In this document: in pieces, positions 1-64,000 of the stretch | Position numbering within the stretch: the stretch's first letter is position 1 | Layout of the letters: every line of letters starts with the position of its first letter | Origin: Basidiobolus meristosporus CBS 931.73 | Lineage: Eukaryota; Fungi; Basidiobolomycota | Direction: 5' to 3' | DNA length: 64,000 nt | Assembly: GCA_002104905.1 (NCBI GenBank) | Contig: MCFE01000042.1 | Span: forward strand, 138,104-202,103 | The notes under the pieces: model-generated | Seen by the model: the letters and a program-made list of their open reading frames with translations, nothing else | What the model was told of the DNA's origin: nothing | Database searches by the model: none | Program-made: the position numbers and the translations under genes

Positions 1-3000
1 AGTCGAACTCCGATTCGCTTTGGGATTTGGAGACGTCCAATGAGGTATGCTGCTGCTCCAACGCAAACAGGTTGTTGCTGAGTTGTTGAAGTTGTGTTGC
101 AACCTTGGTTTGGTCTTCAAGCTGCATGGTCAAAAGCAGCTTGGATAGACGGTATGTAGCATGACGCAAGCCATCCAAAATCTTTTGACGGTATCTGGCA
201 AGCTCCACTTGCTCGAAGCCACCAAGGAGCTCCATAGTGTCGACACCGCTATTCATCGAGAACTCCTCCAGCACATTGCCCGTAAGCTGTGCCAAGAGCC
301 GAACGAGACTGGTTTTGCCAGATCCGGAGGACCCGGTAACAATGGCCATCCAGTTCATCTCCACGCACTTCATTACTGCTTCCAAAGGACCAAGCATGGT
401 ATGCAGCAAATGCAACTGCTCGCCAGTCAACTTCTCGGTGGTGTTGTGTCTTCTGGGGAGAATAGAATGGCCAACTTGAAGATGGGATTGATTGACTTGA
501 TAGAATGGGTGTTCGGCGCGCTTGTATGTAGTCTGGAAGACTTGATTGTACAGCTTGATGGTGTACTCTCTGTCTTCTGGAGTCCTCATGCGCTTCAGGT
601 AAATCATGTCGAGATACTCTGCTGGACTGGTGATGCATTTAAGCCCGTGGTCGTTGTTGAGTAGGTCAAGCCACCTGAAGACATCACGCAGATTGAATTC
701 CCAGGGGCTACCCTTCAATCCGAAGCTTCTTCGCACCATAGTTTCCTCGTGCATGCGGTTGTTGAACTCGATGACCTTTTCCAATTCGCCGATGCTCATG
801 TTGGGGAAGGAATGCTGGCAAATGAAGAGTAAGTCCTCCTTCACAAGCTGGTCAACGTACACTTGCGTGAAACGATTCAAGAAAGATTTGGGCAAGCCCT
901 TACGGCCACCTCCCTGCTGGATAGGATTCTGAGCAGCGAAGATTCGGAACTCCTTGGCGCAACCAAACGAGCGGTCCAATTCGGGAATGTACACACTGCC
1001 TCTATGATCAAGACATGAGTTCAAACCTTCAAGCACAGATTGGGAAGCAAGATTGATTTCATCCAAAAGAACCCAATCACCGGACTGCATCGCTTGCAAG
1101 AATGGGGCATCACGCCAAGCGAATTCTCCACTCTTTCCACCTTCGACCGGCAGATCTGAGCCAAATAGATCCATAAGGTCCGTTTGCTCCGACAAGTTGA
1201 TTCTCACGAGGTTACGCCCAGAAGCGGACGCCAGAGCGGAGATCAAACTGGTCTTGCCCACGCCAGGACTACCTTCCAGGAGGATGGGCTTCTTGATCTG
1301 AAGTCCTCGGAGCACTCGGACCAAGTTGGAAAATGTGGTGGGTGCGCGGAGAGCAAACTTCACCTTGTGGTTGGTTTGATTTCCCTTGGAAATGAAGAAT
1401 GGAGCAACACCAAAGTGCGCCGGAGTCGACTCGATCTCGGTAGATATCCCGTGCAGATCGATGGTGCTCATGCTGGATAACTCTTGGCCTGAAAGACGAG
1501 CGATGCACTCCATCTTGAAGTTTTTGAGTGCCTCGCCCGAAAATACAGTTCCTGGGGAGCCGTTGGAGCCAATTCCATCTAGCAAAACAAGAGAGCCACC
1601 ATGAATGAAGGAGCCCTCGGCACCCAGCTTGTCCGATGCCTCGTTTATGAACTCAACCCATGATAGAATATCACGAAGACTGATGATCGACCGGTCCTTG
1701 CCTAGAGCCTTGGCATACCAATTGATGAAGTCCAACATCTTGCTGGCGAAAGGCTTCACTTGCTCATCCTTGATGCGCTCTTGAATGATCTGCTTCAGGT
1801 CCCCTTCGTCGGTAACAGAAGGCACCCAGATTTCGGTGAAACGGTTTCTTAAAGCTGGCGAAAGCTCCTTTTTACCGTAATCACCACCAGGATTCATTGT
1901 AGCCAAGAACTGGAACTTGTGGTGCGCGGTTAGCTCATCAACATGGGCTCCTCCCTTCTCGGCAAGCACTAATAGTCGATGAGGCTCCAAGACAGAGTTC
2001 AGTCTTTCCAACACTGAGTCGTCAGCAAGTGAGATTTCGTCTAGCAAGAAAAGATCACCGCTCTTCATGGATTGAACAAGAGGACCATCGTGCCATTCAA
2101 ACAAGCCAATGGATTTCTTGTACAAGCTACGGATGAAGTTGATTTCTTGCACGGTGGCTTCATCGTCGTGTCCTAGCAGGCAGTCAGATTTTACATGGGC
2201 CTCGAAGAATGCCATCACATCATCAATCTCGTACTCAGATATCAGTTGCTCGGCCTCTTCCGCGGAAAAGTGTGCCCTAACGAAGGGGTGCAGATGCTCG
2301 CGTAATTCGGCATACACGCCGGATTTGTTACGAAGAGGACGCTGACCACCTAGAAGATCGGATGTCTCGGTGTTCTGATGACAATTGACGATGTGCAGCT
2401 CTTGCTCTCTGGCAATGGCCAGCATCTGGCACACGGTAGTCTTCCCACAGCCAGTGTCACCAACAAGCAAAACTGGCTCATTGAATCTAATGCACTGAGC
2501 AACCAAAGTAAACAGTCGCTTCATTGCCTTGGTCCAGGCCACTGAACTTTGATCGGTCCCCGTGACACGACGCTCAAATTCCTGGAATTCCGGGAGATGC
2601 GAACAGTCGTACAACTTTTCCTCGTCGATCTTCGCACGCATTACGCTCTCGATCACCTTCTTGACCACTGCCTTCTCTTCTTCACGACGAGTTCTTTCGG
2701 CGAGGATCATGTACCCATGCTCGGCGAGCTCTTGGTACCCAAGTGCCTCTCTGCCTGCCCATCGGAACATATCTCTTAGAGTGATGAAACCATGTTTACC
2801 ATCGAAAATCCTGGTACGCTGTCTGTGCTCCATTAGCTGCTTATAAACTTGCACAAGCTTTTTACAGTAAGAAGGCGCGATCTGACATCTTCTAGCCAAG
2901 ATAGTCTCGAGTTCATCCTCGGGGATATCGTCGAAGTGTAGCTCGAGGAAACGGTTACGGAAGGCACGAGATAATGCCTTACGTCCACCATACAATCCAG

Positions 3001-6000
3001 CAGGGTTCTGAGTGGCAAAGAGCATGAAATGGGGATGTGGCTTGACAACCTCTTGGGTTTCGGGAATGAGCAACTCACGATTATCATCAAGCAATCTGTT
3101 CAATGCTTCCAATACATCAGACGGAGCCAGATTCAGCTCATCCAGCACTATCCAATAGCCCTTACGAAGAGCCTCTACAAGGGCACCTTCCTGGAAGGTA
3201 AGCTGTCCATCTTGGGATACATAAGTACCCAGGTACTCCTGTAGATCGGTATGTTCGTGGTTGTTGATACGAATAAACTTGTGACCAGTACGCTTGGCCA
3301 GGTACTCAATCATACTGGTTTTACCAGCGGAAGTAGGGCCTTGCAGCAAAACGGGGTATTTGTTGCTCATAACAACACGAGCCAAGTTGTAGAGATTTCT
3401 CTCCACCGAGGGCGTGAGGATATAATGGTCGACCTCATCGAGAACCTCAGGTCCTTGGGAAAGCCAGAAATGGCCAAACTGAACGAACCCGTCCTCAGCA
3501 GGGGGGCGTGGAATCTGAGTTATCAGAGCACGTGGGTTCTTGACCCCTTTGAGAAGATACTTCTCGATCAATTGACGCATTAGGACTTCACTTTCTTTGT
3601 TGAGCAATGTAGAGAATGTCATGGAAAATCCCTCGTACAAAGCTCTTCTTAAGCCATAGTTGGGCGCGATCTGGGTCACGTATGAAAGGGCTCTGCTGAG
3701 TGTTCTCATACTGTAGTGTGGACGCTGGTTTGCACCATCGGCCAGTCTATGCTGAGCCTGGAGACTCTTGGCCTCCATGTAGAATTCAGTAACATCCATA
3801 CAAGCGCGCTCATCGCCATGGCTGGAGTTTGCCAGATACTTCTTAACAATAGTCAGCAGATCGTCCTGGCGAGCATCTGGCGGGTGCACATAAAACTCCG
3901 TGAAACGATTGCGGAGGCCTGGGGGAAGATCCTTTTTGCCAACATCAGTAGCAGGATTCATACAGGCGAACACTCGGAAATTGGGATGTCTTCTGATAGG
4001 CTCAGTGTCCCCCTTCTCGGTCAAGAGAATGGAACCTTCGGCATCCTGGATCAACCCGCTTAAACACTCCAGTGTTTCGGTGGTAGCAAGATTGATTTCA
4101 TCGAGCAAGATCCAGTACCCCTTTCTGACGGCCTTCACCAAAGAGCCTTCAATAAAACTGAACACCAGCTTACTCTCCTGACTTTGTCGAGCTTCAAATT
4201 GAAGAACTTGCTCGCCGAACACCTCCCATTGCTGGGTTAGGGCAGTGCTGTCAACGGCCTTCTCGCTCGTACGAGCTTTCTTGGCCTTTACAGGCTGATG
4301 GTCCATCTCGGCATCCTCGACCTCCTTCTCCGAGCGCTTGGCGAGTCTCTGCTTAGCCATCTTACAGGCCTCCTTGAACAAGGTGATCAGGCGCTTCCAC
4401 TGCTTCTTGACGAACGCTTTTCTAGCGCCCTCCAAGAATTTGGCATTCCTCTTCATCGAAAAAGTGCATTCAAACAGCCTTTCGAACTCCTCCTTCAACG
4501 GAATAGCCATGATTTTCCCATCAACCGGCTTGAACCCACCCAGCAGGTCTGAGGAATCGCTCTGCTGCGACAAATTGACCACGATCAGATTCTGATGCAT
4601 GAGCTCGGCAAGATACTGGACCACAGTGGTTTTCCCGGTACCAGTCTCGCCGACCAGGAGAATGGGCTCACAGAGATGTACCCCGACAGCAATTCGCTCC
4701 AAGAGACGAAGTGCGTGATTGGTTTGGGCGAATACCCGCTTCGAGTTTCGCTTTACCTGGCTGGAAGGATCGGCTAACGAACGAAGAGTGACTCTACCCA
4801 CTTGAACTGCTGCATCGGTGACATCCATCGATGGGACGTATGAATTAGCATACAAGTGGACACGCTCCTTGGATAACCCGAGGGCACCACCGACCTTCTC
4901 TAGCACCATTACCCAGCCTTCGTAGCTGGAAATCATACTACAGAAGCAATCCACCGCTTCACTAAAGATGTCCTCCCTAGTCTTGTCATCCACTGGCAAG
5001 TCATCGTCAGGGAATAGTTCGCGCTTGGAATTACTGAACAACGCATCGACACGTCTGCACCATTTCATGAGGTCTCTAGCTGAGATGAATCGGCTCATAG
5101 TCGAGATGGTGATTGAGGAGTACTGGCGGTCTTGGAAGATCTCAGTGATGGTGGTGAAAACCCGGATAATAACAGGCGAGATCGATCTCAATCTGGGATA
5201 TCTCTTCTCTATGACGTCCTTGAGTTCATTCATATCGAGAGGCTTGACCTCCACACGAGTCCACAAACTATTTGCCATTACGTTGTTGCCGATAGAGCTA
5301 CGCACCGCAGTACCGTTAGGCATCAAGCTTCGGGTGGCAAAGAGCTGGAATCCATCCTTGGCAACGAATCGCTCGCCCCTGCTCGGGATGAACAGCTCCC
5401 TAGTCTCGAGCAAAGGAATCAAAACAGATGTGACCTCCATAGGGGCCAGGTCTATGTCCTCGATCAGCACCCAACGGCCCTCCTTGACGGCCGTGGTCAA
5501 AACTCCAGGCTGCCACTTGAATGAGCCAGGGGTAGAGGTTGAAACGTAAGTTCCCAATAGAACTTTGGAGTCCGTTTGGTCGCCCAGATGGATCTTGACA
5601 ATATCCTCCTTGCCAAGAAGATGGGAAACCTCTTCAACAAGCGCAGTCTTTCCGGAACCGGTGACACCCTCCAGCAGAACGGGGGCACCAAGAGAAAGCG
5701 CCAGACCAATTGCCCGAAGATTTTTCACCGTGGTGGACGTCAAAACCAGGCTGCTTTCCGAGTTTGTATCGGGTTGGGCATCGCGGGGTAGCAAAACGCC
5801 GCAGAGGTTGACTGTTGCAGGGGAGAGATCGGAGGCATTGAGAATGGGAGCATCCTCGGACGGAATAAAGCTACACGCCTCCAGGATCATCTTCAGCCTC
5901 TCATTGGATAGCTCCTCTTGCTCGGTAATACTACAAACAAACTCGCCATCAATACAACAATCTAGACAAAACAGCGCTGGAAGATCGTTACTTTAAGAGC

Positions 6001-6990
6001 GAAAGGTTTTCGTTGCCAGGTCGGTAAATGTCGCCAACAAGAGACCGTATTGAGTCGTGGGTCTCCCGGTCAGACATTTCCAGCAACAATGATAGACTCA
6101 ATACCACATAGTAGCGGATCTCTTGATCGGAGTAGTTGATAAGTTGGAATAATGGTGTCCAATTGAACAAGCCCGCAAAAGAGCGAACAGATGTTTTAAG
6201 CAGACGGTAAGCCGAAATCAGCAAAGTGGATAGATACTTTGTAAATGCCGGATCCTGAAGGGGGCAAAACCTCGTTAGAGAAGGAGGCCAGGAAAACCCA
6301 ACCAGCAGTCACCTTACCTCCGCTGATGACTTCTTTTGAGATAATGAGGTGTTGACACGTTCAAAAAGGGATGGTTGCTGCTTAAAAAATTGGATGGCAG
6401 AGCTAGTGTACAGATTCCTGATGTTAATTACGGTTTACTCGCGGGATTATTCGCAGTATGGTGATTCCTCATGTACCTTTTTAGCTGAGGTGCGATATTT
6501 AGGAGCTTTGCATAAGCCATGGCAACCACCTCCACCTGGGTAAAGTTGCTGAAGTCGGTTGATATTTGAGGGTAAGAAGATAGGATTTCTGAATAGGTTT
6601 GAAGAGTACAGTAGGTTAGTCTCGGCTCGAAAAATCCCTGAGATATACGAAAGCACCTGATCTGTTCCAGCGAGCGGACAAATCTATCAATAGCGGACGG
6701 AAAAGGTGTGCAATTATCAGGGTTAACTCGGGGCGGACCAGCAACTGTGCTAGAGTATCTAGCAACTCTCCCTTCTTAATGTCATCTTGGTGAGGTCTAT
6801 ATTTATCTAACACATGGCGTTGTCTATTAGTGAGAAGTTGGAGGGAAGCAGTCGACTCGAGTTGGGTGATATGTTCGACAAGGCTCGAGATAGCAGCAGA
6901 GAGGTCGAAACGTAAGGGGTCGAAAGGTTGTGTATGGACTGGTAAATCGGTATCCTGCATTTCAACATTGTCTGAGCATGAGGTCGTCAT
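1..6990 (-). CDS. MDN1: Midasin / Rea1 AAA+ ATPase (60S biogenesis), 5' part; continues beyond the left edge
   Basis: ATG at 6990 (MTTSCSDNVEM...). Short 5' introns (about 6589-6658 and 6255-6319, plus probably one near 6400-6480), then a long minus-strand reading frame. Manual translation gives six Walker A motifs in the midasin order: VLLEGVTGSGKT (~5660), LLVGETGTGKT (~4640), PVLLQGPTSAGKT (~3330), VLLVGDTGCGKT (~2450), PILLEGSPGVGKT (~1270), IVTGSSGSGKT (~325). The ORF track misses it because there is no stop inside the window. Confidence 0.95.
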
Positions 6991-7314
6991 TACGAATATA
7001 GTATATATTTAATAATGTATCTGGCTTGTGTGTATTATATTGAACAAGTGTATAATAAGAACCCTGACAAGTTGGGGGAGAGAAGCAAGTTGACCTCTGC
7101 GTTTAGACGCGTATCTGGAACGGTAGAGCTCTTTGGTCTAAGTTACCCACAACCTTGAATAATATGACGATGCCACGAAAAAAAATCTAGCAATTTTTTT
7201 TTCGAGCCTCGAGGATAGTCAGGTAAACCAGAAAAATAGTCAAATTTTGTGACGCTCTTTATTTGGTTTTTTTTATTTTTCTCAAAATCCCCTCCACCGT
7301 GACGGGTATTCGAC

Positions 7315-7343
7315 GAGGGCTAGGGCTAGGGTTAGGGTCAAGG
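7315..7343 (+). repeat. Short telomere-like tract (GAGGGC TAGGGC TAGGGT TAGGGT CAAGG) upstream of MDN1
   Basis: Seen directly about 330 bp upstream of the midasin ATG. Function not shown. Confidence 0.6.
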
Positions 7344-7483
7344 TCGAGCCCAAGAACTTCAGAACTGATCCCCATCAAAGCGGGTCCCAAAAAATCAACT
7401 GTGGATGAATGATGTATAATTTGATGCAAACTTTATTTTAACACCACAAAGAGATCAATGCATTCTCTCGTGTCAGAGCATAT

Positions 7484-7979
7484 TTATTGCTCAGTCTTTC
7501 TTCTAGGAGCACGACGACCACGGTTGGCACCTGGGACAAAGGCTTGGACAGGAGCGGCAACGGTAACACCAGGAAGGTTCTCCATGTTAAGGGCCTTGAG
7601 AAGCTCCTTAGTTTCGGGGTCAACCTCGATGTTGGAGGTGTCCAAAGCAGAGAACTCGGGGACGTAGTTGTCCTTACGCTCTCTCTCCTCTTCCTGCAAC
7701 TTGAAGGAGATACCACGGACGGGTCCACGTTGGATACGCTTCATCAAGTGAGTGGTGAAACCAGCGATCTTGTTGCGAAGACGCTTGGAGGCAATAATGG
7801 CAACTTCATCACAGATCTTCTTGTTGGTTTGGAAATCCAAAGTAAGACGAGGATAATACTTTTCAATGATGACCCTGGAGGCCTTCTTGACAGTCTTGGT
7901 ACGAACGCGACCCTATGCAAGCGAAGACATTGGTGAGATCCTGATGGATGGATGGTTGGATTCGCGGGTTACATACCAT
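7484..7979 (-). CDS. RPS17: 40S ribosomal protein S17 (eS17)
   Basis: Exon 1 is the ATG alone (7977-7979), then intron 7913-7976 (GTATGT...TTGCATAG), then [20 protein letters not shown]...[44 protein letters not shown], the unmistakable eS17 sequence. Confidence 0.97.
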
Positions 7980-8695
7980 ATTGCTAGATTATTTAGAGCA
8001 AAGAAAAATGACTTGCCCACCAAAGTGAAGAGAAAGAAGCGATTCTCCCTCGAGGGATCTTTTTGTTAATGTCACGTAACAATTCGTACCCCGTGCCACA
8101 GATGATTTTTCCATTGGTTTAGTCATCTGACTTTGCTGTTAATTTATACGAAAATCGAGCACTGGATGAGCAAAATAACCACAATGCAGTGTGTGTTTGC
8201 CATTGCAGGAGGGAGTCTTGATTTTATTTGATTTGATCTCCTCAGCCTCCTTGACTGTTTATTAGCGATTGAAACAAGCAGGAAAAATCCCGAAGAGTCA
8301 ACGACCCCGCTAGCTCATAATAGACACGTTTTGGCCAACAGAGCACATTGGCAGGATCAACGTTTTATGTACATGAGATGCACTTGCTGCTTATTACTCC
8401 GAGTATCTTGGGATTCATATAAACGCTCCGTCATGGCGTTTGTAGGGGAGTTCTTTTTGGTTTTCCCGAAAAGAATGCCATTGTAGTCTAACCAATACAT
8501 AACCACTCCTTCCCTCCATAGAATAATTTCTCGCTGATGCGAAGTCTAGTAAACTCTATCCTATCCTCCTTCACTTCCACCTTGCCTAACCAGCCCAAAA
8601 ATCCAGATAGACATATGTTAAAGAACTTGCTGTATGTGGTAAGGCTTAAACCTTGCTATTTAGCCCCACCATCCCCATCGGTTGAAGAGGCAACG

Positions 8696-9785
8696 ATGCT
8701 TAGCATACGCGGGAAAGCGATCGAGGTCCAGTTGGTCAATGACGTTCTAACCATGTATGGACGCCCGAATGACTCTGTTGGAGTCGTGCTTCGCGGGTCA
8801 GTTTTCGTCAATCTGAGGAGACCCATCAAGGCCAAATCGATCAAGTTGATTTTTAAGGGGACCTTCACCATGGATTCTCCAACGGGTAATGCCGGCCCTT
8901 TTGCTTTGGTAGTCACTCACTAACTCCGGCTTCATGGCAGATTTGATGCGTCGCGAGAAGACCATTGTTGAGCACCAACTGTGCTTCCTACGCGCACCAG
9001 AAGATACTCAAATTCTGAAGGCAAACAGCTATCGGTTCGACTTTGAAATGCCACTCGACGGCAATCTGCCCCCATCGATTTACACTGGAGCAGCAAGCAT
9101 CCAGTACCAGGTGATCAGCATGATTGAGCGGCCTTTCCTATACAGAAACATCCTCGCTGAATGCCCTGTTACCATACAGAGGTCGAACTTCCCTGATTCG
9201 TTCGAAATTGACACTCCCTCCACGACATTTTCAGGGATTTGGGCGTCGTGCCTATATTACGATGTATCCATCCCTGACTTGAATTTTGTCATTGGCGACT
9301 TCATCCCATTGACTTTTAAGCTGTTCATCGCTGCGAAGGCCCTGGAAATCCACTACGTCCACTTGGTGTTGGAAGAGAAGATCACATGTAATGATGAGGA
9401 ATACCTATTTCCCACATCAGCGACTGAATCGATTGCCTGCCTGAAAATCAGATGCCCAGACATTCATGACCTGGGTTGGGAGGATACCATTTCCATTCGT
9501 ATCCCTACAGATGCACACGAAGACTGTGGGCCCACGTTCATCGAGGTTACACACAAGTTGATAATACGCTTCGCCGTCAACTCACCCGACAATGGAAAGA
9601 ACATCATTTTTGGGCAAATCCCCATCAAACTCATGTCCACATCACAGGCAGAGGCATCGAGCTCTTTGCCTTTATACGAGCCCCCTCAGGTATCATCTTC
9701 CTTGCCACCGCCTTTTCCCACCTCGTCGGAATCCAGTTTTGACCACGTGCTGCCACCGAAGTATTGTCAGATAGCAGTCACGTGA
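8696..9785 (+). CDS. Alpha-arrestin (ART/Rsp5-adaptor family)
   Basis: Arrestin_N-like start (GVVLRGSVFVNLRRPIKAKSIKLIFKG), intron 8886-8940 (GTAATG...CTAAC...CAG) joining the two track ORFs in frame, YRFDFEMPLDGNLPPS, and C-terminal PY motifs LPLY and LPPKY. The start could be further upstream (8537). Confidence 0.8.
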
Positions 9786-10019
9786 GAGGTCAAATATTGA
9801 TAGATATTTATATATGTATACTCGTCAGTTTTGTTTCAACCTTCATTGTTAATATTTTTCGTGTACAAAGCCTGTATATGTAAATCCAAATATAAGCTAT
9901 CCAAACCTTCGTCTGTTCTGGTGTATTTATGTTAGCTTTAGTGAGAATGAGTGGTACATACATTCATTTATATTAGCTTTAATAAGAATGAGTGGTACAT
10001 GCAGCATAGTGACAATTGA

Positions 10020-11399
10020 TTACATGAGATGGCGCGTAGTAAGAATGCCGACTAGGGCTAAGAAAACATACGGCACTGTTAATTGAAAAGATCCATTACC
10101 AGCTATTCCGTTACCATGCTGCGCAGACTGTGTTCGAGTTAGTAATCGGCCCACTACTTCTCGTGCAAACTTCAACTTACTAGTGCCAAGCCAACGCGTG
10201 GCTGAGTACCCATATCATATACGGAATAGAATGATCTTAGGAATACATCGCCAACAATCCATATAGCCTTCAGAAACAGAGCAATTAGCATACATCACAA
10301 CGCGTCTCTATAAATTCCGATACATACCGCTGACGATCCAGCTGAAGCAAACCCAGACATGCAGATACCTCCTTCCTCCTGAATAACGTATTGGTCAGGT
10401 GTGAGTGTGAATACCACATCCCCTAGTGATGATATCGATGTTGGGATACATGGCATCGCAATCCAGCTGGTACAATCCTGCCGAACTTGTAGGTCTGCCA
10501 TTCAGATACTCGACATTGATTAGGGCTGCGTCGCTTTCGGGTATAGTGATCAGACTGGTGCCTGTATCCATAGCCGCCTTTGTGGCGGTAATCTGGACGC
10601 CAGTGTTGGCGATCGAAACGCCGTTAAGTGGAAGAGTCCAGTAATTCTCTTCAACTACGTCAATCCAGTTGAGCGATCCTGAAAAATGGGATGTGTCATA
10701 TCCACCAAATGTCACTTCACCGCTGCTCGGATACCCGCCCAACCACACACCAAACATGCTCGCGTTGACCAAGTTTTGTTCAACCATGTTGTAGAAGGGT
10801 GGGTTAACTCGCATTTGGCTGATTGATGCGAATGCCATGCCAAGGATGCCATCGGCTGTAGAGTTGGCAAAAAAGCTGGACTCTGAGGTTGCCAAACCAA
10901 ACTTTTGTTCATTCAGAGTGATCCCACCAATGGTGCACGTGTCTTGTCCGATCATCCCTGTTAAACTCCCAGTGCCATAACGAAGGGAAAAATCACCGTC
11001 GAGTTCCTGATATGTGGTGGATTTGGTGGGTTGAAACTTCCTGTGGTTGATACACGCCGCGGAACTGCACCAAACAGACGGCACCCAAAAGTCCGCACTC
11101 CCCGTGTCAAAAATCACCGTGAACTTTTGCGGAGGTGTCCCTATCGTCACCTCTCCATAATACGACAGATCATAGCTGTTGGTCAACTCGAGGGCTCCGT
11201 TTCGCTTGTGGAGCTTTTGCAGATATGTGCTGTTCTTGATATGCGGGTACTTGTATTGGAGTTGATAGAGCGACTGTTCCAACTGACTACGAATGTTTCG
11301 AGAGGACCGATGTGACTTGAGTTTCATGCGAACAAGGTTGTCACCGCTGACCGCCGATACGGCAAGGCAAAGTGTGGTGAGCAAGAGCAGTGACTTCAT
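10020..11399 (-). CDS. Secreted pepsin-family (A1) aspartic protease, copy 1, with hydrophobic GPI-like tail; one +1 frameshift near 10428 as assembled
   Basis: Signal peptide [19 protein letters not shown], catalytic DTGS and DTGT, flap YGTG. Introns 10268-10327 and 10128-10180 give the exons [29 protein letters not shown] and [35 protein letters not shown]. There is one extra base relative to copy 2 (ATC ATCA CTA GGG versus ATC ATA CTC GGG). Confidence 0.9.
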
Positions 11400-12780
11400 G
11401 ACTAGAACACTCCTGGAATTTGTTGGGAATGGATTCGCACCCGGCACTCTTATACCTGATTCAGATCTTGGCGCAATTTTGACTATGGCTCGTACGATAT
11501 TCTGGTCTGAACATTCCAATATGGAAAGCAACCAGACATCAATCTTATTCTTCGGCCCCGAAAATTCCATTAAGCATCCTTTAGGTCTAGCAGCAAGTAG
11601 CCAATATCAAAAATAGAAGATAAGGGCAAATCGAGAGTTCTCCGGGTTATTTTGTCCAAGAATATATCCAGTGAACAACAGCAGTATCTCCATACTCGGA
11701 TTTACCAGAGTTATCAAAACTACCAGATCAGCAACCTCCCATTGGATCTTGGTTATTTTTTAGACCAAGTGATGGTATTCGCCGCTAATTATAGCAAAAC
11801 TTCATGTTTATATAAATTCCCTATTTGTGTTCAAGATTAAATCCAACTACTAGTACTTATATATCAGCCACAGCACATGTTATATCTGAAGCTATATGAT
11901 GTTATCTACTTGATTTTGATAACATTGTTATTCCTTTCTTCGCTGTTCCTTCCCAAATTGAACGGTAAAGACAATCAAGTCTGTTTTCTCCCGGATAGGA
12001 AAAATGTAAGAAAAGTACATAGCATACTGGTTTCTACGCGAATGTGGTTAGGTGGGTCATGCTCTCACCACAGGTTAAAAAGGCTGCATATAAATAGAAA
12101 AAAGTTACTACAGTTGACTAGCTCCTTGAAATAGTGACCACACATTGCACAAGACATGTTCAGTAACGGGTCCATAAATGTCAACCTCCACCCCTACCTT
12201 GTAGAACACCTGCAGCGTCACAATTACCTATAACTTCTCTGTTGACATACATACCTTTTATCACTGTTGAGAACAGACAAACTTAGGCTAACATTCGAAT
12301 ACAAGCAATACACACCAAGTTCTATGTGGATTGTGAGAATATTGATAGGAAAGATATTTTTATAGTTTACCAAACGACTCCTCCTACGACCTCCAAGCAT
12401 AGGGAGTTGTTCACAGACGCATGTTGTGCTAGTCACATTTTGGAAATAAATAATACTGCTCCCAACTATACCATATTTTCATGTTTTGCTTAGAAGACTG
12501 AGTATAAAACGAGGATATATATACCAATTAGTCACTACTCGCAACACGAATGATATATGGATGATCCTGTAAGTTGTGCTTCAGAGGACAGTTTTCGTCA
12601 ATCTGGGGAAATCGATCAAGTTGGTTTTTAAGGGCTTTGTCACACATATATGTATGATATTTTTCAAGCCTGAATATGTAACTCCATGTGTAAACTATCC
12701 AAACCTTCATCTGTTCTGGTGTATTCATTTATATTAGCTTTAATGAGAACGAGTGGTACATACAGAATAGTTACAATTGA

Positions 12781-14303
12781 TTACATGAGATGGCGCGTAG
12801 TAAGAATGCCAACTAGGGCTAAGAAAACATACGACACTGTTAATTGAAAAGATCCATTACCAGTTCTTTCGTGACCATGTTGCGCGGGATACTGCTTAGA
12901 TCCGTTACTAGCTATTCCGTGACCGTGTTGTACAGGATACTGAATAGACCCATTGCCAGCTATTCCGTGGCTATGCGGTGTAGGATATTGGATAGATCCG
13001 TTACTAGCTATTCCGTGACCATACTGCGCAGACTGTGTTCGAATTAGTAATCGGCCCACTACTTCTCGTGCAAACTTCAACTTACTAGTGCCAAGCCAAC
13101 GCGTGGCTGAGTACCCATATCATATACGGAATAGAATGATCTTAGGAATACATCGCCAACAATCCATATAGCCTTCAGAAACAGAGCAATTAACATGCAT
13201 CACAACGCTTCTCTATAAATCCTGTTACATACCTCTAACGATCCAGCTGAAGCAAACCCAGACATGCAGACACCTACTTCATCTTGAATAACGTATTGGT
13301 CAGGTGTGAGTGTGAACACCACATCCCCGAGTATGATATCGATGTTGGGATACATGGCATCGCAATCCAGCTGGTACAATCCTGCCGAACTTGTAGGTCT
13401 GCCATTCAGATACTCGACATTGATTAGGGCTGCGTCGCTTTCGGGTATAGTGATCAGACTGGTGCCTGTATCCATAGCCGCCTTTGTGGCGGTAATTTGG
13501 ACGCCAGTGTTGGCGATCGAAACGCCGTTAAGTGGAAGAGTCCAGTAATTCTCTTCAACTACGTCAATCCAGTTGAGCGATCCTGAAAAATGGGATGTGT
13601 CATATCCACCAAATGTCACTTCACCGCTGTCCGGATACCCGCCCAACCACACACCAAACATGCTCGCGTTGACCAAGTTTTGTTCAACCATGTTGTAGAA
13701 GGGTGGGTTAACTCGCATTTGGTTGATTGATGCGAATGCCATGCCAAGGATGCCATCGGCTGTAGAGTTGGCAAAAAAGCTGGACTCTGAGGTTGCCAAA
13801 CCAAACTTTTGTTCATTCAGAGTGATCCCACCAATGGTGCACGTGTCTTGTCCGATCATCCCTGTTAAATTCCCAGTACCATATTGAAGGGAAAACTCTT
13901 TGTCAAATTTATGAAATGTGGTGGATTTGATGGGTTGAAACTTCCTGTGGTTGATACACGCCGCGGAACTGCACCAAACAGACGGCACCCAAAAGTCCGC
14001 ACTTCCCGTGTCAAAAATCACCGTGAACTTTTGCGGAGGTGTCCCTATCGTCACCTCTCCATAATACGACAGATCATAGCTGTTGGTCAACTCGAGGGCT
14101 CCGTTTCGCTTGTGGAGCTTTTGCAGATACGTGCTGTTCTTGATATGCGGGTACTTGTATTGGAGTTGATAAAGCGACTGTTCCAACTGACTACGAATGT
14201 TTCGAGAGGACCGATGTGACTTGAGTTTCATGCGAACAAGGTTGTCACCGCTGACCGCCGATACGGCAAGGCAAAGTGTGGTGAGCAAGAGCAGTGACTT
14301 CAT
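12781..14303 (-). CDS. Secreted pepsin-family (A1) aspartic protease, copy 2, intact, with repeat stalk and hydrophobic GPI-like tail
   Basis: Same signal peptide, DTGS/DTGT and flap. Introns 13173-13232 and 13033-13085. Last exon 12781-13032 encodes four 16-aa repeats followed by [16 protein letters not shown]. Confidence 0.93.
12838..13029 (-). repeat. Coding tandem repeat, 4 x 48 bp ([16 protein letters not shown]-type)
   Basis: Units [16 protein letters not shown] / [16 protein letters not shown] / [16 protein letters not shown] / [16 protein letters not shown]. Confidence 0.9.
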
Positions 14304-15262
14304 GACAAGAACACTCCTGGAATTTGTTGGGAATGGATTCGCACCCGGCACTCTTATACCTGATTCAGACCTTGGCTTGTAGGATAAGAATTTAGCCTCA
14401 TCAGCGATCATCATATCCCGATTCTCACATGGCTGAACATGCCAGTACGGAAAGCAACCAGGTATTACTCTATATCCTTCGGTCCCGGATATTCCAAGTA
14501 TTCTTCAAGTGGCCTATAATGAAAACCAGAGATAAGAGCAAATCTGTATAAGTGATCAGAGTTGTCAAAATTAGCAAATCACTGATCCTACTTTTCCAGG
14601 TTTAGTGCCAATCCTGCGTTGTTGCGATCCTAGAGGTTCTTGTTTATATCTCTAACTAATTTTAAGATTAAATCCGTATATCAATACAACATATATTCCA
14701 TCATAAAGTTACATCTGAAGTTATGTGATGTTGTCCGTGCTTGTTGGTGTTACCACTGTAAACAGTGCAACGATTCCGTTATTTTGATATGAAAGCATTG
14801 GCACTTACATGTTGCTTTCTCACTTCTCTTGATTATTGCTTCGACTGTTGTGGTTCTGCTATCGCCCCGAGAGACGATATTGACCATTAAAAGATTGAAA
14901 TTTGGTTGATAACCAACTGTGGATAATTAATTGTATTTATGGTAACTCCTAAAAATAATCCTCACAAACCTCCGTCACGTAGATTGTCCACGCGTTCGAC
15001 GCGAGCTCAAGCTCAGAGAAGTATACTAGATTTTACTCAACGCACACTTGAGTCCAAGTAAGTATTTATGTCAAGAATACTTTACGTTGCTCTTGGGAAG
15101 TTGACATTGTTGTTCCTTTTTCTGGTTATCTTCCGAGAAGAACGGTAAAAATATTCGAGCCTTTAAATCCCGACTTTTCCTCATTTCTTTTTCAAAAAGC
15201 CACTTCAAAATTCTCTCTCACCATTACAAAGCGAACTTGGATATCCCAATTCAAGACGCCTA

Positions 15263-17613
15263 ATGCGCTCCCAATCTTTCCAGAGCCACACTGAAGGTAT
15301 TCTATACACTATATATTAACTCTCCTTTCAAGTGCTAAGCTTGATATATATATGTATATAGAAGATTTACCTTCGGATGAAGAAAAGCAAATAGAATTAG
15401 CCATAGCCCTTAGTCTTCAAGAGGCAGAGAATCAGGAGAAGCAATCGCTCACTGAGGATTGTAGTGTAGAGATTCTTGACATTTCGCCCCGCAAAATGTA
15501 TCATTCTGATTTTGAGCACGATACAGACGCTAGCTTAGGTACTTGATTGGCCCGATTATCTCATCTGTCCACTTTTTCCTAAGCTCACCTTCACGTTATA
15601 AGACAGGGAGAATGAGATACTAGAATTTGACTTAACTGAACTTGAAGAATTGCCCGACAAAGATGACATAATATCAACTCCAGTGCGGCCGCATTCGAAG
15701 TCAGCATTGAACACTGGGACTCTACATCGCTTTGCTAGCAAGCTTAATGTGACAACTCCAAAATCGAGCCCAATCGACACTGTACATTCAAGCATTTTAA
15801 ACGCACCTTTTGAAGGACGTTCACAGACTTCATCCGGTTCCTCCGGGGCTCAGCCTTTCAAATCGCATAACAACTCGAACACGACGCGTATCTCTTCCAC
15901 ACCGCCAAATTCAAACACGAGGACGCATGCACAGTCTGAGTATTCAACAGCGTGAGTGAAACATCACTGTATGTACATATAAAATCCAACTGGAGTCTGA
16001 TATCATATAAAGATTCAAACCATCTAGAATATTTACCGACGGCGACGACAATTATCCTGAGGCTCGAAATTCATCATCGCCATTGTTTAGTCGATCCTCC
16101 TCAAGAATGATTATTTGTAGTAGTCCCGAAGACAACAGCCTGAACGATTTTGATCTTTTACCACCTAAACTTGCCATTCAGTCACCATTCAAGGGCGGAT
16201 CTCCCAAAGCTGGCGGGCACTCCCTATACAGCCAAAGAAATACAGCCTCTCCCATTTCGCCCAGAGTCACAAAAAAGATGCCAAAAATATTCCCGGACTC
16301 TCCACAAAGTGCGAAGAGACAGTTGTACGACGACAAGTTATCGCTTACTCCGACGAAGAGGCGTCCTGAAAGTGCCTACCATCTCGAGTCTGCCAAAACA
16401 AGATCGTCAATTAAGCGGTCAGAAGAGGTTGAGAGTCCTTCAAAGTATGATAAGGCAAGTTTCCAAGGAAAGATATATGTCGATTTGAGCATCGTATTGA
16501 TTATCACTTTTCAGAAGAGTGATATGATTTCTTGTCCAATATGTCAGAAGGAGTTTTCCAAGAGTGTTGTAGAAGCCCATGCTTCTGACTGTAATGGGCC
16601 AGTGACTCTCGCCACTCTCCGAGGAACAATACATTTGCAGAAAGTTCGTCTGGTAGTTTTGAACCAGAAGGCCAAATCGATATAGACGTCGGCTCCCAGC
16701 GCCCACCACTACCCTCTTCCAGAAGGGGTCAAAGATCTTTTAGAACTGTTGGTGATGGCGCTGATGTATTTCAAATAGCCACGAATAATCATGGGGATGA
16801 TATTGTTGATTTTAGTGATGAAGAGAGCCGGATTTTTGCTCCAGTATCTTCCAAAGGCATTATCCCTGCCCTTCCTCTCTCTCCTAGTAAGCGGTTTCTT
16901 TTGGATATTTTCCTAATACCCTCTTCTAATCATTATCATGGCTTTAAGCCACCTTTGGCCTGGATGATCCATTTGCATCTCACGCTAATTCTGGTCAAAA
17001 CAGAGGGAAAGCCAAGGTTAACGTCGCCAATCCCATCAGCCCTCCGAGAATGCAAACTCGGCTAGCAAAGCATAAAGAAAAGATCGGAAAGAAGGACAGT
17101 TATGGGAATGGTAGTTGTGTATCTAAAAAGCCGCCAAGATCCTTGGGTGAGAGAGCTGTGCCCAACGCTATTGACAGTACAACGCATACTTCGCCATTGT
17201 TACAACCGCAGCCCTTCGACTTTACTATTGATGATTATGAGAATGGGTATGTTTGGGATAGCGCGTCGTCGGAGCATCTGACCCATAATGGCCAGCAAGA
17301 CGCTTTAGCTCAAAATTCAGCTTCTCAAGAGGAGGACGAGGGCTACTCCTCGCCGCTTGAAGGGTTTACCAACTTACATGAGCATACAGATGACCCCGAA
17401 TTGATGAAGTATATGAGCCAGTTCGACGCTTCTACCCGCAAGCGAGCCACAAGGAAGGCAAAAGAGCCACAGCCCGATGATTCATCACCACCAGCATCCG
17501 CCAGCACTAATCGAAAGGCTCAGGGGCGGAGGGGTAAATGGGCAGGCCGACGAAAATGGAAATACCCCAAGAAAAGAGGAGCAAGTGCCTCAAAACCATC
17601 TAATCGAAGGTAG
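15263..17613 (+). CDS. Multi-exon, largely disordered protein with UIM-like and UBZ4-like ubiquitin-binding motifs
   Basis: Probable ATG 15263 and intron 15297-15361 lead to EEKQIELAIALSLQEAE (UIM-like). CPICQKEFSKSVVEAHASDC (UBZ-type C2HC) lies near 16535-16595, with Ser/Pro-rich linkers and a basic C-terminus ending at 17613. Exon boundaries are only partly resolved. Confidence 0.55.
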
Positions 17614-18450
17614 CTCGTCATTGAGATTTATCGGTATTTACTAGTCTCTTCTTGCAAATATGGCTTGAAGCTCTAACTCTTTAAATAGTTCCAATACTGT
17701 GACTTCCTTCTCCGGTGGGGTTAGGGTGCCTCAGCATAACTATTACAACGACGATCCTGGATTTGGCCCCGAGGGTTTCCAATGGGAGACCAAAGGAGTT
17801 GCTGCGTATGCTGGCTGGCGAATGTGATTTCCACATATTGTATTGTTCGCTTTCCCTCCCAAGGAAAGCGAGCGTTGTACCATTTTGTATTGACTAGTAA
17901 TTTTTGAGAAATCTTGGACAAATCTAATGTAGATGCAAATAATAAGATTCCAAACATTCCATTAATCTATCCCGGAAGAGACTGTGACGAGTATCAACTT
18001 TGCTGTCTATCATGAAATTGGCCAAAAAGGGGCTGCTGATGAAAATGGCAAAAACACCACAGTTCCCGTGACACAATACACAAGACAAGATCAATCGACA
18101 ATGCACACACAATCTTGAAATAGCACTGAATCCACCCACAGTTATTCCCAAATATATTCTAGTGTCGGGTCATGCTCAAGGGCGCCAAATCGATTGGATG
18201 GGGGAACCTGTTAATACTATTCAAGCATAAACCATTATCTCCAGGGCGGTGAGGGGATTGAACAACATCAACGGCCAACCTTTTTCTCCTGCACGACTAC
18301 GTGCCTCAAGTCTACTCAGGATTGGTGTATGATCATTCTTCTGGTTACACTGATCCCTCACCAAGCTTGGGTATTTAAATGGTTGATTTGCATCCTGCAT
18401 CAGCACTGCCGCTGAGCACATTCTTCAGGTAACCATAACATTAACTAGTA

Positions 18451-19926
18451 ATGGCCAACGAACTCCACACCCTGGGTGAAGGAAAGCTCACCGGTTGGCA
18501 TCTTCGAGCAATTATCGTGGCCGGGATCGGGTTCTTCACCGATGCTTATGATATTTTTATCATTAATCTGGCGGTGCCCATGATGGGGTACGTCTACTAT
18601 TCCGAGAACAACAACAAGATTCCCAAGCAATACGAAGGTCCATTGAAGGGGGCCACTGCATTCGGCACTCTGATCGGGCAACTGCTCTTTGGCTACCTGG
18701 GAGATCGCCTTGGCAGAAAGAAGATGTATGGTTCAGAGCTGATCATCATTATATTCGCCACCATCTGTTGTGCCATCGCCGGCTCTTGGGCCAAAGGTCT
18801 CAATGTGATCGCAATCCTGGGCTTCTGGAGATTCATTCTTGGTATCGGCATTGGCGGTGATTATCCAGTCTCAGCTGTTATCACCTCAGAGTTCGCATCA
18901 ACCAAACGAAGAGGTATGATGATTGCTGCGGTGTTCGCATCTCAAGGAACTGGAATCCTGGTTGGAGCCTTGTTCACCGTCATCATGCTGGCTATCTTCA
19001 AGGGGGCCATCCGTGCTGACCAGAACAACTTCGACTACGTGTGGAGACTGATGCTGGCGTTCGGATGTGTCCCAGCCATATTCACCGTATACTTCCGGTT
19101 GACCATGCCAGAGTCACCACGCTATACGTTGGAGGTGACTGGAGATGCTGAAAAGGCGGCCTCGGATCTCCGAGGGATCATGGATGTTCCAGACAAGGAC
19201 CACGTTGAAGCTCATGATCATATAGCCAAGGTCGACGGCCCGCAACTGACGTTTGCTCAGCACTTTGGACAGTGGAAAAACATGAAGGTTTTGCTTGGTA
19301 CCTCGTTGTCCTGGTTCTTCCTTGATATTGCATTCTATGGACTCTCCCTCAACCAATCCTACGTCTTGCAAGCCATTGGGTATTCATCGAAAGGCCTCTC
19401 GCCTTATGACGCGATGTGGACGGAAGCCATTGGAAATCTGATCATCTCGTTGATGGGCACTGTTCCTGGATATTGGTTTACCGTGTTCCTTATTGAGCGT
19501 ATGGGCCGTATCAAGATCCAGTTGATGGGCTTTGCCTTGCTTACCATCATCTTCATCGTCCTGTCAGCTGGCTTTTACAAGATTCGAGACACCGCTGTTG
19601 CTCTATTTGTGGCGTTGTTCACTTTGGCTCAATTCTTCTTTAACTTCGGTCCTAACACCACAACATTTGTTCTCCCATCCGAGGTGTTCCCTACCCGCTT
19701 TCGTTCCACAGCCCATGGGATTTCGGCTGCTTCCGGAAAACTAGGCGCCATTGTCGCCACCTTCGGATTCAACCAGCTGGTAGAGATTGGCGGCAAGGAC
19801 GGAGAGCACGCTTTTCTCCCTCAAACTCTTGGAATCTTTGCCGCGATCATGTTCCTTGGATTCTTGTCAACCTTCTGGGTGCCAGAGACCAAGGGCAAAT
19901 CGTTAGAGGAGATTTCAGGCGAATAA
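18451..19926 (+). CDS. PHO84: MFS phosphate:H+ symporter, PHO84-like
   Basis: Intronless 491 aa. GIGFFTDAYDIF, GDRLGRKKMYG, GIGIGGDYPVSA (GDYP phosphate-transporter signature), FFNFGPNTTTF, AHGISAASGKLGAI. Confidence 0.93.
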   Translation: MANELHTLGEGKLTGWHLRAIIVAGIGFFTDAYDIFIINLAVPMMGYVYYSENNNKIPKQYEGPLKGATAFGTLIGQLLFGYLGDRLGRKKMYGSELIIIIFATICCAIAGSWAKGLNVIAILGFWRFILGIGIGGDYPVSAVITSEFASTKRRGMMIAAVFASQGTGILVGALFTVIMLAIFKGAIRADQNNFDYVWRLMLAFGCVPAIFTVYFRLTMPESPRYTLEVTGDAEKAASDLRGIMDVPDKDHVEAHDHIAKVDGPQLTFAQHFGQWKNMKVLLGTSLSWFFLDIAFYGLSLNQSYVLQAIGYSSKGLSPYDAMWTEAIGNLIISLMGTVPGYWFTVFLIERMGRIKIQLMGFALLTIIFIVLSAGFYKIRDTAVALFVALFTLAQFFFNFGPNTTTFVLPSEVFPTRFRSTAHGISAASGKLGAIVATFGFNQLVEIGGKDGEHAFLPQTLGIFAAIMFLGFLSTFWVPETKGKSLEEISGE

Positions 19927-22657
19927 TTAGAAACCCTTCCTCCTCTGTTAATATCCCAATTGAAGTAACATCGTACATAATAAACCATTCACACTTACTT
20001 TTGAAGCAGTTCTATACTTAGAGCAGCATTGGTGATATTATTACTTCCATTCTATCTGCTGATGGCGATAGCTCCAATTGACACCCAAACAGTAAAGGTT
20101 TGGCTGATATATGTGTAGGTGAAGGTGGTTTCGGGGGATGTGTTCATAGTGTTCCGTTTTCATATATTCATAATGCATAATGGTCCGTTTTCATCAGTGA
20201 CTCCACCCTATTTGTAGTTATCAACATCGGGCTGATACCTCGATGATTCTTAAGTATTGTGGATATACTGAATGGGCAATATCTTCGGAACCTAACTTCC
20301 CATTATCATATCTGGCTTTCCACCACAAATATACACACCATCTTTTTTTCAACAATGAAGACACAATCCGAATCCTCCAATCCATGTCCGAATTCTGGCT
20401 GCTGGGTTGGCACAGGCGAATCTAGAAATGCACATGGCAACAGTACGCGAATATCAAAGTTTAGTGAAAATCTCAAATGTCGGACTGAGGGAGCAACGAA
20501 TCCCACTTTTCATGCAAGACGTGCATAGATATAAAGAATCGTTTTGTGGCTGACTGATGTGTTGGTTTGCAGGATATTAGCAAATTGGTGAAGTCCTGGA
20601 TATCATTATTGTCAAATGGACCCAAAATGTGTATACCACTTCAATGAAGATCTAGTAAGCGATATTCCCAAAAATGAGAGGCTTACTCGAACTTTTGAAA
20701 TGCGGCTTGGGGGCCATTGGGCAGCTATTCAGTACAAAGTATTTCAATGATTTGTAGCATCTCATCAGAAGATGATCGCAAGTTACATGTGAAGTTTGAA
20801 TCTTATGTTGCTGATTGTCAGCTTACCACGCAGATTGTAAAACTTGAATCTTAAACATCGACTAATCCTTAGCATAGTTCCTAAAAACATTTTGTTGCAT
20901 TTGTATATTCTCACTAATGGAACCAATATATTATTCCCACTTGATAACGCTTCACAAGCAACGCTATAGCCCCAGCAGCTGTTGTAAATTTGGGATTTAC
21001 ACCTAAATATTTACATTAGCTTGGTCGTCTAGATCATTCCTCTTTGTCGGGGTTCACTTCGAATATTTTCTCCAAAATGCCAGAGTTGGCACACATGTTC
21101 TCGGGGCCTTGCTTGCAAAAGTATTTATACCACTGGCCATTCATTCATATATACCACTGGCCATTCCAATTATTTTTGACTACCGTAATGAACATGATTT
21201 GAATGAATATATATGTTTAGATCTACTCAAATGACCAAATGGGTCAAAGCAACGTTTCCTACTGATTCAATAGGAGTTTTATCCCAAACTTTTTTAACTT
21301 ATCCACTGCATTGGGTGTATCGGTGTATCGGTGTATCAGACAATCACTGTTGCAATTAATTACCATGGACTACCAGATGGAAATGATGGTTTACAAATCA
21401 TCATACGGTGTTCAATATTGCAAAGCAAATCCCTCGACCTATTGCTCTTCCCAATACAGAAGCAATGCCGAGAAAATTAGAACTGATCTGTAATAATGAT
21501 ATGCACTATTGCATTATTCATGTAACACTGGCATTCTTCAGCATCGGTGAATACATTAGATTTGTGAGTTCTCACCGTATAAACCTATCCCACCCTCAAG
21601 GTATCTCATTCCCTAGTAGCATCACCTACCCGATCATGTTCATATCGGGATTAAGCTTTTACAGCTTACGGCGGATCGTGGTGGTTGAAGTTTAAAAGCA
21701 ACTTCCTATGTCATGGAGTAAATCCATGTGGGGAATGGTGGGATGAAACCAGGGCGGTTGAACCAATGGAACTTTGTATGATCTTGGAGACGGATAAGTC
21801 AACCCAGTTAGACCCTAGACCTAATCCGAATGCTGGATTTTATGGCACCATTGAAGTGGACTGAATGGAAACCACACATATCTAGTGGCAACCTTAGTAA
21901 AGATTTCCTTGTCATCTAGCGTTAGAAGTGAAAAGCTGGAATACCTGACAAATTGCTGTAGGCTTATATGGACACAATTACCATGGACAGTAACCGCTAT
22001 CATTCATCGTCTACATTCAGCAACACTCTGAATACAGTTGGCGCAGCGGTGAAGGCGACCTCACCCTTCGTACCAGATACTTTATCGTAAAAAGCACCAA
22101 CGCAGATCTCAGTATCAAGCGATCTGATCATCAACACACCTCTGCGAAACCTGATTCCTCACCAAACGGTGTGATCATATATGTTCTAATTCGAAGATTA
22201 ATGGTGTGATGCAAGTCCCATGTTTCAACACCGGAACCGGCTTGATAGGGAAATCAAGTCCTTCCAATGGCCGCAATAGTAACACCTGGACTGATGTATT
22301 TTCACGCGCTAGTTTGCTGCCATAAAAGGGTACCGATGGTGTGATGTATGCTCGGACCAAGCACTACCATTTGAGGCCCCTCCCAATGCCAAAGATTGTC
22401 AATTTGAAACGGCGAGAAATCCCTTCCATGGCATCATCAATCAAGGTATCTACCATCCGACCTGTGTAACCTGGCTTTGTTAGTATAGATGAGATCTTGG
22501 GAATTGGCAGGGATCAACAAGCAGCGAATGGTGAAAGGCCACACGAGGAATATAACGTTGTTGAAAATCCGGTTTCTCGGTATTCTTGGTATCCGAGGCC
22601 GAACGGTTGATGATATAAATGGGAGGAGGGATCCATTCTTCGTTTTACAACTTCACC

Positions 22658-23941
22658 ATGGCACCAAACATTTTTAGTCGTCTCAGAGGACTTGACGCAC
22701 CAACCGTCGTTGAGAAATCAAAGGTATTCTGCTGACCAGATTCTTTTGCCTGCCAAATTTTTCTGACCTTCGTACCAGGACGCCGTTCGAATCGGAATTT
22801 TAGGCGCTGCTAGGATTGCCCCTCAATCATTGATCAGTCCGGCCGCTGGACTGAGCCAGGTGCTGATTGCTGCAGTGGCTGCCAGAGATATCAAAAGAGC
22901 CGAGGTGGGTCAACAATGCTCCACTGATGTATTAAGCATCTGGTGACCATGTTGACATTTCAATTACTTTCAAAGGAATACGCAGTGAAGCACAGTATCC
23001 CTAAAGCATATGGTAGCTACGAAGAGCTGCTGAATGATACCGAAATTGAAGCCATCTACAACCCCCTTCCTAATGCTTTGCATTACGAATGGACCATTAA
23101 GGCACTTCAAGGTAAAGGGTGCTTGTTTGAGTACTCTCCGAAATCGGGCTAAAATCTTCGCACAGCGGGAAAGCATGTTTTCCTTGAGAAGCCAGCCGCA
23201 TCCAATGGAGAAGAGGCCCAGAGGATCTTGGAGGAATTGCAACAGCATCCGGAATTGGTGATACTAGAGAATTTCCACTATCAATTCCATCCAGCTCTCC
23301 TTCGTTTCCGGGAGTTGGTGAACGACGGAAGGTTGGGTCAGATCAAAAACGTCTCTGCCATCATTCGTTTACCAAATCTGTTCGGTTTGGACGATATACG
23401 CTTCAACTACGACCTTGCTGGAGGAATCAACATGGATTTGGGTTGTTACGCGGTTTCCGCCTTGCGGTTCATCACAAATACCGAGCCACTGCGCGTGCTC
23501 GAAGCAGAACCCACCATAGTGAAAGAAAATGTCGAGGGAGAAATGAAGGCGAAGTTGGAATTTCCAGAGGGTATTACCGGAGAGATTCATGTCTCCATGA
23601 TTGAATCTTGGCTTTCCTTCCGAAACTTTCTCCCATTGCTCACAGTCGAGGGAGAGCAGGGAGAGGCAAGTATATCTGCCTTCGTTCTTCCACACATGTT
23701 CCACACCATCACTTTGAAGAACAAGCGTACTGGTGAAACAGAGTATGAGAAAGTATATGAGGAAGGCCGTTCCTCTTATCAATATTCATTAAAGGCATTT
23801 GCTGACAAAGTGCGTGGAAAGGCTACCGATTACTGGTATCCTTTCGACAAGAGCGTTGGCAATGCGGTCAGCGTCGATAGGATTTATGAAGGCGCTAATA
23901 TGAAGTTGCGTGGAAAGCCGCTGAACCAATCAAATAATTAA
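22658..23941 (+). CDS. Gfo/Idh/MocA family NAD(P)-dependent oxidoreductase
   Basis: Spliced N-terminus AVRIGILGAARIAPQSLISPAAGLSQVLIAAVAARD, then IYNPLPNALHYEWTIKAL, GKHVFLEKP (after an intron), ENFHYQFHP, GGINMDLGCY. About three short introns. Confidence 0.88.
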
Positions 23942-24234
23942 ATCTGCATTTATCCCAAGATTCCCACTCCCCCAGACGAAGCCACTAAATCATCTAGCCC
24001 CAGATCTACTGACAATTAATGGAATTTCCTGAGAGGCTATTGATTACCCACACGCTCCGAATTAACTTTGAATTTACAGAAAATAAAAGGAAAATGCGGA
24101 GCTTATTCTGAGCGTTGGTTGTGATTCATTTCAAAAACCATTTGATTTCATGTAAATTGTAATAATATATAAATTATTGTGAGGATTACGAGGAAGCCGG
24201 TTTGCCATACTACACGCCAAGATTCACCTTCGTC

Positions 24235-25959
24235 TCAGTCATTTGATAGTATGATTCTATTCATATATGTTGCAATGATTGCATGCCCAGAGACTGAGTT
24301 CGCAGCAGCGAGGTAGTTGTCTGGACGGACCAAGAAGAAAACGGAATGAGAAGGCTTGTATTGCTCGACGAAATCACCACTGTCTTCGTACACCTCGAAT
24401 GGTGAGTCGGTCAGTCCATTGCTGGTTGGGCAAATGACGCTCACCTGAAGTGCGGTGAAGTCTGAGCGATTGTGTTTCTTGGCCAGGGCTAGGTACGGCT
24501 CAAAATCTAACATCCCGCTGTTCGATGCCCATATGAACAAGTGATAAGCACCCGGGTTCTTCTTGAAGATCTCAAATATTTTGATGAGCTGCCTCCCTCC
24601 TGGACTACGCTTGGAAAGAACGGCGTTCGGAACGCGTTGTCCATTCTTGATAGCTGTAATGGGTGTTTTGAAGTAGCCGACCTCCAGCGGTTTCTCAGTG
24701 AGAAGTCCTTGGGGGTAGGCGATCAGCAGCTGGGACATGTTGTCGAAGAAGGTTTTGTACACGATGGGTAGCTTGCTCAGAGGGGGAAATATCCAATCAC
24801 GTAAGAAGCTCAGCCATCCTGACTCCAGAGTGAAGAACTGACGGAGTGCCGATGTCCCTTTCAATACACCGCGAGCAACCGGTACACGTTCATCCACGTA
24901 GCTCTTGAGTAGAACATCCGGATTCCCGACCCCCTTAAGGATCAAGTTCAATTTCCACGCAATGTTGAAGGCATCTTGCATTCCAGTGTTCAACCCTTGA
25001 GCGCCCCATGGGCTGTGAATATGCGCTGCATCTCCGGCCAGAATCACTCTTCCAACAACAGTCTGGTCAACCATTCTCTCGTTGACATTATAGGTGCTAT
25101 GCCACAGAATCTCTTTCGCGTGGACGGTATAGGGGGTGGTTAACCTGTTGATCAGCTCCATCAAGGACGCTTTGGATAGCTCTTCCTGGCTTGTTTCGTG
25201 GTCCAGCTTGACAAACACCCGATGTACATTGATATCAATTTTGGCAATCGCCAGCATCGCGTCGGAATGCCAAAAGATGGTGGTTTCATCCCTGGACGGT
25301 AGGTCAGTGTCCATGATTATGTCACAGAGGCCCCATTTCGTCTCGATGGTAACTCCATCGAACTTCGCCCCAAGTTTCTTTCGAACGAAGCTATGGGCGC
25401 CGTCACAACCAAGAAGAAACTTGGATTCGAATTTTCTTATCTCACCCGAGGCGGATTTTAGTGTAGAAATGACCTTCTGATCATTGGATTGAACGAAATC
25501 AGTAAGCTCCCAACCGGTTTCTACCTGCTTGTGGTAAACATTTTCCAGCTCCTCCCTCAGGTATTGCTCGGTTTTCCATTGGGGAATGAACAGAAGGAAT
25601 GGATAGTCGGATCGTACCGAGCCAAGATACGGAAGGGTAGCGACCATGGTGCCTTTGGAAAAAAATCGAATGGCCTTGTTTAGCGTAGCCACGCCGTTTT
25701 CTTGGAATTTCTTTGCGAGATCCATCTGGTCCAGAATCTCCATCATGCGGGCCTGCAGGGAGATGGCTTTGGACAAACGAGCATCATACGCTACCTTATC
25801 AACCTGAAAGAAGGAGTTGGTTAGTAGGCTTGGGCGAATTAAGTGGCTAGACAGACTTACAATTCGGAATGGAACACCAAGGCGGGCAAGACTAAGGGCA
25901 GCAAACAGGCCAACGCTTCCGGCGCCAATAATTAGCACTTCAGTAGAGTTTTCAGACAT
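24235..25959 (-). CDS. FAD-dependent monooxygenase (FAD_binding_3, PheA/TfdB aromatic hydroxylase type)
   Basis: GAGSVG Rossmann motif, LGCDGAHSFVRK (DG motif), LAGDAAHIHSPWGAQGLNTGMQDAFNIAWKL (GD motif), C-terminal LVRPDNY thioredoxin-like tail. In-frame 57-nt intron 25804-25860. Confidence 0.92.
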   Translation of the reverse strand: MSENSTEVLIIGAGSVGLFAALSLARLGVPFRIVSLSSHLIRPSLLTNSFFQVDKVAYDARLSKAISLQARMMEILDQMDLAKKFQENGVATLNKAIRFFSKGTMVATLPYLGSVRSDYPFLLFIPQWKTEQYLREELENVYHKQVETGWELTDFVQSNDQKVISTLKSASGEIRKFESKFLLGCDGAHSFVRKKLGAKFDGVTIETKWGLCDIIMDTDLPSRDETTIFWHSDAMLAIAKIDINVHRVFVKLDHETSQEELSKASLMELINRLTTPYTVHAKEILWHSTYNVNERMVDQTVVGRVILAGDAAHIHSPWGAQGLNTGMQDAFNIAWKLNLILKGVGNPDVLLKSYVDERVPVARGVLKGTSALRQFFTLESGWLSFLRDWIFPPLSKLPIVYKTFFDNMSQLLIAYPQGLLTEKPLEVGYFKTPITAIKNGQRVPNAVLSKRSPGGRQLIKIFEIFKKNPGAYHLFIWASNSGMLDFEPYLALAKKHNRSDFTALQVSVICPTSNGLTDSPFEVYEDSGDFVEQYKPSHSVFFLVRPDNYLAAANSVSGHAIIATYMNRIILSND

Positions 25960-27934
25960 TTGAAAGATGATGACACTTGAGCTCCTGAGCGGGGATTTTA
26001 TTCGTAGCAAGTTTGCCCTTCGGAGTCATCTTTTCTCAAGGGATCATAAAGTTAGATGATTACACTAGGCTAAATGAAGTGCTTTTTCTGGATAATGACT
26101 CCATAAGGCTTGTGTATTACTAATAACTACAAATGCCTGTGTTCTATGTGTGTCTTCACTAATTGATTGTCTCAAATCCACCGGCCTTGATAAGCACATG
26201 GCAGTAAATGAGAAATATGCTGGCGAAGCTCATATGTGTAACCTGTTCAACAAGATGCTTCGCTATAGTTGGCTATTTCAGTTGGCAATTTGCTAATCAA
26301 AACAATCGCCCTACCAGCCTGTTGAGCAGCCCAAACAAGGAAAACAATCGTCTTGGCGCGAAATGAATGATCCACGCTAATGGAAAGGATCATCAGCTCT
26401 TGTGGTTCCATGGACTAACCTTTAGATAGTTTAATTGATGAAATACTATATGGGTTCGGGTAGCTAAATGTGAGCCAAATATTCTCGAAGATCACTGACA
26501 ATCCCGATCAGATTCCATCGTCAGATTCAAATCGTTCTTCATGGAGGATGCAACCACGTGCTAAATAGGGCTCAGCCGAAGTGTGCTGTGGATGATTAAT
26601 ACAGCTGATATGACTAACGGTACTTTACCCGGTAGAGGCAAGGAATGTGCGCCATATTGGTTTCGGAAAAGCTGATTCGTCGGGAAAACGTCAATAATGA
26701 GTTCAACCACAGCTGCCAAGAATTACTGGTTGGAAAATGACCAAAGTAAATCTCAGTTCCTTTAGCTCGAGGTGGGTAGCATTTTGCATCAACGAACTAA
26801 AGCCATCGCATTTTGCTTGATTGGTAATATGGAAATAGGGCGGTGGATGACACTACTTGATCGTTACTCTCCAGAACCATGGCAACAATTACGCGAGCAT
26901 TGCTAATAGTATTGTGCCAGTATGATCATATGGATTGTTCATTACTGGTGACCAATCCAATGACCTGGCTAATTGCTCTTGTAGCTATCTGGGATTGCAA
27001 AGTTGTCCGCTATCATGGATCAATGACATCAGTGGTACCATCAGATCCTGCATCAGCCAAAAAAAGTTGTTTCCAAAGTGTGGTTACACAGGACTGTTGC
27101 ACCCACATCCGAGGTTTAATCTCGGGTTAGATTACAGAGAAGATCAATGCCATATTGAGAATAGCTATGTCTGCCAGGTATTAAATTTGCGGATATTTGG
27201 GCTTGTATCTCGACGATGCCTTCCAATATTTCACCAAATAAAATATTGAAGAGCATGGGAGAGTAATCCTATAGGAGAGCTTTGCCCGGGAAAATATACC
27301 GTCTGTTGTGACGGTCCTGGTCTCTACCAAGTAGTGGCGTCGAGATGTCCTTGCGTGAGTAAGTTGCAATCATAGGTAACAGCTACATATGGTTGTTTCG
27401 CCCCAATCTGGCTCTTATGCGAGCCTTAACGTGTTAATGAGTTAATATAGGAATCCGGTGGATGATTGAACATAGTCTCAGCAGAGGTCCCTTGTCTGTA
27501 GCCAGTTATGCCTAGAAATACCTGGAATAATTATATTAGCTCTTCGGTTAAGTTCTGCGACTCTGTAGCACCAAGTAATCTTAGCTAGGGGAAGCAAAAT
27601 CCCTCTGGAGAATCTTGTCGAATCTATTCTAGAATAAGCATGGTCGCGGTAACTGATTTGTCAAATGGTAAGAGGATGGCTGGTAGCTGATGCACTTGCC
27701 TTTTCAGTTCATTCAAATCGCGGTGTTGACGATTCCTGAGGAGGACTACGGAATCCATTCAAGGACGCTCCACTCAAACCAAATCAAGACAAAGCGTGGG
27801 CACCACTAACACCATTCTCTCAAAAGTTGGCATATTACTTGTCAGGAGATTGCAGCATCATGTATATAAATAACGCTTCAGACAATGCTGCATGTCAGTA
27901 TACATCTTCAATTCCGCTCTACAAATATACAAGC

Positions 27935-30900
27935 ATGCCGTCTGTTAACACCGAGGCAAAACACTACCAGTTTACCGTTGAGGAGAAGCGCCTTTGGGTC
28001 AGATGGAAGGTGTACGGGGAGGCTGGCACTGGGAATACCCCTATTGTCCAATACATCAACGGAAAGCTCGATGTTGATAGGTTTCTCGATGCAATTGCAG
28101 CGGCAGTGGCCCAGTTCAATGCACTCCAACTTTACTGTGTGGAGGCCGAAGATGGAACTGGCGCTTTTGTCAAATGCTCTGAAGAGGAGCTTCTGAGCCG
28201 CTCGTTTGTTGGCTATCATGACTTTTCCCAGGATGAAAATCCTGAGGTTTCTGCTCGCGATTTTGCGTGTGGTTTTGTTGGCAAGGGCTTCAATATAGAG
28301 AAATTTCCCTTACACGAGCATGCGCTTATCAAGTATGACGATGACAAATACATGTATGCCACTCATTTTGCGCATATTATTATCGATGGAAGATCGTGGA
28401 GATTGTTTGCATCTCTACTATCAGCTATCTACCAGACGGATCCCGAGGCTGGTTTATCCTCGCAAGTTGGCTGTTTCAGCAAGTATGCAGATCGAGAGGA
28501 CTACCGCAGATTGACGGAGGGCTATAGAGATGCCAAAGCTCAACTTGACGAGAAATCCTCTGTTCATTGGGAAAAAACCCTGAAGGATGCCAAATTTTTA
28601 CTAGACTTTTCGAACAGACTGCCAACTAGAAGCAGTCATCAAGGGAGCGTAAACTCTGGGACACGTTTGCGACAAAAAATCCCTAGAAAACTCTCGGAGT
28701 CCATGGATAGTTTCGCTAGAGCTGAGAGTACTACCTTCTTCTGTATCTTTGCCACAGCAGTGAACGTTCTCCTCTATCGCTACTTTGGTCAAGACGACAT
28801 AACAATTGCGTATGCAGTAGATGCCAGACCGATAAAGCAGAGCCAATTCATGAGCTTATTGGATGGATTCTGTGTCAATGACATGCTTCTTCGAACCCAA
28901 ATCGATCCAGGATTAACCTTCCGGAAACTCTGCCAACAGGTATCTGCTCAGCGCTGGGAGGATCGTAGACATCAATACTATCCGCTCATAGATGAGATCA
29001 TGCCCCAGGTTCGAAAGCAATACCCAGACTTGGAAGGCAGCTTTTCCAACATCATGATCACGCAATCACCTCTTCACAGAAATGTCTTGCAGCTAGGCTC
29101 GGGGATTCGATGCGACCCCGATGAGAATGAAATCACCTACGAAGATACCAATTACGATCTGACATTCATTATTGATGAGCATGACTTTAAGTATGGTGCG
29201 GGAGCTGTCGAGTATACTTTGTTCTACCGAAACTCAAAAGTTTGACCCCGAGTTTTCTCGAAGGATGTCCGAGAACCTAATTACGCTGCTAGAAAGCGTC
29301 TTTGGGGAAAAGGGCGAGCTGGATACACCAATTAGCCATTCATCAATTCTATGCAAGAAGGAGATTCAGCTGCTCCAGTCTTGGAATAATACACATAAAG
29401 CAGAGTATGTTGACGGAAAGACTATTCTGGAGCCTATCCGTAGCCAAGTACGAAAGAACCCAACCGCGCTGGCTTTGATCAGCGATGAGGAGAATTTAAC
29501 TTACGGGGAGCTGTGGAACGGGGCAAATCAGCTGGCCAGACATCTAATAGACCTGATGGTTAAGCCCGAGACTCTTGTCTGTATGTTGATGAGCCGTTCA
29601 GTCCACGCGTTCGTCACCACTATTGGCATACTCAATTCAGGCGCAGCTTACCTGCCAGTCGACCCAGCCTACCCTATTGATCGAATTGAGTTCATGCTGG
29701 AAGAATCGGAGTCGAAATACATGGTGACCGAAAGAAAGTTATACGAGAGTAGCGACCGCCTTCGTTCTTTGATTGACAGCTTCCCGGGCGTGGTTGTATT
29801 CTATGACGATCCAGCCTGGCGAGATACCGTTTCTGAGCAAGAGCTGGAGCCCATTGCCAACCCGGACAACCTTGCCTATGTTATTTTTACTTCGGGGTCA
29901 ACCGGAAAGGTATGAACATATAATCCACCATCTCGAAAAACTTACTAAAATGATTCACCTAGCCCAAGGGTGTGATGATGGCCCACTCATCCCTACGAAA
30001 CTTGGCACGATGCTATGCGAATGCCTTTCAGATTGACGACACAGCGAGAGTGCTGCAGTTCAGTTCGATTTGCTTTGATGCAACTGTGGGCGACTGGGCC
30101 AGTGCTTTTAGCTCCGGTGGGGCATTGGTGGTTGTCAACTCGGCTGCCCATCTAGTTGGCTCTGGTTTCATGGATACAGTCTATCGTCACAAAGTGACAT
30201 ATTGCCTCATTCCCACCTCAATGCTGAACACCTTCCCAGAGGAAGAGGTGTATAAGCTAGCGAGCATGAGAGCCCTCTCGATCGGAGCTGAGCCTCCCAA
30301 CCTACAACTGATGACCCGTTGGAAAGATCACGGATTTATGCTGATGAATTCGTATGGCCCTACGGAGACTTGTGTGATTGCAAATACCACTCAATTTACT
30401 GGTGAGAAGCATTACGCTTGCATAGGAAAGCTACTGCCAAATTACCAAGCGTTTATGCTGGATAATAATCAGCAAGTGTTGCCAGCGGGAATCATTGGCG
30501 AAATGTGCATCGCCGGTGCCGGTCTTGCTCGAGGATTTATTAACCAGCCTGTTCTGACAGATCAACTCTACCCTACTGTTGATTTGGCAGGGTTTGGTCC
30601 GGTGAGAGTCTATCGCAGCGGAGATGTTGCTTTATTCCATGATGATGGCGAGGTTCAATTCATCGGACGGATTGATTTCCAGGTGAAAATCCGCGGATTC
30701 CGCATAGAGCTGGGAGAAATCGAGAACAACATCCGACAACAAAGCGCGGTTGATGTCAAGGATGCAGTAGTAATGGCACAGGACGACAAAATGGGGATCA
30801 AGCGATTGGTTGGCTACGTTGTACTCGAACCACACCAGAAGGAGCAGGAGCATAAAGCCCTAGCGTCCAAGATCCGTCAGGAGCTGAAGCGCCTGGTCCC

Positions 30901-33900
30901 ACCGCACATGGTTCCGAGTCACATTCTGATCATGCAGGAGTTTCCTGTCTCTCCTAACGGGAAAATCGAGCGCAAGTTATTCCCAAATCCGGTGGCAAAT
31001 ATCTCGGAGAACGACTTGAATGAAGCATGGTCGAATACTGCCTCCGAATCCAGTGATCAGAAGTCAAGTCTTCAGGCTAGGTTAGAGAAACTCTTCGCCC
31101 AACTACTTGATCTGGACCATATTGGCGTGAACGAAAACTTCTTTGACTTGGGCGCGAATTCCCTGCTTATTGTGAAGGCCCATTCTATCATCAAGAAGAT
31201 AGATAAATTTGCAAACTTCTCGCTAGTACACTTATTCAAGTATCCCTCCATTCATGCGCTAGCTCAACATCTCGAGGAGAATTCAACCAAGAAACCCCAA
31301 CCAGTCGAGCGTGACAGTAAGGATGAGATAAGCAATTTGGAAGCTGGCAACGAGGGGCAGTCCATACATTTGGATGAAATCGCTATTATTGGTATATCCT
31401 GCCGCGCTCCTGGTGCAGATAACCATGAACAGTTCTGGGAAAATCTTCGTAACGGTGAAGAGAGCATTTCGTTCTATACGAATGAGGAGCTTCTAGCAGC
31501 CGGTGTTTCCCCTGCGGAGTTGAGCAATCCAAACTATGTGAAAGCACTTGGCGCTATGAATCCAGAATCCATTCAAACTTTTGATGCTGACTTTTTCGGA
31601 ATGGCTCCACGGGAGGTATTGGTGACTGACCCCCAACAAAGAATCTTCTTGGAGTGCAGCTGGGAGGCATTGGAGAACGCTGGGTACAACTCGGCAGGCT
31701 ATACAGGGAAAGTCGGCGTTTACGCCGGTGTCGGTATAAACCACTATCTCCATAACTATATCTTGCCACAAGAAGATTTGGTGCAAGATATGGGTGCCTA
31801 TCCAGTCATGATAGGTAACTCTCCCGATTTTCTAGCTACTCGAGTTGCCTATAAACTTGCCCTTCGTGGTCCTGCTATCACCGTTCAAACAGCTTGTTCA
31901 ACCTCACTTGTTGCTGTTCATCAAGCCAAGAATGCCATACGCAACGGTGAATGTGACATGGCCCTGGCAGGTGGAGTTTCATTGGGATCATTGGAAAAAA
32001 GCGGTTATGTATATCGTGAGGGAATGGTTGCTTCGCCCGACGGACATTGTAGGGCCTTTGACCAAAACTCCAAAGGCACTGTTCTGGGACAAGGGTGCGG
32101 TGTCGTACTCCTAAAATCGTTAGCTAAAGCGATTGCAGATAAAGACAACATATATGCTGTACTGAAGGGCTCTGGAGTCAACAACGATGGTTCCCTCAAA
32201 GTTGGCTTCACTGCGCCTAGTGTTCAGATGCAGGCGAGTGCCATCACTAGCGCACACCAGGATGCTAAAGTTAGCCCTAAAGACATTTCTTACGTCGAAA
32301 CTCATGGTACCGGCACCATTGTTGGTGATGTTATCGAGCTGGAGGCCCTGAATGATGCTTTCACCAACAATCAAGTGGCACACCATGAGCGATATTGTGC
32401 GATCACGTCCGTCAAGACCAACATTGGTCATACCGATTCTGCTGCTGGTGTAATTGGTCTTATCAAGGTGTCACTGGCATTGTACAATGAGTACATACCT
32501 CCCCATCTCCATTTCAGGGAGCCGAATGCCCAAGTAGATTGGGCTAACAGCCCATTTTATGTGAATACAAAATTGACTCCTTGGAAGAGAACCGAGGGAG
32601 TGCCTCGTATTGCAGGAATTAGTTCATTCGGAATGGGAGGGACCAACGCTCATGCTATTCTGAGTGAATCACCAGTATCGATCAGCAAGGAAACGTCGGA
32701 TTCCAAACTCCCTTGGTATCTACTGAACATATCCGCCTTCAACGACTGGTCTTTGAAAGAAAATACCAAGAACCTTGTAAGTTGGGTTCGTTCTCAACAA
32801 GGAGTCAGGTGGGACTTGAAAGATATTGCTTGCACGTTGGCCATCCATCGGTCACAATTTCCGAAGAGACAGGCATTGCTAGTTCAAAATATCTCCGAAC
32901 TAACCAGCCTAGATGAAAGTGGTCTAAGCGATAGAATAGTTTCCACCCCGAGAAAGAATGGACTATCCACCACCAATTCATTGGCCAGCCTGAAGGAAGT
33001 CACCGAGAAAGACAAGCATACTGTCTTCCTGTTACCTGGACAAGGTTCACAATACATATCAATGGGCCGAGATTTGTATAAGCACTACAAAACGTTTGCT
33101 AGTGTTATCGACGAATGTCTGCAATATGCAAACGATTTTAATGAGAGCTTACATCTCTCAGATATATTTTTCAATGCAACCGACCCTGAGACGATACAGC
33201 TTCACGGAAATATGTCAGCCATTGATGTTCATCGTCGAGTATGCCCTGGCCAAAACCCTTGAATCTTGGGGGATACAGCCAGACAGCATGATTGGGCACA
33301 GCCTCGGCGAGTATGTAGCCGCGTGCTTATCGGGAGTCTTTACACTAGAAGATGCTCTTAAAGTAGTGATATTCCGTGGTGCATTAATGAACTCACTACA
33401 GTCGGATAGTGCTATGTTGAGTGTTCGTTCATCTGAGGTTGATTTAGAAGCCCATATCGAGAGAATTGGAAGAGAGCGGTTCGACTATGCGGTGAAAAAC
33501 TCCCAGGAGCATTGGGTGATAGCTGGTGAGGCAAAGGATATAGAGAACTTGCAGATTTCATTATCCACCGCTTCTATTTCTTGTCGACTATTGAAAACCA
33601 GCCATGGATTCCATTCCAGATTTATGAATCCTTTGCTGGATTCGTTCTCGCTGTTCTTATCTAGTATTCCTCTGAATGAACCGAAAGTCCCCTTTGTCTC
33701 CTGTGTCTCTGGCACATGGATTACTGGTGTGGACGCTACTAGGGTTAGCTACTGGGTTGAGCATCTTCGTAATCAATGTCGTTTCGGGGAGGCTGCACAG
33801 TTTTTACTCAAGAATCAACATTCAGAAACTGTGTTCATAGAGGTTGGCCCTGGAAGAGGCCTAAGTACATTGATCAAGGTAAACGCCATCCAATTGAATG

Positions 33901-35438
33901 TCAGCCATGTTACAACGCCGGAGGTCACAACTATCACCACAATGCCTGCACCGTCTACTGCACCAGTTGCTGCCAAAAAAGCGGAAGACTCTGAGACCTT
34001 TGCAGTGGTCAAGGCCCTGGCTCAGCTCTGGAGTGAAGGCCTTCAAGTGAGATGGGATGTATACTACTCGTTGAAGGAATCGCCATCGCAAAAGGTTCCG
34101 CTTCCTTCCTATGCATTTGATCGCAAACGTCATATGCTGAAGAAAGCCAGAGCCTCTTTCACCTCTGTTGCAACAGTCGATATCAAGGCCAATCAAGAAA
34201 GACCTAGTATCCCTATTCCTGAGGATTCCATTCTTGAACAGATCACGCCCACTGAAGAGATGATTCAGAAAGTCTGGCAAAGCTTCTTGTATTTGGATTC
34301 CCCACCATCGGTCGAATCTGATTACTTTGAGCTTGGAGGGGACTCCATGATGGCAGTTCAGCTTGTTGGGAAAATATCTGAGCTTTTTCCTGGAGTGGAT
34401 CTAGGAATACATGCCTTATTGAGGAATCCCACCATCAAGGGATTAGCAAAGGTCATTGACTCAATGACCATCTCAAATGCCAGCAATGGGGATGATACAG
34501 CAGCCGAGTCAAATGTAAACGACTCCACCTCGACACTTCGGACCATTAATCTCTCAAGCTCGAACGATGAGATATTGGTTCAATTGAAGAACGGCCTTGG
34601 AAATCCCGTGTTCTTGGTTCATCCAGTGGGGGGAGACATCTTTGGCTTCCGCTCCCTGATCAATCAGCTTGCAAGTAACATTACTGTCTATGCCTTCCGG
34701 GCACCCTTCTTTACGGAGTCTCGCAAATCTCCTTATGCAGACGTCAAGGAAATGGCTGCGGCTTATGTGCAGCTTTTGCTATCAAAGTTGGACGCAAACT
34801 CTCGACAAAATATCCATTTGGGAGGTCACTCAATGGGCGGCGTAGTTGTGTATGAGATGGTTCAGCAATTGAATTCTTTGGGCTGCAATGTCAGCAGAAT
34901 CATACTATTAGATCCTCCGCTTAATCCTGTCTCTTCGAGTGTTTTAGCAAGATCCTACTTTATGCCTGTGCTTGAGGACCCAGTCGATATAGCGGAGTAT
35001 ATATTCGGCCATCGAGTTAACCTTCCACCGGATGATAGAGCAGAGCTGGCTCACCTGCCGCTCACGGTTGCTATCTCAAAAGTATGCTCATTACTCTCCC
35101 GTGATATAGAGACGCTCGGCTTGAAGAAGTTGAGCGGATTGTCACCGGATGTTGTACTTTCTATTGGACGCACATGGGCCCATCATTACCTCATCATGCG
35201 AGACTATCAACCTGAACCGATTCCGTTTAGAGAAAAGAATCGAGAGAATATTGTTCTGTATATCAAGAATTCTGAGGCAGACGGGTATTTCCCAACCTAC
35301 GCCCATGTTGCATATCAAGATGCCATGCTCAGCGGTGGCTTCGATTTTAGACTTGTTCAGGTCCCTGGGAGTCATCAAACAATGCTGCTGGATCCAAATG
35401 TCCAGTACATTGCTGCCGCTATCGTCCAATTTCTATGA
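27935..35438 (+). CDS. Hybrid NRPS-PKS, domain order C-A-T-KS-AT-T(ACP)-TE; two +1 frameshifts as assembled (~29230, ~33200)
   Basis: C: FAHIIIDG. A: YVIFTSGSTGK|PKG (intron 29910-29962), FDAT, NSYGPTE, YRSGD, GRIDFQVKIRGFRIELGEIE, NGK. T: FFDLGANSL. KS: DPQQRIFLE, TACSTSLV, HGTGT, KTNIGH. AT: PGQGSQY, GHSLGE, HGFHS. ACP: YFELGGDSM. TE: GHSMGG, LLD, GSH. Confidence 0.93.
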
Positions 35439-37075
35439 GAATTTAAGAATCCATTGCAAGCCACATCAACAAAAATCGGATCAATAAAAAAATCCCATTA
35501 CCATGTGTTTCAGTTGAGGATTTTGGAACACACATCTGAAAATTCGAAGTGACGAAATAGAGTTAATATCTGATGATGGAATATATATAACCAACATTAA
35601 CTATAATCATTCGCTAAAGTTGTACGCTTTTCAATAAAAATGCCACGTCTCGCTATACCTATTCCATCGAAAGTTATTTTAATAGATGTCACAAAAAACA
35701 GGGGATATAACATTTATGTGCCAAATGATAGTAAATATTTGTGGAAACAAAAGTTAGATCGTGGGGTAGTAACATTTAGGTACCTGCGGACCAGGGCTCA
35801 TATTTTTCAAGATGATAGCAAAACAAGTCTGGGAAACAAAAACCAAAGGGTCTTGACAATATAGTGGCAAAGATTTGTAACTGGTAAACTTCCTTTTCAA
35901 AAGCCCCCAAACTTTACACATATGCTCTTGATACAGTCAGGAAGAGATCGTTAAGCCACCTCCACTTACATTAGCCAAATAGCTTTATGCATGTGGAAAG
36001 CCTTAGTGACGCAATTCTGTTAGGTGATTGAGATATGGAAAGAACATAATCCAAACGATATTGATATGACTATTCAACACGGACATACGAGTCTACCAGA
36101 AGTCTCACCTCATAAATACTGAAGAAACCCGCTCATTTGCAGAGCTCTCTGATGGCCTGTGACGAATCATAGCGCCATGAGTACATATTGTCTAAGTCGG
36201 AGTGATTACTGTCAAAGCCTATTTTTTTAGGTTGGGAATTCATGCATTCTCCGATCATTAACCTCATGATAAGAACTCGTCTCTCCTCTAGTATTCTTTA
36301 CTTACCAGAGATGCTCCACCTGATTAACCATTTCCAAAGCAGAAAGTACGTGGCTATCATTACTTGAAAGCTATGTTTGGTGGATTCAATCTAATTGCGG
36401 ATAATGACGATCATCGCAGTGTAGTCTAAGCCTGATATATTGGGCTTAATAGCTCACGGATATATTCCCATTTCCATTTTCCAGACGTGCCTTGTATATT
36501 TACTTGGGGATTAGTGGTGTGGTACGTATCTTTGATAGCCATCTGTACTTGAGGACCAGCGCCATTGAGTGAGTGTGCATGTGCTTGGACTTACAACCAA
36601 ATCATGTAATGTTGGCTAAGAATTCCACAAAAGGTTCGGGATACTAGTTAGACCACCGAATATACATGACAAAAATTATATTCGAATATTCCGTAAGTTA
36701 GCAACGTCCTTGCCGTTAAACATCCCATCGGGCGACTGAAACGAAACTGATTTGATTTGACATGAAGAGGACATAATAGGTAACTCATAAATGCCTAATA
36801 TGGAGAAATAATCATTCACTTTCTGGTTAAAGTATCGAAGTATTCTTCTTTGGGCGATCAGCGTACCAGCCATGTGGGGTAGATAGGATTAGCTCAGCTA
36901 CATCATCAGAATATAGTAACTCAATGGTATTGATTAAGCAATTTGATTGGGATTGGCTTCTGGTTGACCGAATGTTGAGCAGAGCAGAACAATCGATGAA
37001 ACCAATGGAATGATGTATAAATCGGGTGCCCACCGCGCTTAGTTTTACTTGATCTATACCTTCTAATACCTTGTA

Positions 37076-37933
37076 ATGGAATCATCAAAACTCTGCCCTC
37101 CCAGTGACTTTGTTAGTCAAGGTGTCACCGAGCTTATGTCTTACGAATCTGCTCTCAGGGCTGGAACCCCTCCATTTCCTGAGCACCTCGCTTCGCTGGA
37201 ATAGCATATCACTCGCAGTCGCCAAGCTTCTCGCAACGCTATTCCTCACAGGAAGTCCCTCTCTGGTCTTGTAACACCCGAATTTCATCCTGATGTCGTC
37301 GCTGAGGAAAACCATTTGACTATGGCTCAGATGTTTGACTGGTCTGAATTTCGCAATCCTAAGAACTGGCGTTCAGGTGATCACGAGCTATACTTGATGG
37401 CATTATACGTCTTGGTTTCCTGTGGCGTAACCGCTTGGGCCGTCCAAGTCATTTCAATCCTCTTGTTACCTGGACTGCTGTATGAACTCATTTCTGCTCT
37501 ATTTTTTGTGCCATTATCTATGTGTTTATGCACTGCTTTGGTGCTATTCTTTCTTCATATCGCTTGCGGTGAGGCGGTTAATGAAGTCACCAAACTCGGT
37601 TCCTGGGGTTTCAAGACTAATATCGTAGCTTTTGGTCAAACCTTCTGTCTGGAATTCTTTTGGTCATATGTTTGGATCACCTGAGGTACTGGTATCAACT
37701 TTAAGCAACAAAAGGTCTTTGATCCCGTTGTCGGTCCTCCCTGTGTCGCCTTGGCTCTTGGTGTTAATGTTTTTGTTAGTGGTGGTATTACTGATGGATT
37801 TTGTGGTGTCGGTGCCAACCCAGCTAAATTCTTGGGTGTAGTCGTTGCTTCTGGAATCTACCAAGAGTACAGGATCCCTTGCCCGAGGTCTCATGTACCG
37901 GGTCATGAAGCTGAGTCATCGAAGAAGTGTTAA
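37076..37933 (+). pseudogene. Decayed aquaporin (MIP family, XIP-like)
   Basis: Loop-B motif HFNPLVTW and AIIYVFMHCFGAIL appear in one frame (~37449-37560). GQTFCLEFFWS, GTGINFKQQKVFDPVVGP and loop-E GFCGVGANPAKFLG appear in another. There are in-frame stops (e.g. TGA 37682-37684) and frameshifts, and part of the N-terminal half seems deleted. Confidence 0.6.
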
Positions 37934-38827
37934 GTCAATTAGAGTATATATATATATTGTGATGTTTATACCATGTATTGTAGACGGCTCTGTGCTTAGA
38001 GCTATATAATTTTGAACATACCTACTCCATAGATGCTATGATAATAACAATAATAACCGCAATATTAAAGTTTCGTTTTTTGCCGTAAGAAGTGATTTAC
38101 AGAATCCAGATTTGTAAACTTCAACCATTTATCTGCCTACCATATTTCAAGTGGATTGCGATTTGAATAGGCAACCAGGCTCAAAAACACCAATATGGTT
38201 TCACTCTTGCCTATGTGCTTTAATATCAACTGTCAGGGATATCTGCTCGCGTGCCTTTGTGGCTTATAATTCTACTACTCTTACCACCATGAAAATCGGT
38301 GATCGGAGGGAATGTCATCATGGAGATCTCGAACCAATTATATGCAAAATGGTCAACTACATGATGAAACAGGATCTGTATCAAAGCGACGTTTTCTTAG
38401 ATTCACAGATATTCAGAAAAAACTCAAAATCACAAAATTGGAAGGGTCCCAAAGATAGGCCGCAGATGGATTTTGCGCCTTCCAAAAGAAGCAGAGATCC
38501 GTACAATTTCCATGTTTGGAGAGCGATTTGACAAATTGAGCTTAGTGACTTACCTACTATTTCGGGTCGGTTTTGGTAAACATTTGTCTAGCCATGGCTC
38601 TACAAAATAGAAAGCAAACCCCGGAATGATTCGGAGATACTACCGATTAGCCGCCTCAGTGAAAATTTCCACCGATCCGCATTAGCTATTTTGAGCCGAG
38701 CAACAAGGATCTCGAACAATGGGTGGTGGATATACGTTTAGTAGGACATGGAGCATTTGGGGAAAGACGAGGAATACTTAAACCCGTCTGTGGACCAGCT
38801 TTACACATCAACTACTCAGCTTTTCGA

Positions 38828-41245
38828 ATGATCTACAAGGAACTCCCTAAATTCGCTGCCGATGATGAGATCATCTTCGACAAAATTGATGAGCAAACTC
38901 CAGACAACTGGATCCAGAGACATCCTAACATGATCAGACTTACTGGCAAGCATCCTTTCAACGCCGAGCCTCCTCTGACCGAACTTTACAATGACGGTTA
39001 CATCACTTCGAATGCTAAGTTCTACGTGCGCAGTCACGGATTTGTTCCCAGACTTGAATGGGACACCCATACTGTGGAGGTTTGTGGCCTGGTCGACAGA
39101 CCCAGGGTCTTCACTATGGATGAATTGGCTGCCTTCCCCAAGAGACAGTTCCCTGTGACCTTCCCTTGTGCTGGCAACCGTCGTAGAGAAGTCAACATGA
39201 TTAAGCAATCTAAGGGTTTCAGTTGGGGATCCGGTGGCGTCTCTACCTCCATCTTCGGTGGTCTCATGCTAAGAGATTTGTTGCTGGCTTGTGGAGTCCA
39301 AGTTCCTACCGAGGAAGAGGATGACTGGCACGTTCACTTCGAGGGTGTTGAGATGCTTCCAAATGGTATCTACGCTACCAGTATCGCCTACTCCTATGCC
39401 ATGAATGAAGCCAATGAGGTGCTTATGGCTTATGAAATGAACGGGGTCCCCCTGCCTCCCGATCACGGTTACCCCATTAGACTTCTTGTCCCCGGAACTA
39501 TTGGTGGACGTATGGTTAAGTGGGTCAACAAGATCTTTGTCTCCAAGGTCGAATCCGACAACTGGTACCACATCTATGACAACCGTGTTGTTCCCTCCCA
39601 TCTCTCTCCTGAGGAGTCAGTTGCCGGTAACTGGTGGCAGAAGATCAACTACATCATCAACCCCATCAACATCAACTCCTCCTTTGTCTATCCCGAGCAC
39701 GATGAAGTTGTTCCTCTATCCCAACGCACTTACAACTGCCGTGGATACGCCTACACTGGTAACGGCAGCATGATCACCCGTGTTGAGCTCTCACTCGACG
39801 ACGGTGAATCTTGGATTTTGTGTAACATCGACCAACAGGTTCCCTCTCCCATCAGTAAGAAGTACTGGGCCTGGGCGTTGTGGTCTTACGATCTTCCATT
39901 AGGCAAGCTGATCAGATGCAAGGAGATCATCGTACGTGCTTGGGATTCAACTCTGAACACTCAACCAGTAAATATCACCTGGAACGTGCTTGGCCAAATG
40001 AACAACGCCTACTTCAGACTGAGGGTTGATGCCGTAGAAGATGCTAACGGCCAGGTGTCGTTCAAGTTTGTACACCCTGCTCCTACTGAGACCACCGGCT
40101 GGATGGCTGAGAAGTATGGAAGAACCCAGACCAAGGCCGTGGATGATGGCAAGCCCAAGAGCGGAAAGACATTCACTCAAGCTGAAGTCGCTAAGCACAG
40201 AAGCCAAGATGACTGCTGGATCATCGTGAAGAAGAGAGTCTATGATATCACCAAGTTCGTAACCGAGCATCCTGGCGGTGTTGCCAGTATCATCCTCAAT
40301 GCTGGTATCGACTGCACTTCTGACTTCGAGGCTGTTCACTCCTCTACCGCCCATGATATCTTGGAGAAATACTACTTGGGCGATATTGAGGGTGAATTGA
40401 ACAACGAGATCTCGGCCCTGCCTCAAGACGAAGCCGGCGAACTGGTGGCATTGTCGAACCAGTACCGCTCATTCCCATTGATTGCCAGAAGAGACTTAAG
40501 CCATGATACTCGCTTGTTCCGCTTCGAGCTACCAAGCCCTGAATACCGCTTAGGCCTGCCTGTAGGAAAGCACGTCTACCTCAAAGCAAACATCAATGGA
40601 AAGGACGTGATCCGTGCCTATACTCCATACTCATTGGACGAAGAATTGGGTTACGTTGACCTCATTGTCAAGGTGTACTACAAGAACGTCCATCCTAAAT
40701 TCCCCGAAGGCGGCTTGATGACTCAGTATCTTGACTCGCTTCAAATCGGTGAAACTGTGGGAATGAAGGGACCCGTTGGCCACTTCAAGTATGAGGGTCT
40801 TGGTAACTACGACGTTGATTTCAGTAAGTCTAGAAGACACGCTCACATCATCGGTATGATTGCTGGCGGCAGCGGAATCACTCCCATGCTTCAAGTGATC
40901 AAGTCAGTGCTCAACAACCCATTGGACTTCACTAGACTTCATCTGCTGTATGCCAATCGTACCCCAGAGGATATTCTACTCCGTGAGGAACTTGACCAGC
41001 TTGCTGAAAAGCACTCTGAACAGCTCAAGGTGTGGTATACCGTCGATGGAGAGGCCCCCATTGACTGGGAGTATTCCGTTGGCTATGTTGACTACGAGAT
41101 GTGCAAGGCGCATCTACCATCTGCCAGCAACGACAAGCGTAAAGCCATCATGTTGTTGTGTGGCCCAACTCCAATGATCCAGTATGCTTGCTTACCCGCT
41201 CTTGAGAAGATGGGCTATGATCCAGAGGCGGTTATTACTTTCTAA
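38828..41245 (+). CDS. niaD: Assimilatory nitrate reductase (Moco - dimerisation - cytochrome b5 - FAD/NAD(P)H)
   Basis: RLTGKHPFNAEP, Moco cysteine in CAGNRR, DHGYPIRL, GGRMVKW, b5 HPGG and FEAVHS, FAD RAYTP, AGGSGITPM, CGPTPM. No intron within the ORF; the start codon is uncertain (first ATG 38828, frame open from 38723). Confidence 0.96.
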   Translation: MIYKELPKFAADDEIIFDKIDEQTPDNWIQRHPNMIRLTGKHPFNAEPPLTELYNDGYITSNAKFYVRSHGFVPRLEWDTHTVEVCGLVDRPRVFTMDELAAFPKRQFPVTFPCAGNRRREVNMIKQSKGFSWGSGGVSTSIFGGLMLRDLLLACGVQVPTEEEDDWHVHFEGVEMLPNGIYATSIAYSYAMNEANEVLMAYEMNGVPLPPDHGYPIRLLVPGTIGGRMVKWVNKIFVSKVESDNWYHIYDNRVVPSHLSPEESVAGNWWQKINYIINPININSSFVYPEHDEVVPLSQRTYNCRGYAYTGNGSMITRVELSLDDGESWILCNIDQQVPSPISKKYWAWALWSYDLPLGKLIRCKEIIVRAWDSTLNTQPVNITWNVLGQMNNAYFRLRVDAVEDANGQVSFKFVHPAPTETTGWMAEKYGRTQTKAVDDGKPKSGKTFTQAEVAKHRSQDDCWIIVKKRVYDITKFVTEHPGGVASIILNAGIDCTSDFEAVHSSTAHDILEKYYLGDIEGELNNEISALPQDEAGELVALSNQYRSFPLIARRDLSHDTRLFRFELPSPEYRLGLPVGKHVYLKANINGKDVIRAYTPYSLDEELGYVDLIVKVYYKNVHPKFPEGGLMTQYLDSLQIGETVGMKGPVGHFKYEGLGNYDVDFSKSRRHAHIIGMIAGGSGITPMLQVIKSVLNNPLDFTRLHLLYANRTPEDILLREELDQLAEKHSEQLKVWYTVDGEAPIDWEYSVGYVDYEMCKAHLPSASNDKRKAIMLLCGPTPMIQYACLPALEKMGYDPEAVITF

Positions 41246-41916
41246 GACTCATCATTTGTTAGATACCATTTCCCAATATAGAATATCTGTATACTAGGCC
41301 GATTAATAAACCAAATTTAGAATATCTGTGTACCAAGTATACCTAGAAGTCAGATTGGTTCTGTTGACTAATGTGGCTCATTGCACTTCTGGTGGCTTGA
41401 CTTGAGTGTTATTTTCCGCAGAATGCCACTGAAATGCGGACATGACGTTCATGTTCCAGACCCAACACGAACCATGCTTTTGAACAGTATTATGGAAGAG
41501 TGTTCTTCCAGACATGGTAATTGGGGCTCCAACCCAAAAATATTTATACCAGATTCTCACAAATTAACCATTACGGTGACTATTTTTGGTAACGCAAAAT
41601 ATTCCTATTACTCGATAAGCAGTAGAAAATCCAGCGTGGTCTCAATGAACCAATTATTGGATGCTATCATGGCCAAATACGGGGCTGATTTGAAATTGGA
41701 TTAAACTTAGAGTGCTCCGCGTTTTCATTTAGAGTGGTGTACCCAATCATCGGCCAATTTGTGAATGCTATTTTTTTATCAAGAGTATGTGGGCAATATA
41801 TGGCCATCATCAATATCTCCCTTAGCAAAGAGAGTGTATTGTCGGAAAAACTCCTTTTTTTGATTTCCATTTCATACACTCCTCAATGCTGATTCTGCTA
41901 TCAGTACAAAGTGATC

Positions 41917-41958
41917 ATGGTGCACTACCTATGGTGCACTACCTATGGTGCACTACCT
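41917..41958. repeat. 3 x 14-bp tandem repeat ATGGTGCACTACCT
   Basis: Three exact copies seen. Confidence 0.9.
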
Positions 41959-42155
41959 AGTTGAGAGCCTTCGGATATATCCTTGGGTGCTTGTTAACAT
42001 CAGACAACTCTACACCATGGTTAGGATGAATTGTGAGCGGTACTTATACTTACGACCTTCTTTTAGTCACGTAAAGTTATTTTTATCGTTTCATTATAAT
42101 GAATTAGCTCAGTTTTTGATAAGATGCGAGCTTATGGTGCCTTTCTTGACTTCTA

Positions 42156-42263
42156 AAAAGAGTATGCGTTTGACCATCCTACGGTGAAAGTGCATATTTG
42201 GTAATTCACAAAAGAGTATGCCTTTGACTATCTCATGGTGAAATTGCTCATTTGGTTATTCAC
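42156..42263. repeat. 2 x 54-bp imperfect tandem duplication
   Basis: aaaagagtatgc.tttgac.atc...ggtgaaa.tgc..atttggt.attcac at 42156 and 42210. Confidence 0.85.
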
Positions 42264-43882
42264 TTGCTGCATACTTGAAATAACATGAGCGATATAATGT
42301 TCATATCCGGAATACGTTGGTGTCGGCTAGAAAAAATACCGGATAAATTGGATTCCCTCATCACGGTTGAGGTATAATGTTGCCCTCTTCATTTAAATAT
42401 AGGAAACATGGGTATACTTACACCGTGGCTGAGAGTTTACACGGTACTGTTGTAACTTGCCATCCAATAAATGATCTGGTATGTGGACGTGACAAGAAGT
42501 TCATGACAAGAAAAAATGATATCAGATGCTGACTGCAAAAGCATGATACGCTATTACAGAGTATTAGGTTGGGAATTATACACGTTTAGCCAGCCGATTT
42601 GGAAGCTCTTAAAAGGCTTGAAACAACAATGATTTTTACTTGGCTTCAGAATATTGTCTATCATCTTGCAAGGTATCAGTGAAGGCATCCAATCATTACA
42701 TTAAGGGGATTGTAGCTACTACGTTTATTCCTAGGCTGGGGATTATATCTACCTTATTTTTGTCGCCCTCCGAGGTCTCTGTGCTTAATGGTACGAAACA
42801 TATATAGAATCACTGTTTTCACTTAATACCTTTTCATTTGTAATGCAGTTTATCAAAATTTCTGCAAAAAAATATAACCATGAGTTAATCGGAGTTGGAC
42901 ATAAGTTCAATCACCATATCAATTTCAGCTGGAATCCACAATGGCTGATATGCAATGCATCTCCTGGAATAAGCCGCTTCCGTCACAAATTTCTCTCAAG
43001 AGACCACCTTCCTCGCAGTCCATTGACTCCCACTCTGAGATGAGAGCGTCGAATGAGTCAAAGAGCGCATCCTGTGTATGGCTCAGCTCTGCAGCAATAA
43101 ACATCAACAAGCATTCGCAAATATAAGAGAGAATGGGTGAGCCCTACCATCAATCATACAAAGAAGACTCTCCTCCATTCCACAGGTTGCCAAAATCTAG
43201 ACACGCCGGTAGTCATCCCCATGTATAGCCCCGTAGAAGCTAGGGTCTAGCACTGATCAAGCGCAAGCTAACAGTGGAGCGACGCTTAGTGGTATGAGTG
43301 AGGTGCATAGTTGTTGATACTGTTCCAGCCAATTGGGCAGAGTGTGTTTATGGCATTTTCAACAGCAGCCGCTTTGGTGTTGAAGACAGGTTTGTAATAG
43401 CATCCTACATTAGATGCAGCTAAATCCTGCTGTTGTCTGAGATCCATTGTTATACAGCCAGCTTATATCAATTGAGTCATTAACTACCAATAGATAGGCG
43501 TGCGTTAAGGAAAGAAGTGAACGAAGCTTGTAAGCTCTGATATGGTTATTGGATTCTAGTACCGTAACTGTGTATTTGTACTTATCCAGTATTTCTCTTG
43601 AACTATCAACAAAGAGCTATAGACAACTTGGAACCTACTAAAGATCCTGTATCCAAGAATTTATAGACTGTTTTCTTACCGCTATCATACCAAATACACT
43701 GTGAAAGATATGACAACTTCAATAAAAGATCTCCAAGTCATACTACTGTAAAACACCCAAAAAACACTTGATTTATACATTAACACTAAACAAAGTATTC
43801 ACAACAAACAATGCAAATACAATTTTGCATCTGGATATTTACCCCTAACTAAACCAGGTTACCTCTCATTTCTCCTGATTTA

Positions 43883-44340
43883 GGGGGGGGGGAGACAGTC
43901 ATCAACAGGTGAAATCTTTACTTCAGTTAAAATAGAGAATCAAGAGCTACTGTTGTAGCTTTGATGCAAGAGTGTGTAGCTGTGGTGAATTGTTAGATAA
44001 GTTAACAAGTAGAAATGATAGCTCATCAGTGCTCAAGACACTGTTCAGTGAGAAGGGGGGTAGCAAGAGGGGTAAGAATGATTAGTCAACAACATTAATA
44101 AGGGAACATGATACAGAATGATACACATCATAAAGGGAGTGTGCTGCTTCAGATATTGCTGCCAAAGGTCTGTCAAGTATCTCAAGTAGGCCAGCTTGGG
44201 CTCTTCTGACTGCATAATATAATTGTTGTAAGAGTCTTGGAGATACTGGAAGTGATTGGGAGGACAAGTAGATTATGTGGTTTTCACTTAATGATTTATT
44301 GAATGTAAAAGTGGTATTTATACTTTTACCTGGTCTTGGC
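43883..44340 (-). mobile_element. Old, diverged 3' fragment of the non-LTR retrotransposon (copy A)
   Basis: Begins G10-agacagtcatcaacaggtgaaatc like the other copies, and aligns by eye, with many substitutions, to the last ~450 nt of copy B. Confidence 0.85.
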
Positions 44341-44566
44341 ATTACAAACACGTAGAATAGGTTACGGAAGGTCCCAAGAACATGTGTGCAAAGTTTGGGG
44401 CTGTTTGGACAACTTTGAGAGTTTTCATGTTCTGGGCACCTGGTATTTTGGTGAAAATATTCTAAGTAAATCCCAACAATGAATTTGGTCAGTATTCTCT
44501 AGAATTTGAAGGTGATGATCTAAGTGACTAAGTTAGGTGAATATTTGGGTTGAATTACAAATTTTA

Positions 44567-44598
44567 GGGGGGGGGGGAGACAGTCACCAACAGGTGAA
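44567..44598 (-). mobile_element. 21-nt mini-copy of the retrotransposon 3' terminus with its own G11 tract
   Basis: G11-agacagtcaccaacaggtgaa lies immediately before gggttaG9-acagtcaccaacaggtgaaatc (the end of copy B). Confidence 0.8.
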
Positions 44599-44665
44599 GG
44601 GTTAGGGGGGGGGACAGTCACCAACAGGTGAAATCTTTATTTCAGTTGAAACAAAGAAGCCAGCA

Positions 44666-47433
44666 CTACTGTTGTAGCTTTGATACAAGAGTGTGTAGCT
44701 GAGGGGAATTTGTAGGTAAGTTAATAAGAAGTGATGATAGTTCTTCAGTGCTCAAGACACTGTTCAGTGGGAAGGGGGCTAGCAAGAGAGGTAAGAATGA
44801 CTTGTGAACAACATTAATGAGGGGAATGTGATAAGGATTGATGTTCATCATAAAGGGAGTGTGCTGCTGCAGATATTGCTGCCAAAGGTCTGTCAAGTAC
44901 TTCAGGTAGGCCAGCTTGGGTTTTTCTGACTGCAGAATATAGTGTGCAAACTTCTTGACTTCAGGATCTCCAAGTATAGTTCTCCAGCAGGAGCCAGGTG
45001 TTGTGTGGTGTGTTCTCTTCCAGGCCTTAATCAGTGGGTTGTTGCAGTGGTGAAGTCTGAGATATAATCTGGTTCTAAGGTAGAGAAGTCTGATCTTATA
45101 GGGCATAAACCCAAAAGCACCAAGAATAGCATGTCTGTAGGGGCATTCAGGCAAATGAGTCACCAAGGAGGTAATGCACCATACTGCAAACTTGTCAAGC
45201 TTAGTGCAGTCTCTAGAAGTAAGAGAGAGAAGTGGTAAGCCAAATTCCAGGACAGGGAAGACAAACTGCTTGAGTAGAAGGAGGCAGCTGGGAGCTGAAG
45301 TTGTAGGAGGAGTAACAGCTAGTAGCTTGTGGAGTGCCTGTCTTGCCAGGATAATTCTCTTCTTCAGGTGTGCTCCAGAGTCTAGTCCAGTAGGAAGGAA
45401 AGGAAAGCCAAGATATGTAGCAGAAACCTGAGCAGGTAGAGTGGAGTTCTCCAGGTTGATGGGAGAGCCCAAAGGTACTGTCTTTGCAATGGAAAGCTGG
45501 AGATTATTCTTCTGCAGATACTGGTGGATGGTCTGGGAGTCTTGTTGCACATTGGAGGAGGATATTCTGATGTCATCAGCAAAGAGAGTAACCAGGCTGT
45601 CAGCTGAGAGTCTTGGGAAATCACTCAGGAAGATGGCAAACAGTATAGGACCAAGCACAGAGCCTTGAACCACTCCATTAGGAACTGAGAACACAGCTGA
45701 TTGCTCACTTGGGTGCAGAATTCTTGCTTGTGGATCCAGAAACAGAGACCTGATAAAGAGGGTGAGAGAGGTACTGGAGAAGCATTGCAACTTGGACCAA
45801 AGCAGATTTCTGTCAACTGAATCAAAGGCCTTAGTTATATCAAACAGAACAGAGGGATACTTGCACTGGAGAGAGTGATCTTGGCTAAGTATGACTGCAT
45901 ATTCCAAGGAGAGGCCAGGAACAAAGCCAAACTGTGCAGGATGAAACTTGAGGGAGTCAGAGTAGAGCTCCTGAGCAAGCAGAAGCTCAAACACCTTTCT
46001 GCAGGTGGGCAGCAGAGATATTGGCCTGTAGGAGCTAGGATCCAGGTGCTTTCCTTTACCCTTGTACAGTGGCAGAACATTTGCAAAGGACCATTCCTCA
46101 GGAGTAGAAAGCTGGGCTGAGCATTGCTGAAACAGTGGAAGCAGAAGTGCAGACATGGCCTTGGTACTAGTCTTCAGAAGCTCATAGGAGATTGTGTCCA
46201 CACCTGGAGCAGTAGAGTTGGGAAGCCTCTTGAGCACATTATGGATTCTCCTTTGATCAAGTGCAAGTGGGATGGGCAGAGTCTTGAAGTCAGGATGAAA
46301 GCCAGGAGTTGAGTACTGCTTTGTAGAGAAGAAGATGTTAGCCAGCTGTTCTGTTGAAGGTAACTTCCTGGAAGAGGGCCTCATTGCCCTGTAGAGTCTT
46401 GATACTGTCTTGTTATAGAGTTGGAAGATTGCAGAGGCAAGGAACTCATAATATGATCCCAGAGCTGAGTATGCAGAGTGTGGTGAATTGCCTTGGAGTG
46501 GTGTATTGCTGTCAGGAGGAGTTTCTCTGTTTTTGGGTTAGGGAAACTCAGGTAGCTTTGTTGCAGGGCTGAAACAATGGATTCCCATTTTCTTGAGGTA
46601 ACAGCAGTAGTCTTGCATGGCAGTGAGAGGGAGGCAGACACCAGAATCAGATGCTTCACAAAGAGCCAGGCATAGTTGAGATCATCTGGCAGAGAAAGTA
46701 GCAAACTGGCAAGCTTCAAGTAGTTCCCAAAGTCTTTCTTCTGATTCTTGGTAGCTTTGTGGGTGAGCACAGTAAGTTTTGGCAGCTTCTTCTTCACAAC
46801 TGGTTGCATAGAAAGGGACCAGGCTGGGTGGTCAGAGGCTCTGAAGGATCCTAGCTCAGCTCCAGAGAATTGCTTAACTTCATTCACAAAGTAGAGGGCA
46901 GCAGCAGAAGGGCAGATCCAGTCAACACATCTTTTCTCAGATTGAGCACCTAGTGCTAGCAGATGACTTTCTCTCAGGAAGTTCAGTAGGACTGTAGACC
47001 TTGGCTTCATTCTTGCAGTCAGAGTAGTCTTGTTCTCCGGATGGGGAATGTTGTGATCTCCAAGCAAGATAATAGGTGTTGATATAGATTGCTGGTATTG
47101 CTGAACATTCTGGCATATAACTTGCACTTCCTGAAGGGAGAGACTTGGAGGCAGATAGCAGAGCACCAGACTGATAGTTGGCAACTGGAGAGCAGCACAG
47201 TAAGGGGAGTAAAGAGGAACACAGAGCTGAGGAGTATTGATGGTAGAAGAGATGAAGCAGATAGAGGAGGTATTCTTTGTTCTAGGAGTAGAAAAGCAAT
47301 ATAGATTAGTCAAAAGTATAGAGGGTAGCTGGACATCAATCAAACACAGGAGGGAAAATCTTGAAAGAAGTCTCTCTAGAGTTGGTCTTGATGGCTGTAT
47401 GCTGTTGCAGTTAAGCAACAGAACTTCAGGTAG
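44666..47433 (-). CDS. LINE ORF2, APE endonuclease + reverse transcriptase (copy B; -1 frameshift at ~46385)
   Basis: APE: LLNCNS, CYLPP, GDHN, VDWI, SDH. RT: APGVDTISY, YRPISLLPTCRKVFE, QFGF, FDITKAFDSV, GVVQGSVLGPILF, FADD, YLG. Copy D reads through the position where B lacks one T. Confidence 0.92.
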
Positions 47434-48943
47434 TCAGGCAGAGGTTGTAGCTTCTTCAGAGACAGCATTGACAATGTGACCTGCAGAGTCCCAGAGCTCT
47501 TCAAATGGTGCATCACTTAAGTCAGCAAGGAGGGAAATGGCATGGTTCTTGAGGAAGTATGCCACATCATAGGAGGGTGCTTGTCTCTTGATGGCAGCAA
47601 AGAAAGACAGAATGGCAACATGGGCTGGAGGCTTGTTGAACAGTAGAGAGTCAGAGGATTCAGATTCTTCAGGCACTATCTTGAAGTCAGTTTTCAGCCA
47701 GTTAAGGTTCTTCTCCACAAAGGCAACAATTGGGTCAGCAATGTTTTGGTCTAGGATAACCTCCAGAATCTTCCCTTTTCTCCAGGCCAGGTTGACAATT
47801 CTTGAGAGCTGAATATTGCATGCCTTGAGTGCTTTCCTGATGTTGGAAATGGGAGTCCAGGGAACTTGCTTCAAGTACACCACAGTCCAGGTAGAAGCTG
47901 GTGGTAGGTTTGCTGGGGGCTTGTAAGTCCTTCTGTGTGGCAATGGAGCTGCAGTAGTCAGATTGGAGTCCACATTCTCAGTAGAGGGTTTTCTTGATGT
48001 GTCTTGCTGAATGGTACTGGAGCAGGATGTGCTGATAATTCTTGCTAGAACCTTGCCTGCATAAATCTGAGGTATAGCTGAGGTGACTGTATAGGTGGTG
48101 GCAGCTGGTGCAGGTGGAGAGGCAGAAACTGAAGCAGGAACTGAGGTCACCTGGGAGAAGGCAGTAGAAGCAGGTTTTCTGGGAGGAACAGAGTTCACTA
48201 TCCAGTTGTTCTGTAAAACACTGGAGTAGCTTTTCTGTGGAACAGGATCTTGCTCTTGAACAGGAACAGAAGCAGCAGGCTGGGGCTGAGCAGTAGTGGT
48301 AAGGCAGTGGCACTCCAAGGAAGCTTTTTGCAAGGCATCTCTGGCAGTTTTCAGGGCAGTGTTGGCTTCATTCTTGAGCTTCTTGCATTGGGCATCCAGT
48401 CTCTTGTTTTCAATAGTCCAGGGCAGTATTGGCAGCCTCTAAATCAGCAATTCTCTTCTCAATTGCAAGGAATCTCTGAAGAAATGCATCAGTAGAAGTG
48501 CTGGCATCTGGGAGAGCAGTGGCAGGAATAGACTCCATTGACAGTGGGCTTCTTGGAGGCAAGGAAAGTGGACTGGCAGATTCAGGCACAAAAGGAGATA
48601 TCCTGGCAGGAGGAGAAGGAGTATCCAAGGCAGTAACAGAGGCAATTCTTGTTGGTGAAGCAGCAGCAGGGGAGGCAGGCCTGTTCAGAAACTGGGCAGG
48701 AGAGAGTGCTTGAGGAGAGGGAGTCTTCAGCTTGCCAAGCATGTCTTCCATCAGAGTGATACCAATATTCCTGGTGCATTTGCAGAGAAAAGTAAGCTTC
48801 CTGAGTCTGCCAGCTCTTCCATTCCTTCTGATAGTTCCTTTGTTTCCACAGTTGGGGCAAGAAATCTTCTTGACAGACTTGTCAAAGCAATCAAGAACCT
48901 TCCTTTCAGGTGTAGTGGGCTCCTGTTGAGGTTTTGGGTGCAT
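47434..48943 (-). CDS. LINE ORF1 (N-terminal Cys cluster, Pro/Ser linker, coiled coil, C-terminal domain); +1 frameshift at ~48420
   Basis: ATG 48943 (MHPKPQQ), CPNC...CKC, low-complexity linker. Removing one G after ANTAL restores the coiled coil TIENKRLDAQCKKLKNEANTALKTARDALQK, which runs into the 299-aa track ORF ending EATTSA*. Confidence 0.75.
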
Positions 48944-49201
48944 ATCCAGAGTTTCAGCTTCAAATTTCAATTTTTGAGATTTTTGGGTGATTTTTGATGG
49001 GTGGGATCAAAATTAGGGTTAGGGTTGCGCGCTGTGACTGCTTTTTATGATCGCAAGGTCAGAACCTAGGAAAAAATAAAAATAGTTAGTAAAGGTGATT
49101 TAATGGATGGATGGATGGATTCGGAGTCAGATTCAATCAAAAAATCAAATCGTTGACTAATTTAAAGAGGGTAGGGTGTAGGGTTAGGGTTAGGGTGTAG
49201 G

Positions 49202-49505
49202 GGGGAGACAGTCACCAACAGGTGAAATCTTTATTTCAGTTGAAACAAAGAAGCCAGCGCTACTGTTGTAGCTTTGATACAAGAGTGTGTAGCTGAGGGG
49301 AATTTGTAGGTAAGTTAATAAGAAGTGATGATAGCTCTTCAGTGCTCAAGACACTGTTCAGTGGGAAGGGGGGTAGCAAGAGAGGTAAGAATGACTTGTG
49401 AACAACATTAATGAGGGGAATGTGATAAGGATTGATATTCATCATAAATGGAGTGTGCTGCTGCAGATATTGCTGCCAAAGGTCTGTCAAGTACTTCAGG
49501 TAGGC
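49202..49505 (-). mobile_element. 5'-truncated LINE copy C (304 bp) with 18-bp target-site duplication
   Basis: Near-identical to the last 300 nt of copies B and D. Flanked by TTAGGGTTAGGGTGTAGG at 49184-49201 and 49506-49523. Confidence 0.93.
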
Positions 49506-49552
49506 TTAGGGTTAGGGTGTAGGTGTTATAGTAAGGGCTAGAAAAAGGTTAG

Positions 49553-49636
49553 AAGAGCAGGGGGTCTGGGGGACGCAGTCCCCTAGAGAATAAAAAAGCA
49601 GGGGGTTTGGGGGATGCAATCCCCCATACTGCTCTT
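49553..49636. other. Pair of G/C hairpins with GCA loops inside an 8-bp outer inverted repeat
   Basis: GGGGAC-GCA-GTCCCC (49569-49583) and GGGGGAT-GCA-ATCCCCC (49609-49625), each preceded by AGCAGGGGGT. Outer arms AAGAGCAG (49553) and CTGCTCTT (49629). Confidence 0.75.
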
Positions 49637-50139
49637 ATACTCTTTAAATTCCCGTTGGATTACTTTTCTCTCATTCTTGGTTCTGGTCCCTTAGGGTTAG
49701 AATTCCTCCTCCTAACCCTTATCACCCTAACCATAAATATTTTTACCCTACAATTGGCACATTGTCTGCTCATATGGTGGGCATGTCTGGGCCAATATTT
49801 GTCTCCCTATACTGTCCATATGCTCTGTATAAGTCTTGATGACTATTTAATTAATAAATTGTTATTTTTAATATATATCTAATAATTAATGGGATTCATC
49901 CCAATCTGACCACAATCCCATATTTTGATAAGCTTCGGGCACCATAAATTGCGCGGCCCTAATATGATAAAAAAATTCATGGCCAATACAAATTTTCTGT
50001 AACCCGATTGCTTTTACCAAATATAAAGTGTATCCAAAAGTTCAATATATATTATGGCTATAATAGAAACTTTATTGGACACCATCGCAACTACTACTTA
50101 TGTTCTATGCGCACATGTATCCCGCGGGAATTGTAAAAC

Positions 50140-50930
50140 TTAGCCACGTGGTACAAAAGTGCTTTAATTTTTCATCATGATAGTTTTACATGAGTTCCTA
50201 ACGCACTTTGAAAGTACGCAGTAGCCATACCCCAACAGGTTTTAAGGATGTCCACTAGCTACGTCTACTTGTGTCTAGCGGGAGCCATCAATCATCAGCC
50301 GCGCAATACTGAAATGCTTTTATTTTTCATCATGCTAGTTTTGTATGAATCCCTAACGCACTTTCATAGTGCGCGGTAACCATACCCCAACAGGTTTTAA
50401 GGATACCCACTTGCTACGTTTACTTGTGTCTAGCGGGAGTCATCAATCATCAGCCGCGCGGTAAAAAAGTGCTTTTATTTTTCATCATGATAGTTTTACA
50501 TGAGTCCCTAATGCACTTTTATAGTGCGCGGTAACCATACCCCAACAGGTTTTAAGGATACCCACTTGCTACGTTTACTTGTGTCTAGCGGGAGTTATCA
50601 ATCATCAGCCGCGCGGTAATAAAGTGCTTTTATTTTTCATCATGATAGTTTTACATGAGTCCTTAACGCACTTTCATAGTGCGCGGTAACCATACCCCAA
50701 CAGGTTTTAAGGATACCCACTTGCTACGTTTACTTGTGTCTAGCGGGAGTTATCAATCATCAGCCGCGCGGTAATAAAGTGCTTTTATTTTTCATCATGA
50801 TAGTTTTACATGAGTCCCTAACGCACTTTTATAGTGCGCGGTAACCATACCCCCAGAAAGTAGTGTGGATGCTTACTTTAAACGCTCACTTGTGTATTGT
50901 ACGGAATATCAACAAACAGCCGCGTGGGAA
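50140..50930. repeat. Tandem array of about 5 x 155 bp
   Basis: The gcttt(t/a)...tttttcatcatg anchor recurs at 50161, 50316, 50471, 50626 and 50781. The central units are near-identical and the terminal units diverged. Confidence 0.95.
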
Positions 50931-51312
50931 TGGAACATCATAGAAAAGCATTGCTTTGTTGTTAGCAAGTATTGATGCGCAAATAGTGGTACTATGTGAA
51001 TTATTGAGTAACTATTTACTCTAGTTGGTTCCAAGATATTCCTAGACAATATGCTCAAAATCAATATTAGCATCAATAGCTTGCTCTTTGATCACTAAAC
51101 CACCGCACCCAATATGCGGTGGCCTTGGTTTTGTCTAGCCGTCGAGGAATGAAACCAGAGTACAGTCACAAGAGAGGCAAAAGTGAAATGTGATGAAGTA
51201 AGTGTATATGAAAGTAATATAAATCTACAGGACAGAAGAGAACAACTAGTAGTTAAACAGCACTCACTGACACTCCACCGAGTAGAGCACCAACACGGAC
51301 AATAAACAAGTC

Positions 51313-51774
51313 ATGAGGGGAAAGCTTAAGGACCGCTACTCGGGGATCAAGACCAAAAGAGGAAGCTGCCTCTACCATAGCAGTCCTCGCGCTCCAAAGG
51401 AAGACCAAGAGTCTATTATAGACAAAGATTGCGGCGAGAAGAGCAGTACAATTACCAGTTCTGGTAGTGGTACCTTTGGAAGTCCCGAATACCTGGAGAA
51501 AACTCGGAAAAAATTGGCAGATGACTCAGTTGTCCTGAGGAGAAAACGAACCAATGCGATTGAGCAGTTCCGAAACGAACTTCAGCTTAGTTCTTCTTTG
51601 CCTCACTATAAAGTACTCCAAGTGGCTTATTTTGATTATAAGCGTATGAAGGAGAATCAGGCAGAGACTGATAAATTAAGTGATAGTCAATTGCATCACT
51701 TCTTAGATCAGGTAGAGAAACAGTCGCACAGCCAAGAGACGGAACAAGAATTGACGATTACAGAAACCAAATAA
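51313..51774 (+). CDS. Hypothetical protein (153 aa, basic/helical)
   Basis: ATG-started ORF followed by AATAAA-like signals; no family recognised. Confidence 0.45.
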   Translation: MRGKLKDRYSGIKTKRGSCLYHSSPRAPKEDQESIIDKDCGEKSSTITSSGSGTFGSPEYLEKTRKKLADDSVVLRRKRTNAIEQFRNELQLSSSLPHYKVLQVAYFDYKRMKENQAETDKLSDSQLHHFLDQVEKQSHSQETEQELTITETK

Positions 51775-52006
51775 TTTTGCCAATGTAGTTTTGCATTTTA
51801 ATAAAATAAAAGGGTGTTAATAAGAACAGAATAAAGTTAACTTATGTGTACATCAAATGATTCAAATACTGGCTAGATGGATGTTACGTAGGAGCAAGAA
51901 GCTCAGTAACCTCAAAGGAAAGATATGATGAATGGGCCACCGACATCATCCGAATGAGTATAAAAGTGGAGAAAGGAGACATAATCCTTCATAAAAAACA
52001 AGAAGC

Positions 52007-52792
52007 ATGGAAGCAGGCAGTAGCCGGGTAGATGCCAGGAGTGAAGGTAGAGTACAAAGAGAGCGAGGAAGGGGACAAGGACGCGGAAGAGGACGCGGAA
52101 CCGGGCGCGGAAGAGGAAGAGGGCAAGGAAGTGGCCAAATCCAAGAGGAGCGTGAAGGAGGTGTTGCAGCAAACGTGGATGATGCTGAGCAAGTTGCTGT
52201 AGTCACTACCAGGCGGCCGGTCAACCAAGTTTCCCAAGCATTGTCAGAGGTTCGACAAGAGCTTCCGGAATATAGGACAACATCGCACCATGAGATATTG
52301 CGACGTATGTGCCAGGAGATTAAACAGAGGAGGGGTGATATTGTAAAGCTAAATCGGGATATTGCTGGACTTCAAGCCCAGATTGATTTCAGTTTCCACC
52401 ATTCTACTGAGGCATTAGTGGCACAAATGGTGGAAAAGTTTGCCCGCATCAGGGCAAGCGATGAGCAGGATGCATCTTCCGACCCAGGTGTACTTGCGAG
52501 CGACAGTATTGGAGGGGATACTACTTCCTCCCTCGAACCTACCACAAGCCAAGAGACAAGAGCAGAATCCTCCACAACAATGAGAATGGCCCCCACGCAG
52601 GTTGATATGGAAGTGTGCGAAGAAGACGTGGAGAAGCAGAGTGGGGATACTATAGGCCAACCAGAAACTGTAATGGAGGCGGAGAGACCAAGTCATATTG
52701 TCATCTTAAAAATACCACAGGTTGATTCATCGCTATCACTTCCCCCATCATCACTATCTGTGCCCCCATCACCACCGCCATCCTCTGGCTAA
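52007..52792 (+). CDS. Hypothetical protein (261 aa) with RG/GRG-rich segment and coiled coil
   Basis: GRGQGRGRGRGTGRGRGRG tract (possible nucleic-acid binding), predicted coiled coil EIKQRRGDIVKLNRDIAGLQAQID, acidic and Pro-rich tail. Confidence 0.5.
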   Translation: MEAGSSRVDARSEGRVQRERGRGQGRGRGRGTGRGRGRGQGSGQIQEEREGGVAANVDDAEQVAVVTTRRPVNQVSQALSEVRQELPEYRTTSHHEILRRMCQEIKQRRGDIVKLNRDIAGLQAQIDFSFHHSTEALVAQMVEKFARIRASDEQDASSDPGVLASDSIGGDTTSSLEPTTSQETRAESSTTMRMAPTQVDMEVCEEDVEKQSGDTIGQPETVMEAERPSHIVILKIPQVDSSLSLPPSSLSVPPSPPPSSG

Positions 52793-52983
52793 CTTGAGTA
52801 AATAAAGAATTTCCACCATCCCAAATCAATGAATTGACAAGTAATAAGTTGAACTGATAAGATTGACGATTTACAGACTAATATATGTAAAGTATGTAGT
52901 ACTTAAGAGCTTTCAAGTTGTGGTGTATTATCAAGTATTCACCGTCACATAAATCACGCAGCAGTTGTTGTATCCCTATCCCA

Positions 52984-55812
52984 ATGGCATTAGAAGCCAG
53001 CAGTTACAAGGAGCATCGGAAAAATTTTGGCGTTTACCTGGCGACGGTGGCAGGTGTAACAAAACGCAGCTATTGCTCGATGACCATTACCCCGTCTATG
53101 AGATACTTGCTATTATATGGAGGGTATTCTGTTGAGCACTTTCAAGACAGCAAAATATCCCCGCCTTATGATGAGCGTATAGCTGAAGAAACATCCGGCC
53201 GTGGAATACTCTATGAGCCCAGCTCAAAGGTTCAAATGATTCACCTTGCAGATCTACACGGTGATGAAGACATCACAGTGACAGTTCTCCCGACTCCAGA
53301 CAACATATCAACTACAGAGGCAGCCAAAGGGGTGATTTTAATTGGCAACAGCTGTGCTAGTGACCACGAGAATCTCTACATATATGGTGGTTTTGAGCTG
53401 AGCCGTAGAGAATACTCAGGGCGACATGAAAGTGCCAAAAAACGGGGGAAAAAAGCGATACGAAGCAAGAGTGGGGAGACAATCAATAGAAGACTGAGCA
53501 AGCTGGAGGTAATCACGTACAAAGATGGCAATGGATGCTCCAGAGTATTGGAGACAAGGCCATTCTTGAATAATCCTGCGAATATGCCTTCAGCAAGAGG
53601 TTGGGCAGTTCTTACGTACGCATTTGATTGCTTATTCTTGCTGGGCGGCTATCCTACACCATCGGAACCACCTTATACCCAACCAAATGGGAGTTTTTTA
53701 AACGAGTTCTACTGTTTAAAATTGCGAACTGGTGATTGGGAAAGACGATATGTACACTCAGCAATACAGGAGCTTGGAGAAAACTTTATTGCTGTGGTAA
53801 ACGAGTATGGCAACCAAATCCAATACATCAACAATGCAAATGTTACATTCACCTATGATGTCGATAATCAGATCTGGACTTACCCTCCCGATCCAAGTCA
53901 GGAAGAAATGAGTACAAAGCAGCTACTAGGGCGCATTCTTAATGAATTGGCAGCAATCTCTCAGCGGCACGAGAGGGAAGGCGAAGGAAGTGCTGAGACT
54001 GAAAATATCTTGCGGCATAGTGCCCATGGTCTTACTGTCCCACTTAAGAACCATCAAGCATTTGGCGTACGATGGCTGATGTATACAGAGGCCATCCATA
54101 AAGGAGCATTGCTTGCCGATTCCATGGGACTTGGAAAGACATTGCAGATATTAAGTCTCATATTGGAGACACCTGAGCAAAGGCCAAATCTTATTGTTGT
54201 CACGCTTGGAATACTTCTCAATTGGGTGATGGAGATAAAGACAAAAACAAGGATATCCGATGAAGAGCTTCATGTATTTCATGGAAAATTCCGAGCTATC
54301 AAGAAGTCAGATATGGAGACTAAGAGGATCGTGCTCACCACCTACCACACACTATGTGTTGAAGCAAGGAACCCTGATTCGCCTATATGGAATGTGAAAT
54401 TTGGCCGAATAGTGGCCGATGAGGCAGATACACTTAAGAACTACGAAGGCGGTAGCTTAAACGCAGTGAGTAAAATTGATGGAGAATCCTTGATACTTGT
54501 CACTGCCACCCCATTCCAAAATGAGATTATGGATCTTTATTCATATTTCACATTATTCAATCTATGGGAAGGTATTCCAAAGGATTTCCATCGACTCCTA
54601 CTTGAGGAGGCCAATGCAAACAGGCTAGTTGAATGGGTTGTAGAAAGACTTGGCCCATTAATATTGAGACGCGTTCCAGAGTCGCAAATATTTGGAGAAC
54701 GCGCAGTATCCATGCCTAGTATTCAAGAGCAGATTGTCTTGTGCCAATTCTTGCCGGAGGAGCTGCAGGAGTACAAACAACTGCAGTCAAGTCTTCCAGA
54801 GGAAGTCGGTCGGATGGGTGCAAATACCTATCTGCGTCTGTACTCATGCCATCCATATATGTATACCTGGAGCAGGAAGAGGAATCGACTGAAAAAAGCG
54901 GCTGATGCTAGCATTGTCCAAGATGTCGAGATGAGTGAGGATGATTTTCTACCTGAGATTGATGAGGATCTTGAGGCGGTTGCGGTTGAGGTTGAGGAGC
55001 AGCTTCAAGAGATTAATAGCGAAGAGGTTGACAGCTCATCCAATGTTCCATCTACTTCTGCACCAACTGCCATACGCACCGAAGACGCCCCTACAATTGC
55101 CCAAAGAGGGCTTGCGTTAGAGGACTCCAACAGGGTATTCATCCAAGATTTCCTCACTGGTGTAACCAACAACACTGTGAACGAGCATAGTGGCAAAACT
55201 CGGAAAATCATGGAAATCCTGCTTGAAATCCAAGAAAATAAGGAGCACGCACGTGTTATTATTTTTTCTGGGTTTAATCTGATGCTTGACATAGTGGCTT
55301 ACCATTTGAGGGAGCAGAGCATTGAACATCTGAAGATTACCGGTTCCACCCCAGTTCGGATACGAAAGAGCAGTATAGATACATTTGCATTGCCAGTTCC
55401 GGAGGGCGAGATTTGTGTGTTACTGATCAACATCAAATGTGGCGCATTTGGATTAAATTTGCAGATGGCATCGGCGGTGATCATTGCCGACAATTGGTGG
55501 AATCCCTATGTAGAAATCCAAGCGAAGGCCAGAGTTTGGAGGGTGAATCAACCAAATAATGTTTCTAGTTACCAGTTAGTCATGCAAGATTCCATTGAAG
55601 CTCAGGGTGTAATTGACAGTCAAACTCGTAAGATTGGCTTATTTGGCCAGATTACGCATACGTTGGTAGATGAAGCATCCGAAGTACCAATTTCATTACA
55701 ACTTCAAGAGCAAGATGATCGGTACTTGAGCCAATTACATGAAGCGCAAGGCAGTGGATCTCTGATGCACGAAGATGAAGAGGAGGTTGATGAGACGACA
55801 GATGAGGAGTAA
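52984..55812 (+). CDS. Kelch-like beta-propeller fused to SWI2/SNF2-family ATPase
   Basis: Intronless. N-terminal LLLYGG / LYIYGG / LFLLGG repeats with Kelch-like spacing. SNF2 motifs: LADSMGLGKTLQ, IVADEAD, TATPFQNE, IIFSGF, GAFGLNLQMASAVIIADNWWNP, QAKARVWRVNQ. Confidence 0.85.
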   Translation: MALEASSYKEHRKNFGVYLATVAGVTKRSYCSMTITPSMRYLLLYGGYSVEHFQDSKISPPYDERIAEETSGRGILYEPSSKVQMIHLADLHGDEDITVTVLPTPDNISTTEAAKGVILIGNSCASDHENLYIYGGFELSRREYSGRHESAKKRGKKAIRSKSGETINRRLSKLEVITYKDGNGCSRVLETRPFLNNPANMPSARGWAVLTYAFDCLFLLGGYPTPSEPPYTQPNGSFLNEFYCLKLRTGDWERRYVHSAIQELGENFIAVVNEYGNQIQYINNANVTFTYDVDNQIWTYPPDPSQEEMSTKQLLGRILNELAAISQRHEREGEGSAETENILRHSAHGLTVPLKNHQAFGVRWLMYTEAIHKGALLADSMGLGKTLQILSLILETPEQRPNLIVVTLGILLNWVMEIKTKTRISDEELHVFHGKFRAIKKSDMETKRIVLTTYHTLCVEARNPDSPIWNVKFGRIVADEADTLKNYEGGSLNAVSKIDGESLILVTATPFQNEIMDLYSYFTLFNLWEGIPKDFHRLLLEEANANRLVEWVVERLGPLILRRVPESQIFGERAVSMPSIQEQIVLCQFLPEELQEYKQLQSSLPEEVGRMGANTYLRLYSCHPYMYTWSRKRNRLKKAADASIVQDVEMSEDDFLPEIDEDLEAVAVEVEEQLQEINSEEVDSSSNVPSTSAPTAIRTEDAPTIAQRGLALEDSNRVFIQDFLTGVTNNTVNEHSGKTRKIMEILLEIQENKEHARVIIFSGFNLMLDIVAYHLREQSIEHLKITGSTPVRIRKSSIDTFALPVPEGEICVLLINIKCGAFGLNLQMASAVIIADNWWNPYVEIQAKARVWRVNQPNNVSSYQLVMQDSIEAQGVIDSQTRKIGLFGQITHTLVDEASEVPISLQLQEQDDRYLSQLHEAQGSGSLMHEDEEEVDETTDEE

Positions 55813-55984
55813 ATAGGGGTTGCAATGTACCAGGAATCAAGTATGCCAGACTCGAGGTAGTAGTAGCTACTATTGGTAAATAAACAATGAGACTAATCTT
55901 TTTGCACGAGAAGGGTGGGAGAGGGAGAGGGAGAGAGAAAAGTCAGAGTGGTACAGTCTAAATAAAAAAGGGTGCGAGAGTTTT

Positions 55985-56318
55985 ATGGTGATGAAGATAA
56001 ACATGCATTTGGTGCCGCGCGGTGGTGTTGGGGATTCATCGGGCACAAATGAAAGTGCGATGCTAGAATATAGTGATGAGAATAACCATAGGTTTGGTGC
56101 CGCGCGGTGCCAATTTGGTATTGAGATTCATCAGGCACAAATGAGAGTGCGATACTAGAATATGGTGATGAGAATAACCATAGGTTTGGTGCCGCGCGGT
56201 GCCAATTTGGTATTGAGATTCATCAGGCACAAATGAGAGTGCGATACTAGAATATGGTGATGAGAATAACCATAGGTTTGGTGCCGCGCGGTGCCAATTT
56301 GGTATTGAGATTCATCAA
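55985..56318. repeat. Tandem array of about 3.6 x 92 bp
   Basis: ctagaat recurs at 56063, 56155 and 56247; the first unit (~55985-56062) is diverged. Each unit contains gtgccgcgcggt. Confidence 0.95.
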
Positions 56319-56549
56319 TATGCGGTAATGAATGATTTGATATGTGCCTTCGTTGGATGGATGACATGCGTTAGTTGGTACTAAAATAGTCTACTCCAAC
56401 AAAAACCGCAGGGTATGCCCCCGTGTCTGTTTCATGGGGTTCAGTAAATCACCCAGGGCTATATAAAAATGAAGACCTCTTCTGTAAGGTATTCAGACAC
56501 AGACGCGAGAGTTAGTGAAGTACTTGAATCTTACTCACAATTGTAAGCA

Positions 56550-59200
56550 ATGGACTTTCAGTTAGGCAAGAAGTCTTACCTAAGGTAAGTTGAGCTTTGA
56601 AGATTCTAGAAAGGACTTGAGCGTCTTGGTCGCTGCTAATAGCATTCAAGTAAGAACTGATTTGGTGGCAATTGTGCGCTAGGGTTGGAAGCAATAGCAC
56701 ATCTGGGCAACATATATTCATTGAGAATAACTACTGTCAGGCTGCTAGAACTTCCTCCGGATCCCAAAGCGCTTTACACTTAGAGCAGGGCAAGAGCAGT
56801 CACCAGCATGGACAATGCGTAAATCCCAGAAAGAGAACGCGACGTGGCAAAAAACATTCCCGAGCCAAGAAGAACAGAAGGGTAGCACTAAATGGGGAAG
56901 TACGCATTTTAGGAATGAGGCAGGTGATGGAAACATCGGTTGCAACGCAGAAAGGGCAGCAAGAAAAGAGCACCCAACCTGGATTGAAAGGCGGTGATAC
57001 TTGCAGAGTAGGCATGGTGCGTGAATATCTGGGTGAAAATCAGGATCCTGGAAATGATTTTGGCGACCTTGATGTGGGCAACCTTGATGTGGATATCATG
57101 AGTAGTGAATACAGCACAGATCGGGGATCCATTGGGGGCATATCAGAGGAGAACATTGCCCAAGCAACAATTCGAGTGGCATCAAATGGTGATCATTCAA
57201 ACGGGCTTAGTAATTGTTGCACAACCACAGGGGAAGAAAGAAGCACTGAGAAGCCACATGGCCTACCGCACACTGCACGTGGTACAAGAGGCAGAAGGGA
57301 GCAATTTGTAAGCAATGAAAATATCAACGTGGTCATTGAAGATTTAATACTCGAGCAAAATGAGGTCCAGCGTACTGAAGGAAGAGTGTCAATTGCGGAA
57401 ATTGAAAGAGCGGCTAGAAGCATAATACTGCCCACCTTAGCCCATTCCGATGAGGGCAATAGCGCTGTGGAAGCTGAGACTACAAGTGGACTGGTGGGAG
57501 GAGCCTTGTCTCTTAATAAAGTATCAGCAGCGGGCTCTGGATACTTTTCTACCAAAGGAGCACTTGATCTGGACCAGGCTGCGCAGCTTGGGGGGTTACT
57601 TCAGCACTATAACACACCAATGAATGAATCTGAATCGGCACTTATCAATATCATGAGGGCTGAGTTCATGAATTTTTGGCTGGAGAAATTTTACCAAGAG
57701 CCAGAAAAAATGTCTCGAATTTCCCATGGGAACCGTGGTCTTAAGGGGTTATCGTGCACGCAGGCAAATGTTTACTGGAATTCGACAATCAAGCAGTTCA
57801 TTTTGTTTTCCATGCGCCTATGCCAACCGGATATAAGAAGCCCTCAGGCGTATTGGGCTGTAGTGGGGGTGAAGGCCAACGTAGACTCCTACTTGATGCT
57901 ACGAAAGGGTAGGCACGGTTCTGCGCCACTGAGTGCATCCACTTTGAACAATATCTTTCATCATTTAATGAAGGCAGTATATCTTTACAATATTTGCTAC
58001 AATCCAAAGACAAAAGACAAGCCGCATGTACGCTGTGATGTGGAGATGCATCTACGCGCACTAGGTAGTGTAGCTGGGCGATTGAAAAACCAGCATACTT
58101 TTGAACGAAGGCAAAAGCGAGTGACTGAATGTACCAGGGAAGAGGAAGCACCAACTACTCAAGAAGTGGGATTTTTATTTTCTCGGCTTCTTGAGAGTAT
58201 GCAAGCTATATTGGAGACAGTGCTTCCGAGGGGTGAGTTGAATTATGAGGTGGTTCAAAACGAAAATTACACAAAGCAGCAGCAATATTCACTTGGGAAG
58301 TGGAGCTTTGTCACAACACCAATGGAAAAGTTAATTGCGCATCTAAAGGAGAGTTTGAGGTGTGAGCAAGCATACCGGCTGCTCCAACAGCTGACAATTA
58401 GGTATCAGCAGTTGCTCTACGCAGCAATTCGGATTTCTGCACCTTGCCGACGTTGTAAACCTTTTGCTCATATGCTGCTGCACTCTTCGCAGAGGCATGC
58501 GGATAAGGACAGCAGGTATTCTGGAGAGCGAAATATTCTATATGATCCAAAGCAGGAGAGATTTCATCTGGAGCTAGTGGAAGACAAGAGACCGGGAGGG
58601 AGAGGAGTCACCCTGCCTTTAGAGCTAACAAAGTTTGTTATCTTTTGGATCTCGATGTTGCGTCCGGTGCTAGTTGTTTGCCAGTCCCATCCCTATTTTT
58701 TTAGTCGCCCAAACGGCAGAGATGGCCTAGATCCCCAGAGAACTGGACACCTATTTGAGGGAGCAATTAGACAAGTCTATACCAATTCTAACCGCACATT
58801 TGATCAACGAGACTTGCGACGTTGGTGTTCCAGCTACGGCATATCCTCTGGTCTTGTTGACGAATATGCGGCGGCTATGAACCATCACCCTTCGACAGCA
58901 CGTCAAATTTATGCTCCACAGACTCAAGAGTCACTGGCTAATATTGCAATAGAGCACTATCAACAAAATGTTCTCGAAAGTAGTACTGCTAATGCTACTT
59001 TGGGGAACAATTCTAAGCAAACATTAAGCGCTGCTGATGGTGATACAGACAACAACACTCTGGCATCTCAGTTGGCGGATCGGTTGCCAAGTTTACCAAG
59101 GAGAAGTGGAAGAAACGTTTCAAGGAACATGGGTCCGGCAAGGAGTGCACCAAGGAATCAGGTGGTGGAGGTGGAGGTGGAAGTAGTGGTGGGGATTTAA
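56550..59200 (+). CDS. Large protein with C-terminal tyrosine-recombinase-like (phage integrase fold) domain
   Basis: Core-binding-like LSASTLNNIFHHLMKA. Catalytic-like order R (APCRR), K (EDKR), TLPLELTKFVIFWISMLRP, YFF, xxLRR (QRDLRR), H and Y (AAAMNHHPSTARQIY). Possible ATG 56550 with intron 56585-56682 (GTAAGT...CTGAT...CTAG) joins in frame; otherwise first ATG 56915. TATA-like TATATAAAAA at ~56460. Confidence 0.65.
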
Positions 59201-59796
59201 TGCGAACTCAAATAAACTGGTATATACATACCATTTGACTGGATAACCCCCCCCCCCGTTGGCTATATCTGACACAATGTTCTTGGCTCCCGGAGGGAAA
59301 ACGAACACTAGTTTGCAGTATTCCAACAATCCTGCCCTGCCTCTACCATTCCGTGGTGTATTTTCTTCCCAATTCCTTCAGTAGTTAATTTCAGCAGCGA
59401 TGAGGGGGGCGGGAAGATTTGCATTGTATTTGCCATCAGCCTACATGATGTAATGACCACGTCAGCAGGGTGTAGTCAAGCTTTGCAATGTGAAGCTAAT
59501 TTTGCAAGACCATCTGCATTGGTTCTACTGTGCAGTTGGCGTTCCATTTCCGATTTGCCATTTGCTTAATTCCATGCTTATGGCAGTACGGCACTGAATT
59601 AGCTGTCACATTGCCAATAAAATTGCATCCCTACCCCCCCTGAAACATGTTACGTGACTACGTGCTAAATCTACCCTTTGGCCTTCCACATGGATTATGA
59701 GAACCTTTCCAGCAAAAGCTCTGAGAGATGGTTACTTTGCGGTGTGTGCATACTACTTTCGAGTACGTGGACTAGCACAGAGGTCTACACAATTAT

Positions 59797-60126
59797 TTGT
59801 CAGCACTGTGCTTGCACATGTGCGATAACAAGCGCATTTTATTGAGCTTGGACGCTTTTGCTCTAACAATTGTCAGCACTGTGTTCGCACATGTGCGACA
59901 GCAAGCACTTACATCGGGCTTGTCTTGGACGCAATTTGCTCTAATTGTTGTGGACTTTGGTGAGGCCTACGTTTAGAAGGGGTGCGGAGCACCACTTTGG
60001 CTAGTTTACGCTTTGTCAGCACTGTGTTAGCACATGTGCGACAGCAAGTACCAGTTCTTGGGCTTGTAAGCGTTTCTCTTTAGGAGAGGCTGGTCATTGT
60101 GTGTAGCCTGCTGTTAGCATACGTGC
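59797..60126. repeat. Dispersed direct repeats containing the perfect palindrome GCACATGTGC
   Basis: ttgtcagcactgtg(c/t)t(t/c/a)gcacatgtgcga at 59797, 59870 and 60013, plus a degenerate copy gcatacgtgcga at ~60117. Confidence 0.9.
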
Positions 60127-60811
60127 GAAATACGGCCTTGACTCGCTTCGTGTAATCACTATTCTTCCTGGTCCTATGTCCAGGAAAGGTAGCAAGCATT
60201 CTCCACAGCGGCAGTGCTTGGGACAGTAGTTCTGGTTGTTGTTTGAGTCGGTGTGTTTCAGCCGCGAAGCCAAATGGCTGCTTATCTGACCGAAGGGTAA
60301 TCTTTGAAGAAGAAGTACTTTGGTGCCAAGTGCTCTCTTTTTTTGTTGATGTGATATCTGCAAACAACAGAAACATTGACAATATATGCTATGTGCTCTA
60401 TTTACATAAGAGTCATTGTCCTGCTAACTATCTGCAGTGTGCAAATCGAGTATATTGAAGGAAGTAGGACAGACTCTGGTAGCTGTATGAGTCCGAACCT
60501 ACTGGTGAAGCTGTAGTATGCAGGTGCAGATCACTGGAAAGTACAGTAGGCAGTAACGGCTAGTGTGCAGTGTGGGTAGGCAGGTACGGAATAGGTGCGT
60601 TCACAGTAGCCAGGTACAGATACAGTGCAGTTCATGAGCAAGCAACTGAATATCTGATGAGTCAAGATAATACTAGTCAAGTTATGTAGACTGTAGTCAC
60701 ATATATGAAGTAGTACTAGATCATATGATAAGGTATAGTAGTCTTAGGTTAGGGGGGAGACAGTCACCAACAGGTGAAATCTTTATTTCAGTTGAAACAA
60801 AGAAGCCAGCG

Positions 60812-63582
60812 CTACTGTTGTAGCTTTGATACAAGAGTGTGTAGCTGAGGGGAATTTGTAGGTAAGTTAATAAGAAGTGATGATAGTTCTTCAGTGCTCA
60901 AGACACTGTTCAGTGGGAAGGGGGGTAGCAAGAGAGGTAAGAATGACTTGTGAACAACATTAATGAGGGGAATGTGATAAGGATTGATATTCATCATAAA
61001 GGGAGTGTGCTGCTGCAGATATTGCTGCCAAAGGTCTGTCAAGTACTTCAGGTAGGCCAGCTTGGGTTTTTCTGACTGCAGAATAAAGTGTCAGCAAACT
61101 TCTTGACTTCAGGATCTCCAAGTATAGTTCTCCAGCAGGAGTCAGGTGTTGTGTGGTGTGTTCTCTTCCAGGCCTTAATCAGTGGGTTGTTGCAGTTGTG
61201 AAGTCTGAGGTATAATCTGGTTCTAAGGTAGAGAAGTCTGATCTTATAGGGCATAAACCCAAAAGCACCAAGAATAGCATGTCTGTAGGGGCATTCAGGC
61301 AAATGAGGCACCAAGGAGGTAATGCACCATACTGCAAACTTGTCAAGCTTAGTGCAGTCTCTAGAAGTAAGAGAGAGAAGTGGTAAGCCAAATTCCAGGA
61401 CAGGGAAGACAAACTGCTTGAGTAGAAGGAGGCAGCTGGGAGCTGAAGTTGTAGGAGGAGTAACAGCCAGTAGCTTGTGGAGTGCCTGTCTTGCCAGGAT
61501 AATTCTCTTCTTCAGGTGTGCTCCAGAGTCTAGTCCAGTAGGAAGGAAAGGAAAGCCAAGATATGTAGCAGAAACCTGAGCAGGTAGAGTGGAGTTCTCC
61601 AAGTTGATGGGAGAGCCCAAAGGTACTGTCTTTGCAATGGAAAGCTGGAGATTATTCTTCTGCAGATACTGGTGGATGGTCTGGGAGTCTTGTTGCACAT
61701 TGGAGGAGGATATTCTGATGTCATCAGCAAAGAGAGTAACCAGGCAGTCAGCTGAGAGTCTTGGGAAATCATTCAGGAAGATGGCAAACAGTATAGGACC
61801 AAGCACAGAGCCTTGAACCACTCCATTAGGAACTGAGAACACAGCTGATTGCTCACTTGGGTGCAGAATTCTTGCTTGTGGATCCAGAAACAGAGACCTG
61901 ACAAGGAGGGTGAGAGAGGTACTGGAGAAGCATTGCAACTTGGACCAAAGCAGATTTCTGTCAACTGAATCAAAGGCCTTAGTAATATCAAACAGAACTG
62001 AGGGATACTTGCACTGGAGAGAGTGATCTTGGCTAAGTATGACTGCATATTCCAAGGAGAGGCCAGGAACAAAGCCAAACTGTGCAGGATGAAACTTGAG
62101 GGAGTCAGAGTAGAGCTCCTGAGCAAGCAGAAGCTCAAACACCTTTCTGCAGGTGGGCAGCAGAGATATTGGCCTGTAGGAGCTAGGATCCAGGTGCTTT
62201 CCTTTACCCTTGTACAGTGGCAGAACATTTGCAAAGGACCATTCCTCAGGAGTAGAAAGCTGGGCTGAGCATTGCTGAAACAGTGGAAGCAGAAGTGCAG
62301 ACATGGCCTTGGTACTAGTCTTCAGAAGCTCATAGGAGATTGTGTCCACACCTGGAGCAGTAGAGTTGGGAAGCCTCTTGAGCACATTATGGATTCTCCT
62401 TTGATCAAGTGCAAGTGGGATGGGCAGAGTCTTGAAGTCAGGATGAAAGCCAGGAGTTGAGTACTGCTTTGTAGAGAAGAAGATGTTAGCCAGCTGTTCT
62501 GTTGAAGGTAACTTCCTGGAAGAGGGCCTCATTGCCCTGTAGAGTCTTGATACTGTTCTTGTTATAGAGTTGGAAGATTGCAGAGGCAAAGAACTCATAA
62601 TATGATCCCAGAGCTGAGTATGCAGAGTGTGGTGAATTGCCTTGGAGTGGTGTATTGCTGTCAGGAGGAGTTTCTCTGTTTTTGGGTTAGGGAAACTCAG
62701 GTAGCTTTGTTGCAGGGCTGAAACAATGGATTCCCATTTTCTTGAGGTAACAGCAGTAGTCTTGCATGGCAGTGAGAGGGAGGCAGACACCAGAATCAGA
62801 TGCTTCACAAAGAGCCAGGCATAGTTGAGATCATCTGGCAGAGAAAGTAGCAAACTGGCAAGCTTCAAGTAGTTCCCAAAGTCTTTCTTCTGATTCTTGG
62901 TAGCTTTGTGGGTGAGCACAGTAAGTTTTGGCAGCTTCTTCTTCACAACTGGTTGCATAGAAAGGGACCAGGCTGGGTGGTCAGAGGCTCTCAAGGATCC
63001 TAGCTCAGCTCCAGAGAATTGCTTAACTTCATTCACAAAGTAGAGGGCAGCAGCAGAAGGGCAGATCCAGTCAACACATCTTTTCTCAGATTGAGCACCT
63101 AGTGCTAGCAGATGGCTTTCTCTCAGGAAGTTCAGTAGGAATGTAGACCTTGGCTTCATTCTTGCAGTCAGAGTAGTCTTGTTCTCAGGATGGGGAATGT
63201 TGAGATCTCCAAGCAAGATAACAGGTGTTGATATAGATTGCTGGTATTGCTGAACTTTCTGGCATATAACTTGCACTTCCTGAAGGGCAAGACTTGGAGG
63301 CAGATAGCAGAGCACCAGACTGATAGTTGGCAACTGGAGAGCAGCACAGTAAGGGGAGTAAAGAGGAACACAGAGCTGAGGAGTATTGATGGTAGAAGAG
63401 ATGAAGCAGATAGAGGAGGTATTCTTTGTTCTAGGAGTAGAAAAGCAATATAGATTAGTCAAAAGTATAGAGGGTAGCTGGACATCAATCAAACACAGGA
63501 GGGAAAATCTTGAAAGAAGTCTCTCTAGAGTTGGTCTTGATGGCTGTATGCTGTTGCAGTTAAGCAACAGAACTTCAGGTAG
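60812..63582 (-). CDS. LINE ORF2 APE-RT (copy D; frameshift near 61090 relative to B)
   Basis: 839-aa continuous APE+RT frame (GDLN, SDH, FADD); the C-terminal 76 aa lie in another frame. Confidence 0.92.
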
Positions 63583-64000
63583 TCAGGCAGAGGTTGTAGC
63601 TTCTTCAGAGGCAGCATTGACAATGTGACCTGCAGAGTCCCAGAGCTCTTCAAATGGTGCATCACTTAAGTCAGCAAGGAGGGAAATGGCATGATTCTTG
63701 AGGAAGTATGCCACATCATAGGAGGGGGCTTGTCTCTTGATGGCAGCAAAGAAAGACAGAATGGCAACATGGGCTGGAGGCTTGTTGAACAGTAGAGAGT
63801 CAGAGGATTCAGATTCTTCAGGCACTATCTTGAAGTCAGTTTTCAGCCAGTTAAGGTTCTTCTCCACAAAGGCAACAAATGGGTCAGCAATGTTTTGGTC
63901 TAGGATAACCTCCAGAATCTTCCCTTTTCTCCAGGCCAGGTTGACAATTCTTGAGAGCTGAATATTGCATGCCTTGAGTGCTTTCCTGATGTTGGAAATG
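63583..64000 (-). CDS. LINE ORF1 3' part (copy D, truncated by window)
   Basis: Same sequence as ORF1 of copy B, ending ...EEATTSA-TGA at 63583. Confidence 0.8.
   Translation of the reverse strand, partial: ISNIRKALKACNIQLSRIVNLAWRKGKILEVILDQNIADPFVAFVEKNLNWLKTDFKIVPEESESSDSLLFNKPPAHVAILSFFAAIKRQAPSYDVAYFLKNHAISLLADLSDAPFEELWDSAGHIVNAASEEATTSA

What the first reader, a model, noticed from the sequence alone, without database searches (positions are those of the whole stretch)
27935..35438. Single-polypeptide NRPS-first hybrid C-A-T-KS-AT-T-TE with bacterial-style KS: candidate N-acyl tetramic acid or related assembly line
Seen: full catalytic motifs for all seven domains, no KR/DH/ER/MT, only one intron, and an N-terminal C domain (AHIIIDG, catalytic His kept). 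Manual alignment to GrsA gives an A-domain code of about D-A-G-L-S-G-S-V-I-K: Asp235 is kept, so an alpha-amino acid is expected, but I do not recognise the code. The AT has the malonyl-type HGFH. Established: typical fungal hybrids are PKS-first with R/DKC release. NRPS-first fungal cases (TAS1 C-A-T-KS; SwnK; HispS) have other layouts. Starter-C/A/T plus KS/ACP/TE lines make N-acyl tetramic acids (reutericyclin, mutanocyclin) in bacteria. Inference: N-acylated amino acid + one malonate, released by TE cyclisation; possibly horizontally acquired.
Basis: partly seen in the sequence, partly recalled or inferred. Interest (0 to 1): 0.78.

Follow-up and report, generated by a model that had tools for sequence, protein, structure and literature searches.

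The report
Bacterial-type NRPS-PKS gene in Basidiobolus
The frog-gut fungus Basidiobolus meristosporus carries a real seven-domain enzyme gene of bacterial ancestry that should join one amino acid to one malonate unit; the gene was catalogued in 2020, its product is unknown, and its two apparent breaks are absent from two other Basidiobolus genomes.

Summary
Window 27935-35438 (+) encodes one C-A-T-KS-AT-T-TE protein of about 2,480 residues. All catalytic motifs are present and there is one 53-nt intron. The window is B. meristosporus CBS 931.73 (GenBank MCFE01000042.1), next to a chromosome tip.

In this PacBio assembly the frame breaks twice by a one-base length difference, near 29236 and 33201. 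The deposited annotation therefore splits the gene into a 1,205-aa "acetyl-CoA synthetase-like" model and a 468-aa "hydrolase" model, and misses the C domain. Contigs of two other Basidiobolus genomes (99.5% and 85% identical) read through both places. Their substitutions fall mostly on third codon positions, so the gene is functional in the genus.

Every domain's best relatives are bacterial (KS 55-58% identity, the rest 23-42%). Tabima et al. 2020 probably already list the gene as a horizontally acquired "NRPS-like" model (146993) and its B9252 orthologue as an NRPS-PKS hybrid.

A bacterial single-protein twin of the layout exists (L015). The proven CorA pyrazinone synthetase has the same layout plus one extra A-T module. 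The C domain is an outlier that leans towards the acyl-accepting starter type.

The reading "N-acyl amino acid plus one malonate" is therefore plausible. Tetramate release versus hydrolysis and decarboxylation remains open. I class it as a new member of a known kind.

The parts
27935..35438 (+). Whole NRPS-PKS gene, from the ATG to the stop. It has one intron and two one-base frame breaks in this assembly, and would encode about 2,480 residues if read through.
   Evidence: ORFs, Pfam, translation. The GenBank models cover only 29460-33128 (ORY03808.1, P0001) and 33942-35438 (P0270).
27959..29340 (+). Condensation domain at the very N-terminus. The active-site motif AHIIIDG lies at 28370-28390. 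There is no docking domain or loading module before it.
   Evidence: Pfam PF00668 at 6.6e-33 and the motif. tblastn with bacterial loading modules finds nothing upstream. The domain is divergent: 23.5% mean identity to bacterial counterparts. Its best NCBIfam stretch is the PvdL-like C1 region.
29236..29240 (+). First frame break (frame 2 to frame 0), in a short A run at the end of the C domain.
   Evidence: ORF overlap and sequence. Contigs of runs X1, X2 and X4 differ here by one base in length and stay in frame. The canonical C-terminal C-domain motif continues in the other frame.
29439..30964 (+). Adenylation domain of bacterial type, with specificity code D-A-G-L-S-G-S-V-I-K. It is interrupted by the intron.
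   Evidence: Pfam PF00501 and PF13193. PDB best hits are LgrA, TycA and GrsA (1e-97 to 1e-49), against fungal SidN at 7e-22 and PsoA at 1e-29.
29910..29962 (+). The only intron, 53 nt, inside core motif A3.
   Evidence: Sequence. The deposited model splices here. Indels of the 85%-identical relative cluster in it.
31079..31273 (+). First carrier domain (T, LGANS).
   Evidence: Pfam PF00550 and the motif.
31373..32905 (+). Ketosynthase with Cys-His-His (Cys codon at 31895-31897), plus the KS-AT linker.
   Evidence: Pfam PF00109, PF02801, PF16197 and PF22621. PDB best hits are bacterial modular and NRPS-fed KS domains (1e-184 to 1e-100), against fungal PsoA at 1e-63.
33023..33851 (+). Acyltransferase, malonyl-type (GHSLGE, HGFH). 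It is interrupted by the second frame break.
   Evidence: Pfam PF00698 in two pieces, motifs, and about 40% identity to bacterial KS-AT-ACP-TE proteins.
33201..33202 (+). Second frame break (frame 2 to frame 0), inside the AT domain.
   Evidence: Runs X1, X2 and X4 all differ by one base in length here and stay in frame. The conserved AT motif continues in the other frame.
34263..34454 (+). Second carrier domain (ACP, LGGDS).
   Evidence: Pfam PF00550 and the motif.
34605..35438 (+). Thioesterase of the alpha/beta-hydrolase type (Ser codon at 34830-34832, GHSMGG), followed by the stop codon.
   Evidence: Pfam PF00975. PDB hits are NRPS and PKS TE domains. It is 26-30% identical to the TE of bacterial KS-AT-ACP-TE proteins.

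Best explanation
This is a gene of bacterial ancestry that has long been resident in Basidiobolus. It encodes a self-contained two-module assembly line.

Proposed mechanism, step by step:
1. The A domain loads one alpha-amino acid of unknown identity onto T1.
2. The N-terminal C domain, which looks like a divergent acyl-accepting (starter-type) C, acylates the amino group with an acyl-CoA or acyl-ACP from primary metabolism.
3. The AT loads malonate onto the ACP.
4. The Cys-His-His KS extends the N-acyl-aminoacyl chain by two carbons, giving an N-acyl-4-amino-3-oxoacyl thioester.
5. The TE releases it in one of two ways. It may form a lactam, giving an N-acyl tetramic acid (reutericyclin logic). 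Or it may hydrolyse the thioester to a beta-keto acid that loses CO2, giving an N-acyl aminomethyl ketone (CorA logic).

Shown here: the domain set, the motifs, bacterial affinity, the intron, intactness in other isolates, and purifying selection.

Inferred: the acyl donor, the amino acid and the release chemistry.

The two frame breaks in this window are most likely consensus errors of the PacBio assembly (about 70%) rather than real mutations of strain CBS 931.73.
For: - Domains and motifs.
- Identity of the DNA: 100% match to ORY03808.1 of B. meristosporus CBS 931.73 on MCFE01000042.1.
- Fungal setting: a eukaryote-type nitrate reductase, an MFS transporter and aspartyl proteases lie beside the gene.
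- Bacterial affinity of each part. A-T-KS is at most 42% identical to cyanobacterial and acidobacterial hybrids, and there are no other fungal hits. AT-T-TE is 33% identical to about 1,285-aa KS-AT-ACP-TE proteins, mostly cyanobacterial. KS is 55-58% identical to them. In the tree the KS sits in a starred clade of NRPS-fed terminal modules. PDB contrasts between bacterial and fungal hits agree.
- Intact elsewhere: contigs of X1 and X2 (99.5% identity, depth about 200) and of X4 (85% identity, one 15-kb contig) read through both break places.
- Selection: 25 of the 30 listed X4 differences and 13 of the 16 X1/X2 differences fall on third codon positions (my count by frame).
- An autonomous line is feasible: L015 in a Pseudomonadota MAG is one 2,387-aa C-A-T-KS-AT-T-TE protein among housekeeping genes.
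- C-domain subtype: its best stretch in PRK05691 is profile 674-1011 (C1, which follows the acyl ligase-T). Four bacterial control C domains all map to 1724-2174. Identity to those C domains is 23.5%, where 43.6 +/- 4.8% is expected at the same KS distance.
- Published precedents for each release mode: PMC8210680 for reutericyclin and PMC10979478 for CorA.
- Error-prone assembly: PacBio origin, and a third one-base frame break in one of two near-identical tandem protease genes.
Against: - No product, no RNA run and no assay is available. The run search found no RNA holder.
- By single-sequence PDB scores the C domain is still nearer to an LCL domain (TycC6, 62.7 bits) than to starter C domains (RzmA 40.5, SrfA-A 39.7, PvdL C1 29.8).
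- The C-domain tree was uninformative (branch length 2.28, long-branch warning).
- The first His of HHxxxDG is Ala.
- The rest of the protein resembles terminal modules of lines whose upstream donor is an aminoacyl or peptidyl carrier.
- I could not match the A code to a known substrate.
- No run of strain CBS 931.73 itself covers the two break places. X3 matches the window exactly but misses them.
Confidence: 0.55

Rival explanations
1. Cor-like line missing its first module. The C domain is an ordinary peptide-bond-forming C. It takes an aminoacyl group from a separate A-T ('NRPS-like') protein encoded elsewhere. The enzyme then makes a dipeptidyl beta-keto acid that decarboxylates and cyclises to a 5-methylpyrazinone, as CorA does.
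For: - CorA is A-T-C-A-T-KS-AT-ACP-TE, with a proven mechanism.
- The Microcoleus two-gene systems (L007, L008) have the same domain set, and their first domain is an amino-acid-type A, 35-40% identical to ours.
- Our A, KS, AT and TE find their best or near-best matches in such systems.
- Basidiobolus has many NRPS-like genes.
Against: - No A-T gene and no remnant lies upstream in the window.
- Only about 8 residues precede the C domain, so there is no docking domain like the TubC_N of P0151 and P0153.
- The C domain differs in subtype from the C domains of these lines.
Confidence: 0.15
2. The C domain is a vestige. The enzyme works as A-T-KS-AT-T-TE on a free amino acid and releases an N-unsubstituted 5-alkyl tetramic acid, or a gamma-amino-beta-keto acid.
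For: - The C domain is by far the most eroded domain. It scores 114 bits on Pfam, against 331 bits for the L015 C domain.
- It is 23.5% identical to counterparts.
- A word-based search of 238-758-aa proteins found no relative.
- The first His of the motif is lost.
Against: - The catalytic His, Asp and Gly are kept, and motifs C5 and C6 are recognisable.
- In the last 240 nt of the domain, 17 of 21 differences from the 85% relative are at third codon positions, so the domain is under constraint.
Confidence: 0.15
3. In strain CBS 931.73 the gene is a true pseudogene, inactivated by two real single-base changes, and nothing is made in this strain.
For: - Two independent breaks lie in 7.5 kb, while the neighbouring nitrate reductase, transporter and monooxygenase ORFs are unbroken.
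- The second break is not in a long homopolymer.
- The location is subtelomeric.
Against: - The assembly is PacBio-only.
- Both breaks are one-base length differences relative to two other genomes.
- Differences from the 99.5% isolate are still mainly synonymous.
- Another conserved gene in the window shows the same kind of break.
- An earlier agent reached the same verdict for another NRPS of this genome (a lead only).
Confidence: 0.28

Closest known systems
CorA, coralinone (5-methylpyrazinone) synthetase of Corallococcus exiguus (PMC10979478)
   Same: It is a bacterial single-gene NRPS/PKS that ends in C-A-T-KS-AT-ACP-TE. It performs one malonyl extension of an aminoacyl thioester and has no reductive domains. 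Its terminal TE releases a beta-keto acid. Modules of this kind are the nearest relatives of our KS, AT and TE.
   Different: CorA has an extra A-T module in front and builds a dipeptide. Our protein starts with the C domain, and that C domain is of a different subtype. CorA itself was not aligned here because its sequence was not in hand.
Reutericyclin / mutanocyclin lines (RtcN C-A-T plus RtcK KS-T-TE; MucD/E) (PMC8210680)
   Same: The logic is the same: a starter C puts a fatty acyl group on one amino acid, one malonate is added, and the TE cyclises to an N-acyl tetramic acid.
   Different: These lines are split over two proteins, have no in-line AT, and come with PhlABC-like acetylases and a deacylase. 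No such genes were seen near our gene. Sequence relatedness was not tested, because no Rtc or Muc sequence was in hand.
Uncharacterised bacterial C-A-T-KS-AT-T-TE protein of a Pseudomonadota MAG (L015, JAZKIX010000070.1, 2,387 aa)
   Same: It has the identical seven-domain order in one polypeptide. It stands alone among housekeeping genes, so it is presumably autonomous.
   Different: It is only 50% (KS), 35% (A), 36% (AT), 26% (TE) and 22% (C) identical to ours. Its C domain is a canonical LCL-like domain. Its product is unknown.
   Same: It is a fungal, NRPS-first enzyme with an N-terminal C domain that N-acylates the loaded amino acid, and its product is a tetramic acid.
   Different: TAS1 has no AT, second carrier or TE, and its KS acts as the releasing cyclase. 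Our KS keeps the full condensing triad and is of the bacterial modular type. No TAS1 sequence was compared here.
Basidiobolus gene models 146993 (CBS 931.73) and N161_14278 (B9252) in Tabima et al. 2020 (PMC7466969)
   Same: These are very probably this gene and its orthologue. Model 146993 is a single-module 'NRPS-like' gene with horizontal-transfer evidence and a cyanobacterial best hit. N161_14278 is the only NRPS-PKS hybrid reported in Zoopagomycota. Their A domains cluster together.
   Different: The paper did not recognise the full seven-domain gene in CBS 931.73, did not flag the B9252 hybrid as transferred (0/1), and proposed no product beyond a loose surfactin analogy. I could not verify that model 146993 equals ORY03808.1.

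Membership tests
Bacterial-type modular NRPS-PKS hybrid (type I, cis-AT) | Collinear C, A, T, KS, AT, ACP and TE domains with intact catalytic motifs. | tested here: met
   Pfam and motifs.
Bacterial-type modular NRPS-PKS hybrid (type I, cis-AT) | The domains are closer to bacterial modular enzymes than to fungal iterative PKS or fungal NRPS. | tested here: met
   KS scores 1e-184 to 1e-100 against bacterial chains and 1e-63 against fungal PsoA. The A domain scores 1e-97 against bacterial chains and 7e-22 to 1e-29 against fungal ones. All named hits are bacterial.
Horizontally acquired gene fixed in a fungal genome | The gene lies in fungal chromosomal context, carries a spliceosomal intron and has normal read depth, so it is not contamination. 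| tested here: met
   Intron. Eukaryote-type nitrate reductase and other fungal genes on the same contig. An orthologue at 85% identity in another Basidiobolus. A coverage z-score of -0.2 is reported for model 146993.
Horizontally acquired gene fixed in a fungal genome | A phylogeny nests the gene inside a specific bacterial donor clade, with other fungi absent. | tested here: inconclusive
   The KS sits inside a starred bacterial clade but on a long branch with no resolved sister. No fungal sequences were in the tree. Proteins of 2,100-4,000 aa were never sampled because of tool length limits.
cor-like 5-alkylpyrazinone synthetases | Two amino-acid modules (A-T-C-A-T) come before KS-AT-ACP-TE. 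| tested here: not met
   Only one A domain is present, the protein starts with C, and there is no A-T upstream.
cor-like 5-alkylpyrazinone synthetases | A terminal KS-AT-ACP-TE module without reductive domains, related in sequence. | tested here: met
   Corallococcus and Myxococcus loci are among the relatives.
Reutericyclin-type N-acyl tetramate lines | A starter (acyl-accepting) C domain at the N-terminus. | tested here: inconclusive
   The position is N-terminal. The subtype differs from LCL controls and prefers the PvdL C1 region. However, single-sequence PDB scores and the tree do not settle it.
Reutericyclin-type N-acyl tetramate lines | A TE that cyclises to the tetramic acid, plus PhlABC-like acetylases in the cluster. 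| tested here: not met
   No thiolase, HMG-CoA-synthase or DUF35-type ORF was found among ORFs of at least 120 aa between 10 and 44 kb. TE chemistry is not testable with these tools.
Fungal TAS1-type NRPS-PKS | A C-A-T-KS layout that ends at a cyclising KS, of fungal lineage. | tested here: not met
   AT, a second T and a TE follow the KS, and the KS is of the bacterial modular type.
Fungal PKS-NRPS hybrids | PKS first (KS-AT-DH-MT-KR-ACP), then C-A-T with R or DKC release. | tested here: not met
   The order is reversed, there are no reductive or MT domains, and release is by a TE.

The most novel reading that the evidence does not exclude
A gut-dwelling early-diverging fungus has domesticated a bacterial terminal NRPS-PKS bimodule and fitted it with a strongly remodelled, acyl-accepting C domain. 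The result is a one-protein factory for N-acyl tetramic acids, which are reutericyclin-like membrane-active antibiotics. The fungus uses them against gut bacteria. This would be the first such line in a eukaryote, and an example of domain-level reinvention after transfer.
Probability: 0.25. Interest if true: 0.6.

Novelty: new member of a known kind. Interest (0 to 1): 0.4.

Why it matters
Basidiobolus is the one zygomycete lineage rich in bacterial-type secondary-metabolite genes, and almost none of their products are known. This gene is small enough to express whole. It is intact in at least two other isolates, and it should give a simple, predictable scaffold: one amino acid, one malonate and possibly an acyl cap. 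That makes it a tractable entry point for asking what transferred bacterial assembly lines do in a fungal gut symbiont. On the practical side, the deposited annotation is wrong here: three fragments, one of them unannotated, and a spurious intron. The published count of zero NRPS-PKS hybrids for CBS 931.73 probably reflects one-base assembly errors.

Tried and rejected
- The exhaustive representative search with the 1,096-aa piece was ranked by summed score. Its top 150 were therefore giant multimodular bacterial PKS proteins and said little about orthologues.
- Word-based searches are limited to 0.55-1.75 times the query length. Full-length relatives of 2,100-4,000 aa (CorA-sized, or twins of this gene) were never sampled.
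- A single-protein scan of bacterial genomes found nothing. Only the alignment-based scan worked.
- A search with the C domain alone gave no hit.
- The C-domain tree, labelled by what precedes each C, was uninformative. Our branch had length 2.28 and joined another long branch.
- A careful KS subtree gave no supported sister.
- I first read the Microcoleus NRPS (L007) as FAAL-ACP-C-A-T. tblastn showed its first domain is an amino-acid-type A domain, so I dropped that reading.
- NCBIfam gave no equivalog for any domain.
- The atlas look-up of the neighbouring FAD monooxygenase gave a eukaryotic nearest cluster, so co-transfer of a cluster is not supported.
- A supplement look-up for expression of model 146993 found no files held.
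- A literature search for Basidiobolus tetramates or pyrazinones found nothing.


Full report
**What is there**

Four overlapping or adjacent + strand ORFs cover the finding: 27827-29245, 29172-29915, 29972-33262 and 33096-35438. Pfam places on them, in order, Condensation, AMP-binding (two halves) with AMP-binding_C, PP-binding, ketoacyl-synt N and C with the KS-AT linker families, Acyl_transf_1 (two halves), PP-binding and Thioesterase. No KR, DH, ER or MT appears.

- C: AHIIIDG.
- A3: TSGSTGK|PKGV.
- T1: LGANS.
- KS: TACSTS, ETHGTGT, NIGHT.
- AT: GQGSQ, GHSLGE, HGFH.
- T2: LGGDS.
- TE: GHSMGG, LLD, GSH.

The PDB search aligns the A domain to GrsA (1AMU) with query residue 1 at residue 197. 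I do not recognise the code, and no specificity predictor was available.

**Breaks in the frame**

One break is an intron, 29910-29962 (53 nt, GTATGA...TACTAA...TAG), which splits core A3. The deposited gene model splices exactly there.

The other two breaks, near 29236-29240 and at 33201-33202, have no intron signals. On both sides of each, canonical domain sequence continues in the neighbouring frame.

The deposited T-TE model also removes 30 residues from the TE. Those residues align with conserved TE sequence of relatives, so that 'intron' is spurious. The gene therefore has one intron. Read through, it would give about 2,480 residues.

**Whose DNA it is**

The 1,096-aa piece is 100% identical to ORY03808.1, 'acetyl-CoA synthetase-like protein, partial', of Basidiobolus meristosporus CBS 931.73, on contig MCFE01000042.1. 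That annotation has a 1,205-aa A-T-KS model and a 468-aa T-TE model, and nothing over the C domain.

The neighbours are as follows:
- A divergently oriented FAD_binding_3 monooxygenase (24235-25959, minus strand).
- A GFO/IDH/MocA oxidoreductase (22658-23941).
- An MFS transporter.
- Two tandem aspartyl proteases.
- A eukaryote-type nitrate reductase (38828-41245).

Earlier notes of this scan place telomere-directed LINE arrays from 43.9 kb on. The setting is thus subtelomeric and fungal, not a contaminating bacterial contig.

**Are the two breaks real?**

I laid contigs of four public runs on 29000-33400.
- Runs X1 and X2 come from one sample, are about 99.5% identical to the window, and have word depth of about 200.
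- Run X4 is a different organism label, about 85% identical, and covers the stretch with one 15-kb contig.
- All three differ from the window by one base in length at each break place, and so stay in one frame.
- X4's other indels lie in the intron, apart from one compensating pair.
- Run X3 matches the window without any difference but does not cover the two places.

I counted the listed substitutions by reading frame. Of the X4 differences, 25 of 30 fall on third codon positions (17 of 21 within the end of the C domain). Of the X1/X2 differences, 13 of 16 do. The gene is therefore under purifying selection in the genus and is intact in at least two other genomes.

The CBS 931.73 assembly is PacBio-based. 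One of the two near-identical tandem protease genes in this window shows the same kind of one-base break. Another agent judged breaks in a different NRPS of this genome to be assembly errors (a lead only). I put assembly error at about 70% and a real strain-specific pseudogene at about 28%.

**Relatives**

No protein above 50% identity exists among the representatives, apart from the gene's own fragment. The findings for each part were these:
- A-T-KS piece: the best hits (at most 42% over the full length) are bacterial C-A-T-KS-AT proteins from a cyanobacterial MAG, Acidobacteriota and others, and Flavobacterium A-T-KS-AT proteins.
- Context of the top three hits: they sit inside long multimodular bacterial lines.
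- AT-T-TE half: its best matches (33%, full coverage) are stand-alone KS-AT-ACP-TE proteins of about 1,285 aa, mostly cyanobacterial.
- KS: 55-58% identical to those proteins.
- PDB contrasts: bacterial hits are far stronger than fungal ones for both KS and A.
- FastTree KS tree of 308 rows: the KS lies in a starred 73-row clade made mainly of such NRPS-fed terminal modules.
- IQ-TREE subtree: the KS has a long branch (0.9) and no supported sister, so no donor lineage can be named.

**What is already published**

Tabima et al. 2020 report the following:
- One NRPS-PKS hybrid in all Zoopagomycota, N161_14278 of B. meristosporus B9252.
- Its A domain clusters with that of a 'single module NRPS-like' model, 146993, of CBS 931.73.
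- Table 3 lists 146993 as horizontally acquired, with a cyanobacterial best hit and normal coverage.

That description fits this gene, although I could not verify the identifier mapping. The existence, hybrid nature and bacterial origin are thus essentially published. The full seven-domain reading for CBS 931.73 and any product proposal are not.

**Known systems with this logic**

CorA of Corallococcus is A-T-C-A-T-KS-AT-ACP-TE. It was shown in vitro and in vivo to release a dipeptidyl beta-keto acid, which decarboxylates and cyclises to 5-methylpyrazinones.

Microcoleus loci L007 and L008 carry the same domain set as two genes plus an O-methyltransferase. Their first domain is an amino-acid-type A domain, not a fatty-acyl ligase.

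I scanned one genome per bacterial species with an AT-T-TE alignment. This gave 80 loci in which ...A-T-KS-AT-T-TE ends lines with one, two or more NRPS modules.

One of them, L015 from a Pseudomonadota MAG, is a single 2,387-aa C-A-T-KS-AT-T-TE protein flanked by lipoate, DsbA and Hsp20 genes. The exact layout therefore exists in bacteria and appears to work alone.

Reutericyclin and mutanocyclin lines (C-A-T plus KS-T-TE) are the published precedent for N-acylation followed by tetramate release.

**The C domain is the odd part**

Its identity to the C domains of 19 bacterial C-A-T-KS-AT bimodules averages 23.5% (maximum 25.6%). Bacterial pairs at the same KS distance (50-60%) have C identities of 43.6 +/- 4.8% (minimum 30.6%).

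In NCBIfam PRK05691 (PvdL-like), its best stretch is profile 674-1011. That is the first C, which follows the acyl ligase and carrier and accepts a fatty acyl donor. Four control C domains (L008, L009, L015, L041) all map to the second, peptide-forming C at 1724-2174, with 306-387 bits.

Relative to the canonical L015 C domain, ours keeps proportionally more score against starter C structures (RzmA, SrfA-A, CDA) than against LCL structures. In absolute terms TycC6 is still its best PDB hit.

A tree of 125 C domains was uninformative, and a word search with the C domain alone found nothing.

No loading module or its remnant lies upstream. No docking domain precedes the C domain.

I read this as a divergent, still constrained, probably acyl-accepting C domain, with modest confidence.

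**Mechanism**

Shown:
- A complete single NRPS module and a single non-reducing PKS module with a TE.
- A condensing KS.
- A malonyl-type AT. Relatives have HAFH and CorA uses malonyl-CoA.

Inferred:
- N-acylation by the C domain with an acyl-CoA or acyl-ACP donor.
- One malonate extension.
- TE release, either as an N-acyl tetramic acid or as a beta-keto acid that decarboxylates.

The rivals are a cor-like line needing a separate A-T partner, a vestigial C domain, and a dead gene in this strain. The adjacent FAD monooxygenase has a eukaryotic nearest cluster in the atlas. Nothing ties it or the oxidoreductase to the pathway.

I never joined them into one protein for a search, a fold or a printout. 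This is also why proteins of 2,100-4,000 aa, the size class of true full-length twins, were not sampled by the protein searches.

**Verdict**

This is an uncharacterised, horizontally acquired member of a known class of bacterial NRPS-PKS lines. It is already catalogued, misannotated in this assembly, and probably intact in reality.

Noticed in passing
window 10295-11570 and 13200-14414 (minus strand): Two tandem, nearly identical aspartyl protease genes, each followed by the same repeated downstream sequence. The first copy changes frame by one base near 10415-10430 (after ...PNIDII), while the second reads through (...[18 protein letters not shown]). This is either a pseudogenised duplicate or another one-base assembly error.
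   Followed up: partly
window 33942-35438 (GenBank model P0270): The deposited T-TE gene model removes a 90-nt in-frame 'intron' from the TE lid region. The removed residues align with conserved TE sequence of bacterial relatives, so the model is probably wrong.
   Followed up: yes
L007 4261-9741 and L008 2296-8217 (Microcoleus): The second A domain of these cyanobacterial A-T-C-A-T proteins carries a PilZ-domain insertion (PF07238, residues 1699-1783 in L008). A c-di-GMP-binding domain inside an adenylation domain is unusual. The genes sit next to GAF/histidine-kinase genes and an O-methyltransferase.
   Followed up: no
L015 4880-12043 (Pseudomonadota MAG JAZKIX010000070.1): A stand-alone bacterial C-A-T-KS-AT-T-TE gene (2,387 aa) lies between lipoate-synthesis, DsbA and Hsp20 genes, with no other biosynthetic gene within the 15 kb held. 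It is an orphan single-gene line of unknown product.
   Followed up: partly
window 10395-14414 versus 27935-35438: CorA-type clusters in myxobacteria are reported to carry a co-clustered secreted peptidase (CorB) as a resistance gene. Here two secreted-looking aspartyl proteases lie 14-17 kb from the hybrid gene. This is probably coincidence, since the protease family differs, and it was not examined.
   Followed up: no
window 44000-50000 and 52000-64000: GC skew is strongly positive (0.1-0.28) over the distal 20 kb. This matches the LINE and chromosome-tip elements that other notes of this scan describe.
   Followed up: no

Follow-up and report, generated by a model that had tools for sequence, protein, structure and literature searches.

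A repeated element of a previously undescribed kind, very probably telomere-associated, in Basidiobolus

Four co-directional open reading frames, accompanied by tandem arrays and palindromes, lie near the end of a Basidiobolus meristosporus contig, and the locus raises the question of what kind of genetic unit they form and how it spreads. The window analysed here is the final 64 kb (64,000 nucleotides) of contig MCFE01000042.1, and all positions refer to it. An earlier note had placed an element at 49524-60745; these ends are right within a few bases (49516 and 60743), and the four ORFs, the 155-bp and 92-bp arrays and the three GCACATGTGC palindromes are all present where it put them. There is little doubt, in our estimation, that the block is a telomere-associated repeated element. 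Its kind is previously undescribed. Two of its four genes encode small proteins, and the other two specify an SNF2 ATPase and a probable tyrosine recombinase; the element has so far been found only in Basidiobolus. The window contains the following features.

44564-49169, minus strand: LINE neighbour, a 34-nt stub and then a full-length APE + RT LINE with a telomere-repeat 3′ tail
49170-49200: TTAGGG-type tract between two LINE pieces
49201-49499, minus strand: 300-nt piece from the 3′ end of that LINE, flanked by two telomere tracts
49500-49515, plus strand: short tract of telomere type (G strand) bordering the element on its left, with 0-3 units depending on the copy
49516-60743, plus strand: complete element of family A, 11,228 bp, four ORFs all open
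49516-49740: left-terminal region, the only non-coding DNA kept between families A and B
50142-50853: 155-bp tandem array, 4.6 copies, TRF score 1200
51313-51774, plus strand: ORF1, 153 aa
52007-52792, plus strand: ORF2, 261 aa, with an RG-rich N-terminal run and then a conserved central segment
52918-55812, plus strand: ORF3, divergent SNF2-family ATPase, 964 codons, first ATG at 52984
55984-56317: 92-bp tandem array upstream of ORF4, 3.1 copies (56033-56317, TRF score 542) plus a partial unit
56550-59200, plus strand: ORF4, open frame 56672-59200 (842 codons), extended upstream by a short exon in the JGI model
59796-60075: 39-nt repeat in three copies, each containing GCACATGTGC and the first also GCACTGTGC
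60744-60757, plus strand: telomere-like tract and G run that together make up the tail of the LINE that follows
60758-64000, minus strand: LINE copy whose 3′ end adjoins the element and which continues past the contig end

Further copies were located via their proteins, and short element fragments are therefore under-sampled. This search recovered six family-A copies and one family-B copy with a shared left terminus. The family-A copies occupy six contigs, each at the contig end and each with different upstream host genes; the five outside the window (on MCFE01001193.1, MCFE01000376.1, MCFE01000048.1, MCFE01000348.1 and MCFE01000386.1) are 97-99.5% identical to the window copy, and four copies on different contigs are at least 99.4% identical. 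Family B consists of one deeply divergent copy on MCFE01000001.1, 5 kb from a (TTAGGG)36 telomere. Its four ORFs correspond in kind and order to those of family A, at 39-60% amino acid identity, and after them come LINEs and then the 36 TTAGGG units that end the contig. A homologue is also found in B. ranarum. All copies are at contig ends, one of which is a proven telomere, and their orientation is uniform, with the ORFs pointing to the telomere. The gene order and invariant left boundary shared by the family-A and family-B copies and B. ranarum bear out the proposal of a discrete, multicopy, unclassified element. Single-copy, syntenic host genes had been named as the contrary outcome; the genes are instead repeated at contig ends beside different upstream genes.

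Around the element, LINEs with telomere tails form an array at the chromosome end. Their 3′ junctions have a single orientation and a single form (11/11), in which variable upstream DNA is followed by 0-3 telomere units and a constant end. The EN-RT frame of the full-length LINE at 44564-49169 is broken once. In the family-B array, an ABC-transporter fragment, which is unrelated DNA, lies between telomere tracts, and the arrays are therefore patchworks of healed and captured ends. The minus-strand LINEs on both sides, the TTAGGG-type tracts and the contig-end position had been missed earlier.

Constant sequence among the copies begins at 49516 and opens with GGTGTAGG at 8 of 8 left junctions, all of which show differing upstream DNA, then 0-3 telomere units and then the identical terminus. 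Two of these junctions have neither a canonical telomere unit nor homology, yet begin at the identical base, a pattern that suits a discrete end of the element better than it suits homologous recombination. One 117-nt left-end fragment precedes a complete copy. The left 225 nt are 75.6% identical to the family-B copy (L004, 3104-3314) and hold degenerate telomere-like units together with two copies of a unit composed of G5-N3-G5 and a GCA-loop hairpin; C-strand telomere-like motifs lie at 49711-49732. Both hairpins (49569-49583 and 49609-49625) had been recognized earlier but were thought to precede the element, whereas they lie inside its left end. Their loops, at 3 nt, fall short of the length of a classical YR crossover spacer. 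The left-terminal region folds better than shuffled sequences, both as DNA (z -3.7) and as minus-strand RNA (z -4.8). For family A, one right end was available (n=1). The right ends of families A and B show no similarity, and no terminal direct or inverted repeats of the element rise above chance; a two-ended recombination site is therefore not demonstrated.

Between families, all four ORFs have pS values of at least 0.75 (saturated) and pN values of 0.24-0.46, which indicates strong purifying selection on each. By this measure, selection is shown to have maintained the four proteins in both of the deeply split families and in both species. In the older copies L001 and L002, nonsynonymous changes equal or exceed synonymous ones and are joined by stops and indels, a decay that we read as that of dead copies of a mobile family.

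The ORF1 protein is identical on four contigs and has no known domain in Pfam, NCBIfam or PHROGs; compared with its family-B counterpart, it shows 39% identity, a pN of 0.39 and saturated pS. ORF2 is 49% identical to family B across residues 61-141. ORF3 had been labeled Kelch-SNF2, and its SNF2 character is upheld by Pfam matches to SNF2-rel_dom (E 2.5e-33) and Helicase_C (E 2.8e-16). Its best PDB match is Fft3 (4e-35), its best NCBIfam matches are to bacterial SNF2 (1e-48, far under family cut-offs), and its nearest database proteins are ∼30% identical, while the family-B counterpart is 52% identical. The Kelch label is weak: for the N-terminal ∼350 aa, the best match (PF24681, E 6.5e-5) does not reach the gathering score, and the PDB gives no sequence match. 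As stated earlier, the element lacks genes for a reverse transcriptase, a capsid or a polymerase, as judged with Pfam, NCBIfam and PHROGs.

ORF4 (828 aa and one intron in the JGI gene model) is probably a very divergent tyrosine recombinase (YR), a label given because catalytic-type residues stand at canonical spacing and because its B. ranarum homologue is named ‘Tyr recombinase domain-containing protein’ in UniRef. The candidate catalytic domain comprises approximately the last 220 residues ahead of a low-complexity tail. In an alignment of the family-A, family-B and B. ranarum proteins, Lys, R-x-x-R, His and Tyr are invariant, and the two sequences that cover a box-I-like Arg both retain it. 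The Arg to His and His to Tyr distances are 23 and 8, compared with 23 (Arg to Trp) and 9 (Trp to Tyr) for invariant columns of a bona fide bacterial YR family (PF00589), and an Arg stands where H-x-x-R has its canonical His. The earlier guess of a YR is plausible on these grounds, although no direct test confirmed a YR fold. No YR homology was found in Pfam at E values up to 10, in the PDB by sequence and profile searches, or by hhalign against a bacterial YR family, and ORF4 matches none of PF00589 Phage_integrase, DUF3435 and DUF3504. Two AlphaFold models (pLDDT 34 and 38) are both unusable. Homologues of ORF4 are B. meristosporus proteins, and a phmmer search of 1.84 billion representatives revealed no relative outside Basidiobolus. 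Likewise, relatives are absent from 2.9 million IMG/VR contigs and from phage records.

Each unit of the 155-bp array, whose copy number varies among element copies, contains a GCGCGGT core twice. This core is common to both arrays, which hold 11 of its 15 occurrences in the window (1.8 expected). The 92-bp array also carries the palindrome CCGCGCGG, and GCACATGTGC occurs three times (59814, 59887 and 60030; 0.08 expected). The arrays had been viewed as binding sites, but the 155-bp array, the 92-bp array and the 39-nt repeats have no counterpart in family B (one copy). On this comparison, the tandem arrays are family-A-specific and not core parts.

Saccharomyces Y′ elements and the TLH (RecQ) regions of Magnaporthe, Ustilago, Fusarium and fission yeast are chromosome-end repeats. 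The Basidiobolus element shares their architecture: it is a multi-kb repeat confined to chromosome ends in fixed orientation, with telomere tracts on both sides, a superfamily-2 ATPase/helicase and near-identical copies on different ends (telomere-linked helicase regions are among the subjects of, e.g., PMC1635262). However, its ATPase is of the SNF2 type, neither Y′ helicase nor RecQ, it adds three conserved genes including one that is recombinase-like, its flanking tracts have just 0-3 units, and it sits in a LINE array. Cryptons are eukaryotic DNA transposons encoding a tyrosine recombinase (PMC13465315). Like them, the element lacks RT and terminal inverted or long terminal repeats, has a YR-like protein as its sole candidate recombinase and resides in an early-diverging fungus. 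Unlike Cryptons, which have a single gene and span 3-7 kb, it is telomere-specific, with four genes in 11 kb, and its ORF4 lacks both a match to PF00589, DUF3435 or DUF3504 and a non-Basidiobolus relative. In our reading, the architecture of the element resembles that of yeast Y′, and its enzyme resembles that of Cryptons.

TATE, VIPER and DIRS-type elements are YR-encoding retroelements, with TATE telomere-associated in trypanosomatids (PMC6681497, PMC3783388). The Basidiobolus element has in common with them a YR(-like) gene and, with TATE, a telomeric location, but it lacks their RT, RNase H and split or inverted terminal repeats. Athena/Terminons are telomere-specific retroelements. SART/TRAS, MoTeR and FoTeR belong to the same category (PMC12857005). 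All of these form ordered head-to-tail end arrays joined via short telomere repeats, as seen here, and the flanking Basidiobolus LINEs behave like them; however, the cassette itself has no RT and its genes face the telomere, opposite to the LINEs. Starships carry a DUF3435 ‘captain’ YR and occur in Pezizomycotina. They too combine a YR-type gene with extra genes in one mobile unit, but the Basidiobolus element has no DUF3435 match, its YR-like gene is last and not first, and it is telomeric, far smaller and in another phylum.

How the element reaches new chromosome ends admits several readings. We assign a probability of roughly 40% to an autonomous, chromosome-end-specific DNA element spread by a self-encoded, recombinase-driven mechanism. 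A somewhat unlikely alternative is a Y′-like passive subtelomeric repeat, spread by host break-induced replication or gene conversion starting in the left telomere tract. Its genes would be host-useful or selfish passengers, for example serving the upkeep of telomere chromatin or as a back-up for telomere maintenance, and spread would not require the recombinase-like protein. Chromosome-end location, fixed orientation and telomere tracts on either side agree with such a repeat, as do the ABC-transporter fragment between telomere tracts, the identity among four copies that homogenisation is expected to produce, and a common left boundary paired with a right end that is not conserved and no terminal repeats. 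However, junction homology is tiny (0-14 nt), the two junctions without a canonical unit start at exactly the same base, and the 117-nt fragment followed by a complete copy is unlike a product of homologous invasion. This reading also offers no reason why a linked recombinase-like gene should be under long-term purifying selection. Distinctly unlikely is an RNA route, in which a minus-strand read-through transcript, for example from the right-end LINE, would end in the left telomere tract, pair with the chromosome-end G overhang and be reverse-transcribed there as LINEs are, with the plus-strand genes riding antisense. Indeed, left junctions have the style of LINE 3′ junctions (11/11 LINE 3′ ends), the conserved end of the element and LINE 3′ ends share polarity, a LINE 3′ end directly abuts the element's right end in the window, the 117-nt left-end-only fragment looks like a 5′-truncated copy, and minus-strand left-end RNA is strongly structured. 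Against these points, the element's left end and the LINE 3′ end have no common sequence, the minus strand has neither an ORF nor a poly(A)-type signal near the end, and we know of no precedent for an 11-kb antisense intermediate with four selected genes, whose selection is unexplained if they are passive cargo. Moreover, all sampled element copies but one exceed 2 kb, whereas LINE copies mostly fall below 1.2 kb, a comparison biased by the protein-based finding of copies. The identity of at least 99.4% among four copies and the conservation of the centromere-proximal end alone fit host recombination or the RNA route as well as they fit the recombinase-driven mechanism.

Two other readings are already disfavoured. 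Subtelomeric gene families are common, and an ordinary host gene cluster that happens to occur in duplicate at several ends and does not behave as an element would account for proteins that are under selection and annotated by JGI as hypothetical host genes. Such a cluster is nonetheless improbable given the exact left terminus common to copies beside unrelated sequences, the retention of four-gene order and the terminal 225 nt in two old families, the existence of decaying copies, and an ORF4 without homologues beyond Basidiobolus among 1.84 billion representatives. Some large DNA viruses carry SNF2 helicases and YRs, and ORF3 matches PHROG 62 ‘DNA helicase’ (4e-52), though this is a generic SNF2 match and the PHROG matches extend to nothing else. 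An endogenised DNA virus or Polinton-like element, the virus-derived origin once suggested for the block, is hardly credible: searches of Pfam, NCBIfam and PHROGs match no ORF to a family of capsids, packaging ATPases, polymerases or integrases, ORF4 has no relatives among 2.9 million IMG/VR contigs or in phage records, the gene count is just four and the context is strictly telomeric.

Under the recombinase-driven reading we infer self-mobilisation, by which the element would propagate as DNA from chromosome end to chromosome end. The left end is structured and has telomere-like units facing both ways; ORF4 would join it to telomere repeats, whether terminal or interstitial, and joining may pass via a form that is freed when the flanking repeats recombine. 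The SNF2 ATPase would open or remodel telomeric chromatin or DNA for this reaction. We propose that ORF1 and the RG-rich ORF2 may be accessory nucleic-acid-binding factors, and that the family-A arrays upstream of ORF1 and ORF4 may provide lineage-specific regulatory sites.

The four-gene cassette at 49516-60743 (+ strand) belongs to a family of elements specific to chromosome ends. A search for further copies, suggested by an earlier note on this DNA, recovered five more members of the same family (family A) on five other contigs, one representative of a second family (family B) and a homologue in Basidiobolus ranarum. The five additional family-A copies all lie at contig ends and have different host genes upstream each time; three match the window copy at 99.4% identity or more, and two have diverged by 2-3%. 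The deeply divergent family-B copy is terminal on MCFE01000001.1, the largest contig, and carries four ORFs in the family-A order, with amino acid identities of 39% for ORF1, 49% for ORF2, 52% for ORF3 and 45-60% for ORF4. Database relatives of ORF4 were hypothetical proteins of B. meristosporus CBS 931.73 only, and a third lineage is present in B. ranarum as a 303-aa protein, which has 61% identity to family A and 68% to family B. IMG/VR and JGI metagenome contigs yielded no relatives when searched with an ORF4 profile and a conserved left-end 25-mer.

On all seven contigs that carry it, the element is located at the contig end. An exact match to ORF1 places the window as the final 64 kb of MCFE01000042.1. 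Upstream of the family-B copy are a truncated LINE and two TTAGGG units. Downstream come a degenerate telomere-like tract, part of an ABC-transporter gene, two pieces of LINE and finally 36.5 TTAGGG units, which begin 5 kb from the element and close the contig. Because this contig ends in such a manner, the telomere is placed to the right of the window, with the element genes reading towards it. The ABC-transporter-like fragment (14532-15379 of L004, the family-B locus, with LSGGQ and Walker B motifs on the minus strand) is separated from the element by the degenerate tract near L004 13258-13280. It is truncated, with a telomere unit and a LINE as its cap, and provides evidence that these arrays contain healed breaks and captured DNA.

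Copies of a single non-LTR retrotransposon encoding an endonuclease (PF14529) and a reverse transcriptase (RT; PF00078) are found on the minus strand on both sides of the cassette.

LINE pieces in the window
43879-44221, minus strand: older LINE fragment
44598-49169, minus strand: full-length LINE copy
49201-49499, minus strand: LINE 3′ fragment of 300 nt
60758 to the window end (64000), minus strand: LINE copy

Telomere-type tracts at 49500-49515 and 60744-60757 bound the cassette, and GC skew increases sharply from 44 kb onward. One to three TTAGGG-type units and a G run precede the LINE 3′ end on the + strand, in one orientation, at each of 11 ends sampled from the window and related loci (L002, L004, L006 and L007). 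This family, which builds head-to-tail terminal arrays, resembles a telomere-tailed or telomere-targeting LINE, here in an early-diverging fungus. Its two long copies in the window have one frame interruption each. At another family-A locus, L001, a second and related LINE family, similar in its terminal motif but different in body, has its 3′ end directly before the cassette copy (3032-3350). A further repeat that is neither LINE nor cassette is common to several chromosome-end arrays (window 44222-44563, L002 459-735 and L007 6080-6403; 87-89% identity).

Within the interval, the four co-directional ORFs described in the earlier note are all open on the + strand of the window copy, and its three repeat systems (the 155-bp and 92-bp arrays and the GCACATGTGC repeats) and two GCA-loop hairpins are real.

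Genes and repeats of the cassette
ORF1, + strand: 153 codons
ORF2, + strand: 261 codons
ORF3, + strand: 964 codons
ORF4, + strand: 842 codons
49569-49583 and 49609-49625: two GCA-loop hairpins
50142-50853: 155-bp tandem array, 4.6 copies
56033-56317: 92-bp tandem array, 3.1 copies
39-nt repeat, three copies: GCACATGTGC inside each

The two arrays have a GCGCGGT core in common, and 11 of its 15 occurrences in the window fall there (1.8 expected). Neither the arrays nor the GCAC palindromes are present in family B, and both were rejected as core parts of the element; the suggestion that the arrays serve as the element's own binding sites does not carry over to its core. When the 155-bp array of the window (50142-50853) was compared with those of family-A loci L001, L002, L006, L007 and L008, BLAST offsets indicated unit numbers of approximately 4.6, 3.6 and 2.6 among near-identical copies. 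No Rfam family or tRNA was found between 40 and 64 kb of the window, and the right 1.5 kb of the element has no gene call.

The left end of the element is sharply defined. Eight left junctions were compared, from the six family-A copies, the family-B copy and a 117-nt left-end fragment that directly precedes a full copy, and all eight are alike: unrelated upstream DNA is followed by zero to three telomere units and then by a constant terminus, which opens with GGTGTAGG in family A and with its counterpart GGTATAGG in family B. The upstream DNA consists of LINEs truncated at varying points, of another LINE family or of other sequence, and a canonical telomere unit is missing at two of the junctions. 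The left 225 nt are the sole non-coding DNA conserved between the two families (75.6% identity). They contain degenerate telomere-like units, two units composed of G5-N3-G5 plus a hairpin, and C-strand telomere-like motifs, and they fold far better than shuffled sequences on both strands.

Several smaller features were noted in this region. Four G5 runs at 49560-49613, spaced by 3, 28 and 3 nt, overlap both hairpins on the telomeric G strand and could form a G-quadruplex. The second GCA-loop hairpin is unchanged in sequence in family B. At 49688-49732, some 200 nt in from the left end, telomere-like motifs of both orientations occur (CCCTTAGGGTTAG, followed by CCTAACCCT and CACCCTAACC), with a family-B counterpart at L004 3288-3312; in predicted folds these motifs pair with the flanking telomere tract.

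The right ends of families A and B have no similarity, and comparing the two termini of the window copy gave no direct or inverted repeat above chance expectation. For family A a single right end is available, since the other family-A contigs all stop inside the element. TAGG is found at both element boundaries and is uninformative, as both flanks are telomere-type repeats and there is a single right end.

Profile searches with all four proteins, proposed previously, assigned ORF3 to the SNF2 ATPases and left ORF1, ORF2 and ORF4 with no family match in Pfam, NCBIfam or PHROGs. Both lobes of ORF3 exceed curated Pfam thresholds, namely the SNF2 N-terminal ATPase (PF00176, E 2.5e-33, 115.9 bits against a cut-off of 24.9) and Helicase_C (PF00271, E 2.8e-16, 60.2 bits against 23.5), and profile coverage indicates an intact ATPase core. 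Eighty SNF2 remodellers in the PDB match at E < 1e-10, the closest solved structure being fission-yeast Fft3 (4e-35). The top NCBIfam profiles are bacterial SNF2 helicases (E ~1e-48) that fall far under their equivalog cut-offs, so that no SNF2 subfamily was assigned; no RecQ family match was obtained. Identity to the nearest database proteins, many of them bacterial, is only about 30%. Basidiobolus is known for acquiring bacterial genes, and so a horizontal, bacterial origin of the SNF2 core is possible. The earlier description of ORF3 as a Kelch-SNF2 protein holds for the SNF2 portion, and its Kelch part is not established: for the N-terminus PF24681 is the best match at 22.8 bits, under its cut-off of 50, Kelch_4 reaches 21.7 bits against 21.6 for a single repeat only, and a PDB sequence search gave no match. 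At 52918-55812, where the 964-codon frame is open, the public annotation is limited to a Helicase_C model of 74 aa.

Comparison of families A and B reveals saturated synonymous sites in every ORF segment (pS 0.75-0.95) with pN of 0.24-0.46, and therefore all four proteins have long been kept functional as a linked set. The four ORFs are open in the window copy. Relative to it, L001 has one stop in each of ORF2 and ORF3, and its ORF4 region has three frameshifting indels; L002 has one stop in ORF2 and frameshifting indels in ORF3 (four) and ORF4 (two); and L007 has one frameshifting indel within the covered part of ORF3. In the two older copies, L001 and L002, nonsynonymous substitutions are in the majority. 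Family-B ORF3 has at least two frame changes, and family-B ORF4 has at least one together with one stop. As read from these sequences, the pattern is that of a family in which few copies are active and many are decaying.

ORF4 probably carries a catalytic domain of the tyrosine recombinase (YR) type. By inspection, a Lys, an R-x-x-R, a His and a Tyr are invariant in the alignment of families A and B with B. ranarum, and a box-I-like Arg within I-R-I-S-A-P is conserved in both sequences that cover that position. The invariant Lys sits in D-K-R-P-G-G, and an Arg stands where the canonical His-x-x-Arg has its first His. Spacings are 23 residues from Arg to His and 8 from His to Tyr; those from Arg to Trp and Trp to Tyr in a bacterial YR family are 23 and 9, and canonical YR enzymes likewise have 23 and 9. 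That family was built from a plasmid 'tyrosine-type recombinase' located beside an SNF2 match, confirmed with PF00589 and expanded with 41 relatives; a mycobacteriophage record was dropped as a comparator, as it contained a serine integrase only.

The label "YR-like" in the earlier note thus has these catalytic-type residues in its favor, together with the UniRef title of the B. ranarum homologue, 'Tyr recombinase domain-containing protein', which is a source annotation; searches by Pfam, PDB, HMMER and hhalign show no YR match. At E up to 10, Pfam gave nothing for window ORF4, for the B. ranarum protein or for the fragments from family B, and ORF4 matched none of the YR families PF00589, DUF3435 (PF11917) and DUF3504. 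PDB searches with the ORF4 sequence and with A/B and A/B/ranarum profiles were likewise negative, as was tblastn of ORF4 against phages, and an exhaustive phmmer search with residues 300-800 found no match outside Basidiobolus. Alignment of ORF4 profiles with the bacterial YR family by hhalign returned a probability below 1%, a weak test because this comparator family is atypical. Two AlphaFold2 models from alignments of three to five sequences had mean pLDDT values of 34.4 and 37.7, too poor for fold comparison. In the P0001 gene model of ORF4, a predicted intron removes the conserved C-terminal motif, which may be why only the B. ranarum protein is named a Tyr recombinase in UniRef.

In gene content the cassette is closest to Crypton-type YR elements and in architecture it resembles Y′ and fungal TLH repeats, and it is none of the described families. 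Cryptons are YR-encoding DNA elements without RT, TIRs or LTRs, in which site-specific recombination with the target leaves short direct repeats (4-6 bp) at the boundaries (PMC13465315). The cassette similarly lacks RT and terminal repeats, with ORF4 as its candidate YR, and falls outside described Crypton lineages by sequence because ORF4 is unlike any protein outside Basidiobolus. DIRS, Ngaro, VIPER and TATE elements carry RT and RNase H genes and split or inverted terminal repeats (PMC13465315), whereas none of the four ORFs matches RVT or RNase H and terminal repeats are absent. Unlike Starships, which have a DUF3435 captain gene at the 5′ end (PMC13465315), the cassette has no PF11917 match and its YR-like gene is last. 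The earlier judgment that this layout matches no known class of YR element is upheld by these comparisons with Starship, DIRS/Ngaro and the described Crypton lineages. The proposed virus-derived origin finds no support in the sequence: Pfam, NCBIfam and PHROGs revealed no capsid, packaging ATPase, protein-primed polymerase or retroviral-type integrase gene of an endogenous virus or Polinton-like element, and IMG/VR holds no relative of ORF4.

Likeness to Y′ and TLH is one of architecture, not homology. The cassette occupies chromosome ends in fixed orientation between telomere tracts, encodes a helicase-superfamily ATPase and has homogenised copies; its ATPase is SNF2-type, unlike the Y′-Help1 or RecQ family enzymes. 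Passive break-induced copying in the manner of Y′ could have spread such an element and is an unlikely alternative to a route that we favor, in which the self-encoded recombinase would join the telomere-like left end to telomere repeats. Spread by the element's own recombinase is preferred because a discrete terminus is joined without homology, because the left end is conserved and structured, and because the recombinase-like gene has been long maintained; we give it a probability of roughly 0.4. Spread through an antisense RNA handled by the LINE machinery appears improbable. The argument that long copies speak against an RNA route was dropped, as the copies were ascertained through their proteins.

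More tentatively, and on balance doubtfully, the cassette may represent a new superfamily of eukaryotic YR DNA elements with chromosome ends as a safe haven. A very divergent YR would link the telomere-like element terminus to telomere repeats, the element-encoded SNF2 motor would assist it, and in this early-diverging fungus the element would coexist with telomerase and telomere-tailed LINEs, all three building the chromosome ends.

Known residents of chromosome ends comprise telomerase repeats, telomere-specific retrotransposons and subtelomeric repeats that bear a helicase, Y′ and TLH among them. An origin of the latter as mobile elements has long been suspected and, to our knowledge, never shown. 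Literature searches on Basidiobolus telomeres and Cryptons, YR with SNF2 and telomeres, TLH and TATE yielded no account of an element like this one, which pairs the architecture of Y′/TLH repeats with a discrete terminus and a recombinase-like gene, and which stands side by side with telomere-tailed LINEs within one array. It also contributes orphan SNF2 and YR-like lineages from a poorly studied fungal phylum. If the recombinase reading is true, the family would be a living example of helicase-bearing subtelomeric repeats arising from mobile DNA, and a DNA-level counterpart to telomere-targeting retroelements.
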